A stretch of 64,000 bases of DNA, taken from NCBI GenBank assembly GCA_963801165.1, contig CAWDDT010000007.1, positions 32,001-96,000 of the forward strand, written 5' to 3'. The notes under the pieces are model-generated. The model saw only the letters and a program-made list of their open reading frames with translations, searched no databases and was not told the DNA's origin. A program made the translations under genes and the position numbers. Shown here in pieces: positions 1-64,000 of the stretch; positions within the stretch are counted from its first letter, which is position 1, and every line of letters begins with the position of its first letter. Source of the stretch: an uncultured bacterium. GTDB taxonomy: Bacteria > Actinomycetota > Acidimicrobiia > Spongiisociales > UBA5794.

Positions 1-77
1 CCGATGTAGTGAAGCCAATCACGGCCCGGCAGGTGATAGACCCGCGCTTGTTCCCGTCCCACGGCTTTGAGTTCCAC
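1..77 (-). CDS. N-terminal fragment of a gene running off the window (possibly cupin-like), MELKAVGREQARVYHLPGRDWLHYI...
   Basis: Minus strand has AAGGAGG followed by GTG at 77 and an open frame to the window edge; product is a guess. Confidence 0.5.
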   Translation of the reverse strand, partial: MELKAVGREQARVYHLPGRDWLHYI

Positions 78-201
78 TCGTCGCCTCCTTGGATCCCGGG
101 TCCTTCCCGAAAGACGCTCAATCATCGATTATCGAGTATTGAGATTAGTTGTTGACGGGGACGATGGTCAAAAACCGTCGGGTCGTGGGGCTTTTTGGGC
201 G

Positions 202-696
202 TCAGCTGAGGTGCCGGACCGCCTGATTCCAGGCGTCCTCGTCGACCAGCTCGCCCAGGTGGGCGACGGCAAACTCGATCTGTCGCATACATCCGTTCCT
301 CCACACGCCGCTGGCGATGAAGGCGTCATGCTGGGAGGGGATAGAAATGTCGTAGCCGATTAGGTCCGCACAGTCCCGGCTGCCGAACTCGGTCTCGAAC
401 TTGTTGACGAGATCCTGGATGATGCCGCGTGCGACTCTTTTGGCTTGCTTGTGGTCGGCGAGACGTACCCCGGCGAGACGACCGACCGCCACCGCCGCCC
501 CGGTTATGGCGCCACAGACGCCGCCGCTGTATGCAACGCCGCCGCTGAGGGCCATGGCAGGGGACGAGTCGGACGGGTCGGGCATCGCAAAGATCGTCTG
601 CAGAGCTACGAGTGTGGCCTCGGCACAGCCGTAGAGGTTGTCGTCACGGAGGAACAGATCTCTCGCCAGCTCCCGGGGATCCTCCGTTTCAGCCAT
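202..696 (-). CDS. C-GCAxxG-C-C family putative redox protein
   Basis: Motifs YGCAEA, GGVCGAITG, SRDCADL and GCMRQI. Start placed at MAETEDP; the longer ORF extends through a repeat region. Confidence 0.8.
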   Translation of the reverse strand: MAETEDPRELARDLFLRDDNLYGCAEATLVALQTIFAMPDPSDSSPAMALSGGVAYSGGVCGAITGAAVAVGRLAGVRLADHKQAKRVARGIIQDLVNKFETEFGSRDCADLIGYDISIPSQHDAFIASGVWRNGCMRQIEFAVAHLGELVDEDAWNQAVRHLS

Positions 697-795
697 GCCG
701 ACGCATCCTTTCCGCCCGTCTCTCCGCAACCGCCAGGGCCACCTCGAGAATAGCCACAACCAGGAACCGCCCATCGGGCACTGTGCGCAACTAGC

Positions 796-1345
796 GATCC
801 CCCAATTCCGGCGGGATGTGGGCGTCTTGGGTGGCGAGGAGGTCGATTTCATCAGCCTTCTGAGCGATCCGGGTTGCACTCTTTTTGTGAATCTGGACCT
901 GTTCGCAAGGCCCTCCTCGACCTGGCCCTGCGGGCCGGTCGATCCTCCCAGAGGGAGGATGAATTCCTTTTCCTCCGGAGAAGTGGCGGGCTCTTTGTGT
1001 GGGTTGGGGGCAAGCAGTGATCCCCCCATTTCGGGGGGATCGGGCGGCCTCCCGGGCCGTCCGAGGGGGGAAGGACGAGCGGCGGTCGCCGTTGGTTTTG
1101 TCTCCCCTCCCGGTCCGGTCCCTCCCTGCGGTCGGGTCTGGCCCCGCCCTCCCGCAAGGGGAGGGCTACTACTGGCGTGACCGCCGATCGGGTGCTGTGG
1201 GCATGTGATCCCCCCATTTCGGGGGGATCGGGCGGCCTCCCGGGCCGTCCGAGGGGGGAAGGACGAGCGGCGGTCGCCGTTGGTTTTGTCCCCCTCCCCG
1301 TCCAGTCCCTCCCTGCGGTCGTGTCTGGCCCCGAACGCCCCTCCC
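796..1345. repeat. Cluster of REP-like palindromic repeats, including a ~135 bp direct repeat with 188 bp period
   Basis: GATCCCCCCATTTCGGGGGGATCGGGCGG...GTTGGTTTTGTC is identical from 1019 and from 1207. Related hairpins at 796-817, 941-960 and ~1147-1165. Confidence 0.85.
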
Positions 1346-1385
1346 ACATGGTGGACAATCGCGAGAAGTAGTACGGTCTCTCGAC

Positions 1386-2114
1386 ATGGACGACTCCCCG
1401 GACCAGGGCCCCGCCCCGCGAGTCAAGGTTCTCGCCTGTGCCACGGTGCTCGAGGAGATCCGCCCTCTACTGGAGCCGGAAACGGCAGTCGAAATGTTCG
1501 ACTTCGGGCTCCATCTCCGACCCGGGGGACTGCGCGAAGCGCTCCAGAACGCCGTCGACGAAGCCGGTGAGGACTACGACGTCGTGCTCCTCGGCTACGG
1601 TCTCTGTTCGATGGCCGTTGTCGGGCTGGAAGCCAACAACTGCACGATCGTCATCCCCCGGGTGGACGACTGCATCGGGGCATTCCTCGGTTCCCAGGAG
1701 GAGTATCTGGCCCGCTCGGCCGAGGAGCCGGGCACCTATTACCTCAGCAAGGGATGGATCGAGGTCGGTGACACACTGCTCGGCGAATACCACCGCATGG
1801 CCGAAAGACACGGTGAGGAGAAGGCGATGCGGATGATGTCGCTGATGCTGGAGCACTACAAGCGTCTCGTGTATATCGATACCGGCCACTCCGACCAGGA
1901 GCCGTACCGGGAGAAGGCCCGGGCCATCGCCGCCCACTTCGATCTCGAGTACCAGGAGATCACAGGCTCGAACCGGCTGCTCGGCAAGCTGCTCAACGGT
2001 CCCTGGGACGATGACTTCGTGGTCGCCCCGCCGGGCACAACAGTCGGCTACAACGATTTCAGGTCGACCGCACCGGTCTCCGCCAATGTCACGATCGGAA
2101 GAGTGGCCGAGTGA
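1386..2114 (+). CDS. DUF1638 domain protein (associated with corrinoid methyltransferase clusters)
   Basis: KVLAC..LEE, LHLRP..L, LLGYGLC, PRVDDCI, GTYYLSKGW pattern; operon context. Confidence 0.8.
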   Translation: MDDSPDQGPAPRVKVLACATVLEEIRPLLEPETAVEMFDFGLHLRPGGLREALQNAVDEAGEDYDVVLLGYGLCSMAVVGLEANNCTIVIPRVDDCIGAFLGSQEEYLARSAEEPGTYYLSKGWIEVGDTLLGEYHRMAERHGEEKAMRMMSLMLEHYKRLVYIDTGHSDQEPYREKARAIAAHFDLEYQEITGSNRLLGKLLNGPWDDDFVVAPPGTTVGYNDFRSTAPVSANVTIGRVAE

Positions 2115-3964
2115 CCTCGGGGCACGAGGTCCGGTTCCAGCCGATCGGCAGACGGATCACGGTGTCCGCGGATACGACGGTGTTCGACGCAGCCAGAGAC
2201 GCCGGGGTGGATCTGACCTCGGCGTGCGGGGGCGAGGGCCGCTGCGGTCTATGCCGGGTCGAGGCCGTCTCCGGGGAGGTGTCCCAGCCCGAGACTGCCG
2301 AGTTGGCGGTGCTCGGCTCACAGGTCGACGATCGACTCAGGCTGGCATGCCGGATGCGGATCGGCAGCGACGTCGTCGTCCGTATCCCGGCCACCTCGAT
2401 GCTCTCGGGCCCCCGACTCCAGGTCGGCGGAGTCGCCGTGCCCGTCGAGGTCGACCCGGTGGTGCAGGCCTATCAGATAACGATGGAGCCGGCCACGCTG
2501 ACCGATCCCCGTGCCGATCTGGACAGGCTGCTGGGGGCGCTCGCCGCTGCGCACGGGGTGCTCGCAACGGGTGCCTCGTTGCCGGTGATCAGCGCTCTCA
2601 GCGGGCCGCTGCGCGACCACGACTGGACGGTTACCGCCTTTGTCCGGGGTGATCAACTTGTCGGAATCGCCGAGCCGGACGCCGCCCCGATCGGGATCGC
2701 GGTCGATCTGGGAACGACCAAGATCGCCGCCCACCTGCTCGATCTGGCCACCGGCGAGAACCTGGGCGCAGCGGGCGTGCCCAACCCGCAGATCGCATAC
2801 GGCGAGGATGTCATCAGCCGCCTCGAGCACGCCTACCGAAATCCCGACGGCGGCGATCAGCTCGCCGGGGTTGTCTGCGAGGCGATCGATGGCCTCGCAG
2901 GCGAGCTTCTCGAGCAGGCCGGGAAGAAGCGGGAGCAGCTCGTCGACGCCTGCATCGTCGGGAACACGGCCATGATCCATCTGCTGCTCGGCTATCCAAT
3001 CCGCCAGCTCATCAAGGCCCCGTTCATCGCGTCGTCGGCCCGTCCCAGCGACGTCCCGGCGGCGGCGATCTCGCTGGACGCCGCCCCAGGTGCGCTGGTC
3101 CACGTGCCGGGCTCGATCGGTGGTTTCGTCGGGGCCGACCACGTCGCCATGATCCTCGCGTCCGACATCGGTCTCGCCGACACAACCGTGCTCGGCATCG
3201 ACATCGGTACCAACACCGAGATCGTCCTGAGCAAGAGAGGGGCTGGTCGTCTCACCGCCACCTCGTGTGCGTCCGGTCCGGCGTTTGAGGGTGCGCACAT
3301 CGCCGATGGGATGCGAGCCGCCGCAGGCGCCATCGAGCGTCTCACCATCACCGAGGCGGGTGTCGAATACGAGACGATCGAGGACGCCGCCCCTATCGGG
3401 CTGTGCGGCTCGGGCATCGTCGATGCCGTAGCCGAGCTGCATCGGCGCGGGATCATCAACCCGCGTGGGCGTTTCGAAAAGGACGATCCGAGGGTCACGA
3501 TCGGTGACGGGGGTCCCCAGCTCGTCTTGGCGGCTGCGGCGACCACGGGCAGCGGCCGCGACGTGGTGATCACCCAGCATGACGTCAACGAGATACAGCT
3601 CGCCAAGGGCGCCATCCACGCCGGGGTCGAGATTCTGCTCGAGCTCACAGAAACCGAGCCGGAGGAAGTCGACATCGTGCTCATCGCGGGCGCGTTCGGC
3701 TCGTTCCTCACGGTGGACAGTGCCCTCGACATCGGTCTACTGCCCCGGCTGCCTCGCGCCGGCTACCGCCAGGTCGGCAACGCGGCCGTTGTCGGTGCCG
3801 TGCGCATGCTGGTATCAGCCTCTGAGCGGCGCCGGGCCGAGGAGATTCTCGACAACACCGGGTACGAGGAACTGACGGTGCAGCCTGTCTTCGGGAGACG
3901 CTTCGCCATGGGCATGCTTCTCCCGAATCTGGAGGCGACATCCAACATGGAAAGGACGGCATGA
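2111..3964 (+). CDS. RACo/ASKHA-family ATP-dependent reductive activator of corrinoid proteins with N-terminal 2Fe-2S domain
   Basis: CGGEGRCGLC...LAC ferredoxin motif; AVDLGTT, IDIGTNTE, ASGPAFEG, GLCGSG, AGAFG, GNAA. Confidence 0.92.
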   Translation: MTSGHEVRFQPIGRRITVSADTTVFDAARDAGVDLTSACGGEGRCGLCRVEAVSGEVSQPETAELAVLGSQVDDRLRLACRMRIGSDVVVRIPATSMLSGPRLQVGGVAVPVEVDPVVQAYQITMEPATLTDPRADLDRLLGALAAAHGVLATGASLPVISALSGPLRDHDWTVTAFVRGDQLVGIAEPDAAPIGIAVDLGTTKIAAHLLDLATGENLGAAGVPNPQIAYGEDVISRLEHAYRNPDGGDQLAGVVCEAIDGLAGELLEQAGKKREQLVDACIVGNTAMIHLLLGYPIRQLIKAPFIASSARPSDVPAAAISLDAAPGALVHVPGSIGGFVGADHVAMILASDIGLADTTVLGIDIGTNTEIVLSKRGAGRLTATSCASGPAFEGAHIADGMRAAAGAIERLTITEAGVEYETIEDAAPIGLCGSGIVDAVAELHRRGIINPRGRFEKDDPRVTIGDGGPQLVLAAAATTGSGRDVVITQHDVNEIQLAKGAIHAGVEILLELTETEPEEVDIVLIAGAFGSFLTVDSALDIGLLPRLPRAGYRQVGNAAVVGAVRMLVSASERRRAEEILDNTGYEELTVQPVFGRRFAMGMLLPNLEATSNMERTA

Positions 3965-4755
3965 AGCTAATCGGAGAGAAGATCAACGGCACCCGGAAGC
4001 GGGTTGCTGCCGCCATTACAGACCGCGACGGCGATTACATCACCCAGCTGGCAACCAGCCAGGCCGGGGCCGGGGCGACGTGGCTCGATCTCAACGCGGG
4101 AACCCACCCAGACCGCGAGCCCGATGATCTTGTTTGGCTCATCGAGACCGTCCAGTCGGCTGTCGACCTGCCCCTGTCTCTGGACAGCGCGAACCCGACG
4201 GCGCTCGAAACGGCGCTCGGCCACGTCGCCAGGACGCCGATCATCAATTCGATCAGCGGCGAGCGCGCCCGGATCGAGGGGATCCTCCCCCTGGCCGCTA
4301 AACACGGCACAGGGGTGGTAGCTCTTGCCATTTCCGAGACCGGGATCCCCGAGACCGCCGACGAGCGGATGGCCGTGGTTCGCAACCTCATCGCGGCGAC
4401 CCGAGCCGCCGGTGTCGCCGACCACGACGTTTACGTCGATCCGCTCTTGTTGACGGTCGCCACCAACAACGACGGGGCTCTCATTGCGCTCACCACCATG
4501 AAGATGGTCCGCAAGGAGTTTCCCGACGCCCATCTCACCGTCGGGCTCAGCAATGTCTCGTTCGGGCTGCCCGCCCGGGCGCAGATCAACCGTGGTTTTC
4601 TGACCCTCGCCATCGAGGCCGGGCTGGACACGGCGATCGCCGACCCGCTCGACAAGGGTCTGCAGGCACAGATACTGGTCACCGAGATGCTGCTGGGCCG
4701 GGACCGGCACTGTCTCAACTACGTCAGAGCATCACGAACAGGCCTGTTCGAATAG
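3961..4755 (+). CDS. Methyltetrahydrofolate:corrinoid methyltransferase (AcsE-like pterin-binding MT2)
   Basis: LIGEKING, LDLNAG, SLDSAN, IINSISGE, YVDP, GLSNVSFGLP, AIADP. Confidence 0.9.
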   Translation: MKLIGEKINGTRKRVAAAITDRDGDYITQLATSQAGAGATWLDLNAGTHPDREPDDLVWLIETVQSAVDLPLSLDSANPTALETALGHVARTPIINSISGERARIEGILPLAAKHGTGVVALAISETGIPETADERMAVVRNLIAATRAAGVADHDVYVDPLLLTVATNNDGALIALTTMKMVRKEFPDAHLTVGLSNVSFGLPARAQINRGFLTLAIEAGLDTAIADPLDKGLQAQILVTEMLLGRDRHCLNYVRASRTGLFE

Positions 4756-4774
4756 CAACCGGAAAGGAACACAC

Positions 4775-5407
4775 ATGACTACACCCGCGGATCTGGTGTC
4801 GGCGATAACCGACATGCGGGAGGATGACGCCACGACCTACGCTCGGGAGTTGCTCGACGGGGGGACCAAGCCGGTTGCCATCCTCGAGGCCTGCCGTGAG
4901 GCGATGGACATCATCGGCAAGCGGTTTGAGGTAGGGGAGGCCTTCATCCCCGAGCTGATCCTCGCCGGCGAGATGCTCAAATCGGTGACCGAGGTCGTCA
5001 AGCCGCACCTCGAGGCAGAGGCGCCGCAGGAGCCGGTGGGCAAGGTCGTTCTGGGCACCGTTGAGGGCGATATCCACGACATCGCCAAAGACATTGTCGG
5101 TTTCATGCTCGAGATCAACGGCTTTGAGGTCACCGACCTCGGTGTCGACGTGCCTGCTGCCAAGTTCGTAGAGACGGTCGGGCAGACCGGGGCGAAGATC
5201 GTCGGTCTGAGCGGATTCCTCACCCTCGCCTATGACCCGATGAGGGACACGGTCGAGGCTCTCAAGGCCTCCGGTTTCGACGGCAAGGTCATGGTGGGCG
5301 GCGGTCAGGTCGACGAGAGCATCCGTGATTACACGGGGGCCGATGCGTACGGGAAGGACGCCATGGCTGCTGTTGCCCTCGCCAAGGAGTGGTCGGGCGC
5401 AGCTTGA
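4775..5407 (+). CDS. Cobalamin-binding corrinoid protein
   Basis: Cap domain plus GTVEGDIHDIAK (DxHxx), DLGVDVP, GLSGFLT, VMVGGG. Confidence 0.93.
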   Translation: MTTPADLVSAITDMREDDATTYARELLDGGTKPVAILEACREAMDIIGKRFEVGEAFIPELILAGEMLKSVTEVVKPHLEAEAPQEPVGKVVLGTVEGDIHDIAKDIVGFMLEINGFEVTDLGVDVPAAKFVETVGQTGAKIVGLSGFLTLAYDPMRDTVEALKASGFDGKVMVGGGQVDESIRDYTGADAYGKDAMAAVALAKEWSGAA

Positions 5408-5453
5408 GCTCCACCGGAAACAAGGCCGATTGCTAAACCAAGGAGTCACAGAG

Positions 5454-6797
5454 ATGCTTCCCGACAATTGGAACGAAATGACCCCTGCCGAGCGGCAGGA
5501 ATTCAGGCTTGCCGGCTGGGCATCCGCCGGCGGCATGGACTTTGCCTCCCCGGAGGCCAAGGAGAAGTACAGGATTAGGACCAAGCGGTTCATCGACGTT
5601 CTGAAGCTGCGCGAGCCCGACACTGTTCCCGTCGAGCTGGTCGGCGGCGGGGTGATCGCCGAGCATGCCGGATTCACTCACGGCGACATGATGTACGACT
5701 ACGAGAAGGCCACCGCGGCGGCGCTCAAGATTCACGAAGACTTTGATGTCGATTACCAGGTCGCGGGCAATTTCTGGCCGGGCCGGATGTTCGATCGTCT
5801 CGGCTACAAGCTCTACAAGTGGCCGGGACACAATCTGGCGGACAATCAGCCGTACCAGGCGGTCGAGGGCGAGTACATGATGGCCGACGAGTACGCCGAG
5901 CTCATCAACGACTCGGAAAAGTTCATGCTCCGCAAGTACTTCCCCCGGGTGTTCGAGTCGCTGGGGGCCTTCTCGATGCTGCCGTCGTTCTGGGGCGCCA
6001 CGGAACTGCCGTTTGTGCCGTTCATGATGACTCCGTTTGGCATCCCGCCGGTACAGGAGGCATTCGCAGCGTTCCTCGATGCCGCCAAGTTGTCGCTCGA
6101 GTTCATGGGTGCGATGGGTGCCCTCGGTGGTCAGCTCGCTGCCGTCCACGGTATCCCGGGGACGCTCGGCGGGTTCTCCAAGGTTCCGTTTGACTTCATC
6201 GGTGACACCCTGCGGGGCACGAAGGGCATCATGCTCGACATGTTCCGCAGGCCGGACGAGGTGCTGGCGGCATCCGACGCCCTGCTCCCGATGGCGATCG
6301 AGTTCGCCGTTGGCAACGCCAATGCCTCCGGCAACCCCTTCATCTACATCGTCATGCACAAGGGTGCCGACGGATTCATGTCCAACGACGATTTCAAGAA
6401 GTTCTACTGGCCAGGCTTCAAGAAGCTGATGCTCGGGATCATCGAGCAGGGTGCGATCCCGTTCAACTTCGTCGAGGGTGCCTACAACAGCCGGCTCGAC
6501 ATAATCGCCGAAGACGGTGACATCCCGCCGGGCACGACGATGTGGATGTTCGACAAGACCGACATCGGCGAGGCCAAGAAGAAGTTCGGCCCCTGGGCGG
6601 CCATTGGTGGCAACATCGCCGCCTCGCTGTTCAAGGCGGGGACGCCCGAGCAGATGCGGGACAAGGTGCGCGAGACCATGGAGATCGCCGCACCCGGTGG
6701 TGGCTACTTCATGACCCCTGGTGCGGTCATCGACAATGCCACCGACGCCAACATCGAGGCCTATCTCGCCGCCGGAAAGGAGTACGGCAGGTATTGA
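5454..6797 (+). CDS. URO-D-superfamily corrinoid methyltransferase MT1 (O-demethylase OdmB/VdmB/MtvB-like)
   Basis: EPDTVP, EYMMADEY..LI.D, PFDFIGDTLRG..GIMLDMFRRP, FYWP, GTPE, APGGGY; AGGAG RBS before ATG 5454. Confidence 0.8.
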   Translation: MLPDNWNEMTPAERQEFRLAGWASAGGMDFASPEAKEKYRIRTKRFIDVLKLREPDTVPVELVGGGVIAEHAGFTHGDMMYDYEKATAAALKIHEDFDVDYQVAGNFWPGRMFDRLGYKLYKWPGHNLADNQPYQAVEGEYMMADEYAELINDSEKFMLRKYFPRVFESLGAFSMLPSFWGATELPFVPFMMTPFGIPPVQEAFAAFLDAAKLSLEFMGAMGALGGQLAAVHGIPGTLGGFSKVPFDFIGDTLRGTKGIMLDMFRRPDEVLAASDALLPMAIEFAVGNANASGNPFIYIVMHKGADGFMSNDDFKKFYWPGFKKLMLGIIEQGAIPFNFVEGAYNSRLDIIAEDGDIPPGTTMWMFDKTDIGEAKKKFGPWAAIGGNIAASLFKAGTPEQMRDKVRETMEIAAPGGGYFMTPGAVIDNATDANIEAYLAAGKEYGRY

Positions 6798-6806
6798 CGA
6801 GGGTGT

Positions 6807-6845
6807 AGCTCATTGCGGCGGCGGGTGGCCGCTGTCGCATGAGCT
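6807..6845 (+). terminator. Stem-loop closing the methyltransferase operon
   Basis: AGCTCA-TTGCGGCGGC...GCCGCTGTCGCA-TGAGCT imperfect inverted repeat ~10 nt after the stop codon. Confidence 0.55.
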
Positions 6846-7287
6846 TGGATCGCTGTGACGGTTGGGCGAAGGCGGTGACGGTTAGGTAAGGGAATGTCGG
6901 GTCGCTGTGCCCCGCCGTTCATGTTGATCACCGCCACATACCGTAGTTGCCAGATAACGGGATGACCCGGATATTGCCCGGATCTCGGACGCTGGTGGGT
7001 GCTCGATAACGCGCGTGGTGGTTGGTGTTATGGGCGGGCCTTTTCGGGGTTCTGATGCTCCTCTTTCTTGGGAACTTTCTGCCGCTGTTTGGAGTCATAC
7101 TTGGTGAGATCTAGGGCGGCGTTGCCCGAAGCCAGTGGTCCCGACTGTCGTGTCTCCGTGGTGATCGGGATCGAGTGGAGCTTCGCCGTATTTCGGGTGA
7201 TTCTCCCTTCCTGAAAGGGTTTGTGTCGTGTTGATGCTCCGAGGCTTGGCGTTTGTAGGGAAGGCTCGGGACGAGAACCGAGGCAAA

Positions 7288-8468
7288 ATGTTGGTGCGCT
7301 CGGCATTGGTACTTGTGGCGGTGCTTATCGGTGTCGCCGCGTGCGGTGACGGCACGAGCTCGGGAAACTCGTCCACGACCGGTGCGCGTTTGAGTCCGTC
7401 CTCGACCATCGCGGCGACATCGACAACTTCTACCTCTTCGACGACTTCGGTTCCAACGACGACCGTGCCAGGTGCTCTGCTGCCGGATCAGGCTGTCTTG
7501 CCGGTGATGTTGTTCGTGAACGGAGTCGTGTACGACCTCTCGGAGGTCCCGGCGCGCGAGATCGTCGACATCGGACAGTCGAGCGTTCCCTATGCGGGTC
7601 CGCCGATCCTCACAGAGGAAGGGTTGCTGTCGGCCACGGGCGAATCGTATGACGCAACCCTGAACCTTTATCCAGCAAACGGGGGTGATCCCGTCGAGCT
7701 GGCACGTGGGGTTGGCAGCTTCACTCTCAGCCCGGACGGTTAGCGGCTCGCCTGGGCCGAACCGACCCCTACCGACCGTGACGGCGAGGTCAGGTTCTCC
7801 ACACCACCACGTTCAGTGGGTTCCCCTTCCCCGACGTCGACCCGCCGGTGGGATTCGCCGACGCCGTAACTTATGTTGGCGACAACGTCCTGCTGATGAC
7901 CGGAGACGGAGCGGTCGCCGCCGCTGCGGTATGGACACCCGCCACTGGTGATATCACGATCATTCCGGGATACAGCAGCGGGCTAGTCGGCAACGCAACC
8001 GGCAACAGCGTGGTTCTCTCCCAAGGTGACGGACCCTGTGGAGTAATCGCTTCGATCGGCGATGATGGATCGGTCAGCCCTCTCGACGGCGGCGATACGA
8101 ACAAGGCGCTCGACTGTTGGGCAAGCTCGGCCCCGACCTTCTCGCCAGACGGTGCCGTCATTGCCAGCGCAGGAACCGACGGTGAAACCGGGCCACCGAT
8201 CCTGCTGCTGACCTCTGCGGAAGGTCCCGAGCTCGCACGCCTACCGATCAACGACGTTCCCGGGCACTACTTCCAGCCGCACACCATGAGTTGGCTCGAC
8301 AAACAAACCCTCGTACTCCTCGCCTCAAGCTTCGATTCGAACCGGGGGGACGAGGAATGGGAAATCTGGCGATGCGATTCCCAGCAGTCCGAATGCGACC
8401 TGGCACAGGCAATCGACTTCAGCCCCACCGACTTCAACCAAGTCGCTCTCATCGACGCAGTGAAATAG
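7288..8468 (+). pseudogene. Disrupted lipoprotein with TolB/WD40-like beta-propeller repeats
   Basis: Lipobox VAACG and Thr/Ser linker; TAG at 7741-7743 within SPDG*RLAW; frameshift near 7790 into the 7848..8468 frame, which contains FSPDG. Confidence 0.65.
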
Positions 8469-8647
8469 CGCAATCGAACAACAATCATGCAGCGAGAACG
8501 CAGCACTTCGGCGCGTAAGCGATGACGGCACCTCGAGGCTCGGCTCGGTGGCCACTGAGGGTGGCGCTGCGCGGGGTGGGGGTGCGCTCGTCGGGCTGTT
8601 GAGTCGATCCGGTTGCATCGATGCGCTATTTGTGGCATGTTTGTGGC

Positions 8648-8884
8648 ATGGCAAGAGTCCGGGTTAGTACAACAGTGGATGAAGGGCTTCTCGAAGAAGC
8701 CAGAAGACTGCGAGCCGGAAGTAACGACGCTGCGCTGCTGGATGAGGCGCTTGGCGCACTCCTCGCGCAACATCGTCGAGCCCAGGTTGACGCAGGCTAT
8801 GCAGCCTATGACGCGATACCTCTAGACGAGCCCGATGAGTGGGGCGATCTTGCGTCATTCCGAGAGGCGGCCGGATCGTCATGA
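8648..8884 (+). CDS. mazE: Antitoxin of a MazEF module (mycobacterial MazE5-like)
   Basis: RVSTTVD..LL..AR ribbon-helix-helix-like N-terminus; [15 protein letters not shown]-terminus; ATGA overlap with the toxin. Confidence 0.75.
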
Positions 8885-9210
8885 ACGGTCTGCCCACCCG
8901 GGGTGAAGTCTGGTGGTGTGAACTGCCGGAGGTCTCTCGACGACCGGTCGTCGTCTTATCCCGTGCGGCTGCGATCCCTCGACTGCGAAGGACGGTGATT
9001 GCGCCGTGCACAACCAATATCCGGGGACTGCCTAGCGAGGTTGTGCTCGAGCCGAGAGAAGACCCGGTTCCCAGGGTATCGGCAGTCAACCTCGACTCGA
9101 TCGAGAGCGTCTCGGTGGGATCGCTCACGCAGCGGGTGGGTCGCCTCAGCGATGACCGCATGCGTCAGATCTGTGCCGCTTTCAACATTGCTATGGATTG
9201 TGATCCATGA
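8881..9210 (+). CDS. mazF: PemK/MazF family endoribonuclease toxin
   Basis: [38 protein letters not shown]. Confidence 0.9.
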
Positions 9211-9374
9211 GAAGCGCGATTGTGCGTAGAGCAACAAATATCGAGCGAGAACGAGCACATCGCCGAACCACGCAGACCGAAGCCTCTTTGTGTCAAGGGG
9301 GTCTTTTTGGGGTTTGGGCGCGGTGGGTTGGCCTGGCCTGTTCAGGGGGCCGGGTTGGTTCTAGTGTTGGGGCT

Positions 9375-9470
9375 GGGTCCGGGAAGTGACTTGTCCGAAG
9401 AGCCGGCCTTTCAGGATGTTGAGCCGGTCACGCTGGACTTAGAGTCGTTCCTGAGTGTCCTCCCGGACCC
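9375..9470 (-). ncRNA. Putative structured RNA in the IS110 right end
   Basis: Closing stem GGGTCCGGGA/TCCCGGACCC, two inner stems (GTGAC/GTCAC, GGAC/GTCC) and complementary TCAGGA/TCCTGA segments. Confidence 0.45.
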
Positions 9471-9477
9471 GTTTCGA

Positions 9478-10506
9478 TCAGGTTGCTGTGGAGCGTCGGG
9501 CATCTGCGATGAGGTGCTGGTAGGCCCGATCGGAGATCTTCCGTTTCAGCGCCCGGATGGCTTCCTTGCTGGTTTTGCCTTCCGCGATCTTTTTGTCGTA
9601 GTAGGTGCGGCCCTCGCCGGGATAACGGAGCTGGCAGATAGCGGCGATGTGGATGGCGTGGTTGAGTTTCCGGTTCCCTCTTGGGTTGAGACGATGCCGC
9701 GGCCTGTCGCCTGAAGACGCTTCGATCGGTGCAGTGGCGTTGTAGGTAGCGAAGTGTCCTTTGGTCGGGAAACGGGTGACGTCTCCGGTGAACCCGATGA
9801 TGATCGCAGCACAGATCGGACCGATCCCGACAATGTCAGTCAGGGTTGTTGCTGATGCGGTAACAGCCACTTTGATTCGTTTCTTCGAGGCTTTCAACAT
9901 GGTGTCGAGTCGGGCAATGTCATCGACCAGTTCGGTAGCGATAACCAGCCGATGCCGTGTTACCTCCCCATCGACTGTGACCCTGGTGAGTAGCTGATTC
10001 GCTTTGTTAACAGTGATTTCTGAGCCGATCCCGCCCGGTTCGAGCTCGAGCAACAATGCATGTAAGCGGGTGCAGTGCTTGTTACGTAGCCGGGCCATGT
10101 CGCGGTGTCGTTTCGCCAGTATTCGCAGCACTTGGGTGTGGTCATCTGGCCGGACCCGGGCCAGTCGATCAGAACGCAACGCCGCGATCGCGACCGACCG
10201 GGCATCATTCGGGTCGTTCTTTTGTGACCTTCCCGAGCCCAACACCCGAACCCGCGACGCCAACAGCGGTGGCACATCAAAAACAGTCTCACCGGTCGCA
10301 ACTAGCTGTTGAGCGACCAGATAACCGAGCCCGTTCGCCGACTCGACAGCCCATTCCCGCTTCTCGAAACCAGCAGCCCATTCGCACAGCCGGTCCGTCT
10401 GGCTGGTTGATGCACGGAGCTTGAACTCGTCAAGTACTGCTTCGTTGTCGTCGACCGCCACTGCAGTGTGGGTTGCCTTGTGCGGATCAATACCGATCAT
10501 GGTCAT
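9478..10506 (-). CDS. IS110 family transposase/recombinase (RuvC-like DEDD plus Tnp20 domain)
   Basis: IGIDPHK, AVES, KNDPND (DEDD); GIGP..AA; EASSG catalytic Ser; GNRKLNHAIH; AIRALKR. Confidence 0.95.
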   Translation of the reverse strand: MTMIGIDPHKATHTAVAVDDNEAVLDEFKLRASTSQTDRLCEWAAGFEKREWAVESANGLGYLVAQQLVATGETVFDVPPLLASRVRVLGSGRSQKNDPNDARSVAIAALRSDRLARVRPDDHTQVLRILAKRHRDMARLRNKHCTRLHALLLELEPGGIGSEITVNKANQLLTRVTVDGEVTRHRLVIATELVDDIARLDTMLKASKKRIKVAVTASATTLTDIVGIGPICAAIIIGFTGDVTRFPTKGHFATYNATAPIEASSGDRPRHRLNPRGNRKLNHAIHIAAICQLRYPGEGRTYYDKKIAEGKTSKEAIRALKRKISDRAYQHLIADARRSTAT

Positions 10507-10529
10507 GAGAATGCCTTCCTCCTAGACGA

Positions 10530-10712
10530 TGGTGAACCGAGGTGGGCACTCCTGATTTGGGTCGATGTGTTCTCGCCTCTTTCGAGCCACACCCCAGTCG
10601 GGTAACCGGTCGGCAAGCATCTCGTTCGAAAGCCAACCCCAAAAGGGGTGGCAGGCACTGATAGAGCCCACCGATCGGACCACCCGAACGCTACGGAACC
10701 ACCGCAACGCAT
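10530..10712 (-). ncRNA. Putative IS110 bridge RNA
   Basis: Contains a 9-nt copy of the left junction/flank (10654-10662 = 10730-10738) and an 8-nt copy of the right end (10575-10582 = 9282-9289), each in a CTC...GAG-closed internal loop; boundaries approximate. Confidence 0.75.
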
Positions 10713-11007
10713 GCCACCAGTATCAATCCGGCACTGATGCGTGCCGCGCATCGAGTACCCACAGTGGTGGTCTTGGTTTGGCCGCAGGATCAGAGCGCGG
10801 TGTTGGGACAAGAGTTGCAGTGACGGGACACGAGTCAGAGTCAGGCAAGGAGTGAGATGAAGCCCACAACGATCACGACACTACCGGCACATCTCCGCTC
10901 GGTAGGACGAATACTCTGGTCGTCACGGGTGACTTGCCTCGAGCGCGCTTGGTAGATATCGCCGCGATCCGATCGCCTCGGTAGGCTCGTGGGAGGGAGG
11001 TGCCCAC

Positions 11008-11511
11008 ATGCTGTCATTGCCGGGCCTTGAATTTGCGCTGCCCGAGGAGCCGGGTGCGGATCAGTCGATGCGCGAGCTGCTTACCGGCTGGCTGGATTAC
11101 CAGCGGGCCCATTTCCGCCGCAAGCTGCGTGATCTGTCACCTGAAGGGATGGCGGCGTGGTCGGTGCCGCCGCTCGAGTTGTCGATCCTCGGTTTGATCC
11201 GGCACCTGGCGCAGATGGAGCACTTCTACCTGGCGTGGGGGCTCGGCGGGGGACAGCGTTTCGAGCTGTACGGTGAAGACGACTATGCAGGCGGCAGTGT
11301 CGACACTCTCGCCGAGGACTGGGAGACCTACCGGCGTCACGTCGCCGCTGCCGACACAGCGATCGCCGCTTTGCCGGATCTGGATGCGGTGGGGAAGGGC
11401 CATGGCCGGCCGCTTGGCGCCACACTGGTCAAGATGATCGACGAGTACGCCGTACACAGCGGGGAGGCCCACATGCTCCGTTACGCCGCGCTGGGACGGA
11501 TGGTCAGGTGA
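11008..11511 (+). CDS. DinB/DUF664 family protein
   Basis: L..WLDYQR, LSILGLIRHLAQME, MIDEYAVHSGEA. Confidence 0.8.
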   Translation: MLSLPGLEFALPEEPGADQSMRELLTGWLDYQRAHFRRKLRDLSPEGMAAWSVPPLELSILGLIRHLAQMEHFYLAWGLGGGQRFELYGEDDYAGGSVDTLAEDWETYRRHVAAADTAIAALPDLDAVGKGHGRPLGATLVKMIDEYAVHSGEAHMLRYAALGRMVR

Positions 11512-12157
11512 GCGCAGCCCGCTCCAGCCCGTCGATGATCAGGTCGAGGCCGAACTCGAAGGAGTTGCCGAAGGCGTAGCCGTCGCGCAGCACGTGCTCG
11601 GTAGTGAACTCGTGCAGGTTGGGATACTCGCCGGCAAAAGCCTCCATCAGATCAGCAGCAAGGTCGACGATCTCACCTCCGCCTCCCCCGGGAAGCGCAG
11701 CCTCTTCCATGGCAAAGCCGTAGAGATAGCTATCGAGGATGGCATAGGCGTGGGCCGTGAGCTCAACCGACAGTCCGCCGCGCCGGAAGCATCCGAGCAC
11801 CTCATCGTGGTGGCGGAGCGAATCGGCGCCGGGGGAGGTGCGTGATTCCATCACCGGCGGCGCCCAGGGGTGACGATTGAGGACCTGGCGCGCCGAGACG
11901 TACCGGGTCCTGATAGCGCGCTTCCAGTCGACTCCGGATGGCGGCAGCGCGATCTCGGCGAACACCATGTCGACCATACCGTCCACGATCGCCTCCTTAC
12001 TCGGGACGTGGTAGTAGATCGTCATAGGCTTGACGCCGAGTGCGGAAGCCAGGCTGCGAATGGTCAGACCCTCCATCCCCGCCTCGTCTGCAAGCTTCAC
12101 CGCCGTTTCCAGGACCCGATCTCGCGACAGATGCGGCTTGTCCGTTTTAGTGGTCAT
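11504..12157 (-). CDS. TetR/AcrR family regulator with TetR_C domain
   Basis: LSRDRVLETAVKLADEAG...LTIRSLA..LGVKPMTIYYHVPSKE; FEFGLDLIIDG. Confidence 0.92.
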   Translation of the reverse strand: MTTKTDKPHLSRDRVLETAVKLADEAGMEGLTIRSLASALGVKPMTIYYHVPSKEAIVDGMVDMVFAEIALPPSGVDWKRAIRTRYVSARQVLNRHPWAPPVMESRTSPGADSLRHHDEVLGCFRRGGLSVELTAHAYAILDSYLYGFAMEEAALPGGGGGEIVDLAADLMEAFAGEYPNLHEFTTEHVLRDGYAFGNSFEFGLDLIIDGLERAALT

Positions 12158-12179
12158 CTAGCTCTCCTACAAAAGACTG

Positions 12180-12237
12180 TTGACATCATCGTACTTAGTA
12201 CGGTAACCTCCGGTCAATTCTTCGTACATTGTACGAA
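12180..12237. promoter_or_regulatory. Promoter and two TetR-type operators in the divergent intergenic region
   Basis: TTGACA 12180-12185 and TAACCT 12204-12209; palindromes CGTAC-TTA-GTACG 12190-12202 and TTCGTAC-ATT-GTACGAA 12221-12237. Confidence 0.7.
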
Positions 12238-12258
12238 CGCAACACAGGAGAGAAGGCA

Positions 12259-13272
12259 ATGACTGTAGAGAACACAACCGCGACAACCCGGGACACGATG
12301 CGGGCAGTGGCGCGACACTCATATGGCACACTCGAGCAGGTCCAGCTGGAAAATATCGCGAGGCCCGAGCCGGGGCGTGGCCAGGTGCTGATCGAGGTTC
12401 ATGCCGCCGGGGTCGACCAGGGTGTGTGGCATCTGATGACCGGGTTGCCGTATCTGGTCAGGCTCGCCGGTTTTGGGCTGACCAGGCCGAAGAACCCCAC
12501 ACTCGGTCTCGACGTCGCCGGTCGGGTCGCGGCCGTCGGCCCCGGCGTAGAACGGTTCGCCGTCGGCGACGAGGTCTTCGGTTTTGCCGACGGGTCGTTC
12601 GCCGAGTACGCACTCGCCGAGGAATCGAGCCTCGCCCTCAAGCCCGTCTCGATGACCTACGAGCAGGCCGCTGCGGTACCCGTTTCCGGTGTCACCGCAC
12701 TCCAAGCGCTGACCGACGTCGGCCGGCTGCAACCGGGTCAGAGCGTGCTCGTAATCGGCGCTTCGGGCGGAGTGGGCAGCTACGCGGTCCAACTGGCGGT
12801 GGCTCTCGGTGCCCGGGTCACCGGCGTGGCGGGTGGCTCGAAGACCGACCTCGTGCGCTCTCTCGGCGCCTCGGAGGTTGTCGACTACAAAGCGACCGAC
12901 TATCTCGACGGTTCCCGGCGCTACGACCTCATCGTCGACACGGGTGGCCGCAACCCCGTTCGCAAGCTCCGCAAGGCGCTGACCGACCAGGGCACCCTCG
13001 TCATCGTCGGAGGTGAGGGCGGTGGCCGATGGACCGGTGGCATTGGCCGTCAGATCCGAGCCACGCTGTTGTCGCCGTTCGTGTCGCACCGACTGGCCAT
13101 GTTCATCAGCAGACAGAGCCACGAGCTGCTGGAACGGCTCGGATCGTACCTCGACTCCGGGGACGTGACGCCCGCCGTAGGCCGCACCTACACACTCGAC
13201 CAGGCACCCACCGCCATCGCCGACCTGGAAGCTGGCCGCACGGCCGGGAAGTCCGTCATCAGCGTTCGCTGA
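12259..13272 (+). CDS. NAD(P)-dependent MDR oxidoreductase (Zn-independent, quinone reductase-like)
   Basis: VLIEVHAAGV, LGLDVAG.V, GASGGVG, GRTAGKSVI; no Zn-binding Cys. Confidence 0.88.
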   Translation: MTVENTTATTRDTMRAVARHSYGTLEQVQLENIARPEPGRGQVLIEVHAAGVDQGVWHLMTGLPYLVRLAGFGLTRPKNPTLGLDVAGRVAAVGPGVERFAVGDEVFGFADGSFAEYALAEESSLALKPVSMTYEQAAAVPVSGVTALQALTDVGRLQPGQSVLVIGASGGVGSYAVQLAVALGARVTGVAGGSKTDLVRSLGASEVVDYKATDYLDGSRRYDLIVDTGGRNPVRKLRKALTDQGTLVIVGGEGGGRWTGGIGRQIRATLLSPFVSHRLAMFISRQSHELLERLGSYLDSGDVTPAVGRTYTLDQAPTAIADLEAGRTAGKSVISVR

Positions 13273-13290
13273 GAGCGAAAGGATCTCGAA

Positions 13291-14052
13291 ATGATCGCAA
13301 CAGATATCACTCGTGACAACGTCCATCTGACGCCGAACTACCCCGGCGCGATGCGCCCCGGGTTCTCACCGCGGCGTGCCGCCCGCATCGCCGGTGTCTC
13401 TTACATCCTCCTGTTCGTGCTGGCGATCTTCGGCAACTTCGTCGTGGTCCAAGGAATGGTCGACCCGGACAGCGGGGCGGCGACGCTGGCGAATATCACA
13501 CGATCACTCGGGTTGTTCCGTCTCGGCCTCATCGCGTTCATGGTGATCTTCCTGCTGGACGTCGTCGTTGCCTGGGCCTTGCACATGGTCTTCCGCGAAG
13601 TTGATCACGACGTGTCGCTCGGTGCGGCGTGGTTCCGGGTCGTCTATACCGTGCTGCTCGGTGTTGCGCTCGTGTTCTTCTATCAGGCGCTTCACCTGGT
13701 GAGCGATGCCGGCCTCGCATCGGCGTTCAGTACCGAACAGATAGGGGCGCAGACATTGGCGGCGATGCAGTCGTTCAACGACGTCTGGCTCGTTGGGTTG
13801 GCGGCGTTTGGTGTTCACCTGGTGATCATCGGGTATCTGGTCAATCGGTCCGGGTACACGTCCAGGGTGCTCGGATGGCTCCTGGTGGCGGCCGGGGTTG
13901 CGTACATCCTCGACACGACTGCAAGGACCCTGCTCGGCAACTACGCGGACTTCGAGAATCTGTTTCTGGCTGTGGTCGCTATCCCGTCGATGGTCGGTGA
14001 GGGATGGCTCGGGCTCTGGCTGCTGCTCGGCAATCAGAAGCCGGCGTCCTGA
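13291..14052 (+). CDS. DUF4386 family membrane protein
   Basis: ARIAGVSY, LDVVVAWAL, FGVHL...GYL, VGEGWLGLWLL; multiple TM helices. Confidence 0.75.
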   Translation: MIATDITRDNVHLTPNYPGAMRPGFSPRRAARIAGVSYILLFVLAIFGNFVVVQGMVDPDSGAATLANITRSLGLFRLGLIAFMVIFLLDVVVAWALHMVFREVDHDVSLGAAWFRVVYTVLLGVALVFFYQALHLVSDAGLASAFSTEQIGAQTLAAMQSFNDVWLVGLAAFGVHLVIIGYLVNRSGYTSRVLGWLLVAAGVAYILDTTARTLLGNYADFENLFLAVVAIPSMVGEGWLGLWLLLGNQKPAS

Positions 14053-14082
14053 GTCTCCCGACCGGGTTTCTACACTCGCCGC

Positions 14083-14514
14083 ATGGAGCTAACGCCACAA
14101 CAACACCAATTTCTCGAGGGCACGCACGGTGCCGCCATGATTACCGTCGGCGGTGACGGGTTTTCCAAGGCGGCGCGGGTCGGAGTAGCGCTCGTCGACG
14201 GCAAGCTGCAGAGCAGCGCCCGCGGCGGCGCCGTGCGGACGGCACGGCTCAGACGAGATCCACGCTGCACCTTGTTCGTTTTCGACTCGCGGTTTTCCTA
14301 TCTCACCCTGGAGACCACCGTGACGATCGTCGGCCAACCCGAGTCGGTCGACGCATCGGTCACGTTGTTCCGTGCCATGCAGGGTCGCCCCGAAGGTCCG
14401 CTGGCCTGGTTCGGCCGCGAGCTCGAAGAAGATGAGTTCCGCCGCCAGATGGTGGATGAAGATCGCATCGTGTTCGAGTTCGAGGTGAGTAGGGCCTACG
14501 GTCTCGTCACATAG
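14083..14514 (+). CDS. PPOX-class (pyridoxamine 5'-phosphate oxidase-like, possibly F420-dependent) protein
   Basis: MITVG.DG, RLRRDPRCTLFV, MVDEDRIV. Confidence 0.75.
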   Translation: MELTPQQHQFLEGTHGAAMITVGGDGFSKAARVGVALVDGKLQSSARGGAVRTARLRRDPRCTLFVFDSRFSYLTLETTVTIVGQPESVDASVTLFRAMQGRPEGPLAWFGRELEEDEFRRQMVDEDRIVFEFEVSRAYGLVT

Positions 14515-14710
14515 CGCCGACGAACTCCGCGATCGCTTCGGTGATGGATTTGTGATCGGTCGATGCGGCAGGTCGAATCATCTCAGCACACTTGAGATCG
14601 TGTCCCGGCCATGGTGAGTGTGGATGCCCCCGTCGTTGTCAGCCCGGCCCGGGCTCGTCGAGATCGTGTCACTGCGGCGCGATACGCTGGGGATGTCGTT
14701 TGAGGACACC

Positions 14711-15709
14711 ATGGCACGAGTATTCCAGTTGAACGAGCCCGGCCCCGTCGAGTCGCGGCCGCTGCGCGCCACCGACCGCCTCGATTTCGACCCGGAACCG
14801 GGGGAGGTCCTCATCGACGTATCGGCGTGTGCGGTGTGCCGGACCGATCTCCAGATTGTCGAAGGTGACGTGACCCCGCGGCAGCTCCCGATCGTCCCCG
14901 GCCATCAGGTGGTCGGCACCATCCGGGCGATCGGTGACGGCGTTGCCAACTGGCAACCCGGGGCGCGTGTCGGGGTCGCCTGGCTGGGTGGTACGTGCGG
15001 GACTTGCCGGTACTGCACTACCGGCCGGGAGAATCTGTGCGAGGAGGCGCGGTTCACCGGCTGGGACCGCGATGGCGGGTTTGCCGAGACGATCACCGCC
15101 CGTGCGGATTTCGTCTTCGCCATCCCCGGGCAGTTCACCGACCAGCAGGCGGCGCCGTTGTTGTGTGGCGGCATCATCGGATACCGGTCGCTGAAACTCT
15201 CCGGTATCGAGCCGGGTGGCAGGCTCGGTCTGTACGGGTTCGGCGCATCGGCTCTGCTCGCCTTCCAGGTGGCCAGACACTGGGGTTGTGAGATATTCGT
15301 GGCTACCCGGTCCCGCGCCGAACAGCAGCGGGCGCTCGACATGGGTGCCACCTGGGCAGGCTCGTATCACGATCAGCCGCAGGTGCCACTCGACGCCGCG
15401 ATCACATTTGCTCCCGTGGGGTACGTAGTAGTCGAGGCGCTCAAGGCGATCGCCCCCGGGTCGACGGTGGCGATCAACGCCATCCACCTCGACACCGTGC
15501 CCGAGTTCCCCTACGACCTGCTGTGGAGGGAGCGGAGCATCAGGAGCGTCGCCAATTTCACCCGACACGACGCCCGGGAGTTCCTCGAGCTGGCGGCGGC
15601 TATCCCCGTCGAGACAGTTGTCGATTCGTACCCGCTTTCGGATGTCAACATCGCCCTGGCACAGTTGAAGCAGAGCGAGGTAAGCGGAGCAGCCGTCCTC
15701 TCAGTGTGA
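14711..15709 (+). CDS. Zinc-dependent alcohol dehydrogenase
   Basis: CAVCRTD, PGHQVVG, CGTCRYC.......C, APLLCGG, GLYGFG. Confidence 0.92.
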   Translation: MARVFQLNEPGPVESRPLRATDRLDFDPEPGEVLIDVSACAVCRTDLQIVEGDVTPRQLPIVPGHQVVGTIRAIGDGVANWQPGARVGVAWLGGTCGTCRYCTTGRENLCEEARFTGWDRDGGFAETITARADFVFAIPGQFTDQQAAPLLCGGIIGYRSLKLSGIEPGGRLGLYGFGASALLAFQVARHWGCEIFVATRSRAEQQRALDMGATWAGSYHDQPQVPLDAAITFAPVGYVVVEALKAIAPGSTVAINAIHLDTVPEFPYDLLWRERSIRSVANFTRHDAREFLELAAAIPVETVVDSYPLSDVNIALAQLKQSEVSGAAVLSV

Positions 15710-16840
15710 CGTTGCAGCAGGCGTCACTGCCAACCGCGTTGTCCACACCATCGCCGCCATGAACAACGGCACGAGGCCGAACCCGTACCGGATCGGCATG
15801 ATGCGGTCGAGGACACCCAGCAGTGCCGGGGTGATGGTGATGGCGACGCCTGAAGCGTATGCCGCCAGCGCAATGAGACGTTGCTCCGGCAGGCTCGGAT
15901 CGGCGAGCAGAAAGTCCAGCAACACCGGATACAGGACGGCGATCCCCAGACCGGCGAGAAAGAGACCGGCAATCAGAACCGTGACGCCGCCACCGAACAC
16001 GACAAGCACACCTGCAAGCGACGTGACGACTGCCGACACCAGGACCGGTGAGCGCAGTCCCCGTGGGCCGACAAGCCGCCCCACGGCCATACCGACGGCA
16101 AAGGCCGCTGCCAAACCGCTGGCTACGCTGTCGGTGGCGCCACCGTCGACAAGACGGGCGGCACCCCAGGTCCAGAAGCAGAACTCTGCGGAAACGGCGA
16201 GCACGATGGCCAGCCAACGCCACCAGGTGCTCGCCGTCATTCGCCCGGAAGATGTCACGCTGACTGCCGACAAGGTTCCTGCCGGGCTCCGCCTCCGCGT
16301 CGTGGTGAGCGCAGCGGGAATAACCCAGAGCAGGGGGAGGATCAGGGCGACACGGCCGGTGGTGAACAGACGGTCGGCCAGGGCCACCGCGCCGGGGGCG
16401 ATGAGACCGGCGACACTCGAGGCACCGACCGCGACGGCGAGACGGTGCGAGCGGTCGTCGGTCCCGACAAGGGCGGGGGTTGCGATCACAAACGCCGAGC
16501 ACCCCGCCCCTTGGAGCAACCCCCCGGCTCCGAGGAGAGACAATCTGTCACCGAACCCGAGGAGGGCCGTGCCGGCCAACAGCAGCAACGCTCCCACCGC
16601 CACAACCGGTGCCGGGCCCCGGCTCAGCGCGCGCCTCCCCAGCAGACCAGCTCCGAGCAGGGTGAACCCGAATGCCGACCCCAGCCACGCCAGTTGGTAG
16701 CGGGGGACGTTGAGATCCCGTGCCCCGAGAATCAGAACGGGTCCGAGACCACCCAGACACCATCCGACGGCCGCCTGGATGGCGAACACATGCCGATCAC
16801 GAGCGAGCAGCGTTGTGGCCACGCGGGCGAGTGTACGCAT
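15701..16840 (-). CDS. MFS transporter
   Basis: About 12 hydrophobic segments; EFCFWTWG, GMAVGRLVG. Confidence 0.75.
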   Translation of the reverse strand: MRTLARVATTLLARDRHVFAIQAAVGWCLGGLGPVLILGARDLNVPRYQLAWLGSAFGFTLLGAGLLGRRALSRGPAPVVAVGALLLLAGTALLGFGDRLSLLGAGGLLQGAGCSAFVIATPALVGTDDRSHRLAVAVGASSVAGLIAPGAVALADRLFTTGRVALILPLLWVIPAALTTTRRRSPAGTLSAVSVTSSGRMTASTWWRWLAIVLAVSAEFCFWTWGAARLVDGGATDSVASGLAAAFAVGMAVGRLVGPRGLRSPVLVSAVVTSLAGVLVVFGGGVTVLIAGLFLAGLGIAVLYPVLLDFLLADPSLPEQRLIALAAYASGVAITITPALLGVLDRIMPIRYGFGLVPLFMAAMVWTTRLAVTPAATSH

Positions 16841-16867
16841 CGGGGCGAGCGATGTGGCGGGCCCGGT

Positions 16868-18901
16868 CTACGCGTCCGGCTGCAGACGGGCCCGGTCGGC
16901 AGGGGCGGGGACGACACCGCCCAGGCTCGGCGCCCCACCACTCTGGGGGCCGCTGAACTGGGCGTTGTAAAGGTCCGCATACGCTCCGCCCCTGGCGATC
17001 AACTCGTCGTGGTTGCCCTGCTCGACAATCGCTCCGTGCTCCATGACCAGGATCAGGTCGGCGTCCCGGATAGTGGACAGACGGTGGGCGATGACGAAGC
17101 TGGTGCGCTGGGTCCGCAACGCCGCCATGGCATGCTGCAGCAGCGCCTCGGTGCGAGTGTCGACCGAGCTGGTGGCCTCATCGAGGATGAGCAGCGCGGG
17201 GTTGGCGAGGAACGCCCGGGCGATCGTAATCAGCTGCTTCTCACCGGCGCTGATGTTGGCGCCCTCGTCGTCGACGATGGTGTCGTAGCCGTCGGGGAGA
17301 CTGTGTACGAACCGGTCGACAAACGTCGCCTCGGCGGCGGCATGGATCTCCTCTTCCGACGCTCCCAGCTTGCCGTATGCGATGTTGTCGCGGATCGTGC
17401 CGTCGAAGAGCCACGTGTCCTGCAGTACCATCCCGGTGTTGGCGCGGACGTCGTGACGCTTCATCTGTGAGATGTCCTCACCGTCGAGAGTGATCCGACC
17501 GCTATCGAGCTCGTAGAAGCGCATGATCAGGTTGACCAGCGTTGTCTTGCCGGCGCCGGTCGGCCCGACGATGGCGATGGTGTGGCCCGGTTCGACGGTC
17601 AACGACAGATCCTCGATCAGCGGCTGGTCATCTTCGTAGCGGAAGGACACATGCTCGAAGGCGACCCGGCCGCGCCGGTCGGTCGTGCTCACCGCAAGGG
17701 CGTGATCGGGCTCCTGTTCCTCCGCATCGAGCAACTCGAACACTCGCTCTGCAGAGGCCACCCCAGACTGCAGCAGGTTGACCATCGACGCCACCTGGGT
17801 GACCGGCTGGGTGAACCGGCGGGTGTACTGGATGAAGGCCTGCACTTCACCCAGGCTCATCGTGCCACCGGCGACCCGCAGTCCGCCGAGCACTGCGATG
17901 ACCACATAGTTGATGTTGCCGATGAACATCATGATCGGCATGATCAGCCCGGAAAGGAATTGGGCTTTGAAGCTGGCCTCGTACATCTGGTCGTTCTCGA
18001 CCTCGAAATCGGATTGAACCTCTTCCTGACGACCGAAGACCTTGGTGAGGGCATGGCCGGTGAAAGCTTCCTCCACCTGGGCGTTGAGTGCACCGGTGTG
18101 GCGCCACTGTCCGATGAACTGGGTGCGAGAGCGGCGCATCACCAATGCGGCGAGGGCCATGCTCACCGGGACCGTGATCAGCACGAACAGTGCCAGGGTC
18201 CACGAGATGTCGATCATCATGACCATGATGAAGACAATGGTGAGCAGCGAGGTGAGCATCTGGCTCATCGTCTGTTGCAGGCTCTGTGCCAGGTTGTCCA
18301 TGTCGTTGGTGACCCGGCTCAACAGCTCGCCGCGCGGCTGCTGATCGAAGTAGCGGAGCGGCACACTGTTGATCTTGTCCTCGACCGCGGAGCGGAGCCG
18401 GAGGACGGTGGCCTGAACGACGTCGTTGAGCAGCCATCCCTGGACGTAGGAGAGCAGTGTCGAGCCGATATAGAGGGCGAGCACGATCGCCAGCACGTGC
18501 CACAGCGCACCGAAGTCGATGCCCTGGCCGGGCACCAGGTCGATACCGCCGAGCAGGTCCGCGACCTTGCCGTTACCGGCCGCCCTGGCGGCGTCGATTG
18601 CCTGTGCCTTTGTTATCCCCGCCGGCAGGGTCTTGCCGACCGCCCCGGCGAAGATGATGTCGGTGCCACGCCCCAGGACCCGCGGCCCCGTGACGGCCAG
18701 TGCCACGCTGGCAATGGCGGCGACGATGACCGCCCCTATCTTGGTGCGCTCGGGCCGAAGCCAGCCGAGCAACCGCCTCGCCGATCCCTTGAAGTTGCTT
18801 GCCTTCTGGCCGACCATGCCCCCGCCGTGTGGTCCCCGCCCGGGAGTCATGTGGCCGGTGATCCGCTCGGTCTTCTTCATCTTCTGAGGTGGAGTGCTCA
18901 T
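16868..18901 (-). CDS. Heterodimeric ABC exporter, permease/ATP-binding subunit (consensus site)
   Basis: TM domain; GPTGAGKTT, ISAGEKQ, ILDEAT, IAHRLST. Confidence 0.93.
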   Translation of the reverse strand: MSTPPQKMKKTERITGHMTPGRGPHGGGMVGQKASNFKGSARRLLGWLRPERTKIGAVIVAAIASVALAVTGPRVLGRGTDIIFAGAVGKTLPAGITKAQAIDAARAAGNGKVADLLGGIDLVPGQGIDFGALWHVLAIVLALYIGSTLLSYVQGWLLNDVVQATVLRLRSAVEDKINSVPLRYFDQQPRGELLSRVTNDMDNLAQSLQQTMSQMLTSLLTIVFIMVMMIDISWTLALFVLITVPVSMALAALVMRRSRTQFIGQWRHTGALNAQVEEAFTGHALTKVFGRQEEVQSDFEVENDQMYEASFKAQFLSGLIMPIMMFIGNINYVVIAVLGGLRVAGGTMSLGEVQAFIQYTRRFTQPVTQVASMVNLLQSGVASAERVFELLDAEEQEPDHALAVSTTDRRGRVAFEHVSFRYEDDQPLIEDLSLTVEPGHTIAIVGPTGAGKTTLVNLIMRFYELDSGRITLDGEDISQMKRHDVRANTGMVLQDTWLFDGTIRDNIAYGKLGASEEEIHAAAEATFVDRFVHSLPDGYDTIVDDEGANISAGEKQLITIARAFLANPALLILDEATSSVDTRTEALLQHAMAALRTQRTSFVIAHRLSTIRDADLILVMEHGAIVEQGNHDELIARGGAYADLYNAQFSGPQSGGAPSLGGVVPAPADRARLQPDA

Positions 18902-20628
18902 GACGCCTCCGCCTTGAGCTGAGACTCGACGATCTCGATGTAGGTCGGGCAGGTGTCGAGCAGTTCGTCGTGAGTCCCCAGCCCGACAACCTCACCGTCC
19001 TCGAGCACCGCGATCTGGTCGGCATCGGTGATGGTGAAGACACGCTGTGCCACGATCAGCACGGTCGCGCCGGCGGTCACGGCCTTGAGCGCATGCCGGA
19101 GCCGGGCGTCGGTGGCGACATCGAGCGCCGAGAACGAGTCGTCGAACAGGTAGATCTCGGGTCGGCGTATCACCGCACGGGCGATGGCGAGGCGCTGCCG
19201 CTGTCCACCGGATACGTTGGTACCTCCCTGGGCGATTGGAGCGTCGAGACCCTCGGGCATGTCGGCGACGAAAGCCTTGGCCTGGGCAATCTCGAGAGCC
19301 TCCCACATCTCCTCCTCGGTGGCGTCGGGCTTGCCGTGACGCAAATTGGAGGCGACGGTTCCTGAGAACAGGTAAGCCTTCTGTGGGACCAGACCTATCT
19401 TGCCCCACAAGACCTGAGGGTCGAGGTCTCTCACGTCGATCCCGTCGACGAGGACGCTTCCGCCGGTTACGTCGAACAGACGCGGAATCAGGCTGAGCAG
19501 CGTCGTTTTGCCTGCTCCGGTTGATCCGACGATGGCGGTGGTCTTGCCCGGTTTTGCCGAGAAGCTGATATCGCGCAGGACCGGGTGGGCGGCGCCGGCA
19601 TACGTGAACTCGGCGCCCTGGAACTCCACCTCGCCGTGCTTGAGCACAGTGGTGACACCCAGCTCGGGAGGCACGACGGAAGAGCTGGTGTCGAGCACGT
19701 CGACGATGCGTTCGGCCGACACGGCGGCCCGCGGGACCATCACGAGCATGAAAGTGGACATCATCACCGAGATGAGGATCTGGATCAGGTAGGAGAGAAA
19801 GGCCGTGAGCGCACCGATCTGCATCGCACCCGAATCGATGCGGTGGCCGCCGAACCAGAGCACGGCGACGCTGGAGACGTTCATCACCAACATCACGGTG
19901 GGGAACATGGCGGCCATCCACCTGCCGACGAATATGCCGATGTCGGTCAGGTCTTTGTTCGCCGTTTCGAATCGGTCGGTCTCGAAGGGTTCCCGAACAA
20001 ATGCCCGGATGACGCGGATACCGGTGATCTGTTCCCGCAGCACCTTGTTGACGGTGTCGAGCCGGGTCTGCATGAGCCGGAAACCGGGCACCATGCGAGA
20101 GATGATCAAGCCCGTGATGGCGGCCAGAACAGGCACGGCGACGGCGACCAGCCAGGACAGCCCGATGTCTTCTCGCATTGCCATTATCACGCCGCCGACG
20201 AGCATGATGGGAGCGGAGATCATCATGGTGAACGCCATTACGACGAGCATCTGAACCTGCTGAACGTCGTTGGTGTTGCGGTTGATCAGCGACGGGGCCC
20301 CGAACCGGCCCACCTCACGGCTCGAGAACGACCCGACCCGGTGGAAGAACCGGGACCGGACATCCCGCCCGAAGGCCATCGCCGTCTTGGCGCCGAAGTA
20401 CACCGCGGTGATGGTGCATGCGATCTGGATAAGCGATACGGCAAGCATCCACGCCCCGATGCGCATGATGTAGCCGGTGTCGCCGGTCACTACGCCCTTG
20501 TCGATGATGTCGGCATTGAGGCTCGGGAGGTACAGCGCGGCGATAGTGCCGACCAGTTGGAGGGCGAGGACGATGGCGATCCATCGCTTGTATGGGCGCA
20601 GGTTCTCTTTGAGCAGACGGAGCAGCAT
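18898..20628 (-). CDS. Heterodimeric ABC exporter, permease/ATP-binding subunit (degenerate site)
   Basis: GSTGAGKTT, VSGGQRQ, LFDDSF, VAQR. Confidence 0.93.
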   Translation of the reverse strand: MLLRLLKENLRPYKRWIAIVLALQLVGTIAALYLPSLNADIIDKGVVTGDTGYIMRIGAWMLAVSLIQIACTITAVYFGAKTAMAFGRDVRSRFFHRVGSFSSREVGRFGAPSLINRNTNDVQQVQMLVVMAFTMMISAPIMLVGGVIMAMREDIGLSWLVAVAVPVLAAITGLIISRMVPGFRLMQTRLDTVNKVLREQITGIRVIRAFVREPFETDRFETANKDLTDIGIFVGRWMAAMFPTVMLVMNVSSVAVLWFGGHRIDSGAMQIGALTAFLSYLIQILISVMMSTFMLVMVPRAAVSAERIVDVLDTSSSVVPPELGVTTVLKHGEVEFQGAEFTYAGAAHPVLRDISFSAKPGKTTAIVGSTGAGKTTLLSLIPRLFDVTGGSVLVDGIDVRDLDPQVLWGKIGLVPQKAYLFSGTVASNLRHGKPDATEEEMWEALEIAQAKAFVADMPEGLDAPIAQGGTNVSGGQRQRLAIARAVIRRPEIYLFDDSFSALDVATDARLRHALKAVTAGATVLIVAQRVFTITDADQIAVLEDGEVVGLGTHDELLDTCPTYIEIVESQLKAEAS

Positions 20629-21245
20629 CAGATCACCACCGGGTCTCGGGTCATTGCGCCGTGCAGGACGACTGCCACGATTTCTTCGACCGTGAGCTTG
20701 TCATCCGAGGCGAATAGGGGATGAGTGTTGACAAAGACTAGACCACGAAGCGCAACCGCAACGCGCGCCGGCTCGATGAGCAGCCGGTCGCTGTGCCTCC
20801 CGATGATGCCCGCCAGATCGGCTGTTATGGCCTCGAGCGATTCCGATGCGTAGCGTCTCGGGCTGGTACCCGGTGTCGGGTGTTTGATGTCGTGTGACAT
20901 CCCTCGCAACATCCCGACGAGGGCGGTGATCCGCTCGAAGTACCCGGCGAGAGCCTGTGCGGCGGCGAGCATCTGTGATTCGAGGGGCATATTCACGGGT
21001 ATCTGCCGCAGGGTCTCTCTGACCGGGAGCGGGTTCATGGTCGCTTTGACCGCTTCGTGCAGCAGGGTCGCCTTGTCGGGGAACACACGGAATATCGTGC
21101 CCTCTGCGATCCCCGCCGCTTGTGCCATCTCGGCGGTGGTCACGGCGGCTCCCTTCTCGAGCAGCAACGGGCACACCGCATCGAGGATCGCGGTGCGGCG
21201 GTCGTCAGGAGAGAGTGGCTTGGCTCTGCCGGTCTTGGCGCACAT
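20628..21245 (-). CDS. TetR/AcrR family regulator
   Basis: RRTAILDA...TTAEMAQAAGIAEGTIFRVFPDK; probable leaderless start downstream of TATATT. Confidence 0.88.
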   Translation of the reverse strand: MCAKTGRAKPLSPDDRRTAILDAVCPLLLEKGAAVTTAEMAQAAGIAEGTIFRVFPDKATLLHEAVKATMNPLPVRETLRQIPVNMPLESQMLAAAQALAGYFERITALVGMLRGMSHDIKHPTPGTSPRRYASESLEAITADLAGIIGRHSDRLLIEPARVAVALRGLVFVNTHPLFASDDKLTVEEIVAVVLHGAMTRDPVVI

Positions 21246-21260
21246 CCGTGGGAATATACA

Positions 21261-21278
21261 TGAGTGAGCACTCACTCA
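21261..21278. promoter_or_regulatory. Palindromic operator for the TetR-ABC exporter operon
   Basis: TGAGTGAG-CA-CTCACTCA perfect 8-bp inverted repeat next to a -10-like element. Confidence 0.7.
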
Positions 21279-21384
21279 CAAGGGGGTATTCGCGTCGCGG
21301 GGCGCCCGTGTCCGGCGGGCCCATCCGGCGCCGGCGACCCGATGCGATCATCCCCGTGCTAACGGAACGGCAATCTGTCGCTCC

Positions 21385-21636
21385 TCATCCTGGCGGTGTG
21401 CCACGTTTGCGTCTCATCCTCCGGGCGACGATGACACCCGCGACCGGTCCGGCGGCGAAGACCAGCACCGTGAGAACCCCGACGATCGTGTTTTGGCGAA
21501 ATACCTGCTTGATGCTCGCCTCGTAACCACCCTCGATACCGGAATAGATGATGACGTTGACTGCAGCGATCGCACCGACAACGCCGCCGACCAGACCACC
21601 CATTGTCAGATCTGTGAGCCAGGCTCGACCCCGCAT
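21385..21636 (-). CDS. Small two-TM membrane protein
   Basis: Two hydrophobic helices and a basic C-terminal tail. Confidence 0.55.
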   Translation of the reverse strand: MRGRAWLTDLTMGGLVGGVVGAIAAVNVIIYSGIEGGYEASIKQVFRQNTIVGVLTVLVFAAGPVAGVIVARRMRRKRGTPPG

Positions 21637-21684
21637 GGAGACATCATCGCAACCGCGGTCGGGTTTTGCCAGAGCACGCCGCGG

Positions 21685-23067
21685 TCAGGCCACGACCACC
21701 GTCTTTGCGTTGACGAACTCCCTGATCCCCTCGCCGGCGAGCTCACGGCCGTATCCGGAGCGCTTGATTCCGCCGAAGGGGAGCCGGGGATCTGATGCAA
21801 CCGGGGCGTTCACGAAGCAGGCGCCGGCCTCGAGCCGGTCTGCCGCGATCCGCTCCCCGCGGGCGACGTCGCGAGTGAATACGGCGGCGCCGAGCCCGTA
21901 CTCCGTGCTGTTGGCGATCGCGATGGCGGCGTCCTCATCGCGTGCCGGGATCACGGCGGCCACGGGCCCAAACGTCTCTTCGCTGTAGACCGGCATCGCA
22001 CTGGTCACCCCGGACAACAGGGTCGCCGGGTAGAACGCACCCGGCCCCGCGGGAATCTCGCCGCCGAGCACGACGTTCGCTCCTGCGGCGATGCTGGCTG
22101 CCACCTGGCGAGACAGCTCGTCCCGCAGGTCTACCCGGGCCTGTGGGCCGATGTCTGTCTCCTCGTCGAGGGGATCACCGAGCTTGCGGGTCGCCATCGC
22201 CGCCGCGAGCTTCTCTACGAAATTGTCGTGAACGGACGAGGCGACGATGAACCGCTTGGCTGCAATACAGCTCTGTCCACCGTTGATCAGCCGGCTCGCC
22301 GCACAGACCTCGGCTGCAAGGTCGAGGTCGGCATCGGCGAGAACCAGATACGGGTCGCTACCACCGAGCTCGAGTACCGTCTTCTTCAACAACGATCCGG
22401 CCTTGGCGGCTACCGCGGCTCCGGCCGGGCCCGACCCGGTGAGTGTCGCGGCAACGACGCGTGGGTCCTCCAGCACGGCGGCAACGCGTGACGACCCGAT
22501 GACCAGAACTCCGAACAGACCGGCCGGCAGCCCGGCATCCTCGACGATCCGCTCGATGGCGAGGGCACACCCGGTGACATTCGATGCGTGTTTGAGCAAC
22601 ACGCCGTTGCCGGCCATCAGGGCAGGAGCCGAGAAGCGGAACACCTGCCAGAGCGGGAAGTTCCACGGCATGACGGCCAGGATCACTCCCAGCGGGCGAT
22701 AGGCGACGTAGCTGGCCGCCCGTTCGGTGGCGATGGGGGAGTCCTCCAGGTAGCCCTCTGCGTTCTCGGCGTAGTGGCGGCACACCCAGGCGCACTTGGT
22801 CGCTTCCGAGCGACCCTCCCGCACCGGTTTGCCCATCTCTAGAGCCATGAGTTGCGCCAGTTCGTCGCGGCGCTCCTCGAGTAGATCAGCCATTCGTAGC
22901 AGCACTGGCGCACGTTCGGCGTAAGTGAGATGGCTCCAATCGCGAAAACAGTTGTGTGCCAGCCCGATACGGGTGGCCACCTGATCTGCGGTGTGCTCCG
23001 CGTAGCCGGCGAGCAGCTCGCCGGTGGCCGGGTTGTAGGTCTCGATCGTATCCAAAGCCTGGCTCAC
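21685..23067 (-). CDS. NAD(P)-dependent aldehyde dehydrogenase (succinate-semialdehyde DH-like)
   Basis: MPWNFP, LKHASN, TLTGS, LELGGSDP, GQSCIA, EETFGP, PFGGIKRSGYGREL. Confidence 0.92.
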   Translation of the reverse strand: MSQALDTIETYNPATGELLAGYAEHTADQVATRIGLAHNCFRDWSHLTYAERAPVLLRMADLLEERRDELAQLMALEMGKPVREGRSEATKCAWVCRHYAENAEGYLEDSPIATERAASYVAYRPLGVILAVMPWNFPLWQVFRFSAPALMAGNGVLLKHASNVTGCALAIERIVEDAGLPAGLFGVLVIGSSRVAAVLEDPRVVAATLTGSGPAGAAVAAKAGSLLKKTVLELGGSDPYLVLADADLDLAAEVCAASRLINGGQSCIAAKRFIVASSVHDNFVEKLAAAMATRKLGDPLDEETDIGPQARVDLRDELSRQVAASIAAGANVVLGGEIPAGPGAFYPATLLSGVTSAMPVYSEETFGPVAAVIPARDEDAAIAIANSTEYGLGAAVFTRDVARGERIAADRLEAGACFVNAPVASDPRLPFGGIKRSGYGRELAGEGIREFVNAKTVVVA

Positions 23068-23116
23068 ACCGCCTCCTCGTATCTCTTGTGTTTCCCGCTG
23101 CTCGTAGTCCTCTCAC

Positions 23117-23755
23117 TCACAGCAACTTGCCGTCGCCTTCCCGGCCATGGACGAACCAGATCGCCCGCACCGGCTCATCTCCCTCGTTGAATAGCCGGTG
23201 GGGTCGCGTCGAGTCGAAGGCGATCGAGTCGCCCGGGTGCAGCTCGTACTTCTGGAAGCCGATCTGGATGCTCAGAACACCCGAGATCACATAGCCGTAC
23301 TCGCGGCCGTGATGGCGCATCAGCGACTCGTCGGGCGTCGACGCGCCTCCGACCTCATAGGTTGCGTGAAGAAAGTCAACAGTGTCTTCCGGGACAGGGT
23401 TGAGGTCTTCCCACCTCACCCCCGAGTCGAGGTCGATGACCCCACGATCCCGAGGATGGACCAGGGGAGCGGTCGGATGCGACGGGTTCCGGGGAGGCTC
23501 GTCGCCATCGTGGTAGTCCTCGCCGCGGATCACCCTGTCCAGGGAGACGTCGAGCTCGGTGACGATGGCGTACAGCGTGCCCACCGAGGGTTTCGACTGA
23601 CCGCTCTCGATCTGCGAGATCATGCTCGCCGATAGGCCGAGACGGCGGGCGAGCTCGCGCTGGCTCAGCCCGGCATTGACCCGTTCCTCCCGGAGCCGAT
23701 CAGCGATTCCGTCGAGTCTCTCCTGCACCCTGGCGTCCCCATGTGCATCAGTCAC
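23117..23755 (-). CDS. XRE-family HTH regulator with cupin sensor domain
   Basis: LSQRELARRLGLSASMISQIE.G...PS; H.GREYGYV..G, GDSIAFDSTRPH. Confidence 0.92.
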   Translation of the reverse strand: MTDAHGDARVQERLDGIADRLREERVNAGLSQRELARRLGLSASMISQIESGQSKPSVGTLYAIVTELDVSLDRVIRGEDYHDGDEPPRNPSHPTAPLVHPRDRGVIDLDSGVRWEDLNPVPEDTVDFLHATYEVGGASTPDESLMRHHGREYGYVISGVLSIQIGFQKYELHPGDSIAFDSTRPHRLFNEGDEPVRAIWFVHGREGDGKLL

Positions 23756-24444
23756 AGCAACATCCAGCCGCCGTCAACGTAGAGGTTGGTGCCGTTCATG
23801 GCGGGGTTCTCGAGCAAGAATTCCGTTGCCCCCACGATGTCGGCCATGGTGGCGAGCCGCCGGGTCGGCGTTCGCTCGATCACCGCATCGAGCGGCTTGT
23901 CCTTCCAGAAGGGGCTGTCGCCGACGATCCCCGGGTGGAGGGCGTTGAAGCGCACCGGCGCAAGTTCGATTGCCAGGGTTCGGATCAGGCTGCTGACACC
24001 GCCGTTGACGGTAGTCACCGTTGTCGATCCGGGGTAGGGACGGTCCTTGGCGCGACCGCCGAAGAGCACGACGGACGCGTCATCGGTGAACCGTGAGATA
24101 AGGGTGTGGACCGTCTCGGTGTAGCCGACCAGCTTCATTGTCGTCAGGTACATGGCACCCGGGATGGTGTATTCCCTGATCGGGTTGTTGTCCCGGGCGA
24201 TGGCGAGCAGCACCAGACGGGACACCGGTCCGATGCCGGCGAGGGCAGATGAAATCGTCTCCGGCTCCGCCATGTCGAACGCGATTGCGGAGACATCTCC
24301 GCCGAGGTCTGCAGCGACCCGGTCTGCCTTTGCCTGATCCCGACCCGTGATGACAACGGAGGCGCCCCTGTCCGCATAGTGACGAGCCACCTCGCGTCCG
24401 ATCCCCCCGGTGCCCCCAACCACGACCACTGTGCCATCTGCCAT
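23752..24444 (-). CDS. SDR family oxidoreductase (atypical)
   Basis: GGTGGIG, LAIELAPVRFNALHPG, VDGG; no canonical YxxxK. Confidence 0.85.
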   Translation of the reverse strand: MADGTVVVVGGTGGIGREVARHYADRGASVVITGRDQAKADRVAADLGGDVSAIAFDMAEPETISSALAGIGPVSRLVLLAIARDNNPIREYTIPGAMYLTTMKLVGYTETVHTLISRFTDDASVVLFGGRAKDRPYPGSTTVTTVNGGVSSLIRTLAIELAPVRFNALHPGIVGDSPFWKDKPLDAVIERTPTRRLATMADIVGATEFLLENPAMNGTNLYVDGGWMLL

Positions 24445-24523
24445 CGTTCACCTCTCCTTTGCATCCGGCGGACTGTCTCCCGGTTCTACCTGTTAGCGAG
24501 GATAGACGTCCGAAGGCGACAGC

Positions 24524-24541
24524 GTGTAGTGTCGCTGGACA
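24524..24541. promoter_or_regulatory. Probable operator/-10 element, copy 1
   Basis: GTGTAGTGTCGCT is identical to 25796-25808; imperfect TGT..N..ACA dyad. Confidence 0.5.
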
Positions 24542-24563
24542 GACTAGCCGATCAAATGAAGGT

Positions 24564-25781
24564 GTGGACATCACAAACGAAAGATTCGATGTGTGCGTTG
24601 TCGGTGGTGGTCTCGTCGGGCTCGCCGTCGCCAGAGCTATCGCCCACGGATTCGTTGGTGCCTCGATTCTCGTACTGGAGAAGGAGGGCGAGGTTGCAGC
24701 GCACCAGAGCAGCCACAACAGCGGCGTGGTCCACTCCGGCCTCTACTACCGGCCGGGCTCGCTCAAGGCACGGCTGTGTGTCGTCGGACGCAAGGATGTG
24801 TATGACATGTGCGCCGACTACGACATCCCTTACCGCGTGTCGGGAAAGCTCGTGATCGCAACGCGGTCGTCCGAGATGGCAGCGCTTGATGAGTTGGAAC
24901 GGCGTGGACGGGCCAACGGCCTGACCGGGCTCCGCAGGCTTGGAGCCGCAGAAATTACCGAGATCGAGCCCGCTGCCGCAGGGTTGGCGGCGCTCCATGT
25001 ACCGGAAGCCGGCGTCGCCGACTACCCGGCGCTGGCTCTTTGCCACGTCTCGGCGCTCGAGAGCGTGGGAGCCGTGGTAGTCACCGGGGCCGCTGTGGTC
25101 AGGATCGAGCACCTCGAATCGGGCGTTGCGGTTACCACATCGAGCCAGCGATATGTCGCACGGACATTGGTGAATTGCGCTGGTCTGCACGCCGACCAGG
25201 TGGCGGCGATGGCAGACGTCGAGTCGAGCATCAGGATCATCCCGTTTCGTGGCGAGTACTACCGGATGGCGCCGGAAGCGGCGGGTCTGGTGCGCAGCCT
25301 CATCTACCCGGTGCCCGATCCACGCTTTCCCTTCCTGGGCGTCCACTTCACCAGGAGGATCGACGACACCGTAGAAGTCGGGCCAAATGCGGTCCTGGCG
25401 CTCGGACGCGAGCATTACCGCGGAGCGGCGCCGGATTGGTCCGAGCTGCGTTCGGTGATCGCCTATCCGGGTTTCCGCAGACTGGCGGGACGTCACTTGC
25501 TGTCGGGGACGAAGGAACTGGTCAACTCCAGGTCGACCCGGCTTTACGCCCGCCTGGCGCGCCGTCTGATTCCGGCGCTGCGTCGCGATCACCTCCTCAC
25601 CGGCGGTGCCGGGGTGCGAGCCCAGGCGGTCGATGCGCAGGGCAATCTCGTTGACGACTTCGTCATCGAAACGGCTGGCGCGACGGTCCACGTTCTCAAT
25701 GCACCTTCACCGGGCGCAACAGCCAGCATTGCCATAGGGAAATACGTCGCCGCGAAAATAAAACCCCTTTTGTCCCACTAA
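24564..25781 (+). CDS. lhgO: L-2-hydroxyglutarate oxidase family FAD oxidoreductase
   Basis: VVGGGLVG, HQSSHNSGVVHSGLYY.PGSLKA, PFRGEY, IYPVPDP.FPFLGVHFT, GVRAQA, NAPSP.AT. Confidence 0.88.
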   Translation: MDITNERFDVCVVGGGLVGLAVARAIAHGFVGASILVLEKEGEVAAHQSSHNSGVVHSGLYYRPGSLKARLCVVGRKDVYDMCADYDIPYRVSGKLVIATRSSEMAALDELERRGRANGLTGLRRLGAAEITEIEPAAAGLAALHVPEAGVADYPALALCHVSALESVGAVVVTGAAVVRIEHLESGVAVTTSSQRYVARTLVNCAGLHADQVAAMADVESSIRIIPFRGEYYRMAPEAAGLVRSLIYPVPDPRFPFLGVHFTRRIDDTVEVGPNAVLALGREHYRGAAPDWSELRSVIAYPGFRRLAGRHLLSGTKELVNSRSTRLYARLARRLIPALRRDHLLTGGAGVRAQAVDAQGNLVDDFVIETAGATVHVLNAPSPGATASIAIGKYVAAKIKPLLSH

Positions 25782-25795
25782 ACACCGAATCTGAT

Positions 25796-25812
25796 GTGTA
25801 GTGTCGCTAATC
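25796..25812 (+). promoter_or_regulatory. Probable operator/-10 element, copy 2
   Basis: GTGTAGTGTCGCT, with TAGTGT (TAnnnT) 8 nt before ATG 25813. Confidence 0.5.
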
Positions 25813-26706
25813 ATGGTTGAGGACCAGCGTACTGTGGCAGTGATCGGCCTCGGCACCATGGGAAGCGCGATGGCTCGCCGCCTCCGGGGTGCTGGGTACG
25901 AGTTGACCGTTTGGAATCGCAGCCGCTCGAGAGCCGAGGCACTGGCGTCCGAGATCGGCGCAACCGTCGCCCCAACCGCAGCCGAGGCGGCGAAGACGGT
26001 CTCGATCACCATCACCAGTCTCGCCGACGACGCGGCGGTGGAGGCGGTCTACCTGGGAGCGGATGGGATCGTCGCCGGGATCGGCCCCGGGACGATTGCC
26101 GTCGACACCAGCACTGTTGATCCGGATACGATTCTCCGAGTCGGGAACGCCGTTGATGCGACGGGTGCGGAGTTCTTCGATTGCCCGGTGTCCGGGAGCG
26201 TGGCGACGGTCTCGGCCGGCGCGTTGACGATGATGGCCGGCGACCAGGGTGATCTCGTCGGGCGGGTTGAGCCGGTGCTGCTGTCGTCGATCGCCACGCG
26301 TGTCATCCGGGTCGGGCCCCGCGGCTCGGGATCCGCCTGCAAGCTCGCAGTCAACGGTTTGCTCCACGGTCTCAACGTCGCGCTCTCCGAAGCGCTCGTG
26401 CTCGCGGAGAAGGCGGGTATCAAGCGGAATATCGCATACGAGGTCTTTGCCGGTGGTGCGGGAGGTGCTCCGTTCGTCCAATACAAGCGAAACGCCTACG
26501 AAAACCCGGAAACGGCGCCGGTGGACTTCAGTCTCGAACTGGTTCTCAAGGATCTCGACCTGATCACAGGTCTCGGCGAGAAGGTCGGCGCACCTATGGA
26601 TCAAGCCGAGACCGGTCGAGCGATCGTGCGCGGGGCAATAGCCGCCGGCTTCGGCGGCAGGGATCTGAGTGCGATCGCGATGTACCTGCGAAGCGAGGCG
26701 GAATAA
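25813..26706 (+). CDS. Beta-hydroxyacid (3-hydroxyisobutyrate-like) dehydrogenase
   Basis: IGLGTMG, VWNRS, DCPVSGS, CKLAVN, KDL. Confidence 0.88.
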   Translation: MVEDQRTVAVIGLGTMGSAMARRLRGAGYELTVWNRSRSRAEALASEIGATVAPTAAEAAKTVSITITSLADDAAVEAVYLGADGIVAGIGPGTIAVDTSTVDPDTILRVGNAVDATGAEFFDCPVSGSVATVSAGALTMMAGDQGDLVGRVEPVLLSSIATRVIRVGPRGSGSACKLAVNGLLHGLNVALSEALVLAEKAGIKRNIAYEVFAGGAGGAPFVQYKRNAYENPETAPVDFSLELVLKDLDLITGLGEKVGAPMDQAETGRAIVRGAIAAGFGGRDLSAIAMYLRSEAE

Positions 26707-27632
26707 TGGCCAACCACATCGTCAAGAAGACAACCGACCTGTTCCACACCGCACCCGCAGAGTTCGTTCGGAGGAGCACGGGATACACGACGGCTGCGAT
26801 CGTCGACGAGGAAGGCGGTGCGGTCCAGATGGGCTTCCGGATGGCTCGTCTCGACCCGGGGGGCAGCGTGGCCGCCCACGTTCACTCCTTCGAAGAGACC
26901 GTTTACGTCATTGACGGTTCGCTGGTCGTCGACACGCCGGACGGAAGCCGGCGGCTGTCCACCGGCGACTACGGGCTTCTGCCCGTCGGGCTAACCCACG
27001 CCTTCCGCAACCCGGGGTCCGCCCCCGTCGAGTTCGCCGAGATGAAGGCCCCGCTGCCGCGAGCCCGTTTCGACTTCGATACACAGTTCCCCGAACCGCT
27101 GACCACAACCGACCCGCAGCCGATCGATGTCAGGGACCCGCGCAACCTGAGCTTCGGGCACATCGACCCCGAGTCCATGGACCCCACCCTGCAAACCCAG
27201 AACCGTCTTGCGCTCAGCGCCAGCATGCGCACCGCGTTGCTCGTCTACAGCGGGATCACCGTGAAGATGATGATCGACTCCGATCTCGGAGCGGACCTCT
27301 CGACGATGTTCATGGTGCAATACGAGCCGGGCGGCTTTGCGGGAGCGCACGACCATCCGCTCGAGGAGGCGTATCTGATCCTCGCCGGGGAGGTCGAGGC
27401 GACCTTCGACGGGAACGTCTACCAGCTCGGACCGGGTGACATCGCCTGGGCAGGCGTGGGCTGCGTCCACGAGTTTCACAACCTGGGCACCGGCTTCGTC
27501 AGATGGTTGGAGACTCAGGCGCCGCAGCCGCCACCCCGGCACTCCTACAGATTTGCCCGTGACTGGACCTACCTCGAGAACCTGCTTGCCATACGCACAG
27601 AAAAGACCAATGAAGAAGGAGGGGCCCAATGA
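26706..27632 (+). CDS. Bicupin protein
   Basis: Two metal-binding cupin motifs: HVHSFEE...H and HDHPLEE...H. Confidence 0.85.
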   Translation: MANHIVKKTTDLFHTAPAEFVRRSTGYTTAAIVDEEGGAVQMGFRMARLDPGGSVAAHVHSFEETVYVIDGSLVVDTPDGSRRLSTGDYGLLPVGLTHAFRNPGSAPVEFAEMKAPLPRARFDFDTQFPEPLTTTDPQPIDVRDPRNLSFGHIDPESMDPTLQTQNRLALSASMRTALLVYSGITVKMMIDSDLGADLSTMFMVQYEPGGFAGAHDHPLEEAYLILAGEVEATFDGNVYQLGPGDIAWAGVGCVHEFHNLGTGFVRWLETQAPQPPPRHSYRFARDWTYLENLLAIRTEKTNEEGGAQ

Positions 27633-28882
27633 ACGAGTTTCCGGTAGCCACCAGTCCCGCCCCAGGGGTGATGGGCGTCGATTGGGAGAATCGAGTCGAC
27701 TTCGAGCGCCTTCGCCAGTATCGCCTCGCCCGGGTGAAGAAGATGCTCGAGCAATTCGACCTGGGTGCAGTGCTGTTGTTCGAGACGTCGAACATCCGGT
27801 ACGCCACCGCCACCCAGATCGGGTATTGGGCGTTCAACAAGGGGGAGCGCTATGCGCTCGTCACCAGAGACAGCCGGCCCCGCATCTGGGACTTCGGCTC
27901 TGCCGCCAAGGCGCATCGTTTGCAGCTGCCGCACATGTACGACACGGAGAACACGGTAGGGGGCAACACGGGCCTCCAGGGTGCCATTGGGCCGGAGACC
28001 GGTCTCCATTCCGGTGCGGCACGCGAGATCAAGGCAGTGCTCGAAGCGGAGGGACTGGCCGGCGAGAAGCTGGGAGTCGACCTCGCCGAGACCGGCGTCT
28101 TCCTGGCGCTGCAAGCCGAGGGTCTCAACGTCGTCGACGGGCAACAAGCAATGATGCACGCCCGCGAGATCAAGAGCCAGGACGAGATCATCCTGCTCAC
28201 CCAGGCATGCGCCATGGTCGACGGCGTCTACCAGGACATCTACGAAGCTCTGAAGCCGGGAGTGCGGGAGTCGGACATCGTCGGTCTTGCTCACGCCCGG
28301 CTCTTCGAGATGGGCTCGGAGTTCGTCGAAGCGATCAACTCGATCGCCGGCGAGCGCTGCAGCCCGCACCCGCATGTATTCAGCGACCGCCTGATCCGCC
28401 CCGGCGACCAGGCCTACTTCGACATCATCCACGTGTTCAACGGCTATCGGACCTGTTATTACCGGACGTTCGTCGTCGGACGCGCCACCCAGCCGCAACG
28501 TGACGCCTTCAAGCAGTCACGCGAGTGGATGGATGCCGCCATCGAGTTGGTGCGTCCGGGAACCACGACCGATCAGATCGCCAAGGTTTGGCCGCGGGCG
28601 GAGGAGTTCGGGTTCGAGAACGAGATGGATGCGTTCGGCCTCCAGTTCGGTCATGGGGTCGGTGTCGGCCTCCACGAGCGTCCCATCATCAGCAGGCTCA
28701 ATTCGCTCGACTCTCCCGTCGAGATCGAGGAGGGCATGCTCTTTGCGCTCGAGACGTACGCCCCGGCCTCAGACGGGCGGTCGGCGGCGCGCATCGAGGA
28801 GGAGGTCGTCGTCACCGCAGACGGCTGCAAGGTGATCACGCTCTTCCCGTGCGAGGAACTGATGGTCGCCAATGCATACTGA
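27629..28882 (+). CDS. M24 (Xaa-Pro aminopeptidase/creatinase/DddP-fold) hydrolase
   Basis: NIRYAT, REIKS.DEI, GHGVGVGLHE.P, FALET, RIEEE. Confidence 0.87.
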   Translation: MNEFPVATSPAPGVMGVDWENRVDFERLRQYRLARVKKMLEQFDLGAVLLFETSNIRYATATQIGYWAFNKGERYALVTRDSRPRIWDFGSAAKAHRLQLPHMYDTENTVGGNTGLQGAIGPETGLHSGAAREIKAVLEAEGLAGEKLGVDLAETGVFLALQAEGLNVVDGQQAMMHAREIKSQDEIILLTQACAMVDGVYQDIYEALKPGVRESDIVGLAHARLFEMGSEFVEAINSIAGERCSPHPHVFSDRLIRPGDQAYFDIIHVFNGYRTCYYRTFVVGRATQPQRDAFKQSREWMDAAIELVRPGTTTDQIAKVWPRAEEFGFENEMDAFGLQFGHGVGVGLHERPIISRLNSLDSPVEIEEGMLFALETYAPASDGRSAARIEEEVVVTADGCKVITLFPCEELMVANAY

Positions 28883-30983
28883 TCCCCGATACGACTATGC
28901 ACAGCGTCAACCCCGCCCTCCGCAGCCGGTCGATGCCGGCCTTCTCGAAGCGGACATACCCGTCGAGGTGCGGCTGAGCCTGTATCGCAAGCTCCAGGAG
29001 TTGCGGCAGTGGGGCAAGCGCACCCACGACCTGTTCCTACAGAACCTCGTGAAGGGCACAAGCCACCTCTCGCTCGGCATGGAGGCGATCGCCACCGGTT
29101 TCGCCGCTGCCATGGAGCCCGACGACTACACGTTCGCCACATACCGGGGACACGGCCACAGCCTGGCGCGCGGCATGGGCCCCGGTCCGGCGCTGGCCGA
29201 GATGCTGGGACGGGAGAACGGCATCCTCGGTGGCAAGGGCGGGTCCATGCATCTCACCGATGTGGAGCACGGGATGATGGGCTCGTACGCCATTGTCGGC
29301 GCCCACATGTGCGTCGCCAACGGCGCCGCCTGGTCGGCGCAGATGCGCGCCAGCGGCCAGGTAGCTGTGTGCTTCTTTGGTGACGGAACCACCAACATCG
29401 GTGCGTTTCACGAAGCCCTCAACCTGGCGAAGATCTGGAACCTCCCGGTCGTGTTCGTGTGTGAGAACAACCTCTACATGGAGTACACGCCGATCGACCT
29501 GATCACCGCCGTGCCCCGGCCCGCCGCTGATCGTGCCCCGGCATACGGGCTGGATTCGATCGTCATCGACGGCAACGACCCCGACGCCGTGTACCTCGCC
29601 GCCCGCGAGGCTCTCGGACGGGCCCGTGGCGGCGACGGCCCGAGCCTCATCGAAGCCATCACCTATCGCAGTGGCGGTCACTCGCGGGCCGATCCGGCCA
29701 AGTATCGGCCGCCTGTCGAAGTCGAGGCATGGAAGGAACGCGACCCGATCACCGTCTACCGTTCCCGGCTGGTCGATCTGGGCACGGCAGCCGAGACCCT
29801 CGACGCCATCGAGCACGAGGTGTCGGTGGCTATCGACGCCGCGACCGAGTTCGCCAAGAACGGGCGGGAGCCCGGGGAGGACACGCTGCTCACCGACGTC
29901 TACGCCGACGGCGGCTCGCGCTGGCGCAACGGCACGCCGGAGAACCCGGTCGGGAGCGGTCCCGCCCCGGCTGCAATCTCTGCAACGGGCGGCACCTCGA
30001 CCCTCAGTTACCGCGAGGCGGTCGCCAGAGGCATCGCCCAGGAGATGCGGCGCGACCCGAGACTGGTCATGCTCGGCGAAGACGTCGCCGCTGCCGGTGG
30101 TGTGTTCAAGACAACGGTCGGCCTACTCGACGAGTTCGGGCCGGACCGGGTGCGGGACACGCCGATCTCGGAACAGGCCATCATCGGCGCCGCCATGGGT
30201 GCTGCGATGACCGGCACACCAGTGATCGCCGAGATCATGTTCTCCGACTTCCTCGCCGTCTGCTGGGACATGGTGGCCAACGAGATCGCCAAGAGCCGGT
30301 ACATGACCAACGGCCAGGTCAGCTTCCCGCTCGTCATCCGGACCGCAAACGGCGGCGGCGCCCGCTTCGGCGCCCAGCACTCCCAGAGCGTGGAGAACTG
30401 GGCCATGGCCATTCCCGGCCTCAAGGTCGTCGCCCCGTCATCCCCTGCGGACGTGGTCGGGCTGCTGGCCGCCGCGATCCGCGACCCCGACCCCGTCGTG
30501 TTCTTCGAGCACAAGGCGCTGATGGCGGCCAAAGCCGAGGTTCCCGACGGTGAGATCGTCGATCAGCTTGGTGTCGCCAGGGTGTTGCGCGAGGGGACCG
30601 ATTGCACGATCGCGGCGCTTGCCCTCATGGTGCCGAGGGCTCTCGAGGCGGCCGAGCAACTCGCCGGCGATGGGATCTCGGTCGAGGTCATCGACGTGCG
30701 CTCGCTCGTCCCCCTTGACACCGAGACGATCCTCGCCTCGGTGTCCAAGACCGGCCGGCTCTTCACGGTCGAAGAGAACCCCCGGTTGTGCGGGTGGGGA
30801 GCGGAGCTCGTTTCGATCGTCGACGAAGAGGCCTTCTGGAGCCTCGACGGTCCCAGCATCCGGATCACGACGCCACACATCCCGCTCCCGTCGGCAGCTG
30901 CGCTCGAGGACCTGGCAATGCCGTCGGCCGAGCGAATCTACACCACGGTTGCGAAGGCCCTGGAAGGTGGGGGCATGGAATGA
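28872..30983 (+). CDS. Fused TPP-dependent 2-oxoacid dehydrogenase E1 alpha+beta
   Basis: TYRGHGH, GKGGSMH, GDG...ENN, GHSRAD; then GEDV, DTPISE, HSQ, FEHK. Confidence 0.92.
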   Translation: MHTDPRYDYAQRQPRPPQPVDAGLLEADIPVEVRLSLYRKLQELRQWGKRTHDLFLQNLVKGTSHLSLGMEAIATGFAAAMEPDDYTFATYRGHGHSLARGMGPGPALAEMLGRENGILGGKGGSMHLTDVEHGMMGSYAIVGAHMCVANGAAWSAQMRASGQVAVCFFGDGTTNIGAFHEALNLAKIWNLPVVFVCENNLYMEYTPIDLITAVPRPAADRAPAYGLDSIVIDGNDPDAVYLAAREALGRARGGDGPSLIEAITYRSGGHSRADPAKYRPPVEVEAWKERDPITVYRSRLVDLGTAAETLDAIEHEVSVAIDAATEFAKNGREPGEDTLLTDVYADGGSRWRNGTPENPVGSGPAPAAISATGGTSTLSYREAVARGIAQEMRRDPRLVMLGEDVAAAGGVFKTTVGLLDEFGPDRVRDTPISEQAIIGAAMGAAMTGTPVIAEIMFSDFLAVCWDMVANEIAKSRYMTNGQVSFPLVIRTANGGGARFGAQHSQSVENWAMAIPGLKVVAPSSPADVVGLLAAAIRDPDPVVFFEHKALMAAKAEVPDGEIVDQLGVARVLREGTDCTIAALALMVPRALEAAEQLAGDGISVEVIDVRSLVPLDTETILASVSKTGRLFTVEENPRLCGWGAELVSIVDEEAFWSLDGPSIRITTPHIPLPSAAALEDLAMPSAERIYTTVAKALEGGGME

Positions 30984-32290
30984 GCGAGCGGGTGCTCATC
31001 AGAGGCGGGACGGTCCTATCGATGGACCGCTCGGTGGGCAACATGATCACGGGAGACGTCTTGATCGAGGACGGCACGATCACCGAGGTCGGGCCCAAGC
31101 TGCGGTCCCGCAACGCCGAGACGATCGACGCAACCGACACGATCGTGATGCCGGGTTTCGTCGACACCCATCGCCACGCGTGGCACGCTCTGTTCCGGAA
31201 CACGGCGCTGTCGTCGTTGGCGATCGAGCCTGCCACCGTCGGTCGGCATTGCGCCGCCGACCACGTCTATGCCGCGACGCTCGTCGGGCTGTTGGGTGCG
31301 GTCGAAGCCGGGATCACGACTGTGGTCGATTGGGCCGATATCGCGGGTGACCCGCAGGCGGTCGAAGCAGCGCTCCAGGCGCATGCCGATGCCGGGCTGA
31401 GAACCGTCTTCCTCGTGACGAGGCCGGCGTGGAGCGCCGAGCATTTGGAAATGGCAAGGCTGCGATCGGTCGTGACAAGGGCTGTGGGCCCCGAGCTGAC
31501 GTTCGGTTTCGGTGCCACAGATCCCGATCCCTCCGATCTCGAGCGTACGACGCAGGAGTGGGCCGCGGCCCGAACCGAAGGTCTCAGGATCCACACGCAC
31601 GCGGGAGGCGACCCGAAATCCCGCGGGGCCATCGCCCGGCTCGCTGCATCAGGTCTGCTCGGCGACGACGTCACCCTGGTTCATTGCACATATCTCGACG
31701 GAGATGACCTCGATGCGGTCGCCGCGGCGAAGGCGACCGTCGCGCTCACTCCGGCAGCCGAGATGACCGGCGGGGTGGGGACCCCTCCGTTGCAGGCGCT
31801 CATCGACCGGCGGATCAGGCCCGGTCTTGGCATCGGGAGTGCCGTACAGGCTCCCGGGGAGATGTTCGCCCAGATGCGGTCGGCTAACTCGCTGCAGCAT
31901 GCCACCCTCTTCGATCTCAAGCTGGCCGGCAAGGGCGGCGTGCCCAACCTCCTGACGACAAGGGACGTGATCAAGTTCGCCACCATCGACGGGGCCGTTG
32001 TCGCCGGGGTCTCACAGAAAACCGGGTCGCTGACGCCGGGCAAGCGTGGCGACGTCATCGTGCTACGAACCGATCGGCCCAACATTGCCCCCATCAACGA
32101 CCCGATCGGCGCAGTCGTGTGGGGGATGGACACCTCCAACATCGATTATGTGTTCGTCGCCGGTCGAGGCCTTGTTCGCGAGGGTTCGCTGACCGCCGAC
32201 GTGGCTCGAGCCCGGGACCTGGCGGCACAGGCACAGGCCGAGGTGATGGCCGCCGCGGGGCTCCTGAGCACGGCGGTGAAGCCGTCATGA
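30980..32290 (+). CDS. Amidohydrolase superfamily protein (MTA/SAH deaminase-like), lacking the beta-8 Asp
   Basis: PGFVDTHRH, GITTVVDW, IHTH, VHC, GSLTPGKRGD; GIGSA where D is expected. Confidence 0.85.
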   Translation: MSERVLIRGGTVLSMDRSVGNMITGDVLIEDGTITEVGPKLRSRNAETIDATDTIVMPGFVDTHRHAWHALFRNTALSSLAIEPATVGRHCAADHVYAATLVGLLGAVEAGITTVVDWADIAGDPQAVEAALQAHADAGLRTVFLVTRPAWSAEHLEMARLRSVVTRAVGPELTFGFGATDPDPSDLERTTQEWAAARTEGLRIHTHAGGDPKSRGAIARLAASGLLGDDVTLVHCTYLDGDDLDAVAAAKATVALTPAAEMTGGVGTPPLQALIDRRIRPGLGIGSAVQAPGEMFAQMRSANSLQHATLFDLKLAGKGGVPNLLTTRDVIKFATIDGAVVAGVSQKTGSLTPGKRGDVIVLRTDRPNIAPINDPIGAVVWGMDTSNIDYVFVAGRGLVREGSLTADVARARDLAAQAQAEVMAAAGLLSTAVKPS

Positions 32291-33339
32291 CCACCCGGAA
32301 GACGACATCCTCGGCCGTGACCTCGTTCGTGGTCGCGTCGCGCTACATGCCGGTCTTCGTGGCTCTACTTCTGCTCATCGTTGTCGCGGCGATCTGGGTG
32401 CCGGAGACTCTGGGCGCAGTCCCCCTGGCGGCCATCGCACCGTTCGGAGCGTTGCTCGGGATCACCGCACTCGGTCAGATGCAGGTAGTCATGACCGGCG
32501 GGATAGACCTGAGCACCCCTGGCACCCTGACTCTGGCGGCGATGATCATGGTCGGCGTCGGGGATGGATCCGACGACCGCATCTGGATTGCCGCGTTTAC
32601 CGCAATCGCCGTCGCTGCCTTGATCGGACTGGTGAACGGCATCCTCATCGGCGGCATCAAGCTCAATCCGCTCATCGTCACTCTCGCCGTCGGTCAGGTC
32701 GTCGCCGGGATGGTCAGCCGCTACGTACGCACATTCCCGATTCAAAGCGCGGTCCCGAAGGGGCTTTCCGATTGGACCGCCAAGCGGATCCTCGGCGTCA
32801 GCCCGATCTTCTGGATCGGCATCGTTGTCGCCCTGCTTCTCATGGTCGGCCTGCGCTACACCACCGCGGGGCGCCGGTTCAAGCTCGTGGGAGCGAACCC
32901 CGTGTCGTCGCAGGTGGTCGGAGTACGGGTGACGTTGACGCAGATCCTCGTCTACGTGGTGGCGTCAATGTTCTATGCGATTGCCGGCATTGCTCTCGCC
33001 GGTCTCATCCGCAACCCGGGCGTCAACATCGGGTCGCCCTATCTGCTCGGTCCGATCGCGGCCGTTGTCATCGGCGGCGCTTCCCTGACCGGTGGTCTGG
33101 CCAGCCCGGTGTCCACGATGGTCGCCGCCTTCTTCCTCACAGGTCTCAATCAGATGATGCGCTCGCTAGGGCTGGCGACTGCGCTCCAGTTCGTTGTATT
33201 CGGTCTCGTGATCATCGGCGGCATGTTGCTGTCCGGAGATCGGATCATCCGGGGCGTGGAGCAGGTTCTGCGGGAGCGCCGCAAGCCCGACAGCGAGGGC
33301 AAGGGACAGACAGCGATGGCGACGAGTGAGCCGGGTTGA
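32287..33339 (+). CDS. Sugar-type (RbsC-like) ABC permease
   Basis: GGIDLS, LIVTLA, GANP..S..VG, IAAVVIGGASLTGG. Confidence 0.9.
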   Translation: MTTRKTTSSAVTSFVVASRYMPVFVALLLLIVVAAIWVPETLGAVPLAAIAPFGALLGITALGQMQVVMTGGIDLSTPGTLTLAAMIMVGVGDGSDDRIWIAAFTAIAVAALIGLVNGILIGGIKLNPLIVTLAVGQVVAGMVSRYVRTFPIQSAVPKGLSDWTAKRILGVSPIFWIGIVVALLLMVGLRYTTAGRRFKLVGANPVSSQVVGVRVTLTQILVYVVASMFYAIAGIALAGLIRNPGVNIGSPYLLGPIAAVVIGGASLTGGLASPVSTMVAAFFLTGLNQMMRSLGLATALQFVVFGLVIIGGMLLSGDRIIRGVEQVLRERRKPDSEGKGQTAMATSEPG

Positions 33340-33394
33340 CCGCGAGGTCGAGCGGGAACACGAAGCGCGTTTTGGCAACCAGGAGGAGGAGAGA

Positions 33395-34789
33395 ATGAGA
33401 CTGAGCAAGATCGTCGGCCTGATCGCAGTGCTTGCGATGGTGGCCGCCGCGTGCGGGGGCGACTCCGGCAGTACGACGACGACGACGGCAGGTGCCGCCG
33501 AGACAACGACGACTACAGCCGCGGCGACGACAACAACCGGAGCGACCGCGACAACCGAGGCTACGACGACGGCGGCGCCGGGGGGCGACAACCCGCTGGC
33601 CATGTACGGCGAAGATCCCACGGCAGCAGACCCGGCGCTGGTCCTCAAGGCGCTAGGCCCCGTCGACCCATCGGACGAAGCCAGCTGGAACATCATCCTG
33701 GCTTCCATAGCTCGCGCCAACCAGAACCTCGACGAAGCCACCATTACCAAGGCGATGGACTGCTGGCGCAACCAGGAGTGCGACACCGGAAGTGGCGGCG
33801 ACCTGGTGATGGGCTACGCCGACGGCGGCGGTGACACCGTCAACGTGTGGCGCGGTGTTAGCCACATGGAGGCAATCCTCCAGGCACTCAGCTATCCGGA
33901 AATCGGGACAATCGTGTCAACGGCGGCCAACTTCGATCAGGACCCGGCAGTGCACGCCAACGACATCCGCTTCCTGATCCAGCGTGGTGTCGACTTCATC
34001 GTCGGATACCCCGATGTTGGTGTTGCTCTTGCGCAGGCAGTCTCCGAAGCGGAGGCGGCAGGCATCCCGTACCTCTCCTTCTCGGCCGGCTATGTGGGCT
34101 TGCCGGGTCAGGAGGGTGCGCTCGTTCCCGGTCAGGATTACACCTCGGTGGTTGGTGAGGATCTCTGCGCCCTCGGGAAGAGCTTCGCCGACGTGCTGAA
34201 CCAGGGAGTCGGTACAGGTAAGGTCGGCATGCTCGGTGGGACACCCGGCAATGCCCTGACGCTCGGCTGGCAGCAGTGTGCGGTGGCGGCCCTTGCGCCT
34301 GGTGTCGACCTGGTCAACCCACCCGCAGACACAAACTCGACAACAGGCGACACATACTGGGTCAACTCGTTTGCGCTCGACGCGGTGCGGGGCCTGCTGA
34401 CGACCAACCCCGACATCAAGGGCTGGGCGTACGAGTACTCGGATGGCCTCTACACCGCCCTCCAGGCGTACGACGAGTTGAACATCCCGGTGGCGAACCT
34501 GACGGTGGCGCTGCGTACGGACGAGCAGACCCTGTTCTGCGACTGGGCGGATCGCAACGAACCGACGTACAACATCTGGTACTCGGCCGGTGGCAACTTC
34601 CAGTCCCGCACTGCGGTGACCGCCGCCATGCTGGCGCTCCAGGGCGCTGAGGTCCCAGGTCAGATCATCGTGCCCCACGTGATGAGACAGGTCACCAAGT
34701 CGGACTGCAACCCGGATCGGGTCAACGCGGTCGTGTCGGGGACCTCGCTCGTGCCCGACGCCGTGCTGCAGCAGATGTTCGGCGGCTGA
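33395..34789 (+). CDS. ABC substrate-binding lipoprotein (type I PBP-like, divergent)
   Basis: Lipobox VAAACG, Thr-rich linker, LIQRGVDFIVGYPD, LGGTPGN; AGGAGG RBS. Confidence 0.85.
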   Translation: MRLSKIVGLIAVLAMVAAACGGDSGSTTTTTAGAAETTTTTAAATTTTGATATTEATTTAAPGGDNPLAMYGEDPTAADPALVLKALGPVDPSDEASWNIILASIARANQNLDEATITKAMDCWRNQECDTGSGGDLVMGYADGGGDTVNVWRGVSHMEAILQALSYPEIGTIVSTAANFDQDPAVHANDIRFLIQRGVDFIVGYPDVGVALAQAVSEAEAAGIPYLSFSAGYVGLPGQEGALVPGQDYTSVVGEDLCALGKSFADVLNQGVGTGKVGMLGGTPGNALTLGWQQCAVAALAPGVDLVNPPADTNSTTGDTYWVNSFALDAVRGLLTTNPDIKGWAYEYSDGLYTALQAYDELNIPVANLTVALRTDEQTLFCDWADRNEPTYNIWYSAGGNFQSRTAVTAAMLALQGAEVPGQIIVPHVMRQVTKSDCNPDRVNAVVSGTSLVPDAVLQQMFGG

Positions 34790-34815
34790 TCACAAGCAGT
34801 CATGGAGGAGCGTCG

Positions 34816-36381
34816 ATGGACCATGAGCTAGTTCTCGAGATGCAGGGCGTGTCTCGCCAGTTCGGGGCGGTGCGAGCGCTGACGAACGTCAGCTTCGAGT
34901 GCCGCGCCGGTGAGATACATGCGCTGGTTGGTGAGAACGGCTCGGGGAAATCGACGCTCCTCGGGGTTGCTTCAGGATTCGTAGACCCCGACCTGGGCAC
35001 GGTGTCGATCGGGGGCAACCGGCTGCGGCGGGACTCTCCCGCCATGGCCCGCAAGCTCGGTCTGGCGATGGCCTATCAGGACGGCTCGTCCGTCCACGCC
35101 GAGCCGGTCAAGAACAACTTGTATTACGCCGCGCGTCCGGCCCAGCGGCCGCCGTACTGGCGCAGGAAGAAGTGGGCGCGCCGGGTGCTGGCGGAGTTTG
35201 ACCTGGACCTCGAGCTCTTCCCCGACGCGCCTGCCGGTTTCTTGACGCTGGCCGAGCGCCAGCTCTTCGAGGTAGCGAAGGCACTCGTGACCCATCCCAG
35301 GGTGCTGCTCCTCGACGAGCCGACGACGGCCCTTGGACCCGATGAGGTCGAGGCCCTGCACCGCACCGTGGTCGCCTGCCGGGACCGGGGTGTCGGTGTG
35401 GTGTATGTCAGCCACCGGCTGCCCGAGGTGCTCGAGGTCGCAGACCGGGTGACCGTCCTCCGCGACGGGACGCATCAGGGGACGTTCGACGCCAGGACGA
35501 CGAGCGAATCGGAGCTCGTGGAGCGAATCGTCGGGCGTCCTTTCGATGCGGCCTTCCCACCCCCGGCAACGTCACCGGACGATGGCGAGGAAGTGTTCGT
35601 CGTCGACGCCCTGCAAGGGCAGTCGTTCGGCCCGGTCAGCTTTACGCTGCGCCGGGGCGAGATAGTGGGGATCGCCGGCGCCGAAGGCAACGGCCAGCCG
35701 CAGCTCTTCGACTGTCTCGCCGGTCGGGTTCCTCCCCGTACCGGGCGCGTTGTATGCGACGGCAAGGAGCTGACGCTCATCTCTACCCACGAAGCGGTCG
35801 GTGCGGGGGTCATGCTGCTGCCGGGAAATCGCAAGCAGGAGGCCCTGATGGGAGTCCTCGGGGTGAAGGCGAACATCACGATCCAGTCACTAAAGAAGTT
35901 CTCACGGTTCGGCCTGCTGCGAAGGCGGGCGGAGCGGGTCGCGGTCAAACGGCTCGTGGATGAGATGGAGATCAGAACCCCGTCGCTCGACCAGCCGGTC
36001 GAGTTTCTCTCCGGCGGCAACCAGCAGAAGGTGTCGGTGGCCCGCTCGTTCCTCAGAGAGCCTGCGGTGATCCTGGCTTACGAGCCGACCCAGGGGGTCG
36101 ACGTTGGATCGCGCTTCGATATCTACAAGGCGCTGCGAGCCCGGGGGGACGCCGGGGCCGCCCTGCTCGTCAAGTCCAGCGACCCGATCGAGCTCTCGGG
36201 GCTGTGCAACCGCGTTCTGGTCATGTCACGGGGCACAATCATCGAGGAGATTCCCGGCGACGAGCTCGATGAGGTGCGCATTGTCGAGGCGATCGTGCGC
36301 GGTCCGGGAATGTCGAAGGCGGCCCGGTCGCCGCTGGGCGTTGCCATGCCCAAGGCCCCGATCCGCAAAGAGGCATCATGA
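34816..36381 (+). CDS. Sugar-type (RbsA-like) ABC ATP-binding protein with two NBDs
   Basis: GENGSGKST, LLDEPT, VSHRL; LSGGNQQKV. Confidence 0.93.
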   Translation: MDHELVLEMQGVSRQFGAVRALTNVSFECRAGEIHALVGENGSGKSTLLGVASGFVDPDLGTVSIGGNRLRRDSPAMARKLGLAMAYQDGSSVHAEPVKNNLYYAARPAQRPPYWRRKKWARRVLAEFDLDLELFPDAPAGFLTLAERQLFEVAKALVTHPRVLLLDEPTTALGPDEVEALHRTVVACRDRGVGVVYVSHRLPEVLEVADRVTVLRDGTHQGTFDARTTSESELVERIVGRPFDAAFPPPATSPDDGEEVFVVDALQGQSFGPVSFTLRRGEIVGIAGAEGNGQPQLFDCLAGRVPPRTGRVVCDGKELTLISTHEAVGAGVMLLPGNRKQEALMGVLGVKANITIQSLKKFSRFGLLRRRAERVAVKRLVDEMEIRTPSLDQPVEFLSGGNQQKVSVARSFLREPAVILAYEPTQGVDVGSRFDIYKALRARGDAGAALLVKSSDPIELSGLCNRVLVMSRGTIIEEIPGDELDEVRIVEAIVRGPGMSKAARSPLGVAMPKAPIRKEAS

Positions 36382-38846
36382 CCGCCGAGATGCGAGCCAC
36401 CGGCATCGACCGGATACGTCAGCTCGGCCGCAAGCTGGTGCGCAACGCCCGTGACAAGAACAAGTGGCGCAAAGTAGTCAAGGTCCGGCTCTGGATGCCG
36501 GTCGTGCTCCAGATCTTGTTGATCATGGCCCTCCTCTGGTACACCAGCACCCGCTTCAACGGGTTCATCAATCAGGCGAACATCCTCAACATCCTGCTGC
36601 TGGCAATGCCGCTCTCCCTGGCCGCGATCGCCCAGACCCATGCGATTCTGGTCGGATACCTCGACCTGTCGGTCGGTGCGATGATCAGCTTCGGGGTCGT
36701 TGCCGGCTCCTTCCTCATGGGCGCCGACGCGTCGGCAGGCCAGATCGCTCTCGCGATCCCGGTCATCCTCGGCTGCGGTGTCGGTCTCGGTCTGGTCAAC
36801 GCCGGTCTGATTCGTGGGTTCAGGATCCCGTCGTTGATTGCAACTCTCGCCACGTTGAGCATTCTCGACGGGATCTCGCTGACGCTGCGACCTTCCGCAC
36901 AAGGGGTCATCAGCGGCGACCTGGTTTCCGTTCTCACCAAGCGCATTGGACCGATCCCCATCGCCTTCGTCGTCATCGTCGTCGGTGCCGTGCTTCTCGA
37001 CGTTTGGCTGCATGCCTCGGGGTCCGGGCTTGCGGTGCGGGCGGTCGGATTCGACGAGCGGGCGGCCAAGCGGGGCGGGATACCCACAAACTGGATTCGG
37101 GTGCGGGCGCTGATTCTCTCCAGCCTGCTGGCGGCCGTCGCTGCGTTCTTCGTGATGGCTAGATCGCCGATCGGTAATCCCCAGATCGGCTCTCCCTTCG
37201 CGTTGAACAGCATCACCGCAGCCGTTCTCGGCGGTGCATCGCTGGCGGGAGGCCGGGCGACATTCGTCGGCAGTACGGTCGCCTCCATTTTGCTCGCCTT
37301 GATCATCTCTGTGCTGCCGTTCCTGGGCCTGTCTCCGGACGACGGCTCGATGATCATCGGTCTGCTCGTGCTGATCGGGATCGTGCTCTTCCAGGTCGGG
37401 GATCTCAAAGAGTTGGTCAAGCGCAACTTCAGGCGAGCCCGCCGGCTTGTTCTCGGCAGCGGGGTCGTCGACAAGACGGAGATCCCGGCGTTCTACCCGC
37501 AGGGGACAGACTTCGCGGTTGTCCCCACCGGCCGGAAGTTGATCAAGAACGGCATCATCTTGACTCTGGATCAGACCATTGGAGATCTCCTCCCCGGGGA
37601 TGTCCTCATCGAGGATGACCGAATCGTCCGGGTGGCCCCGGAGATCGCCGTCGATGGCGCCGAGGTCATCGATGCCACCGGGATGATCGTGATGCCGGGC
37701 TTCATCGATACTCATCGCCACATCTGGGAGGGTCTGCTGCGCAACCTCGGCACCGATGTTCCGCTGGAGGGGAGGACGAGCTACATATCGTTCGTTCTCC
37801 ACAAGCTGGCGCCTGCCTTCCGTCCGGAGGACGCCTATGTGGGCGACCTCGTGTCGGCTCTCGGTGCTATCGATGCCGGGGTCACGACGTTGCTCGACTG
37901 GTCGCACATCCAGGGGTCACCGGCTCACACCGATGCAGTCGTCCAGGCGTTGAACGACTCCGGGATGCGTGCCGTCTTCGCCTATGGCTTTCCTTGGTGG
38001 GGCAAGTGGGAGGAGCGCCAGCCGAGCTGGTTCGTCCGCGCCGCCACCGAGCACTTCTCGACGCAGGACCAGAAGCTGTCGCTCGCCCTGGCGGCTCCCG
38101 GTCCCGAGTTCACGGACTTCGAAGTATCCCGGGACCATTGGAAACTGGCGAGAGAGACAGGCGCCAGGATCACCACCCACGTCGGGGTGGGCAGCTACGG
38201 ACTGGACTCAAAGGTGCAGGAGATGGGCGAAGCCGGCTTGCTCGGTCCCGACACGACTTACATCCACTGCACGACCCTCAACGACACCGAGATCCAGATG
38301 ATCGTCGATACCGGGGGGACCGTCTCGCTTGCTTCGCCGGTGGAGATGATGATGGGTCATGGCATGCCGCCGATCCAGAAGTTCCTCGATCGCGGCCTTC
38401 ATCCCAGCCTCAGCGTCGATGTCGAGACAAACGTGCCCTCCGACATGTTCAATCAGATGCGCTCGGTGCTCGGTTTGCAGAGGAACCTGGCCGCGGCGAG
38501 CGGGCGGGATCCGATCTCGGCCCGCGACGTGCTGTCCTACGCGACCATCGAGGGCGCCCGGGCCACCGGGCTCGATGCCAAGGTGGGAACCCTGACGCCG
38601 GGCAAGAAGGCCGACCTCATCCTGTTGCGGACCGACCGGATGAACGTCACTCCGCTCAACGACCCGGTGACCTCAGTTGTGCTCGGCATGGACACGGGCA
38701 ACGTCGACACCGTGATCATCGACGGCAGGATCATGAAACGCAGCGGGAAGCTGCTGCACGTCAACTGGCCGGCGCTGCGACGCCAGATCGACGAGTCACG
38801 AGATCATGTGATCGCCAAGTCGGGTTTCCGTCTCCCGAAGATCTGA
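36378..38846 (+). CDS. Fusion of an RbsC-like ABC permease (N-term) and an amidohydrolase (C-term)
   Basis: LDLSVG, LIATLA, ITAAVLGGASLAGG, then in the same frame PGFIDTHRH, THV, IHC, SVD, GTLTPGKKAD. Confidence 0.88.
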   Translation: MTAEMRATGIDRIRQLGRKLVRNARDKNKWRKVVKVRLWMPVVLQILLIMALLWYTSTRFNGFINQANILNILLLAMPLSLAAIAQTHAILVGYLDLSVGAMISFGVVAGSFLMGADASAGQIALAIPVILGCGVGLGLVNAGLIRGFRIPSLIATLATLSILDGISLTLRPSAQGVISGDLVSVLTKRIGPIPIAFVVIVVGAVLLDVWLHASGSGLAVRAVGFDERAAKRGGIPTNWIRVRALILSSLLAAVAAFFVMARSPIGNPQIGSPFALNSITAAVLGGASLAGGRATFVGSTVASILLALIISVLPFLGLSPDDGSMIIGLLVLIGIVLFQVGDLKELVKRNFRRARRLVLGSGVVDKTEIPAFYPQGTDFAVVPTGRKLIKNGIILTLDQTIGDLLPGDVLIEDDRIVRVAPEIAVDGAEVIDATGMIVMPGFIDTHRHIWEGLLRNLGTDVPLEGRTSYISFVLHKLAPAFRPEDAYVGDLVSALGAIDAGVTTLLDWSHIQGSPAHTDAVVQALNDSGMRAVFAYGFPWWGKWEERQPSWFVRAATEHFSTQDQKLSLALAAPGPEFTDFEVSRDHWKLARETGARITTHVGVGSYGLDSKVQEMGEAGLLGPDTTYIHCTTLNDTEIQMIVDTGGTVSLASPVEMMMGHGMPPIQKFLDRGLHPSLSVDVETNVPSDMFNQMRSVLGLQRNLAAASGRDPISARDVLSYATIEGARATGLDAKVGTLTPGKKADLILLRTDRMNVTPLNDPVTSVVLGMDTGNVDTVIIDGRIMKRSGKLLHVNWPALRRQIDESRDHVIAKSGFRLPKI

Positions 38847-38853
38847 GCTCGCC

Positions 38854-40035
38854 TTACGGTATCTCCCCGGCGAACTGGATCATCCCCCACTCACCATCGG
38901 TCAGCCACGTGGGGTCGGTGGCCAGGGCGTCCCGCGCCACCGCGGGGGCGACGCCGGCCGCAACCAGGGACTTGGCCGCACGCACCGCCAGCAGCGGCTG
39001 GAGCGGACGCACGATCTTCTCGAATGGTGTCGTCGGGTCCCAATGGAGGTCGCCGAGCAGCCTCCTGTAGTTGGCGTCACCCTTGACGATGACCAGGTCG
39101 GCCTCCGCCAGGTAGTCGACGAGGTCGGGTGGGCACTCCCAGAAAGGCAGAGGGGACACCCAGAAAGGATGCGTCGTGACAACTAGAGACCCGTTGCCCC
39201 GGCTCTTGGTGAGGATCCCGGCAACCTCGGACGCCGGTGCCGGCTCGGTGGCGAGACGGGCAATCGTCGCTTCGAAATCGGGGAGTGTCACATCCGATAC
39301 GAACGTCGGGTGCGGTTTGAGGTGGATGGTCACCCGGCCGCCGCGGCCGAGGACATGTGCCGTAACCATGAGGTCGGCAACCAGCTCGGCGCCGGCATTG
39401 TCGAGAATCAGGTGCACGGAGTTGGAACCTTCGCCGAGCAGCTCGACGGCGCGATCTGTGTCGTCCGCCAGGAGCCGTTCCGAGCGGTTCAATCCGAGGA
39501 TGTCGGCTGTCCGAGCCGCCGCTTCGCGCTCACCGGCCGGCCACAGGCTGAGATCCACGCGGTTGGCCCACAGTGAAGCTGCGAGCAAGATCGGAAGCTC
39601 GTCGACCACATGCCCGAGCCGCCCGCCGAGGGGAACGGCGCCATCGAGCCCGATCGCCTTCTGAGCGGTGAACGGGTCGACACCCTCACGGTCGCCCGGC
39701 TGCGAGTACCCCGTTGCTGCCAGCAGCCGCCGGTAGAAGTACGTCTCGGCGAAGAACCACGGGATGTCGCGCCAGGTCATACCCAAATACGGTGCGACGT
39801 ACTCCTTCCAGGCGGCGGCGTCGGAGAGGAGCGGCTCGTCGATCTCTGCGACGACGCCCTCGTGTATCTCGGCCACGAGCGCTTCGACGAGGCTGGTCCG
39901 TGTGGCGTCGAGCTCGTTCTCGGCGAGGGTCCGGCGTGCGATGTCGGGGAGCCTGCGCATGACGGACTCTTCAGTGAACGTACCGATCTCGTTGGCTCGA
40001 AGCGAAGCTGGTCGCGGGTGCTTTGGTGGGATCAT
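38854..40035 (-). CDS. Damage-control phosphatase, ARMT1/DUF89 family
   Basis: PWFFAETYFYRRL, LWANRVDLS, ILDNAGAEL..D, FVSD, KGDANYRRL. Confidence 0.88.
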   Translation of the reverse strand: MIPPKHPRPASLRANEIGTFTEESVMRRLPDIARRTLAENELDATRTSLVEALVAEIHEGVVAEIDEPLLSDAAAWKEYVAPYLGMTWRDIPWFFAETYFYRRLLAATGYSQPGDREGVDPFTAQKAIGLDGAVPLGGRLGHVVDELPILLAASLWANRVDLSLWPAGEREAAARTADILGLNRSERLLADDTDRAVELLGEGSNSVHLILDNAGAELVADLMVTAHVLGRGGRVTIHLKPHPTFVSDVTLPDFEATIARLATEPAPASEVAGILTKSRGNGSLVVTTHPFWVSPLPFWECPPDLVDYLAEADLVIVKGDANYRRLLGDLHWDPTTPFEKIVRPLQPLLAVRAAKSLVAAGVAPAVARDALATDPTWLTDGEWGMIQFAGEIP

Positions 40036-40154
40036 CGGCTTTCTCTTGGTCTTTGAGGGGCTGAACGATAACGCCACGAGAAGGGGCCACCTCCGCGGCT
40101 GGCCAGTCTCACGTCGGTAAGATGCCGCTCCGCGGTACGGGGACAGATGGCCAT

Positions 40155-41009
40155 ATGCCAACCGAGAACACCGAGGTCATTGCCCTCGAGAAGGTGTCGG
40201 TGGTCCGTGATGGCCACTACCTGCTGCGGGCCGTCGATTGGTGTGTCGCTCGTCATGAGCGCTGGGTCGTGCTCGGGCCAAACGGTGCAGGCAAGACAAC
40301 CATGCTCCAGGTGGCCTCGACGTACCTCGGCCCAACCCACGGCACGGTCCGGTTGCTCGGCAACGTGTACGGCAGAGTGGACGCACGAGCCCTCCGGGAG
40401 CGAATCGGCTATGCAGGGGCAGGTCCCGCAGGGCTCGTCAGGCCGGACCTGCGCACTCTCGATGTCGTTGTGACCGGTCGCCACGCATCGTTTGTTCCGA
40501 CCCGCTTTCACACCTACACAGATGACGACTGGCGCACCGCCCGGAACAACCTGGGTCGGCTCGCCGCAGGCCACCTCACCGACCGCCGATTCGGAACGCT
40601 GTCGTCGGGCGAGCGGCAGCGGGTGTTGATCGCCAGGAGCTTGATGACCCGGCCTGAGGTGCTGTTTCTCGACGAGGCCATGACCGGGCTGGACCTCGGG
40701 GCACGGGAGAGGCTGGTGGGCTCGCTTGCGGACCTGGCCGCCGACCCGGTCAGCCCCGCCGTGGTGTTGGTGACCCATCACGTCGAGGAGATCCCGCCGG
40801 GTTTCGGATACGTCTTGCTGATGAGAAACGGCAGCGTGGTCGTGTCGGGGCCGGTCGACGATGTGCTCACGGCAGACAGTCTGAGCGAGTGTTTCGAGCA
40901 GCCATTGCTCGTTGAGCGTCGCGATCGCCGCTACCACGCCTGGTCGAAGAATCGGCCGCAGGTGGTAGAGCCACCCGCGGCCGACGGAGGGGGACCCTCT
41001 TACTCGTGA
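40155..41009 (+). CDS. Orphan ABC ATP-binding protein (ModF/iron-complex-like)
   Basis: GPNGAGKTT, LSSGERQR, LFLDE, VTHHVEEIP. Confidence 0.85.
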   Translation: MPTENTEVIALEKVSVVRDGHYLLRAVDWCVARHERWVVLGPNGAGKTTMLQVASTYLGPTHGTVRLLGNVYGRVDARALRERIGYAGAGPAGLVRPDLRTLDVVVTGRHASFVPTRFHTYTDDDWRTARNNLGRLAAGHLTDRRFGTLSSGERQRVLIARSLMTRPEVLFLDEAMTGLDLGARERLVGSLADLAADPVSPAVVLVTHHVEEIPPGFGYVLLMRNGSVVVSGPVDDVLTADSLSECFEQPLLVERRDRRYHAWSKNRPQVVEPPAADGGGPSYS

Positions 41010-41950
41010 GCCTTCACATGGTCTCTGATCACATCGGCCACGTGCGCCGGTGCCAGCCCGTACTTTTCGAGCAGTGCCTCATCCGGGCCCGACTCGCCGA
41101 AGATGTCGGAGATGCCGTGGATCTTCATCGGCAGTGGTGATTGCTGGGATAGCGTCTCAGCGATGGCACCGCCGAGGCCACCCACGACGGTGCCTTCCTC
41201 GGTTGTGACGACGAGACCGGTTCTCTGGGCGGCGGCAACGATCTCACCCACGTCCAGGGGTTTGATCGTCGGGACGTGTACCAGGTGCACGTCGATGCCT
41301 TCGTCGGCGAGGATCTCGGCGGCAGTGAGCGCCCGGGCCGTGTGCGTCCCCGTTGAGAACACGGTGACGTCCGAGCCCTCACGCATCGTTACGGTCTTGC
41401 CGATCACGAACTCGTAGTCGTCCGGAAGGATGATCGGGCTGTTGGGGCGGGTGAGCCTGTAGTAGATGGGGCCGTCGTACTCGAGGCCGGCGTTGATGGC
41501 CGCCCTCGTCTCGATCTCGTCGCCCGGGGCGATAACGGTCATGTACGCCATCGCCCGCATGATCGAAACATCGTCGAACAGGAGGTGGGTCTTGCCCGTG
41601 CTGCCGGCAAGCAGACCGGCGTAGCCGGCCATGATCTTGACGTTGGCCTTGGGCTGGGCGATGAGGACCCTGATGGCGTCGTGGGCTCGAGAGACCACGA
41701 AGGCCGAGAAGGTGCTCACGATCGGGATGAGCCCGACGGTGGCCATGCCGGCTGCCATACCGAACATGTTCATCTCGGCGATGCCAACCTGGAAGAAGCG
41801 GTCGCGGTGCGCCGCCTCGAAGATATCGGTGCGGGTCGAGCTCCCGGTGTCCCCGTCGAGAACGACGATGCGGTCGTTGGTGTTGGCGGCCTCGCTGATT
41901 GTCTCGCCCATTGTGACCCGGAGCGACTTGCCCATCGTGCGCGTTGTCAT
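41000..41950 (-). CDS. Transketolase, C-terminal subunit
   Basis: VGIAEMNM..MAAG.A, GKTH, YYRLTR, TIKPLD, GGLGGAIAE. Confidence 0.9.
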   Translation of the reverse strand: MTTRTMGKSLRVTMGETISEAANTNDRIVVLDGDTGSSTRTDIFEAAHRDRFFQVGIAEMNMFGMAAGMATVGLIPIVSTFSAFVVSRAHDAIRVLIAQPKANVKIMAGYAGLLAGSTGKTHLLFDDVSIMRAMAYMTVIAPGDEIETRAAINAGLEYDGPIYYRLTRPNSPIILPDDYEFVIGKTVTMREGSDVTVFSTGTHTARALTAAEILADEGIDVHLVHVPTIKPLDVGEIVAAAQRTGLVVTTEEGTVVGGLGGAIAETLSQQSPLPMKIHGISDIFGESGPDEALLEKYGLAPAHVADVIRDHVKAHE

Positions 41951-42816
41951 GCCGCACCTCCTTCGGGTTCGCCGAGTTCTTTCATCGCCGCCGCCATTTG
42001 CTCGTCGCTTGGCACCTTGCTGTGCCATTCCGGCCGGTTCTCCATGAAGGAGACGCCCTTGCCCTTGACGGTGTGGGCGATGATGGCCACAGGCTCTCCG
42101 GTGACCGCCTTGGCCTCCTCGAGGGCCGCGAGGATCGCCGGGACGTCGTGCCCGTCGATCTCGATGACATTCCAGTCGAAGGCCCGCCACCGGTCGGCCA
42201 ACTGGTCGCCCAGATAGGGGCTGATCCGCTCGTCGAGTGTCTCACCCGTCCAGCCGAACTGCTGGAGCTTGTTGTGGTCGACGAGGGCGACGATGTTGTC
42301 GAGACCGTATCGAGCGGCCACGTGGGCACCTTCCCAGACGACGCCTTCGTTGCATTCCCCGTCGCCGAGCATGACGTACGTCGTGAAGTCCTTGTGCGCT
42401 GCCCGGGCGCCCAGCGCGATACCGAGCGAGCCGGCAAAGCCGAGCCCGAGCGACCCCGATGACATGTCGACGCCGGGGGTCACCGTCTGATCCGGATGCC
42501 CTTGGAGGCGGGAGTTCACCGCATCGAATGTCTTCAGCTCATCGACCGGGAAATAGCCGCGGAGGGCGAGCGTCGAGTAGAGGGCAATCGAGCTGTGCCC
42601 CTTCGACAAGACGAAGCGGTCCCGATCGGGATCCGCCGGATTCTCGGGATCCACATTCATCACACCGAAATACAGTGTGGCCAGCATGTCCGCCGCCGAC
42701 AGTGGGCCGCCGACATGGCCCGCACCGGCATGGCGCACGGCCTTGAGGATCTCTACCCGGATCTGGCGGGCGTATTCCGCCAGCTCAGCCGGGGTATAGG
42801 TCAGCGTTTGGGTCAT
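41947..42816 (-). CDS. Transketolase, N-terminal subunit
   Basis: GHVGG, RDRFVLSKGH, LQGHP, GDGECNEG..WE, TVKGKG. Confidence 0.92.
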   Translation of the reverse strand: MTQTLTYTPAELAEYARQIRVEILKAVRHAGAGHVGGPLSAADMLATLYFGVMNVDPENPADPDRDRFVLSKGHSSIALYSTLALRGYFPVDELKTFDAVNSRLQGHPDQTVTPGVDMSSGSLGLGFAGSLGIALGARAAHKDFTTYVMLGDGECNEGVVWEGAHVAARYGLDNIVALVDHNKLQQFGWTGETLDERISPYLGDQLADRWRAFDWNVIEIDGHDVPAILAALEEAKAVTGEPVAIIAHTVKGKGVSFMENRPEWHSKVPSDEQMAAAMKELGEPEGGAA

Positions 42817-42856
42817 TGACGGTCTCCTCCAGATTGGTTGGTGTCGCGGGCTCCGG

Positions 42857-44107
42857 TCACTTCTGGTTCCTCCCGGCGGCCCTCTCCATGGCTTCCAGCA
42901 TCGGTAGCGACTGGCCGCTCAAGAAGCGTACGAGCGCGCCGCCGCCGGTGCTGACGAAATCGATAGCGTCGAGATCGACGAATCGCCGTGCGCTGGCAAC
43001 AGTGTCGCCACCGCCGATGACGGACTTCCCCGAAGCGCGGGCGACCGCTTCCCAGAGGTGCCGGGTCCCGTAGTCGCCGGCCACCGACTCGTAGACCCCG
43101 GCGGGCCCGTTCACGAAGATCGTTGCGGCCGCCGCGATGAGTTGCTCGTAGCGGGCGACTGTTTCCGAGCCGATATCGATGAGTTGCTCGCCGATGGGCA
43201 GATCGGCCACGGCGACCTCGCGGCGGCTTCCGTCTGCACCCGCATACGCAACGTCCACGGGCACGTGGATGCGATCCGCGTAAAGGCCCAGCCACTCCGC
43301 GGCCCTGGGCAGGAAGCCGTCGAGTGATCTATCGGTGATGAACTTCTTCGACGGCTCACCGAGGTCGGCGCCGCCCGCCCACAGGAACACGTTTGCGGTT
43401 ACCCCCGAGGTGATGATGTCGTCGGCCGTGCCGTCCTGGAGCACCTTGCCCATCATGGCAAACGCATCGGAGATCTTGAGACCGCCCAGCACGAAGAGAC
43501 AGGGCCGCGCCGGATTCTCGGCGACGCTCGATAACGTGTTCACCTCGTCCATGAGCAGCCTGCCCCCGGCCGAGGGAAGGACCTCCTGGAAGCCGACGAG
43601 CGATGGCGCATTGCGATGTGCCGCAGCGAAGGCGTCGTTTACATACAGGTCCATTAGAGGCGCCAGGTGTCGGACCAGATAGGTCCTGGTCATTTCCTCA
43701 GGTGTCAGCTTCACCGCGTTCTCGAAAGTCGAGACCTCCTCGGTGAGAATCCGGATGTTCTCGAGCAACAGGATCTGGCCGTCCTCGAGGTCGGCAATGG
43801 CCTTGCGGGCGGCCGGGCCGGCGACGTCGTCAATGAACTTGACTTCTCTGCCAAGCTTGGCGGTGAGCTTGGTCGCGTGCTCTGCGAGCGACACGAGGTT
43901 GTGGTAGTCGAGCGTGTCGCCCTGATGGGCGATGATCACCAACCGTGCCCCGGCGTCCGCCAGGTCCGTGATCGTCGGCAGGCTCTTGTCCAGACGGTTC
44001 TCGTCGGCGATCTTGCCTGTCTCGCGATCGATCGGAGAGTTGATGTCGGGGCGCAACAGGACGGTGCGCCCCCGCAGCTCCATGTCATCGAGTGATCTGA
44101 TGTCCAT
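42857..44107 (-). CDS. pgk: Phosphoglycerate kinase family protein (archaeal-type, altered substrate site)
   Basis: DINSP, AHQG, LLENIR, VNDAFAAAHR, NGPAGVYE, GGGDT, STGGGA. Confidence 0.8.
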   Translation of the reverse strand: MDIRSLDDMELRGRTVLLRPDINSPIDRETGKIADENRLDKSLPTITDLADAGARLVIIAHQGDTLDYHNLVSLAEHATKLTAKLGREVKFIDDVAGPAARKAIADLEDGQILLLENIRILTEEVSTFENAVKLTPEEMTRTYLVRHLAPLMDLYVNDAFAAAHRNAPSLVGFQEVLPSAGGRLLMDEVNTLSSVAENPARPCLFVLGGLKISDAFAMMGKVLQDGTADDIITSGVTANVFLWAGGADLGEPSKKFITDRSLDGFLPRAAEWLGLYADRIHVPVDVAYAGADGSRREVAVADLPIGEQLIDIGSETVARYEQLIAAAATIFVNGPAGVYESVAGDYGTRHLWEAVARASGKSVIGGGDTVASARRFVDLDAIDFVSTGGGALVRFLSGQSLPMLEAMERAAGRNQK

Positions 44108-44121
44108 GGCAATCCGTTTCC

Positions 44122-45213
44122 CTAGGAGGACGCCCGCATGGCGGCGACGACGGCGGCACCCATCTCGTTGGTGGATGCGGATCCACCCATGTCCTTGGTC
44201 TTGACCTCTCCGGCGCGGAGCGTGGCGATGATCGCGTTCTGGATATGGGCGCCCGCCTCGTCCTCCCCGAGGATCTCGAGCATCATCCTGACCGCCTCGA
44301 TGGAGGCAATCGGGTTGACCACCTTCTTCCCCGTGTACTTCGGGGCCGAGCCGTGGATCGGCTCGAACATCGACGGGTAGTCGCCTTCGGGGTTGACGTT
44401 GCCACCGGCGGCGAATCCCATCCCGCCCTGGAGCATCGACCCGAGGTCGGTGATGATGTCGCCAAACAGGTTGGAGGCCACGATGACGTCGAAAAACTCC
44501 GGGTTCTTGACGAACCACATGGTGAGGGCGTCGACCAGCGCCTTGTCGGTCTCGATGTCGGGGAAATCAGCGGCCACGTAGTCGTATGCCTCATCCCAGA
44601 AGACCATCGAGTAGTTGAGAGCGTTCGACTTGGTGCAGTTGGTCACACGCCCGACCGGGTTGGTCGAGCCGAGCTTCTTGCGCTTGCGTGCCTGGTCGAA
44701 GCCGTAGCGGATCGCCCGCTCGCATCCCTTCCAGGTGAAGATGCCGGTCTGCAGGGCAAATGCGTCCGGTGTGCCCCGCTTGAAGAAGCCGCCGGTGCCC
44801 GAGTACTCGCCCTCGGTGTTCTCCCGGATCACCAGCATGTCGACGGTCTCCGGGGTGGCCGTCGAGATCGGGGAGGAGACACCCGGGTACAGCTTGATCG
44901 GGCGCAGGTTGACGTACTGGTCGAACCCTTTGCGAATGGCGAGCAGCATTGTGAGCGAGACGTCGTCCGGGATCTTGTTGGCGTCGCCGACGCAACCGAG
45001 GAAGATCGAATCGAAGGCGGCGAGGGTCTCGAGGGCGTTATCCGGCATCATGGCGCCCTTTTCGAGGTAGCGGTCGCAGGACCAGTCGAACAACTCGGTG
45101 CTCACCTCGAAACCGTGAATCTCGGCGGCCGCTCCGAGGACACGGACGGCTTCTTCGGTGATCTCGCCGCCTACGCCGTCTCCGGGAATGAGGGCGATTC
45201 GATAGGACGTCAT
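44122..45213 (-). CDS. Beta-decarboxylating dehydrogenase (tartrate/3-isopropylmalate DH family)
   Basis: PGDGVG.E, FDQYVNLRP, RENTEGEY, KSNAL, NLFGDIITD, MFEPIHGSAP. Confidence 0.9.
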   Translation of the reverse strand: MTSYRIALIPGDGVGGEITEEAVRVLGAAAEIHGFEVSTELFDWSCDRYLEKGAMMPDNALETLAAFDSIFLGCVGDANKIPDDVSLTMLLAIRKGFDQYVNLRPIKLYPGVSSPISTATPETVDMLVIRENTEGEYSGTGGFFKRGTPDAFALQTGIFTWKGCERAIRYGFDQARKRKKLGSTNPVGRVTNCTKSNALNYSMVFWDEAYDYVAADFPDIETDKALVDALTMWFVKNPEFFDVIVASNLFGDIITDLGSMLQGGMGFAAGGNVNPEGDYPSMFEPIHGSAPKYTGKKVVNPIASIEAVRMMLEILGEDEAGAHIQNAIIATLRAGEVKTKDMGGSASTNEMGAAVVAAMRASS

Positions 45214-45244
45214 GGTGTCTCCTTGGAACGTTCCACTTCGATCA

Positions 45245-45274
45245 AACTTAGCCTTTTTGGGTACCGAGTGTCAA
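45245..45274 (-). promoter_or_regulatory. Sigma70-type promoter of the dehydrogenase-PGK-transketolase operon
   Basis: Minus-strand TTGACA-N18-TAAGTT upstream of an AAGGAG RBS. Confidence 0.55.
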
Positions 45275-45402
45275 TGCTCGGCGTGCAGCCGTTCGATCTG
45301 CATTCCGGACATGAGCGACATTACACGCATGTAAGGGCAATGTGACAAACAGTTTACAAAGCCTCGCGCCGACTGAGTCGGCGAATTCCCATCAGGAACC
45401 TT

Positions 45403-45446
45403 CAGACCGCGACCAGACCGCGACCAGACCGCGAGGAGACCGCGAC
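45403..45446. repeat. Four tandem 11-bp units (CAGACCGCGAC)
   Basis: Units start at 45403, 45414, 45425 and 45436 with at most 1 mismatch each. Confidence 0.8.
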
Positions 45447-45544
45447 GTAGCGAACGAGATTGCCCGGTTGGATGCGCTGCGGCGAGCGGTCGTCTTCGTC
45501 GGGTGCGTCCGGTTTCGCTCAGCTGGGACCAGGGGCGCATGCGC

Positions 45545-45823
45545 TCAGGAGCGGACCCGAAACCCGGAGAGAGTGTCGTCGGGAACGACCGGAGGGTCGA
45601 GACGTCGGCGACCCGGGCCGCGGGCGGTCCTTCCTCGAGGAAGCCGACGAAGCGGGTAACGGCCTCCTCGGGACCCTGAGCCCACGTCCTGACGGTCCCA
45701 TCGGCCCGGTTCACCACCCACCCAACAAGACCGAGCGAGCGGCCACACGCAGGGTCGTGTAGCGGAAGCCGACTCCCTGAACCCGCCCGAAACGGTCGCC
45801 ACGACGGCGCTTTACTCCTCCAC
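45545..45823 (-). pseudogene. acyP: Acylphosphatase, multiply frameshifted
   Basis: [34 protein letters not shown] and LSGFRVR lie in successive different frames. Confidence 0.75.
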
Positions 45824-45898
45824 TGTGACCTCTGGTCGATCCAGCACCCAGTCTGTCACATTCCTATTCGCTTGGTGGGGCGCCAATGCACCGGCCGT

Positions 45899-48800
45899 CT
45901 AGCGAAGTCGTTCGCATGCGGTCAGTGTGTCGTCGCCGCCGGCCGCTCTGCACCGATCCCTGTTGCCGTCACCTCCATTGAAGCTGTCGGCACCCGAGCC
46001 GTCGACAAGGAGATCGTTGGCGGCCCCTCCGAACATGGTGTCGTTGCCGGTACCGCCCTCGAGCTTGTCGCTGCCGACATCGCCGAGGAGCACGTCATCA
46101 CCGGCGCCACCGCCGATGTTGTCGTTCCCTGCGCCACCAAAGAGAATGTCATTCCCGCTCCGCCCATCAATGTTGTCGTTGCCGCCGGCGCCGAAAATTC
46201 GGTTGTCGCCGCCGTCTCCGCGGATCGTGTCATTCCTGTCGCTGCCGAAGACGTTCTCGAAGTCGACAAGGATGTCTCTTCCCCATCCTCCGGCCAAATG
46301 CGCGGCCAGGTCAACCGTTACGCCCTTTGGCGATCCTGCGAAGCTGACACGATCTCCCGGTTCGGGTATCGGGCCGCCGCTCTGCGGGTTGTCGTCGCCA
46401 CCGAACAGCATGTCGTCGCCGCCGCGGCCGTTGATGACGTCGTTCCCTGCTGCTCCGTAGATTCGGTTGTTGTGGTCATCCCCGGAGATGTCATCGCCGT
46501 AATCCGTGCCGAATACGTTCTCGAATCCGGTGACCGTGTCTGAACCCCACCCAGAGGCCATGCCGGCCTCGAGGTCGACGGACACACCCAGCGGCCCTCC
46601 TGCGAAAGTCAGGCGATCCCCTGGTTCGGGAATGGGGCCGTCGATCAGCGATGTCTGGTTGCCCCCATCGAGGCGGTCGTCGCCGCCACGGCCGTTGATC
46701 ACGTCATTTCCGTCGTTGCCCCTGATGACGTTCGCGGCCTGGTCGCCTTGGAGGCGGTCACCGAAGGCCGACCCTTCGAGGTTCTCGATCCCGGTTAGCT
46801 GGTCAAGCCCCTCACCCGTCCCGATCCCTTCGACCAGATCAACGCTGACCGCAGCCACCGAATTCGAGTAGTCGGCGGTGTCGACGCCGGGGCCACTGTC
46901 GGGTCCGCCGTCGCCGTCGAGAATGTCGTCGCCCGGGCCACCAATCAGCGTGTCGTCACCTGCTCCCCCAAGGATGATGTCGTTGCCACCCCCGCCGTAG
47001 ATGATGTCGTTGCCTCCAAGACCGCAGATCACTTCGGAGTCTTCTGTTCCCATGAGGCCCAGGTCGTCTCCCGGGGTACCCCGGATGTCACATATGTCGG
47101 AGCTCACCTGGATGGTGTCAGCGCCACAGCCGCCATCGTCGTCGCACACCTCAACCGTCACGGTGGCGGAAACGCCGCTGTCGTAGCCAGTCGAGAGGGT
47201 GGCTTCGACGGAGGAGCCGGAGATCGGCGCCGACTGCCAACCGTTGCCGTCGCCCCAATCGACCTGTGCAGTGTGAGTGTCGTTGGCGCCTGGATCATCA
47301 AAGGAAGCGGTGACTGTAACCGGATCTCCCGGCGGTACCGTCTGGTCCTCGCCGGCGTTCACCGTCGGTGTCACGTTCCCAATCGCGAGTTCGGCGGTTG
47401 CCGACACCACCACACCGGACTCCGTTGCCGTCAGCGTTATGAGATAGGTGCCATCGTCGGTACACGTGATGGTCGTCTCGGAGGCGGCGGCGTCAGTAAA
47501 CACGCAGGTCGCTCCAGGGTCGACGTTGTTGGTGGCGGCGTATGACCAGGCCTTGGCCGGGGTGCCATCCGGATCGGTAGCCGATCCCGCGACCGTCACC
47601 GGGGCACCTTCAGATCCGGAGTACGGACCGCCGGCGTCGACAATCGGCGGGTCGTCGACGCCCCCGACTGTGATCGAGACCGATGCGGAGTCGGTGAATC
47701 CCGTTCCGTCAGCGATCGTGTACTCGAACGAGTCGGCACCGGCGAAGTTGGGGGCCGGAACGTAGTGAATGGTGCTATCAGGATTGACGGTGGCAGTGCC
47801 ATGCTGCGGCGCCGTCACCTCAATGATTGACAACGAGTCCCCGTTCGGGTCTGAGTCGTTGGCGAGGACGTCGATGTCCACCTCACCGTCCTCGCCCACG
47901 GATGCCATGTCGTCTGCTGCCTCGGGAGGCATCGCCGCCTCCGTCACGGTCACCGTCACGTCGGCCGTGTCGCATAACGAGGTTGTGTCACATATCGAGT
48001 AGGTGAAAGTGTCGAATCCCACAAAGCCAGCGGCCGGCGTGTATACGACCGTTCCATCGCCTCCGGGTGAGCTCGAGCCGTTTGCCGGCGCCAACTCGAT
48101 CACAACCGAAGCCAGATCGAGGTTGCCGTCGGGGTCTGTGTCGTTGGAGGCCACATCAATCACCACCGACGTGTCCTGGGTCGTAGTGGCTGCGTCGTCG
48201 ATGGCCACCGGTGCTTCCGGACCGAGAACCGTGATATCCACCGTCGCCGGGTCCGACGTTCGGACACCGTCAGACACGGTGAAGGAGAATGAATCGGCGA
48301 CCGTCCCGACTTGGGGCGTGTAGTCGACCGTGGCCGTGCAGCCCGTTGCGGTGCAGTCGGGCGCAGATATCGCCGAGAGGGCACCGCCCGTGGGTGAGGC
48401 AGAGACGGCGAATGTCAGAGGATCGCCATCCGGGTCGGATCCGGACAGCGAGATCGGAGTCGCCACGCCGGCGGTGACGCTGATCGACGACGGAGAAGCG
48501 GCAGGGCTCTGGTCGAGTTGGCCGACCCCAACTACGTAGACCGGAGTGGCGGACCATTCGTTCTGCCCAATCGGCTCCGGCCCATCGCCGAGCTCCCCGG
48601 ATCCGTCCCCGCCCCAGCACACCAGCGACCAGTCACCGAGCACGGCGCAAGCATGTGACTCTCCCACCGAGATCGCCCTGACCCCGGTCAGCGCGTCGCC
48701 GGATTCGTCCGGTGCGACCACCGTCTGTGGGGTTGGCTGATCACCCGTTGCCCCATCGTCACCTGTTCCCAACCGGCCGTTATTCATTTGACCCCAGCAC

Positions 48801-49807
48801 CGGACCTCGCCGACGGCCAGGAGAGCGCAAGTGTGTAGCCTCCCTGCGCCGATGGAGACGGCGGCTGCCAGGGACTCCACCTTCTGTGGCGTGGCGTGGG
48901 GAAGTCCGGGAGGACTGCCGAGCTGTCCAGAACTATTCGCTCCCCAGCAGTACACGTCCCCGTCCTCGGTTACCACGCACGTGTGGCTTTGGACCTTGGC
49001 CGTCGAGATGCCCGCTGCTTTCACGTCGGGGGGCAACGCCACTTGTTGAGGGCTGGCGCTTGGACCACCAGCCGCGCCGTTACCCAACTGGCCGTCGAAG
49101 TCGGCGCCCCAGCACCATGTGCTTCCGTCGTCGAGGATGACACAGGTGTCCAACCAGCCAGCTGCGATCGCAACGGCACCGGAGAGCTCAGTCCCACTTT
49201 GATAGAGAACCGGGACGGGAATCGATCGATTGGTCGTGGAACCGTCGCCGAGCTGTCCGTAGGCGTTTGCACCCCAGCAGCGGATCGTGCCGCCTGCCAT
49301 GAGGGCGCAGCCGTGGTCCGCTCCCACCGCAATCTGTGCGATCCCGCTCAGCGGCGTGCCTGTTTCATCCGCTACGACATCAGTCGGGAACGGAGCGTCT
49401 ACGAACTCGCCCGTTCCCAGCTGACCCTTATCGCCGGCACCCCAACACTCGGCCCTGCCCGTGGCGAGTAACGAGCAACCGAAATCGCTGCCCGCAGCGA
49501 CCGCGACTGCACCGCCGATTGGCGTTCCGTTGCTGTCAACGATCCGCTGTGCGATGTCGCTCTGCGATGGGTTCTGAAGCGACGTCATCGCTCCCCAGCA
49601 CCATACGTCCGTGTCGCCGTCCACAACACACGAGTTGAAGGTGCCCATGCTCATGCGCCCGTGAATACCAGCCAAAGCAGCGCTCTGACCGGAGTCGGCC
49701 AACGACGCGGGTGCGGCCGATCCGAGTTGTAGCGCCGTCGCTACCAACATCGTTACCAAGAACACTGTACGCCGACGCGGCACACCTCTGCGGTTTGTTC
49801 CCTGCAT
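45899..49807 (-). CDS. Large secreted protein: RCC1/BLIP-II beta-propeller, Ig/cadherin-like and PKD domains, RTX-like Ca-binding repeats
   Basis: Signal peptide; repeated H.C.....G.V.CWG.N..GQLG; APVAIDD/DVLANDSD/YTP..GF.G.D.FTY; GGAGDD.L.G nonapeptides. Confidence 0.85.
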   Translation of the reverse strand: MQGTNRRGVPRRRTVFLVTMLVATALQLGSAAPASLADSGQSAALAGIHGRMSMGTFNSCVVDGDTDVWCWGAMTSLQNPSQSDIAQRIVDSNGTPIGGAVAVAAGSDFGCSLLATGRAECWGAGDKGQLGTGEFVDAPFPTDVVADETGTPLSGIAQIAVGADHGCALMAGGTIRCWGANAYGQLGDGSTTNRSIPVPVLYQSGTELSGAVAIAAGWLDTCVILDDGSTWCWGADFDGQLGNGAAGGPSASPQQVALPPDVKAAGISTAKVQSHTCVVTEDGDVYCWGANSSGQLGSPPGLPHATPQKVESLAAAVSIGAGRLHTCALLAVGEVRCWGQMNNGRLGTGDDGATGDQPTPQTVVAPDESGDALTGVRAISVGESHACAVLGDWSLVCWGGDGSGELGDGPEPIGQNEWSATPVYVVGVGQLDQSPAASPSSISVTAGVATPISLSGSDPDGDPLTFAVSASPTGGALSAISAPDCTATGCTATVDYTPQVGTVADSFSFTVSDGVRTSDPATVDITVLGPEAPVAIDDAATTTQDTSVVIDVASNDTDPDGNLDLASVVIELAPANGSSSPGGDGTVVYTPAAGFVGFDTFTYSICDTTSLCDTADVTVTVTEAAMPPEAADDMASVGEDGEVDIDVLANDSDPNGDSLSIIEVTAPQHGTATVNPDSTIHYVPAPNFAGADSFEYTIADGTGFTDSASVSITVGGVDDPPIVDAGGPYSGSEGAPVTVAGSATDPDGTPAKAWSYAATNNVDPGATCVFTDAAASETTITCTDDGTYLITLTATESGVVVSATAELAIGNVTPTVNAGEDQTVPPGDPVTVTASFDDPGANDTHTAQVDWGDGNGWQSAPISGSSVEATLSTGYDSGVSATVTVEVCDDDGGCGADTIQVSSDICDIRGTPGDDLGLMGTEDSEVICGLGGNDIIYGGGGNDIILGGAGDDTLIGGPGDDILDGDGGPDSGPGVDTADYSNSVAAVSVDLVEGIGTGEGLDQLTGIENLEGSAFGDRLQGDQAANVIRGNDGNDVINGRGGDDRLDGGNQTSLIDGPIPEPGDRLTFAGGPLGVSVDLEAGMASGWGSDTVTGFENVFGTDYGDDISGDDHNNRIYGAAGNDVINGRGGDDMLFGGDDNPQSGGPIPEPGDRVSFAGSPKGVTVDLAAHLAGGWGRDILVDFENVFGSDRNDTIRGDGGDNRIFGAGGNDNIDGRSGNDILFGGAGNDNIGGGAGDDVLLGDVGSDKLEGGTGNDTMFGGAANDLLVDGSGADSFNGGDGNRDRCRAAGGDDTLTACERLR

Positions 49808-49916
49808 TATCCGTCCCTCCCGATCCGCAACCGATCCTACGCAGGCATATTGTGGAATGGGCGTGATTCTCGGCCATCCCCGCATTGGCGGTGGCGACCT
49901 GTGGCACACTGGCGGC

Positions 49917-50771
49917 ATGATCGATCTCGGCGCCGAGATATCCGCCGCCCTCGACTGCGTGGTGGTGACGATGACTCCGCTCGGTGGTGGTGACGTCGCC
50001 GACAGCTATCGAGCCGTTCTCGATGATGGGCGAGCCGTCTTCGCCAAGACCAAGAGAGACGCCGCAACCGGGTTCTTCGTCACCGAGGCGGTCGGGCTCG
50101 GCTGGTTACGTGAGGCGGGCGCGGCTGCGGTTCCTGAGGTGCTTGCTGTATCGGACGACCCGCCGTTCCTGATCCTGGACTGGATCGAGCCTGGATACCC
50201 GACCGGGACGACCGAGAGCGACTTCGGCCGTGCCCTCGCCGCGTTGCACCGGGCGGGTGCGCCCTTCTTTGGGCGGGAGGATCGCCGCACTACCGGTAGC
50301 CGTGGGCTGCCAAACGATCCGGAGACCTCGTGGGCGGAGTTCTACGCAGAGCAACGCCTGGTGCCCCTGGCACGCCTGTGCCGGGACTCAGGCTCTTTGC
50401 CGAAGCGGGCGATCGCCGGGCTCGAGTCTGTAGCGAACCGCATCGACGATCTGGCGCCGCCCGAGGAGCCGCCATCCCGGCTGCACGGTGACCTCTGGGC
50501 GGGCAACCGTCTCGTCGGAGCGGGTGGAGTGAGCTGGCTCATCGACCCCGCAGCCTTCGGCGGGCATCGTGAGTTCGACCTGGCCATGATGCGTCTGTTT
50601 GGTGGTTTCGGCCGCGATTGCTTCGCCGCCTACGAGGAGACGTTCCCGCTTGCTGCGGGTTGGGAGTGGCGGATCCCGCTGCACCAGCTCGCCCCGCTGG
50701 CGGTACACGCCATCAAGTTCGGTGGCTCCTATGTTTCGGCGACCCAACATGCCCTGGATGCTTTGCGATAG
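49917..50771 (+). CDS. Fructosamine/ketosamine-3-kinase family protein
   Basis: LGGGD, FAK, EA.GL.WL, RLHGDLWAGN, LIDPAAFGGHREFDLAM. Confidence 0.9.
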   Translation: MIDLGAEISAALDCVVVTMTPLGGGDVADSYRAVLDDGRAVFAKTKRDAATGFFVTEAVGLGWLREAGAAAVPEVLAVSDDPPFLILDWIEPGYPTGTTESDFGRALAALHRAGAPFFGREDRRTTGSRGLPNDPETSWAEFYAEQRLVPLARLCRDSGSLPKRAIAGLESVANRIDDLAPPEEPPSRLHGDLWAGNRLVGAGGVSWLIDPAAFGGHREFDLAMMRLFGGFGRDCFAAYEETFPLAAGWEWRIPLHQLAPLAVHAIKFGGSYVSATQHALDALR

Positions 50772-50856
50772 CGCTCCCGGTCCCTGGGGTCGGTCGGCCA
50801 CCTCGAGAGTCGGCACAAAAGGCTCAAGATCGGTCCGGCAAGACCGAACACATCCC

Positions 50857-51462
50857 ATGACCTTATATGTCGGTTCATTGCGGATAGCCGAGACAAATGA
50901 CGTGGTCGAAGCCCAGTTCGACGTCGCCGAAGATGAGCTCACCGTCAGTACAGATGGCGAGCAGCTGGGAACCTGGCCGCTGCGCGAGATCGGCCTCGAC
51001 GACACCGGGACAGAGATCTATATGGCACTCGGTGGCGAAGATGTCATCGTCAACATGCGCGATCGCGATGCGTTCGTGGCTGCAATCACACCTCCCAAGA
51101 AAGCTAGAGCCCGCCATGCCAAGCCGAAGCGGACCAGGCCGGAGATGCCCCACATGCTGGGTGCGGTCCGCCGGTTGGTGGACCGTGACCAGTGGCGGGA
51201 CTGGCTGTCGGACCGATTGGTTCGGTGGGTCATTGCGTCGGGCGTCGTCATCATCGTGGCGTTGCTGGCGCTCTTTGCCACGAGCAGCCTGGGCATGGTC
51301 CTCGTACTCGGGGGCATGGTCGCCATGGTGATCGCCGCCCTCGCCGTCAGCGAGGATCTGAGCGCGGTCAGTTGGGTGCCGGAGCAGCTGTCCGAAGCGA
51401 CTCTCGTGATGATTGGTGTCGCGGCCATGGCACTCGGCGGTCTTCTGATCTTTCTCGACTGA
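50857..51462 (+). CDS. Hypothetical membrane protein (soluble N-domain, 3 C-terminal TMs)
   Basis: Codon-biased ORF filling the gap between neighbours; hydrophobic C-terminus. Confidence 0.65.
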   Translation: MTLYVGSLRIAETNDVVEAQFDVAEDELTVSTDGEQLGTWPLREIGLDDTGTEIYMALGGEDVIVNMRDRDAFVAAITPPKKARARHAKPKRTRPEMPHMLGAVRRLVDRDQWRDWLSDRLVRWVIASGVVIIVALLALFATSSLGMVLVLGGMVAMVIAALAVSEDLSAVSWVPEQLSEATLVMIGVAAMALGGLLIFLD

Positions 51463-51492
51463 GAACGCCTCGACTGAGAACGCATCGGCGAC

Positions 51493-52461
51493 TCAGGGCA
51501 CTAGAAGCACCTTGCCCGACGTCTCGCGACTCTCGAGCGCCCGGTGGGCGGCCGCCGCCTCGGCGAGTGGCATCGTCCTGTCGACGTTGAGATCCAGATC
51601 ACCTTTCGTGATCAGAGCAGTCAACGCATCCACACGCGCTAGCAATGTTTCCCGGTCGGGTATGTAGCTGCCCAACGTGGGTCTGGTCACGTAAAGCGAG
51701 CCGAGCCTTGCCAGGACACCGAGATCGAACGGTGGCACGACCCCGCTCGACTGGCCGAACAGGACCATGAGACCGCGCGGTTTGAGCAGCATGAGCCCCC
51801 TCTCGAACGTTGCGGCGCCGACACCGTCGTAAACGACGTCGAGAGAACGATCCCCTGCGATTTGCTCGACCGCCTCCACGAAGTCTTCATCGGTGTAGTT
51901 GATGACGTGGGTTGCGCCCGCTTCCCCGGCTAGTGCAGCCTTGCTCGCGCTCGAGACCGTCGTGAAGACCTCGGCGCCGGCCCGGCGGGCCAGTTGAACC
52001 AGCAAACGTCCGACGCCACCGGCGCCGGCGTGAACCAGACAGCGATGATCCGACGAGAGATGGAAGACGCTGGTGGCCAGGTAATGGGCGGTGATCCCTT
52101 GCATCATCATCGCCGCGGCGTCCATCAGAGAGATACTCTCCGGAACCGCGACGGCCCTATCGGCCGCTATGACGACGTTCTCCGCATAGGAGCCGAGCTG
52201 ATCCGCCCACGCGACCCGATCACCCTTGTGAAAGCCCGTGACCCCGGGACCGGTGGCTTCTACCACTCCGCTGCCCTCCAGCCCTGGAGTGAACGGCGTT
52301 CCCACCGGGTAGATGCCGCGACGGTGGTAGGTGTCGATGTAATTGAGCCCGGCAGCAACCACGGCCACTAGGAGTTGACCCTCGGCCGGCTCGGGAAGCG
52401 GTGTCTCTTCCCAGACCAGTTGCTCGGGACCGCCCGGCTGGTGAACCCGTATCGAATGCAT
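51493..52461 (-). CDS. qor: NADPH:quinone oxidoreductase (zeta-crystallin family)
   Basis: [43 protein letters not shown]. Confidence 0.88.
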
Positions 52462-52543
52462 ACCCTGGGCAGCATACCGATCGACCGGGTGCGATAGTGT
52501 CTGGTCACGGGCTCGAGTCGCCCGAAGCCGACACGGAGAGACA

Positions 52544-54172
52544 ATGGTCCTCAACCAAGACGCAAAGGAATGGGTTGCGCTGCGCAACCACCGTGACGAG
52601 ACGTCGTTCGAGCTGCGGGAGCTGTTTGCGGCCGATCCCCAGCGAGCGGAGCGATTCACCTACGGGGCGGGCGACCTGGTGGTCGACCTCTCCAAGCACC
52701 TCGTCGACGCCACCACGATGGCGTTGCTGGTGCAGCTCGCCGAGTCCTCAGGTCTCGAAGCCCGTATCGAGGGCATGTTCTCGGGAGAGCACATCAACAC
52801 CACCGAGGACCGGGCGGTCCTGCACACTGCGCTGCGCGCAGCGTCCGGCGATGACTTCAGCGCCGATGGAGTCGATGTCGTTCCCGAGGTACATGCCGTC
52901 CTCGATGCGATGGGCGTATTCGCCGAACGAGTCCGCTCCGGGGATTGGCGGGGCCATAGCGGGATGCCGATCCACACCGTGGTGAACATCGGGATCGGCG
53001 GCTCCGATCTGGGCCCCTTGATGTCGTACAGGGCGCTGCGGCACTATCGACACCCCGAGATCGAAGTCCGCTTCGTCTCCAACATCGACCCGGCCCACCT
53101 GGTGGCTGCGCTGGCCGACCTCGATCCTGCGGAGACCCTTTTCGTGATTGCCTCAAAGACGTTCACGACTCTCGAGACGCTCACCAACGCCCGGGCCGCA
53201 AGAGACTGGACTCTCGAGCGGTTCAGCGGTGACGAGACCTCGATCGCCAAGCACTTCGTGGCCGTCTCAACCAACGAGGAGGAAGTCGGCGCGTTCGGCA
53301 TCGACACCGCCAACATGTTTGGGTTCTGGGACTGGGTCGGGGGCCGATACTCCTTCGACTCGGCAATCGGGCTCTCGCTGATGATCGCCATAGGACCGCG
53401 TCCTTTCAGCGAGATGCTCGGCGGATTCCGGGCTATGGACCAGCACTTCCGTACGACGCCGTTCGACCGCAACATCCCGGTCCTACTCGGCCTGATCGGC
53501 ATTTGGTACCGCAACGTCCTCGGCTTCCCCACCTATGCGGTGCTGCCCTACTCCCAGGATCTCGGCAGGTTCCCGGCCTACCTGCAACAGCTCGACATGG
53601 AATCGAACGGCAAGCGAGTGCGGCTGGACGGCTCGCCGGTCGACACGGACACGGGTCCGATCCTGTGGGGAGAGCCGGGGACCAACGGTCAGCATGCCTT
53701 CTTCCAGCTGCTCCACCAGGGAACCAGCGTCGTTCCGTCTGATCTCATCGGATTCTTCGAGGCGACCGACGATATCGGGCTCCAACACGACCTCCTTGTG
53801 GCAAATCTGTTCGCCCAGGCGGAGGCGCTGGCTTTTGGCAAGACCGCCGACGAGGTGAGGGCCTCGGGTGTCGTGCCCGACCAGGTTCCGCACAGGACGT
53901 TCCCCGGCAACCGGCCGACCTCGATGATTCTCCTACCAAAACTGACCCCGGCGACACTCGGTCAGCTCGTCGCTCTCTACGAGCACAAGGTATTCACCCA
54001 GGGTGTGATCTGGGGCATCAACTCATTCGACCAATGGGGTGTCGAGCTGGGCAAGGTCCTGGCAACAAAAATCATCGGCGAGCTCGCCGACCCTTCGCTC
54101 AGCCTCGACCACGACGCATCGACGAATGCGCTGATCGAGCGCTACCGCAATCGGCGCCACCCGGGGACCTAG
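52544..54172 (+). CDS. pgi: Glucose-6-phosphate isomerase
   Basis: [64 protein letters not shown]. Confidence 0.97.
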
Positions 54173-54228
54173 CGCTCCGGTCGCCACAAATTGCCATCGA
54201 TCGCTGTCAAGCGTATCCGCGGACAAGA

Positions 54229-54278
54229 GTTCACATTCGTGTCACACAAGGGTGTGTTTCGGTTCACCTGGTGTACCT
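54229..54278 (+). promoter_or_regulatory. PHO-box-like 11-bp direct repeats upstream of pstS
   Basis: GTTCAC 54229, TGTCAC 54240, GTTCAC 54262, all in 11-bp register. Confidence 0.65.
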
Positions 54279-54377
54279 ACTTTGCATCACAACCGGGCGA
54301 GCGTGGCTGGGCCCCAACGGAATGGTGGGCACCGGCTCAGTGAGTAGCCCGGCAGCGGAACACTTAGGAAGGTATCA

Positions 54378-55484
54378 ATGAGATCCTTTAGTTGGAGAAT
54401 TCTCGTTGCCTCGTTGGCCGTCTTTGCGCTGCTGGTTGGCGCGTGCGGCGGTGACAACACCGGCACGACGACGACGGCGGGTACGGGTGAGGCCACAACG
54501 GCAGGGGAAAAGCTCTCCGCCGACCTGCTCGGCGCCGGAGCATCGTTCCCGGCGCCCATCTACCAGGAGTGGATAGGCGAGTACCAGACGACGGTACAGC
54601 CCGGAGTGTCGATCAACTACCAGTCGATCGGATCGGGTGGTGGCGTCGAGCAGTTCATCGGCCTGCAAACCGATTTTGGTGCGTCCGACGCCTTCCTCTC
54701 CGATGAGGATCTCGCCGCCGCTCATGACGCTCGCGGCTGTGATGCCGTCCATATCCCGACGGTGTTCGGCGCCGTTTCTATCGGCTACAACCTGGAAGGG
54801 ATCGACAAGCTCATTCTGGACGGCCCGACGCTTGCCGACATCTTCCTCGGAAACATCGACAATTGGAGCGACCCGGCCCTAGCCGCGCTCAACCCGGCGG
54901 TGACGCTGCCTGATGAGCCCATAATCGTGGCGCATCGGTCGGACGGTTCGGGAACCACCAGCATTTTCACCACCTATCTCTCCGATGTCTCTCAGGCTTG
55001 GGCAGACGGGCCCGGCAAGGGCAAAGACGTCGAATGGCCGGCCCCGAACTCGGTTGGCGGTGAGAAGAACGACGGTGTTGCTGCCCAGATCCAGCAGAAC
55101 CCCGGTGCGGTCGGGTATATCGAACTCTCGTATGCCATCGAGACCGACATCCCGGTCGCCGACATGGTGAACGCCGACGGCAACGCCATCACCCCGACGC
55201 TGGAGTCGACCGCGGCCGCTGCCGACGGGATCACGATCCCGGACGACCTGCGGTTCAACATTCTCGGTGTGGGCGGCGACGGCTACCCGATCGCCGGCGC
55301 CACCTGGCTCCTGGTGTGGAAGTGCGGGTACGACGAGAGCACGACGGCGGCGCTCAAAGACTGGATCACCTGGGATCTGACCCAGGGCGACGACCTGGCT
55401 CGGGAACTGCTCTATTCGCCGCTTCCGGACTCTCTCCAGGAGAAGGCTCTCGCCAAGGTTGATCTGATCAACTCGGAGGGTTGA
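54378..55484 (+). CDS. pstS: Phosphate ABC transporter substrate-binding lipoprotein
   Basis: GAGASFP, YQSIGSGGG, DFGASD, HRSDGSGTT, YPI. Confidence 0.96.
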   Translation: MRSFSWRILVASLAVFALLVGACGGDNTGTTTTAGTGEATTAGEKLSADLLGAGASFPAPIYQEWIGEYQTTVQPGVSINYQSIGSGGGVEQFIGLQTDFGASDAFLSDEDLAAAHDARGCDAVHIPTVFGAVSIGYNLEGIDKLILDGPTLADIFLGNIDNWSDPALAALNPAVTLPDEPIIVAHRSDGSGTTSIFTTYLSDVSQAWADGPGKGKDVEWPAPNSVGGEKNDGVAAQIQQNPGAVGYIELSYAIETDIPVADMVNADGNAITPTLESTAAAADGITIPDDLRFNILGVGGDGYPIAGATWLLVWKCGYDESTTAALKDWITWDLTQGDDLARELLYSPLPDSLQEKALAKVDLINSEG

Positions 55485-55511
55485 TCGCCCTGCTCCAACG
55501 AAACGCGGCAT

Positions 55512-55546
55512 GGCTCTGCGGACCTCTGTTGCAGGTCCGCAGAGCC
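55512..55546 (+). terminator. Intercistronic stem-loop after pstS (attenuating or mRNA-stabilising)
   Basis: GGCTCTGCGGACCT-N7-AGGTCCGCAGAGCC perfect 14-bp inverted repeat. Confidence 0.7.
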
Positions 55547-55586
55547 TGCCGGTACATTCGAGGCCGAGGACGGACGTGGAGGACCG

Positions 55587-56582
55587 ATGACAGCAACGGA
55601 CACGACTGATGGTGTGGCCGGCAGACCCTCGCTCGCGGGGACGAAGTCGTCCGCCGACAAGTGGTTCCGCTGGCTTCTGACCATCGCCGGAACGAGCGTG
55701 CTGGTCATCCTGGCGACGATGATGATGTTCACCGTCATCGATGCCTGGCCCGTATTCCGCCACGAAGGGTGGAGCTTCGTCTTCAGTTCCACCTGGGACC
55801 CGGGCGTTTCCCGCACCGAGATCACCGGCCAGTATGGGGCCCTGGCGTTCATCGTCGGGACGCTGCTGACCTCGGCGATCGCATTGGTGGTGGCCGTTCC
55901 CCTGTCCATCGGAACGGCTCTGTACCTGACGCACGCGGCACCTCGGGCGATCAAGAACCCGCTCACATATGCGGTGGAGTTGCTCGCGGCAGTGCCGAGC
56001 GTTGTCTACGGGCTGTGGGGTTTACTGTTCTTTGTCCCGGTGGTTTTACGGCCGATCATGAACTTCGTCGCCCGGACCCTCGGGAGCTTTATCCCGTTCC
56101 TCGGTCCGCCGGTCGTCACCTACAACTACTTCGCCGCCGGAATCGTGCTGGCCATCATGGTGCTGCCCATCATCACGGCAGTGACGCGTGAGGTCATGTC
56201 GAAGACCCCGGCGAGCGAGATCGCTGCGGCATATGCGTTGGGGGCGACGAGGTGGGAGATGATGCGGTTCGTCGTCCTGCACCGGGCTCGTCCCGGAATC
56301 ATCGGAGCGACGATGCTCGGGCTGGGCAGAGCGCTCGGTGAGACGATCGCCGTCGCCATGCTCGTCGGCGGCTCGAAACTGATCGGGCACAGCGTTTTCC
56401 TCGGTGGACAATCAATGGCCGGGATCATCGCGGTGACATTCCAGGAGGCGGCTCCCGAGAACGTCAAGGCACTCATCGGTGTCGGCGTCGTTCTGTTCGT
56501 GATCACGATCATCGTCAATGTGGCTGCACGGGGGATTGTGTTACTCACGGGGGGCCACGTCACCGGAGATGCGGCGCTATGA
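55587..56582 (+). CDS. pstC: Phosphate ABC permease
   Basis: ELLAAVPSVVYGLWG, ALGATRWE, GRALGETIAV. Confidence 0.95.
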   Translation: MTATDTTDGVAGRPSLAGTKSSADKWFRWLLTIAGTSVLVILATMMMFTVIDAWPVFRHEGWSFVFSSTWDPGVSRTEITGQYGALAFIVGTLLTSAIALVVAVPLSIGTALYLTHAAPRAIKNPLTYAVELLAAVPSVVYGLWGLLFFVPVVLRPIMNFVARTLGSFIPFLGPPVVTYNYFAAGIVLAIMVLPIITAVTREVMSKTPASEIAAAYALGATRWEMMRFVVLHRARPGIIGATMLGLGRALGETIAVAMLVGGSKLIGHSVFLGGQSMAGIIAVTFQEAAPENVKALIGVGVVLFVITIIVNVAARGIVLLTGGHVTGDAAL

Positions 56583-57490
56583 GCATCGATAGCGCGCCCA
56601 CGAACGCACGCCCGAGCCTGCACACCAGAAGCGCAAACGCCGCCAAACGCAAGCGGAAAGATCGGATGATGACGGGTTTGTTGATCTTCTGCGTCACGCT
56701 TGTTCTGATCCCGATTGCTCTTATCTTGTACCAGGTGGTCCAGCGGGGAATCGGGGCGATGTCCTGGGAGTTCCTGTCCAAGGTGCAGCCTTTCGCGCAG
56801 CGGCGTGAGGGTGGCGGCTACCTCAACGGTCTCTTCGGAACGCTTTATCTGCTCGTGATCGCCGTCACGGTCGCAGTGCCGCTCGGTATCGCCACAGCCA
56901 CCTTCATTGTCGAGTACAAGGACAGCAAGCTGAGCCCGGTCATCCGGTTCTTCACCGACGTCATGAGCGGGGTTCCCTCCATCTTCATCGGCCTCTACAT
57001 CTATGCGCTCCTCGTCCAGGGCCGGATCGGATTCTCCATCGGCTTCTCGACACTCGCCGGTGGGCTCGCTCTCAGCCTGCTGATGCTGCCGATTGTGGCG
57101 CGGGCTTCCGAGGAGGTGCTGCGTCTGGTCCCGGACGATCTCCGCAACGCCGCGTTCGGTTTGGGAGCACGACGATGGCAAGTGGTCACCAAGACGGTGC
57201 TACCGGCCGCGTCGAGCGGTCTCATCACAGGATCGATGCTGGCCGTGGGTCGAGCCGCCGGAGAGACCGCACCGCTCCTTCTCACCGCATTGGGGGCATT
57301 TGTCGTAACACCGGCGCTGGTGAACTCCCCCCAGTCGGCGTTGCCCCTCCTCATATACAACGAAGCACGAGGGCCATTCGACGCGGCGCACGCCAGAGCC
57401 TGGGCGGGGGCACTCGAGCTCATGCTGCTGGTCCTCATCCTCACCATCGTCGCTCGAGCGGTGAACCGGAACCACGACATGGAGCAGTAG
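56579..57490 (+). CDS. pstA: Phosphate ABC permease
   Basis: GVPSIFIGL, EEVLRLVP, GRAAGETAPLL. Confidence 0.95.
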   Translation: MSIDSAPTNARPSLHTRSANAAKRKRKDRMMTGLLIFCVTLVLIPIALILYQVVQRGIGAMSWEFLSKVQPFAQRREGGGYLNGLFGTLYLLVIAVTVAVPLGIATATFIVEYKDSKLSPVIRFFTDVMSGVPSIFIGLYIYALLVQGRIGFSIGFSTLAGGLALSLLMLPIVARASEEVLRLVPDDLRNAAFGLGARRWQVVTKTVLPAASSGLITGSMLAVGRAAGETAPLLLTALGAFVVTPALVNSPQSALPLLIYNEARGPFDAAHARAWAGALELMLLVLILTIVARAVNRNHDMEQ

Positions 57491-57520
57491 CAATGTCGAC
57501 AGCCGATTGGAAGAGAGCGC

Positions 57521-58450
57521 ATGCACGACGAACAGAGCACTACGAGGGATACGGAGCGGGGCGAGACGATGGCAGGTGAAACCGCCACCGCACGAAGTGC
57601 CCAGCCGTCCGCTCGACCGACTGCGCGGCTCGACGCGGCGGTTCCCGGCTCTGCAACCGGGCTGGAGCCGGCCGCCGACGTCGTGATGGCAACACGGAGC
57701 ATGGAGGTCTACTACCGCGACTTCCGTGCGATCGACCCGATGGACATCGACTTCAGCGCCAGGCAGATCACCGCTCTGATCGGTCCCTCCGGTTGCGGAA
57801 AGTCGACCGCGCTTCGCTCGCTCAACCGGATGAACGACCTCATCGCCGGAGCGAGAGTCATCGGCTCGGTCACCTACCACGGCGAGGACATATACGACAA
57901 CGGCATCGACCCGGTGGAGATACGGCGCAGGATCGGGATGGTGTTCCAGAAGCCGAACCCTTTCCCCAAGTCGATATTCGACAACATCGCCTTTGGCCCC
58001 AGGATCGGCGGATTCAAGGGCAACATGGCCGAGTTGGTCGAGGAGTCCTTGCTGAAGGCCGCGCTTTGGGACGAGGTCAAGGACAAGCTGAACGAGTCAG
58101 CGTTCGCTCTCTCCGGCGGCCAGCAGCAACGGCTCTGTATCGCCAGGGCGATCGCTACCAGCCCCGACGTGCTGTTGATGGACGAGCCGTGCTCGGCGCT
58201 CGACCCGATTGCCACGCTGCGGATCGAGGAGCTGATGATGGAGCTCAAGGAGAACTACTCGATCATCATCGTCACTCACAACATGCAGCAGGCGGCCCGG
58301 GTATCGGACATGACCGCGTTCTTCAATGTCGCACTGAACGACAGGGGGCAGCGGACGGGTCATCTCGTCGAGTTCAGCCCCACCGACCAACTCTTCACGT
58401 CGCCGAGAGAGAAAGCCACCGAGGACTACATAACCGGCCGGTTCGGCTGA
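57521..58450 (+). CDS. pstB: Phosphate ABC ATP-binding protein (start may be 57569)
   Basis: [42 protein letters not shown]. Confidence 0.96.
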
Positions 58451-58463
58451 TCCGGGGGAGACG

Positions 58464-59195
58464 ATGACCACACACCGCAAGCTGGGCTCGGAGACCCCGA
58501 TGATGAGCGACCGGGGCCGCCACCATTTCGAAGAACAGCTCCACACGATCCAGCAGCAGCTCGTGACGATGGGCTCGCTCGTCCTCGAGAATGTGCGTCT
58601 TGCCGGCGATGCCATGGTCGAGGACCGGCTCGATCTCGTGGAGAAGGTGAGGGACGCGGACAACCGGGTCGACGAGATGTACCTGGAGACCGAGAAGCTC
58701 ACCTTTGGCACGCTGGCCCGTCAGCAGCCGGTTGCCGGAGACCTTCGCTTCCTGGTTGCAGCCACCCGCATTCTCTACGAGCTGGAACGTTCCGGTGACC
58801 TGGCGTACAACTGTGTGAAGATGCTCCAGCGCCTCTATGGCTTCTCGCAGCACGCCGTGATCACGCCACTGCTCGAGGCGACTGTTCTGGCGAGCTGCAA
58901 GGTGTTCGCTATGGGCATCGACGCCCTGGCCGATCTCGACCCCGACGCTGGGACGAAGATCGATGAGGCCGACGACGAGGTTGATGATCTCGTTTCCCGG
59001 TTCTACACCGTCGTCGGCAAGCACAGTGCTGAGATCGGTCTGGAGCAGGCGATCGGCCTGTCCCGGGTAGGCCGCTTCCTGGAGCGGATCGCAGACCACG
59101 CCGTCAACATCGGCGAGCACATCACTTACGTCGTGACCGCCGAGCTGCCCGGGGAAAGTCACAACGCAGCAGGCAACAACGCCCTCGAAGACTGA
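58464..59195 (+). CDS. phoU: Phosphate signalling regulator
   Basis: LARQQPVAGDLR, ELERSGD, LERIADHAVNI. Confidence 0.95.
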   Translation: MTTHRKLGSETPMMSDRGRHHFEEQLHTIQQQLVTMGSLVLENVRLAGDAMVEDRLDLVEKVRDADNRVDEMYLETEKLTFGTLARQQPVAGDLRFLVAATRILYELERSGDLAYNCVKMLQRLYGFSQHAVITPLLEATVLASCKVFAMGIDALADLDPDAGTKIDEADDEVDDLVSRFYTVVGKHSAEIGLEQAIGLSRVGRFLERIADHAVNIGEHITYVVTAELPGESHNAAGNNALED

Positions 59196-59252
59196 GCTGC
59201 CCGCCATACGGTCGACTCGTCGTCGGGAATCCGAACCACGACACTGAGCATC

Positions 59253-60056
59253 ATGTCCGATACCGCGCCGCAGACCGGCATGCCATCGCTCCGTACGATC
59301 GCGTTGCCGGTCGAGCACGGTGGCTGGGGCTTCACCCTCGAGCCGGTCCTGCTCGGGCTGCTGGTCGCTCCATCCTTGGCCGCGTGGGCTCTGGCGCTGA
59401 CGGCGGTCGCTGTGTTTCTCGCCCGCAGGCCGACCAAGCTCGTGCTGGCCGATGTCCTACGGAATCGATGGCGGTCTCGCACCACCGTTGCCGCAGCCTT
59501 CACCGCTCTGTACGGAGTAATCGCCGTGGCCGGTATCACCGGTGCGCTGGCGAGCGGCGACAGGCGGCTTCTCGTCGCATACGGTGTTGCCGTTCCGCTT
59601 GCATTGGTTGCGGTGGCGGCTGATGTGAACCGAAAGAGCCGTACCCTGCTTGCTGAAGTCTGCGGTGCGACGGCAATGGGGGCCACGGTCACCGCCATGG
59701 CGAGCGCCGCCGGTTGGGAATATCAGGAGGCCGTTGGTCTCTGGCTCGTCCTCTTGGGGCGAGATCTGACCGCGATTGTCCTCGTCAGAGAGCAGATCCG
59801 GCGCGCCCACGGGCGACCCGGTGAGGTGTCTCGCGTTTACCTGGTTTGCGCACTAGCCATGATCGCGATGGCTGCGCTCGCCGCCGCGGGTTTCGTGCCC
59901 TGGCTTTCCGTGCTGGCTCTGGCCGGGATCGCATCACTGGCACGTGTCTCGCTGACCCGACCGCCCATCCCTGCCCGTGCGGTGGGCTGGACCCAGATGG
60001 TCACCGGTCTCGTGGTGGTGGTACTGACTGCCGTCGGGGTCAGGCTCGGTTGGTGA
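59253..60056 (+). CDS. YwiC-like membrane protein
   Basis: LP.EHGGWG...EP N-terminal motif, many TMs, VGWTQ near the C-terminus. Confidence 0.75.
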   Translation: MSDTAPQTGMPSLRTIALPVEHGGWGFTLEPVLLGLLVAPSLAAWALALTAVAVFLARRPTKLVLADVLRNRWRSRTTVAAAFTALYGVIAVAGITGALASGDRRLLVAYGVAVPLALVAVAADVNRKSRTLLAEVCGATAMGATVTAMASAAGWEYQEAVGLWLVLLGRDLTAIVLVREQIRRAHGRPGEVSRVYLVCALAMIAMAALAAAGFVPWLSVLALAGIASLARVSLTRPPIPARAVGWTQMVTGLVVVVLTAVGVRLGW

Positions 60057-60166
60057 GATCTGCTGGTGTGTCGGCTCTTCGGTCGGCCGTGTGAGGTCCG
60101 ATCGTCAGAATCGCTCAACCGGGTGTGCCACGATGTTGGTGAATCGAGGCGCAGGAGGTGACCAGG

Positions 60167-60829
60167 ATGCCGGAGAGGCCGGGGGCGGGTGGCGGCCACC
60201 TGTTCGGGTGGCGGCAGCCGACTAGTCACGAGCGGATGACGGGTGTGCCCTGGGATGCGTCGTACCAGGATGGTCCCGCACCTTGGGATACCGGTGGACC
60301 TCAGCCCGCAGTCGTGCGAGTGGCCGCTGAAGGCGGATTCGCCGGGGTCGTGCTCGATGCCGGATGCGGAACCGGCGAGAACGCCCTTCACGTCGCCTCA
60401 CTCGGATTGAAGGTGCTCGGAGTCGATGTGGCTGGGACCGCCCTGGCGATCGCCAGACAGAAAGCCGTCGACCGTGGGATCGATGCCGAGTTCGCTGCGG
60501 CCGATGCGCTCGGGCTCGAGCGGTTGGGCCGCAGGTTCGACACCGTTTTGGACTGTGGACTGTTTCACACCTTCGACGGCGACGAGCGACCCCAATACGT
60601 GGCGAGCCTGGCGGCAGTGACCGAGCACGGTGGGAAGCTGTTTGTGTTGTGCTTCAGTGACCGTGGTCCCAACACAGGCCCACACCCCATTAGCGAGGAA
60701 GAGTTGAGAACGGCGTTCGACCCCGGCGCCGGATGGGATGTCGGTGCCATCGAACCGGACCGGGTCCATACGAGATTCCACGACGACGCCGGTGCGCCGG
60801 CCTGGTTTGCCGCCATCAACCGGATCTAG
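60167..60829 (+). CDS. Class I SAM-dependent methyltransferase
   Basis: PWD.G.PQP, VLDAGCGTGEN, FDTVLDCGLFH. Confidence 0.88.
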   Translation: MPERPGAGGGHLFGWRQPTSHERMTGVPWDASYQDGPAPWDTGGPQPAVVRVAAEGGFAGVVLDAGCGTGENALHVASLGLKVLGVDVAGTALAIARQKAVDRGIDAEFAAADALGLERLGRRFDTVLDCGLFHTFDGDERPQYVASLAAVTEHGGKLFVLCFSDRGPNTGPHPISEEELRTAFDPGAGWDVGAIEPDRVHTRFHDDAGAPAWFAAINRI

Positions 60830-60864
60830 GTGGGAACTCGTTGGGCCAGTCGATGCTCCGGGCT

Positions 60865-61167
60865 CTAGCCGAACCAGTGGACACGGCACCACGTGCGGCG
60901 CTCGCATTCGGGGCACTGCATCCAGCGGCTGTATTGCTTGCCGGGAACCCAGAAGGAGATGAAGGCCACCCGCACCCCGAGCTCGAGGGTTGTCATCCGC
61001 GTGTGGGCGAGACACCGCGAGCATTCCACGACGACGGTGCCGCGCCGTCTCGGTCCTGCGCTGAAGAATGCGCGCTTGCCCTGCTCCGGCGACGAACCGG
61101 ACGCGACGTCGCCGGGCGCCGGGGGTGAGAACAGGGCCTTCTTGCCCATCGGATCAGTGCCGCTCAC
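60865..61167 (-). CDS. Small Zn-ribbon-like hypothetical protein
   Basis: CSRC and CPEC pairs; duplicated GKKALFS/GKRAFFS; AGAGGAG before the GTG; overlaps the ParA stop. Confidence 0.65.
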   Translation of the reverse strand: MSGTDPMGKKALFSPPAPGDVASGSSPEQGKRAFFSAGPRRRGTVVVECSRCLAHTRMTTLELGVRVAFISFWVPGKQYSRWMQCPECERRTWCRVHWFG

Positions 61168-61945
61168 TGCTTCTCCTCTTTCCGGCCCGTACCGCACCGT
61201 CGATGGCCTTTGCCAGCGATCGGTAGGCAACAGCGGGTTTGGACGAGCGGGCGTGCCGCAATACGGACTTGCCGTACGCCGGTGCTTCGGCTGCTCGTAC
61301 CGACTTCGGTATCGGTGGATCGAATACCTTCAGTTCGTGCTGGCTCGCAACCGTTTCGAGCACTTGCCGGGCCAAGCGCGTGCGACCGTCGTACATCGTT
61401 GCGACGCCACCAAGAACACCGAGAGAGTCGTTGGTGTAGGCGCGCACATCGCCGATCGTCTCCAGGAGTTGCCCTACGCCCCGATGGCTGAGCGTGTCGC
61501 ACTGGAACGGTATCACCACCCAGTCCGCCGCGGTCAGAGCGTTGATCGTCAGGATCCCGAGAGAAGGCCCGCAGTCGATGAGCATGTAGTCGTAGTTATC
61601 GTGCAGCGGCTTGAGCGCCCGCGCCAGAACGAACTCGCGGCCCGTCCTGGTCATGAGATGAACCTCGGCGCCGGCGAGGTCGATCGAGGAGGGGAGCAAG
61701 TCGGGACCATCGTGGCTCTCGATCAACACCGATCGAGCAGGGGTACGGCCGACAAAGACGTCGTGGAGCGTGGCCTCCAGATTCTCGCCGTTGACGCCCG
61801 AGGCATAGGTGAGACAGGCCTGTGGATCGAGATCGACGAGAAGCACCGACCGGCCCATGTCCGCGAGCGCATCGCCGAGCGTATGCACGGTCGTGGTCTT
61901 GGCGACGCCGCCCTTCTGGTTGGCGAATGCGATCACTGACGCCAT
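61154..61945 (-). CDS. ParA/Soj family ATPase (orphan)
   Basis: NQKGGVAKTT deviant Walker A, VDLDPQ, IDCGP, IPKSVRAAEAP. Confidence 0.92.
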   Translation of the reverse strand: MASVIAFANQKGGVAKTTTVHTLGDALADMGRSVLLVDLDPQACLTYASGVNGENLEATLHDVFVGRTPARSVLIESHDGPDLLPSSIDLAGAEVHLMTRTGREFVLARALKPLHDNYDYMLIDCGPSLGILTINALTAADWVVIPFQCDTLSHRGVGQLLETIGDVRAYTNDSLGVLGGVATMYDGRTRLARQVLETVASQHELKVFDPPIPKSVRAAEAPAYGKSVLRHARSSKPAVAYRSLAKAIDGAVRAGKRRSSERH

Positions 61946-61988
61946 GACACGGAGTGTAGTTGCGGGCGCGGCCGCGGCTGCTGGGAGG

Positions 61989-63413
61989 TCAGTCCCAATC
62001 TGTGTGGAACAGCTCTCCGGGCGGTCCGTCGACCCGCTCGTAGGTGTGTGCCCCGAAGAAGTCGCGCTGTGCCTGGATGAGGTTCGCCGGAACGCGGGCC
62101 GACCGGTATCCGTCGAAGAAAGCCAGGGCAGCACTGTATGCGGGCACCGCGATGCCGGCCGCCACCGCCCGGTTCACGGTTCGTCTCCAGCCGGGTTGGG
62201 CTTCGTCGATCGCAGCTGCGAAGTAGTCGCTGACAAGGATGTTCCCCAGATCGCCGTCGGCGGCGAACACATCCATGAGCTCCCCTAGAAAGCGGGAGCG
62301 GATGATGCAACCACCTCGCCACATCGAGGCGATCGAGGCGAAGTCGAGATCCCAACCGTGGGCCGCCGCCGCACCGGACAGGATCATGAATCCCTGCGCG
62401 TACGCGACGATCTTGGACGCGTACACGGCGTCGTGCAGGTCGCGGATCACCGCATCGGCCGGATCCGGGATGCGCACGGCAGGAGCGGAGAAGCGGGAAG
62501 AGGCCACCCTCCGCTGCTCGAGTAGCGACGAGACGATGCGGGCATACACCGCGGCGGCGGCGATGGTGGTGGGTTCGCCGAGATCCATGGACGATTTCAC
62601 CGCCCACTTGCCGGTACCTTTCTGACCAGCCCGGTCGAGGATCTTCTCGAGCAATGGGGTGCCATCGGTGTCGAGCCGCTTCATGATCGCTGCGGTGATT
62701 TCAACCAGGTACGAGTCGAGCGGTCCGTCGTTCCAACGGGCAAACACCGCGGACATGTCGTCGTGGTTGAGCCCGAGCCCACGGTGCATCACGTCGTAGG
62801 CCTCGGCGAGCACCTGCATGTCGCCGTACTCGATCCCGTTGTGAACGGTCTTGACGAAGTGGCCGGCGCCGTCGCTGCCGATCCATTCGCAGCAGGGTGT
62901 ACCGTCGACGTCGGCGGCGATGTCCTGGAAGATGGGCCTTACCGACGGCCATGCGCTTGCGGTTCCGGCGGGCATGATGGAAGGCCCGGTCCGTGCCCCG
63001 GCCTCTCCCCCCGATATCCCGGCGCCGATGAAGGCCAGGCCCGCCGCTTCGAGCCTACGGGCCCGATCGATGGTGTCGGTGTAGAGCGAGTTGCCGCCGT
63101 CGATAATGATGTCACCCTCATCGAGCATTGGCTGTAGCCTCCCGATGAGGTCCTCCACGGGACTGCCCGACTTCACCATGAGCAGGATTCGGCGTGGCTT
63201 TGCAAGCGATGCGACGAGTTCCTCGAGCGAGTGGGTGCCGATCACAGCGGTGTCTCGGGCGGGACCGCCGAGGAAGTCGTCCACAGTGCTGGCCGTACGG
63301 TTCCATACGGCCACCACGTAGCCGTGGTCGTCCATGTTCAGCACGAGGTTGCTCCCCATGACGCCGAGACCCACCACGCCTATGTCTGCTTTCGGTGTCA
63401 TTTCCGTGATCAT
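61989..63413 (-). CDS. gnd: 6-phosphogluconate dehydrogenase, NADP-dependent (start may be 63401)
   Basis: GLGVMG, IIDGGN, GAGHFVKTVHNGIEYGDMQ, GQKGTG, NLIQAQRDFFGAHTYER. Confidence 0.96.
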   Translation of the reverse strand: MITEMTPKADIGVVGLGVMGSNLVLNMDDHGYVVAVWNRTASTVDDFLGGPARDTAVIGTHSLEELVASLAKPRRILLMVKSGSPVEDLIGRLQPMLDEGDIIIDGGNSLYTDTIDRARRLEAAGLAFIGAGISGGEAGARTGPSIMPAGTASAWPSVRPIFQDIAADVDGTPCCEWIGSDGAGHFVKTVHNGIEYGDMQVLAEAYDVMHRGLGLNHDDMSAVFARWNDGPLDSYLVEITAAIMKRLDTDGTPLLEKILDRAGQKGTGKWAVKSSMDLGEPTTIAAAAVYARIVSSLLEQRRVASSRFSAPAVRIPDPADAVIRDLHDAVYASKIVAYAQGFMILSGAAAAHGWDLDFASIASMWRGGCIIRSRFLGELMDVFAADGDLGNILVSDYFAAAIDEAQPGWRRTVNRAVAAGIAVPAYSAALAFFDGYRSARVPANLIQAQRDFFGAHTYERVDGPPGELFHTDWD

Positions 63414-63683
63414 CTCCCGTCGAATCTTGGCACATCGCCCGGCCGCAAAGGACGATGTCACACGGGTGGCTGCGACTGTTGCGACGCTATGTCGGGATAG
63501 TGGGTCGGGCGACTCATTTCGAAATTTCCTACCGCCCGCACGGCTTTCGGTAGTACCTTGCTATGTGTGAGAGAGGACTCTCACGTGTTGCGTGTCTGAC
63601 GTGTTGCGTGTCTGGTGGTGCGAGTGACCTTCGGTAACAATCGGAAGTCGGCGCTGAGCGTGGCCGCTAGGGCGGCTCGGCGG

Positions 63684-64000
63684 ATGAAGCGCGGCCGCGT
63701 GGCGCGTCGCGCGGCAGTCTGGCTTTGGCTGCTGGCCCTTTCGGGGTTTGTCGCTGCCGGGCTCGTCGGATGGTGGAAATGGACCGCCCCCGCCGTTCTG
63801 CCCCACGCCCTTGCGTGGTGGGGTTTGCTCATCGGCTTCTACATATCTGAATGGCTTGTAGTCACGATCCGATACGGTAACCGGGCTCACGCATTCTCGA
63901 TGGGAGCGATTCTGCTGGTGGTTGGGCTTCTGGTCGTGAGACCTGTCGAGCTCCTCGCCGTTGTTGCTCTCTCCACTGTGGTGTATATCGGATCGAAGCG
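63684..64000 (+). CDS. N-terminal membrane sensor region of a probable signalling protein, truncated by the window end
   Basis: Open frame MKRGRVARRAAVWLWLL...SEWLVVTIRYGNRAHAFSMG.ILLVVGL with several TMs; product inferred. Confidence 0.5.
   Translation, partial: MKRGRVARRAAVWLWLLALSGFVAAGLVGWWKWTAPAVLPHALAWWGLLIGFYISEWLVVTIRYGNRAHAFSMGAILLVVGLLVVRPVELLAVVALSTVVYIGSK

Follow-up and report, generated by a model that had tools for sequence, protein, structure and literature searches.

Readable target and donor guides in the left end of an actinobacterial IS110-family element

The sequence analysed here, referred to as the window, is a stretch of 64,000 nucleotides from the genome of an uncultured bacterium, and the region of interest within it forms the left end of an IS110-family element of ordinary type, in which the RNA upstream of the recombinase gene carries readable guides. 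The element and its features are listed in Table 1; the element lies at GTGCC followed by G, which is the centre of a repeat of about 100 nt. The ends of the element are backed both by the junction consensus across related loci and by a second copy in the same genome (G000:C13), similarity to which begins and stops at the two junctions. This second copy has an intact ORF and is 83% identical in DNA, with 304 of 342 protein residues identical; a truncated left-end fragment of the element is found on C5. The left end measures 223 nt and the right end 199 nt, a weak form of the “long left end, short right end” trait. All of the guide strings lie within positions 10729-10507, upstream of the ORF, which is the placement of the IS110 group and not the right-end placement of the IS1111 group.

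Table 1. Coordinates of the element, its predicted RNA features and its insertion site in the window
Feature	Position	Strand	Remarks
Left target flank, ATCAGTG + core CC	10730..10738	-	Identical to left target guide
First base of element	10729	-	G in window copy, T in 68/69 copies
IS110-family element	9279..10729	-	1451 bp with one copy of the 2-nt core counted
-10-like hexamer GATACT	10719..10724	-	Predicted to lie 17 nt from right-end TTGACA once ends are joined (our own count)
5' stem-loop (helix 1)	10688..10710	-	9 pairs, 98.8% of cells paired
Target-binding stem-loop	10602..10684	-	Outer stem, internal loop, inner hairpin 10652-10632
Left target guide ATCAGTGCC	10654..10662	-	7 nt of left target + core CC; 9/9 in window
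Right target guide CGAACGA	10622..10628	-	Reverse complement TCGTTCG against flank TCGGTCT, 5/7
Donor-binding stem-loop	10537..10597	-	11-pair stem; enclosed loop about 40 nt
Left donor guide AAAGAGGC	10575..10582	-	Equals right end 9289-9282, 8/8
Right donor guide AATCAGG	10551..10557	-	Complement of CC-TGATT; 6/7 in window
Recombinase gene, 342 aa, intact ORF	9478..10506	-	Pfam, NCBIfam and PDB matches
Probable -35 box TTGACA of junction promoter	9291..9296	-	Conserved in related right ends
Right end AAAGAGGC, then T (T/A/G by clade), then donor-type core TC	9279..9289	-	
Right half of interrupted repeat	9229..9278	-	Begins with G at 9278; nhmmer match C7:41229-41287
Uninterrupted neighbouring copy of the ~100-nt repeat	8473..8567	-	Central GTGCCG; nhmmer match C7:40473-40567

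The assignment of the recombinase to the family is straightforward. The protein matches Pfam PF01548 (DEDD_Tnp_IS110), the N-terminal DEDD RuvC-like domain, over residues 4-155 (1e-23), and PF02371 (Transposase_20), the C-terminal Tnp domain (5.8e-19); against the NCBIfam model NF033542, “IS110 family RNA-guided transposase”, it scores 171.1 bits, where the cut-off is 140. The PDB matches are to ISCro4 and IS621 structures, with E about 1e-10, the best solved structure being that of ISCro4 / IS622 (PDB 9t56, E 6.4e-11). Residues D7, E55, D98 and D101 align with the DEDD residues of IS621. The catalytic serine is placed in the motif ...IEASSGD... at S265-G266; this assignment was made by motif, the HMMER alignment having put the serine one residue off.

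The detection of guides in a single sequence requires that strings which genuinely correspond be separated from strings which coincide by chance, and this was done by comparison with relatives of the element. A one-genome-per-species scan detected 261 relatives, from which 80 loci with 59-93% protein identity were kept and fetched. Nearly all of these carry Acidimicrobiia MAG titles, in keeping with the actinobacterial origin proposed in a preliminary description of this DNA. There were 73 sequences with at least 240 nt upstream, and dropping four that had no recognisable left end (L025, L071, L072 and L079) left 69. Two loci, L061 and L073, have another left end as their right flank and were left out of the flank reconstructions, and L073 was for the same reason left out of the right-guide count. 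Two more distant relatives, plasmid elements of Frondihabitans (NZ_CP014514.1) and Rhodococcus rhodochrous (NZ_CP083975.1) with 42-44% protein identity, provide comparisons outside the clade.

An alignment of the 64 distinct related left ends, analyzed with RNAalifold and by counting pairs, gives a consensus of 43 pairs which form a 5' hairpin followed by two stem-loops, the first target-binding and the second donor-binding. Of the cells in this consensus 95.8% are paired, compared to 91.3% in shuffles (a value reached by 0/500) and to 32-46% when the partners are slid against each other, and 20 of the 43 pairs change on both sides, where shuffles give 11.4 +/- 1.5 (again reached by 0/500). 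Changes on both sides occur in 13 of the 23 pairs of the target-binding stem-loop (helices 2-4) and in 6 pairs of the donor stem (helix 5), in which 96.9% of cells are paired. A conserved inner helix was looked for within the donor loop in the left-end alignment, and none was predicted. The RNA of the window folded as a single sequence has a z-score of -2.63. A search of Rfam 15 over positions 9000-11200, with E up to 10, returned no relevant match, none of the six families listed being a bridge RNA. The identification of the structured left-end RNA as a probable bridge RNA holds because of this base-pair covariation together with the covariation of both sides of loop 1 with the flanks, which is described below.

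All of the strings quoted in the preliminary description are present on the minus strand where it had placed them. These include CTC-T and CTC-G before the two loop strings, the hairpin GCCACCCC TTTT GGGGTTGGC, the string TTTCGAACGAG and AAATCAG-GAG, and the 5/6 correspondence between the left-end CGGATT and the complement of AATCAG. The window by itself is nevertheless weak evidence for guides. The target string ATCAGTGCC, which is found in the loop at 10662-10654 and in the flank at 10738-10730, occurs 3 times in the 64 kb compared to an expected 0.48, a count which 2/100 shuffles reach, and the donor string AAAGAGGC, found at 10582-10575 and 9289-9282, also occurs 3 times, compared to an expected 1.03, with 9/100 shuffles reaching that count. 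It is the comparison with the sequences of relatives that lifts the matches above chance.

The left target guide may be taken as the nine bases that precede the invariant TG in loop 1, and compared with the nine that precede the element. Across the 69 loci the identity of guide and flank by position is 0.10, 0.62, 0.80, 0.39, 0.94, 0.99, 0.97, 0.97 and 0.97. Over positions 1-6 there are 265 matches, compared to 196 +/- 8 in shuffled pairings (0/10000 reach the observed total), although exact counts of this kind overstate significance, since guide-flank shuffles ignore the relatedness among the elements. Positions 2, 3 and 6 each covary with the flank (0/2000 shuffles each) and position 4 covaries weakly, while position 1 is without covariation (7 matches, 10.5 expected). 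The right target guide lies on the other strand of the loop and is read in the register NNNNCGA:TCGNNNN, with the flank starting one base after AAAGAGGC. Across 60 loci the agreement by position is 1, 1, 1, 0.55, 0.92, 0.67 and 0.42, the variable positions giving 153 matches compared to 102 +/- 6.6 in shuffles (0/5000 reach), and the other three offsets of the guide are at chance level or below. Among the 17 distinct right guides, 8 match the flank consensus 7/7. The clade shows natural reprogramming on both sides of loop 1, its target guides being of 27 distinct kinds on the left and 17 on the right.

Three features of these results do not depend on the relatedness problem: the strand specificity of the matches, their register specificity, and the contrast within a single genome. 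When the left guide of the window copy is compared with 22 copies of the repeat and one left-only fragment in its own genome, positions 2-9 match 8/8 only at the occupied site. The window copy has the loop string ATCAGTGCC with the flank ATCAGTGCC, and the C13 copy has the loop string TGACGTGCC with the flank GGACGTGCC, while the donor loop and both element ends are identical between the two copies. Among the distant relatives, the left target guide equals the left junction 9/9 in both Frondihabitans and Rhodococcus. In Rhodococcus the right target guide, CGATGG, and the right junction, CC-ATCG, are exactly complementary, a correspondence which is circular for that junction, since the junction was located by the guide string itself and paralogue matches did not mark the boundary.

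The donor guides agree with the ends of their own element 7/7 or 8/8 in most relatives, and the left junction in the relatives, CC followed by TGATT, fits the right donor guide. The clade shows almost no variation in the donor loop or the element ends, and covariation is correspondingly thin. A variant left donor guide or right end occurs in four loci, only one of which, L078, is compensated: its loop carries AAACAGGC, as does its right end, and its guide TATCAGG goes together with the left end TGATA. In L036 and L053 the differences are uncompensated, and for L048 no right end was found. The point is settled by the two distant relatives, in which guides and ends have been replaced together. 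In the Frondihabitans element the loop carries AGAGAGGC and AAGCTGG, while the right end reads AGAGAGGC and the left CC-AGCTT; in the Rhodococcus rhodochrous element the loop carries ACAGAGGG and AAGTCGG, while the right end reads ACAGAGGG and the left TC-GACTT. Covariation with the flanks on the one hand and with the element ends on the other bears out the view that loop 1 is target-binding and loop 2 donor-binding, and the left guides of both loops had been correctly read from the window. The two left guides do not sit at the same offset, as had been supposed, since the donor match stops one base short of the two core positions, in all three clades, and the target guide spans them. The CTC...GAG clamp which had been drawn around loop 1 does not generalize either, the base after CGA being G in just 19/64 left ends.

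The placement of the crossover point requires that bases belonging to the element be separated from bases belonging to the target. The left junction has the consensus ...G[T/G]GCC followed by TGATTG, with CC in 67/69 copies; of the two exceptions, L022 reads TC and L017 is displaced by one base. At the right junction the sequence is TTGACAC-AAAGAGGC-W-TC followed by G, with TC in 70/70 copies and W being T, A or G by clade. At the core position the target and the left junction accordingly both have CC, the donor and the right junction both have TC, and only the C is shared. With this placement the TTC at the right end belongs to the element, the predicted target is ATCAGTG-CC-GGTC, and the empty site would read ...ATCAGTGCCGGTC..., or ATCAGTG-CC-GGTCTGCG. 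In the window, paralogue similarity to the right flank begins at the G at 9278.

The preliminary description had instead proposed a bridge RNA with a GC core, a right guide CGAA, equal offsets of the left guides and the target ATCAGT-GC-TTCG, for which the empty site would take the forms ATCAGTGCTTCGGTC, GTGCTTCGG and ATCAGTGCTTCGG. The strings of this proposal do fit in the window copy: each loop string has GC at its positions 7-8, and the sequence TTCGAA is its own complement. Other sequences contradict it. The uninterrupted target repeats in the genome have the centre GTGCCG in 17/20 cases and GTGC-WTCG in 0/20. If the empty sites of 59 loci are reconstructed and compared with paralogues, the version without WTC is closer in 37, equal in 12 and worse in 10, and a paralogue match with at most 3 mismatches in 20 is found for 20 loci without WTC, compared to 4 for the GC-core reconstruction and 3 for a butt-joint control. 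(A motif count in the flanks of other genomes, 39 vs 4, was dropped, because the patterns differ in degeneracy, and the paralogue test replaced it.) The two natural tandem junctions, in L061 and L073, read AAAGAGGC-WTC-TGATTG, which is how joined ends would be expected to look if W and T are element bases and the C is shared. True empty sites are available for the Frondihabitans element, which is 43% identical and sits inside an IS30-family element: two uninterrupted IS30 paralogues read ...CAATATTT-TC-CGAAAGG..., and the occupied site reads ...CAATATTT-CC-[AGCTTG...AGAGAGGCG]-CC-CGAAGGG.... This places a two-base core at the same position as that assigned in the window element, two bases further on than the GC. 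The complementarity of CGAA and TTCG is present in the window copy, where the register fits because that copy happens to carry G at one loop position, but as a conserved pairing it fails in the relatives (0.02-0.57 per position over 60 loci); and a GC core would, by our own count, leave a spacer of 15 nt and not 17 in the promoter formed by the joined ends. Given this evidence, we regard the GC core as almost certainly incorrect. A search for an orthologous empty site of the window copy, using its flanks in 40 relatives, found none, and the C13 copy did not yield one either when its left flank was searched in 20 relatives; the DNA next to the junctions is not conserved in the relatives searched, and upstream of the three best right-flank matches no target is seen. 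With no true empty site in this genome, the junction model rests on the paralogues, the tandem junctions and the relatives.

Two further explanations accept the anatomy and differ in what they make of it. The left end could be merely a structured 5' leader or promoter of the recombinase mRNA, with the matches to the flanks arising from a shared history of the repeats. The targets in the clade do all belong to one repeat family, so flanks and elements could covary by host history, and the guide-flank shuffles take no account of relatedness. A leader of this kind would not be expected, however, to match the flank with its 3' strand as the reverse complement and in one register of four, nor to differ between two copies in one genome such that each fits its own site, nor to have donor strings that change with the ends in distant relatives at unrelated sites; the same architecture has, in addition, been established by experiment for IS621 in the portion of the published work drawn on here (PMC11208160). 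We consider the leader explanation very improbable. The other explanation retains the bridge RNA and regards the window copy as an immobile relic, because its first base, G, which directly adjoins the crossover, is mispaired against the right donor guide. A GGATTG start is seen in 1/69 left ends, the other 68 beginning with T, and the right target guide fits its flank just 5/7, so the window copy, in which this G is opposite an A of the right donor guide, may be impaired. The ORF, on the other hand, is intact with all catalytic residues, and the RNA is otherwise canonical. This G is also the base that the target has at that place (GTGCC-G), so it could be either a point mutation or the product of a crossover one base further along, and the shifted crossover is as likely as decay. 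That the copy is a relic is possible but, on this evidence, doubtful.

The reading we prefer, to which we assign a probability of roughly 0.85, is that of an IS110-group element with a bridge RNA in its left end, whose recombinase would join the excised ends to the centre of the repeat; its basis in an IS110-family element with a left-end bridge RNA is what the preliminary description had also put forward, and the protein matches and the covariation both support it. To the observed anatomy, base-pair covariation, guide-flank covariation and junction position, the analogy with IS621 would add the production of the RNA, its binding by the recombinase and the chemistry of strand exchange. In the proposed mechanism, the 5' strand of loop 1 (ATCAGTG + CC), which has the sense of the left target, would base-pair with the target's bottom strand. 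The donor loop would present AAAGAGGC in the sense of the right end, and AATCAGG, complementary to CC-TGATT, would recognize the core and the left end. The DEDD/Ser recombinase and the RNA would bring the joined ends of the excised element to the centre of the ~100-nt repeat, and strands would be exchanged adjoining the shared C.

Joining of the ends would also be expected to switch the RNA on. The circle junction would read TTGACAC-AAAGAGGC-TTC-GGATTGATACT, which would set TTGACA 17 nt from GATACT. At the natural tandem junction in L061 a sigma-70-type promoter is called (TTGACA-18-GAGAAT, 10/12, 0.0 expected), and the integrated copy in the window yields no promoter call; a promoter at a tandem junction and none in an integrated copy fits the junction promoter described in the published accounts of other family members, as far as the portions considered here extend (PMC11208160, PMC11187229).

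The difference between the two junctions in the first core base suggests a further possibility concerning the order of events. The last two bases of the right target guide, GA, are complementary to TC, and those of the right donor guide, GG, to CC. Each of these guides would thus fit the base of the other partner: ...CGA the donor T, and ...CAGG the target C. Relevant sections of the IS621 structural report describe a top strand cut after core position 9 and right guides which pair with the core and the right arm (PMC11208158), and handshake bases that pair with the other partner after exchange are described there and in part of a second report (10.1101/2025.05.14.653916). In the element studied here the handshake may have moved to the first core position. 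Exchange of both strands over a mismatched base should yield both junction types, and the CC/TC asymmetry is nearly uniform, which might mean that only the products of top-strand exchange are inherited. Rhodococcus provides the mirror case, its left junction having TC and its right junction CC, and there too the left and right target guides follow their own junctions. We offer this extension tentatively and think it somewhat unlikely to hold as stated. A single-strand, copy-and-paste excision route has been proposed for IS621, according to the part of that report used here (10.64898/2026.08.31.748434), and if the extension were true, the asymmetry would supply a natural-history argument for it.

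The existence of IS110 bridge RNAs has been established since 2024, and most members of the family that have been catalogued are predicted to have one; one further example by itself changes nothing. The interest of the element lies in how it compares with the systems that have been characterized, and in the following comparisons the published systems are taken as they appear in portions of the cited reports. The architecture and mechanism of the bridge RNA and recombinase of IS621 from E. coli have been published (Durrant et al. 2024, PMC11208160; Hiraizumi et al. 2024, PMC11208158). Like IS621, the present element has a DEDD and serine recombinase, an RNA in the left end consisting of a 5' hairpin and two stem-loops with guide-bearing loops, a left target guide of 7 nt plus two core bases, right guides complementary to the core and the right arm, and, by prediction, a promoter rebuilt when the ends are joined. 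It differs in having a YC core and not CT, with an invariant second base, C, and a first base that differs between the junctions; in having a right target guide of 7 nt, where that of IS621 has 4 nt; and in having a left donor guide that ends one base before the core and a donor loop with no visible inner helix. The protein, too, matches that of IS621 at just E about 1e-10. In the published analysis, guides with a CT core had to be selected (PMC11208160), which implies that other cores exist; the CT core is a property of IS621 and its near relatives, and it is absent here.

With ISCro4 / IS622 the element shares, in addition to the structural match, the handshake principle, in which guide bases are mismatched before exchange and paired after it, as that report presents it in part (10.1101/2025.05.14.653916); the handshake-like base would be at the first core position here, judging from the guides and junctions, and is at positions 6-7 there. 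The seekRNAs of ISEc21, an IS110-type element, and of IS1111 members offer a further parallel (Siddiquee et al. 2024, PMC11187229, in part): in IS110-type elements a short RNA which matches the target on both strands derives from non-coding sequence upstream of the gene, and the predicted RNA of the present element is similarly placed. The circular form also makes a promoter in those elements, as it is predicted to do in this one. ISEc21 differs in belonging to another clade. The Frondihabitans and Rhodococcus elements share with the window element the layout of the RNA, the TG after the left guide, the inner hairpin and the position of the YC core, and they differ from it in all four guide strings and in their targets, which are unrelated and one of which is an IS30-family element.

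The element and its relatives are of modest value in three respects. The clade is well populated for the study of natural reprogramming and of a 7-nt right guide. A core with a single shared base amounts to a natural test of guide pairing before as opposed to after strand exchange. The target, described below, is a repeat with no earlier characterization. As regards tools, a core anchored only by C would broaden the sites that could be addressed, though only if the element proves to be active.

That members of the family insert at a set position within dispersed repeats is already known from the published accounts, again as represented by the portions used here (PMC11187229; PMC11208160). IS110/IS1111 elements such as ISPa11, ISKpn4 and ISPst6 occupy a fixed place in REP sequences or integron attC sites (PMC11187229), and ISPpu9 and ISPpu10 are likewise described as inserting at a fixed place in dispersed repeats. 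The present element resembles these in using one position and one orientation in an intergenic repeat of many copies. It differs from all five in that its repeat is not a known REP and, by tests of folding and of the associated integrase, not one that may be called an attC. An attC would be an imperfect palindrome that folds as a single strand and has an IntI integrase close by. The reading of the target repeat as an attC was set aside because the folds of 4 copies have z-scores of -0.77 to +0.62, no better than shuffles, and because no integron integrase reaches its cut-off, the best TIGR02249 score being 66.6 bits against 265.

The target is a repeat of cassette arrays, itself uncharacterized. 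The ~100-nt copies form arrays in the same orientation with a spacing of 0.6-1.2 kb; seven are located at C4:177.4-183.0 kb, and more groups are found on C4, C5, C6 and C9. The units between the repeats hold small ORFs, including toxin-antitoxin pairs: the unit in the window encodes a MazF/PemK-like protein with a VapB-like partner, and a unit on C4 encodes an RHH protein alongside a weak BrnT-like match, while most of the other ORFs between repeats have no Pfam match. Genes of the phage-integrase family are found within a few kb of most of the repeat arrays.

The target of the IS110-family element belongs to a family of genomic repeats of ~100 nt with the consensus centre ...CGAGCG-NNGAGGTGCCGATATCG...GCTCGTTCTCGC, and in the window two copies of this repeat flank a toxin-antitoxin cassette; the element lies ~70 nt beyond the stop codon of this cassette. 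The same repeat forms arrays or groups elsewhere in the genome, in which all copies have the same orientation and are spaced at 0.6-1.2 kb, with small ORFs, toxin-antitoxin pairs among them, in the intervals. Most of the arrays have genes of the phage-integrase family at a distance of no more than a few kb. This layout is integron-like, but no IntI above the cut-off was found, and no attC-like fold was seen in the repeat.

Coordinates of the cassette, the repeat copies and arrays, and the related loci (G000, the genome of the window; G008, a same-genus genome; L, fetched loci)
Feature	Location	Strand	Description
Toxin-antitoxin cassette	window 8621-9210	+	VapB-like antitoxin (weak match) and PemK/MazF-like toxin (1e-15)
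Repeat copies	window 8473-8567 and 9229-9287		
Repeat arrays/groups	G000 C4:177465-182970 (= L116 5966-11471)		
Repeat arrays/groups	G000 C4:413552-414400		
Repeat arrays/groups	G000 C9:375479-378655		
Repeat arrays/groups	G000 C6:17798-18613		
Repeat arrays/groups	G000 C5:608753-610482		
L061	about 1172-1260		natural tandem junction
L073	about 2700-2760		natural tandem junction
L003	G000:C5:134141-134209		solo fragment of a related left end (its first ~70 nt)
L106	G008:C839:3308-3538		further right end of the IS family
L119	NZ_CP014514.1 195689-198311		IS110-family element inside an IS30-family transposase gene, Frondihabitans plasmid

The right end at L106, which reads AAAGAGGC-ATC-G, sits in a close paralogue of the exact repeat occupied by the window copy. 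The plasmid with the distant relative L119 also carries two uninterrupted IS30 paralogues, which supply the empty sites. Six close relatives with 69-91% identity (L006, L010, L016, L027, L029 and L031) were found on short MAG contigs labelled, according to their record titles, Gemmatimonadales, Gammaproteobacteria, Kiloniellales or Ectothiorhodospiraceae; either repeat-rich contigs were mis-binned, or there was transfer from one phylum to another, and both could account for these labels.

Individual copies depart from the usual junction bases. The first element base of the window copy (window 10729) is G, as against T in 68 of 69 copies, and this G is the target's own base at that position. 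L022 is the one copy with TC in place of CC at the left junction (GGTGTC, then TGATTG), the type that would be expected of the product of the other strand or of a variant target.

In the tandem junctions of L061 and L073 the right end, AAAGAGGC-ATC or -TTC, is followed directly by another left end (TGATTG...), which in L073 stops after about 25 nt; a circle that inserted at the left junction of a copy already in place could have produced such an arrangement. The solo fragment L003 has a left junction of the usual type, ...GACGTGCC followed by TGATTG, and is truncated by unrelated sequence with repeated GTCACAC motifs, which may be the end of a different mobile element.

Follow-up and report, generated by a model that had tools for sequence, protein, structure and literature searches.

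The window analysed here, a stretch of 64,000 nucleotides from an uncultured bacterium of the class Acidimicrobiia, carries a five-gene core in which an amidohydrolase (Amh1), a permease (P1), a lipoprotein binding protein, a two-domain ATPase and, as the last gene, a permease::amidohydrolase fusion (P2::Amh2) follow one another in this order, together with a set of linked catabolic genes, the features being as follows:

23117..30983, mixed strands: linked catabolic genes, including an HTH-cupin regulator (- strand), an SDR (- strand) and others named below
30980..32290, + strand: Amh1, 39% identical to Amh2, no signal peptide, ATGA overlap with both neighbours
32287..33339, + strand: P1, permease 1, 350 aa, without a fused domain
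33395..34789, + strand: substrate-binding lipoprotein with lipobox AAAC, a Thr/Ala-rich tether and Peripla_BP_4
34816..36381, + strand: ABC ATPase, 521 aa, two nucleotide-binding domains in one chain
36378..38846, + strand: P2::Amh2, permease::amidohydrolase fusion gene (ORF list, translation, Pfam, NCBIfam)
36378..37406, + strand: permease half, residues 1-343, basic N-terminus and then ten transmembrane helices, CUT2/BPD_transp_2 type (Pfam, hydropathy, AlphaFold2)
37407..37532, + strand: linker, residues 344-385 (alignment of 120 clusters, dN/dS, AlphaFold2)
37533..38843, + strand: Amh2, amidohydrolase half, residues 386-822 (NCBIfam, alignment to 3hpa, Foldseek)

The fusion gene is a single open reading frame of 822 aa, the ATG of which shares an ATGA overlap with the stop codon of the ATPase gene, and whose translation runs through without an internal stop. 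The first-pass annotation had described it as one frame encoding a permease followed by a complete amidohydrolase, and both domains indeed score above their curated cut-offs: Pfam BPD_transp_2 (PF02653) covers residues 68-333 (E 3.2e-24, 85.9 bits versus a cut-off of 26.8), Amidohydro_1 (PF01979) covers residues 437-785 (E 1.3e-31, 110.5 bits versus 25), and NCBIfam NF006056, representing the PRK08204 subfamily, covers residues 386-815 (507.1 bits versus 391). The short basic linker mentioned there (KELVKRNFRRARR) could be located at residues 344-356, and the junction DNA is stop-free, just as had been claimed, with inspection by eye revealing no convincing combination of a Shine-Dalgarno sequence and a start codon within it.

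The permease half has ten helices in the AlphaFold2 model (from 36-59 through 320-358), 12 Lys/Arg within its first 35 residues and seven more in the 13 residues directly after the last helix; given this basic N-terminus, the ten helices and the basic tail, Amh2 should be cytoplasmic, as should both ends of P2 under the positive-inside rule. P2 shares both its Pfam family and the ten modelled helices with the CUT2 importers (RbsC/AraH/LsrC-type), which, like this locus, employ two different permeases, a single ATPase chain with two nucleotide-binding domains (ABC_tran is matched in two stretches of the 521 aa here) and a lipoprotein binding protein, whereas the differences from the sugar systems of this class are that one of the permeases bears a 437-residue enzyme and that no NCBIfam equivalog cut-off of a named sugar importer (AraH, RbsC, YjfF, LsrC/D, AlsC) is reached, the best being AraH with 97.4 bits versus 378. 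The binding protein is recognised by Peripla_BP_4 (61.8 bits versus a cut-off of 35.1), has no NCBIfam match at E 1e-5, and is weakly similar to solved sugar-binding proteins (best E 1.3e-5). The remaining catabolic genes encode an L-2-hydroxyglutarate-oxidase-like flavoenzyme, a HIBADH-like reductase, a bicupin, a creatinase-like M24 hydrolase and a fused E1 alpha-beta thiamine enzyme; these genes accompany the core in other genomes, and their annotations, from which no pathway assignment was reached, loosely suggest that the imported solute is a small nitrogen-containing organic compound, acid or lactam-like.

PF02653 and PF01979 stand together in one chain in all of the best 120 listed clusters (78-100% identity, 813-825 aa), and of the genomes sampled within the class, 43 of 401 had an uninterrupted junction (42 of 400 if the unpublished G279 is excluded). 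The five-gene core was found in 9/9 loci fetched earlier and in 4/4 genomes fetched from families of another class, the fusion in the latter being 72-74% identical. Many related soil and marsh actinobacteria are among the carriers of the fusion. Contigs of three independent DNA runs over 37380-37560, the interval for which a read check had been suggested, contained 0 insertions/deletions (run X2 yielded one gap-free contig over 36900-37771), and neither of the observations that had been named as speaking against a genuine fusion, i.e., close homologues that are all two separate genes or an indel at the junction, was made. The sole RNA contig (159 nt, from one metatranscriptome run) lies over 37924-38063, off the junction. 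For 21 pairs from 7 orthologues (dS ~1), dN/dS amounted to 0.23 for the permease, 0.15 for linker residues 344-362, 0.42 for linker residues 363-385 and 0.13 for the enzyme, and both halves are thus under purifying selection.

Frameshifts near the junction in several relatives are what an assembly artefact or a pseudogene might look like, an explanation that appears next to negligible in view of the frame intact in 120/120 clusters and 43 genomes, the indel-free contigs of the three runs, the purifying selection on both halves and the presence of breaks in other genes of the frameshifted assemblies as well (the neighbouring genes are broken too in G005, G014 and G484). G005 and G030, considered as split two-gene forms, were rejected as such, each having one extra base inside a continuous coding sequence, and the breaks in G005, G030, G014 and G484 are read as assembly errors or recent pseudogenes. 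As for the short homologues, 27 of the 120 listed were inspected, and in 24 of them the similarity carries on beyond the last helix and reaches the linker or the enzyme (13 then end within 0-6 residues, many being labelled partial, and 11 add 9-75 unrelated residues); two break within the last helix and then run out of frame, and one leads into an alpha-amylase, its 1.6 kb contig being probably chimeric. A clean re-split of the fusion was seen neither in these 27 short forms nor in the two split-looking genomes, and a pre-fusion two-gene operon was not found either, the related-locus search with the stand-alone permease P0371 giving only three distant matches (24-28% identity). The sequence comparisons support a P2::Amh2 fusion that is real, old and under selection.

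The enzyme half is modelled by AlphaFold2 with a pLDDT mostly above 90 and matches 4v1x, 3hpa, 4gbd and 1j6p in Foldseek with target-normalised TM-scores of 0.82-0.89, whereas a search with the full model returned amidohydrolases only and no solved chain spanning both halves. The HxH, the two later His and the beta-8 Asp, already picked out in the first-pass annotation, all coincide in the alignment with the metal ligands of PDB 3hpa (H446/H448, strand-5 H601, strand-6 H630 and strand-8 D681) and are kept in 120/120 of the best-listed fused clusters; E683 is likewise invariant. Amh2 thus resembles the ATZ/TRZ-like amidohydrolases AtzA (4v1x), the Sargasso Sea amidohydrolase 3hpa, 7ww2 and 4f0r in its fold, with target-normalised TM-scores of 0.82-0.88 for this set, and in its four His and one Asp, but is only 19-26% identical to them, is fused to a membrane protein and has, in the HxxE motif that follows strand 5, a Val in place of the Glu (HVGV in Amh2, HLAE in 3hpa), V604 being present in 120/120 fused clusters and the same substitution extending throughout the Amh2 subfamily, stand-alone relatives included. 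This missing Glu is a point that had been overlooked earlier; for orientation, 7ww2 is an isocytosine/8-oxoguanine deaminase and 4f0r an MTA/SAH deaminase. The HxxE Glu is catalytic in deaminases of the nucleobase/nucleoside type (cytosine, guanine, 8-oxoguanine, MTA/SAH), and all scores of Amh2 against the deaminase equivalogs of NCBIfam are far under the cut-offs. Of the earlier proposal that the solute is "hydrolysed or deaminated", the former part stands as the simplest reading, in which the importer has a functional enzyme tethered to it on the cytoplasmic side, since the metal ligands are invariant, whereas deamination is doubtful because the HxxE Glu is absent. Of the group-translocation-like channelling put forward along with it, the part that is shown is the physical tether.

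The free paralogue Amh1, whose part in the system was not touched upon in the first-pass annotation, has followed a different course: in the window it has Gly at the position of the strand-8 Asp, and among its relatives 57/121 have the full ligand set and 64/121 have lost at least one ligand (Gly being at the Asp position in 60), with at least 11 changes of this state on the Amh1 tree and a branch about twice as long as that of Amh2. Amh1 is nevertheless retained in conserved synteny in all the fetched loci (9/9 and 4/4). The pair prediction for Amh1 and Amh2 gave 0.95 versus 0.00 for the best control (at least 93% of contacts agreed between runs, partner pLDDT was at least 90, and the mark is reached by 58/80 solved complexes and 2/110 mismatched pairs), a score which may echo mere likeness, as family members are homodimeric in solved entries, and which does not distinguish a heterodimer from an Amh2 homodimer. 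Positions of Amh1 predicted to lie at the interface are better conserved than the remainder of the protein (0.81 versus 0.70, matched by 1/5000 random sets), which has other possible causes, since these positions adjoin active-site loops, and in Amh2 the interface does not exceed the remainder in conservation (0.877 versus 0.879). Amh1 of the window is likely a non-catalytic partner, and Amh1 may be a functional enzyme in many lineages, as 57/121 keep all ligands. An amidohydrolase-fold pseudoenzyme with a structural role is known in the aspartate transcarbamoylase of Pseudomonas, namely its inactive dihydroorotase-like subunit; the likeness lies in the retention of a ligand-depleted paralogue beside an active partner, while Amh1 shares its family with its active partner, which is permease-fused, and the Asp is lost in about half of the Amh1 relatives.

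On the reading we favour, and to which we would give roughly an even chance (about 0.5), the solute, once imported, meets a tethered and asymmetric pair of enzymes that hydrolyses it on the cytoplasmic side of the membrane. P2 would be one membrane subunit of a CUT2-type importer, P1 being the other, and would carry Amh2, a catalytically competent metal hydrolase, on its cytoplasmic C-terminus via a short tether whose length is fixed; the importer, composed of P1, P2::Amh2, the lipoprotein binding protein and a single ATPase chain with two nucleotide-binding domains, would be asymmetric, so that each pump has a single enzyme domain; Amh1 would probably provide the second half of the dimer typical for the enzyme family, and would be free to lose its own catalytic Asp; and the solute would be hydrolysed next to the pump on release, possibly in kinetic coupling to transport. 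Against this reading it can be said that ABC import is already one-way, so that a "trapping" step is not required. Two extensions are more tentative: that P2::Amh2 is the first ABC import-and-hydrolyse machine, in which a dimer of active Amh2 and decayed Amh1 sits beside the ATPase and the solute of each cycle is passed to one dedicated site, seems possible at well below even odds, and so does, taken jointly with the import-and-hydrolyse reading, a spread of the module between actinobacterial classes as a unit.

The linker is where a plainer explanation has to be weighed, i.e., a genuine fusion of no mechanical consequence, having arisen via the loss of a stop codon between a permease gene and the gene after it and offering equal dosage and rough co-localisation, with a free cytosolic pool and no channelling, Amh1 then being a separate enzyme of the same pathway that is decaying in some lineages. 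Residues 344-358 form a basic helix extending TM10, residues 359-370 are of low confidence, and residues 371-385 are an N-terminal extension of the enzyme; as stand-alone permeases (41-49% identity) have a similar basic tail and terminate 20-25 residues past the last helix, and the closest stand-alone enzyme, P0124, is alignable from residue 374, the linker looks mostly like two old termini, a former permease tail and a former enzyme N-terminus, which simple stop-codon loss could yield without any new function being needed. ATGA overlaps already present between the operon genes, and residues 363-385 being the least constrained segment (dN/dS 0.42), fit this as well, but the linker length is invariant (0 indels across residues 330-424 in the best 120 listed clusters), residues 344-362 are as constrained as the enzyme, and the fusion has been retained over dS ~1 and across classes without a clean re-split, all of which makes us consider this explanation possible and yet not one to bet on.

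Should Amh2 serve mainly as a sensor or brake, with the substrate or product bound in its pocket feeding back on the ATPase or the permease (trans-inhibition), the short tether of fixed length would be understandable, and regulatory domains are known on ABC importers, on the ATPase subunits and not on permeases; five ligands invariant in 120/120 clusters would, however, be superfluous for a pure sensor, and the model has no confident contact of the enzyme with the permease (its placement relative to the permease is not confident, pTM 0.64), so that this role is improbable and the feedback on transport suggested by the first-pass annotation has gained nothing in its favour. Quite improbable, too, is a cleavage after synthesis that frees a soluble enzyme, as happens with YtgC-YtgR of Chlamydia trachomatis, a fusion of an ABC metal permease with a DtxR-like repressor as a cytoplasmic C-terminal non-transport domain (PMC6504234): the predicted disorder of residues 359-370 (the pLDDT of the linker is ~50) would suit it, but neither a protease site nor a protease gene was seen at the locus, and cut-and-release would need neither a constant linker length nor a constrained 344-362 segment. 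YtgC-YtgR and P2::Amh2 are alike in being an ABC importer permease with an extra cytoplasmic C-terminal domain, and differ in that YtgC loses its partner, a DNA-binding repressor, to cleavage, whereas Amh2 is an enzyme with intact ligands and with no sign of cleavage. An extracellular Amh2, processing a precursor whose product is then captured by the binding protein, is very improbable: some stand-alone relatives (~50% identity) do have twin-arginine export signals (e.g., P0129; an RR motif is present in 23/125 by a crude count), but the even number of helices, the strongly basic N-terminus, the seven Lys/Arg within 13 residues past the last helix and the absence of a signal peptide from the predicted partner Amh1 all argue against it.

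Metabolic steps taking place at or on a transporter are familiar from SulP-carbonic anhydrase fusions, LplT-Aas, PTS group translocation and UgpQ with the Ugp importer, which, compared with P2::Amh2, are other transporter classes or involve unfused partners; to our knowledge, no fusion of an ABC importer permease with a catabolic hydrolase has been known, and a full-text literature search retrieved no description of a permease-hydrolase architecture. Whether primary active importers physically couple uptake to the first catabolic step is usually judged solely by which genes lie next to each other, while P2::Amh2 is a natural covalent link, kept over at least two actinobacterial classes with a tether of invariant length. 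Should it prove to be a mere dosage device, it would amount to little beyond a tidy Rosetta-stone link. Through the fusion, an uncharacterised amidohydrolase subfamily lacking the deaminase Glu (PRK08204) is also linked to a binding protein amenable to ligand screening, which offers a practical route to the substrate. The permanent joining of permease and hydrolase implies that the nutrient is probably broken down at its point of entry. The covalent link makes P2::Amh2 a clean system in which to test substrate channelling in an ABC importer, and also the adaptation of a dimeric enzyme to being attached 1:1 to an asymmetric pump.

The reading frame at 36378-38846 (plus strand), hereafter P2::Amh2, runs from an ATG through 822 codons with zero internal stops and joins a CUT2-type ABC permease (residues 1-343) through a linker (344-385) to an amidohydrolase (386-822). 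The single chain reported in the first-pass annotation is confirmed. Pfam assigns residues 68-333 to BPD_transp_2 and residues 437-785 to Amidohydro_1, with scores well over the cut-off in each case, and by NCBIfam residues 386-815 belong to the PRK08204 subfamily NF006056 (507 bits against a cut-off of 391); matches of the permease half to AraH, RbsC and LsrC all stay under the respective NCBIfam cut-offs. P2::Amh2 closes a conserved five-gene core:

30980-32290, Amh1, a free amidohydrolase paralogue, first gene of the core
32287-33339, permease P1, with no fused domain
33395-34789, lipoprotein binding protein
34816-36381, two-domain ATPase
36378-38846 (plus strand), P2::Amh2, last gene of the core

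The basic stretch and all of the motifs listed in that annotation were found, and H446/H448, H601, H630 and D681 align with the ligand positions of 3hpa, a solved Sargasso Sea amidohydrolase; these residues are retained in 120/120 fused clusters, across which V604 and E683 are also invariant. What the list overlooked is a substitution after strand 5: where 3hpa has the HxxE glutamate (HLAE), the fusion has valine (HVGV). This glutamate has a role in the deaminase mechanism, and because it is missing throughout the subfamily, stand-alone relatives included, a canonical deaminase mechanism for the fused enzyme appears doubtful, as does the earlier proposal that the solute is deaminated.

The fusion is neither an artefact nor a recent accident. 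A word-indexed search, in which 8000 candidates were scored, returned 2782 proteins with E <= 0.001, the best 120 of which all have lengths of 813-825 aa, identities of 78-100% and both Pfam families in one chain, their alignment showing zero insertions or deletions over residues 330-424. Among shorter homologues, of which 27 of 120 listed were inspected, the similar stretch reaches past the last helix, into linker or enzyme sequence, in 24 (13 ending within 0-6 residues, 11 bearing 9-75 residues of unrelated sequence), two are broken inside the last helix, and one (P0289, 447 aa), in which an alpha-amylase domain follows the last helix, lies on a 1663-base contig that is most likely chimeric. 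An uninterrupted full-length fusion is present in 8 of 41 related genomes, G000 being part of that sample (G000, G031, G014, G035, G018, G034, G015 and G021), and a further copy, in G036, is truncated by the contig end. The fusion is seen as two adjacent pieces in G005 and G030; at the DNA level each has a single extra base in otherwise unbroken coding sequence and lacks a stop followed by a new start, and is read as an assembly error or a recent pseudogene, not a two-gene form. Genes neighbouring the fusion are also broken in G005 and G014. The loci of G014, G005 and G484 (L025, L029 and L036) come from few-contig assemblies with many frameshifts over several genes, and what look like split genes there should not be taken for real ones. 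Contigs from three DNA runs of soil and salt-marsh metagenomes cross the junction with zero indels, one of them covering 36900-37771, so that the indel which might have betrayed an assembly error is not seen. Across 21 pairs of seven orthologues, at a synonymous divergence of about 1, dN/dS is lowest in the enzyme (0.13) and linker residues 344-362 (0.15), higher in the permease (0.23) and highest in linker residues 363-385 (0.42).

Ten membrane helices are present in the AlphaFold2 model of the fusion (mean pLDDT 80.8, pTM 0.64), and the tenth extends through the basic stretch to residue 358; confidence is low over residues 359-370, and from about residue 371 the chain is packed against the enzyme, most of which is modelled at a pLDDT above 90. 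With this even helix count, a basic N-terminus (12 Lys/Arg among the first 35 residues) and the basic tail, the positive-inside rule would place the enzyme half in the cytoplasm. Stand-alone permeases (41-49% identity) have a comparable basic tail, ending 20-25 residues past the last helix, and the alignment of the closest stand-alone enzyme begins at residue 374, which suggests that the tether is essentially an old permease terminus and an old enzyme terminus joined. Foldseek with the fusion model returned amidohydrolases only: AtzA, 3hpa, and isocytosine, MTA/SAH and guanine deaminases. As to other architectures and relatives, the related permease P0267 (1265 aa) is a permease-ATPase-permease triple fusion without an amidohydrolase. 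Twin-arginine-like export signals stand at the N-termini of P0127 and P0129, stand-alone relatives of the enzyme half (about 50% identity), and a crude motif match finds such a motif in 23/125 stand-alone relatives; some members of this subfamily thus appear to function outside the cytoplasm.

The five-gene core recurs in all nine loci fetched first and in the four fetched afterwards, and ATGA overlaps link three of the gene junctions in the window (E1/Amh1, Amh1/P1 and ATPase/fusion). It is accompanied, in varying order, by a set of catabolic genes, which encode an HTH-cupin regulator, a bicupin, a creatinase-like M24 hydrolase, an SDR, an HIBADH-like reductase and a fused E1 alpha-beta thiamine-dependent enzyme; two further enzymes in the window resemble L-2-hydroxyglutarate oxidase (495 bits, cut-off 299) and succinate-semialdehyde dehydrogenase. 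The window's E1 (28872-30983, plus strand) is a single 703-aa chain near which no E2 or E3 gene is present; it is a single open frame of 651-656 aa in two genomes of another class (L033, 9934-11901; L034, 9943-11895), and in G021 (L022, 11674-13694) its two halves are matched in different frames. The binding protein, for which no informative relative was found, opens (33395-33650, plus strand) with a lipobox and a long Thr/Ala-rich tether, the cause of a spurious 'New_glue' Pfam match, and its mature form exceeds the usual length of Peripla_BP_4 proteins by about 100 residues. An ARMT1-like damage-control phosphatase (38854-40161, minus strand) converges on the fusion gene, the two stop codons being seven bases apart. 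G688, a genome of another class, has one more amidohydrolase paralogue, its third, downstream of E1 (L033, 11933-13315; 43% identity to the fused domain). In L020 (G018:C2) a stand-alone enzyme, sharing 66% identity with the fused domain, and another creatinase-like M24 hydrolase are back to back (5020-6444, minus strand, and 6311-7816, plus strand), adjoined by a molybdopterin xanthine-dehydrogenase-type subunit (2704-4947, plus strand), so the amidohydrolase-M24 pairing recurs apart from the transporter.

Amh1, 39% identical to the fused domain, bears Gly at the strand-8 Asp position in the window, and that Asp is absent in 6/9 copies from the fetched loci (the window counted, the frameshifted G005 copy excluded), with two His lost as well in G021 and the strand-6 His lost in G015. 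Across the Amh1 family all five residues are kept in 57/121 and Gly stands at the Asp position in 60/121, the state of which changes at least 11 times on the tree; root-to-tip distance is 2.2 for Amh1 versus 0.99 for Amh2, the two clades being sisters with weak support (0.55). As the importer's two permeases differ, each pump would carry one enzyme domain. Pair prediction scored Amh1-Amh2 at 0.95 (a mark reached by 58/80 solved complexes and 2/110 mismatched pairs) against 0.00 for the best control, with runs sharing at least 93% of contacts and partner pLDDT of at least 90; since solved family members are deposited as two or more chains, this score may only mirror likeness to homodimers, prediction not separating a heterodimer from an Amh2 homodimer. 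Amh1 is more conserved at the predicted interface than elsewhere (0.81 versus 0.70, reached by 1/5000 random sets), which lends the pairing weak support because these positions adjoin active-site loops; in Amh2 the interface shows no such excess (0.877 versus 0.879).

Among the top 150 matches in a 50%-identity library, P0121 is the single full-length fused representative, the remaining full-length relatives being stand-alone enzymes of at most 56% identity, and in the ESM Atlas both families occur together in one cluster of 63 members. When the class was sampled with a query spanning the junction (residues 300-470), 43 of 401 genomes gave an uninterrupted match (42/400 without the unpublished G279), all within one order and five families. 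With a distant permease query, 14 of 401 genomes sampled phylum-wide were positive, including 10/22 of f76 and 2/19 of f69, two families whose relation to the window's genome is given just as 'same phylum'; four of these twelve were fetched (G688, G749, G719 and G484), and all four have the same operon, with a fusion 72-74% identical from residues 7-11 to 822. Identity between classes is thus about equal to that inside the window's order (71-87%), which hints at horizontal spread; taken with the patchiness of the fused operon in the window's genus (G014 and G005 among 14 other genomes), this may extend to the whole module.

The reading we favour, at a probability of roughly one half, is that a fixed-length tether would keep an active hydrolase at the pump's cytoplasmic side, where the enzyme, probably completed by Amh1 as the second half of a dimer, would work on the solute at the moment of its delivery. 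Its main rival, less probable, shares the architecture and dispenses with kinetic coupling, the fusion then serving dosage and co-localisation. Less likely still are an enzyme half acting as a sensor, a chain cleaved after synthesis, as described for YtgC-YtgR (PMC6504234), and an extracellular enzyme half, in favour of which stand the twin-arginine signals on some stand-alone relatives.

Full-text literature searches turned up no account of an ABC importer whose permease is fused to a hydrolase, and database names for these proteins are limited to 'amidohydrolase family protein' or automatic deaminase names. The parts themselves are ordinary; their covalent coupling, the conservation of that coupling and the decaying partner are not.
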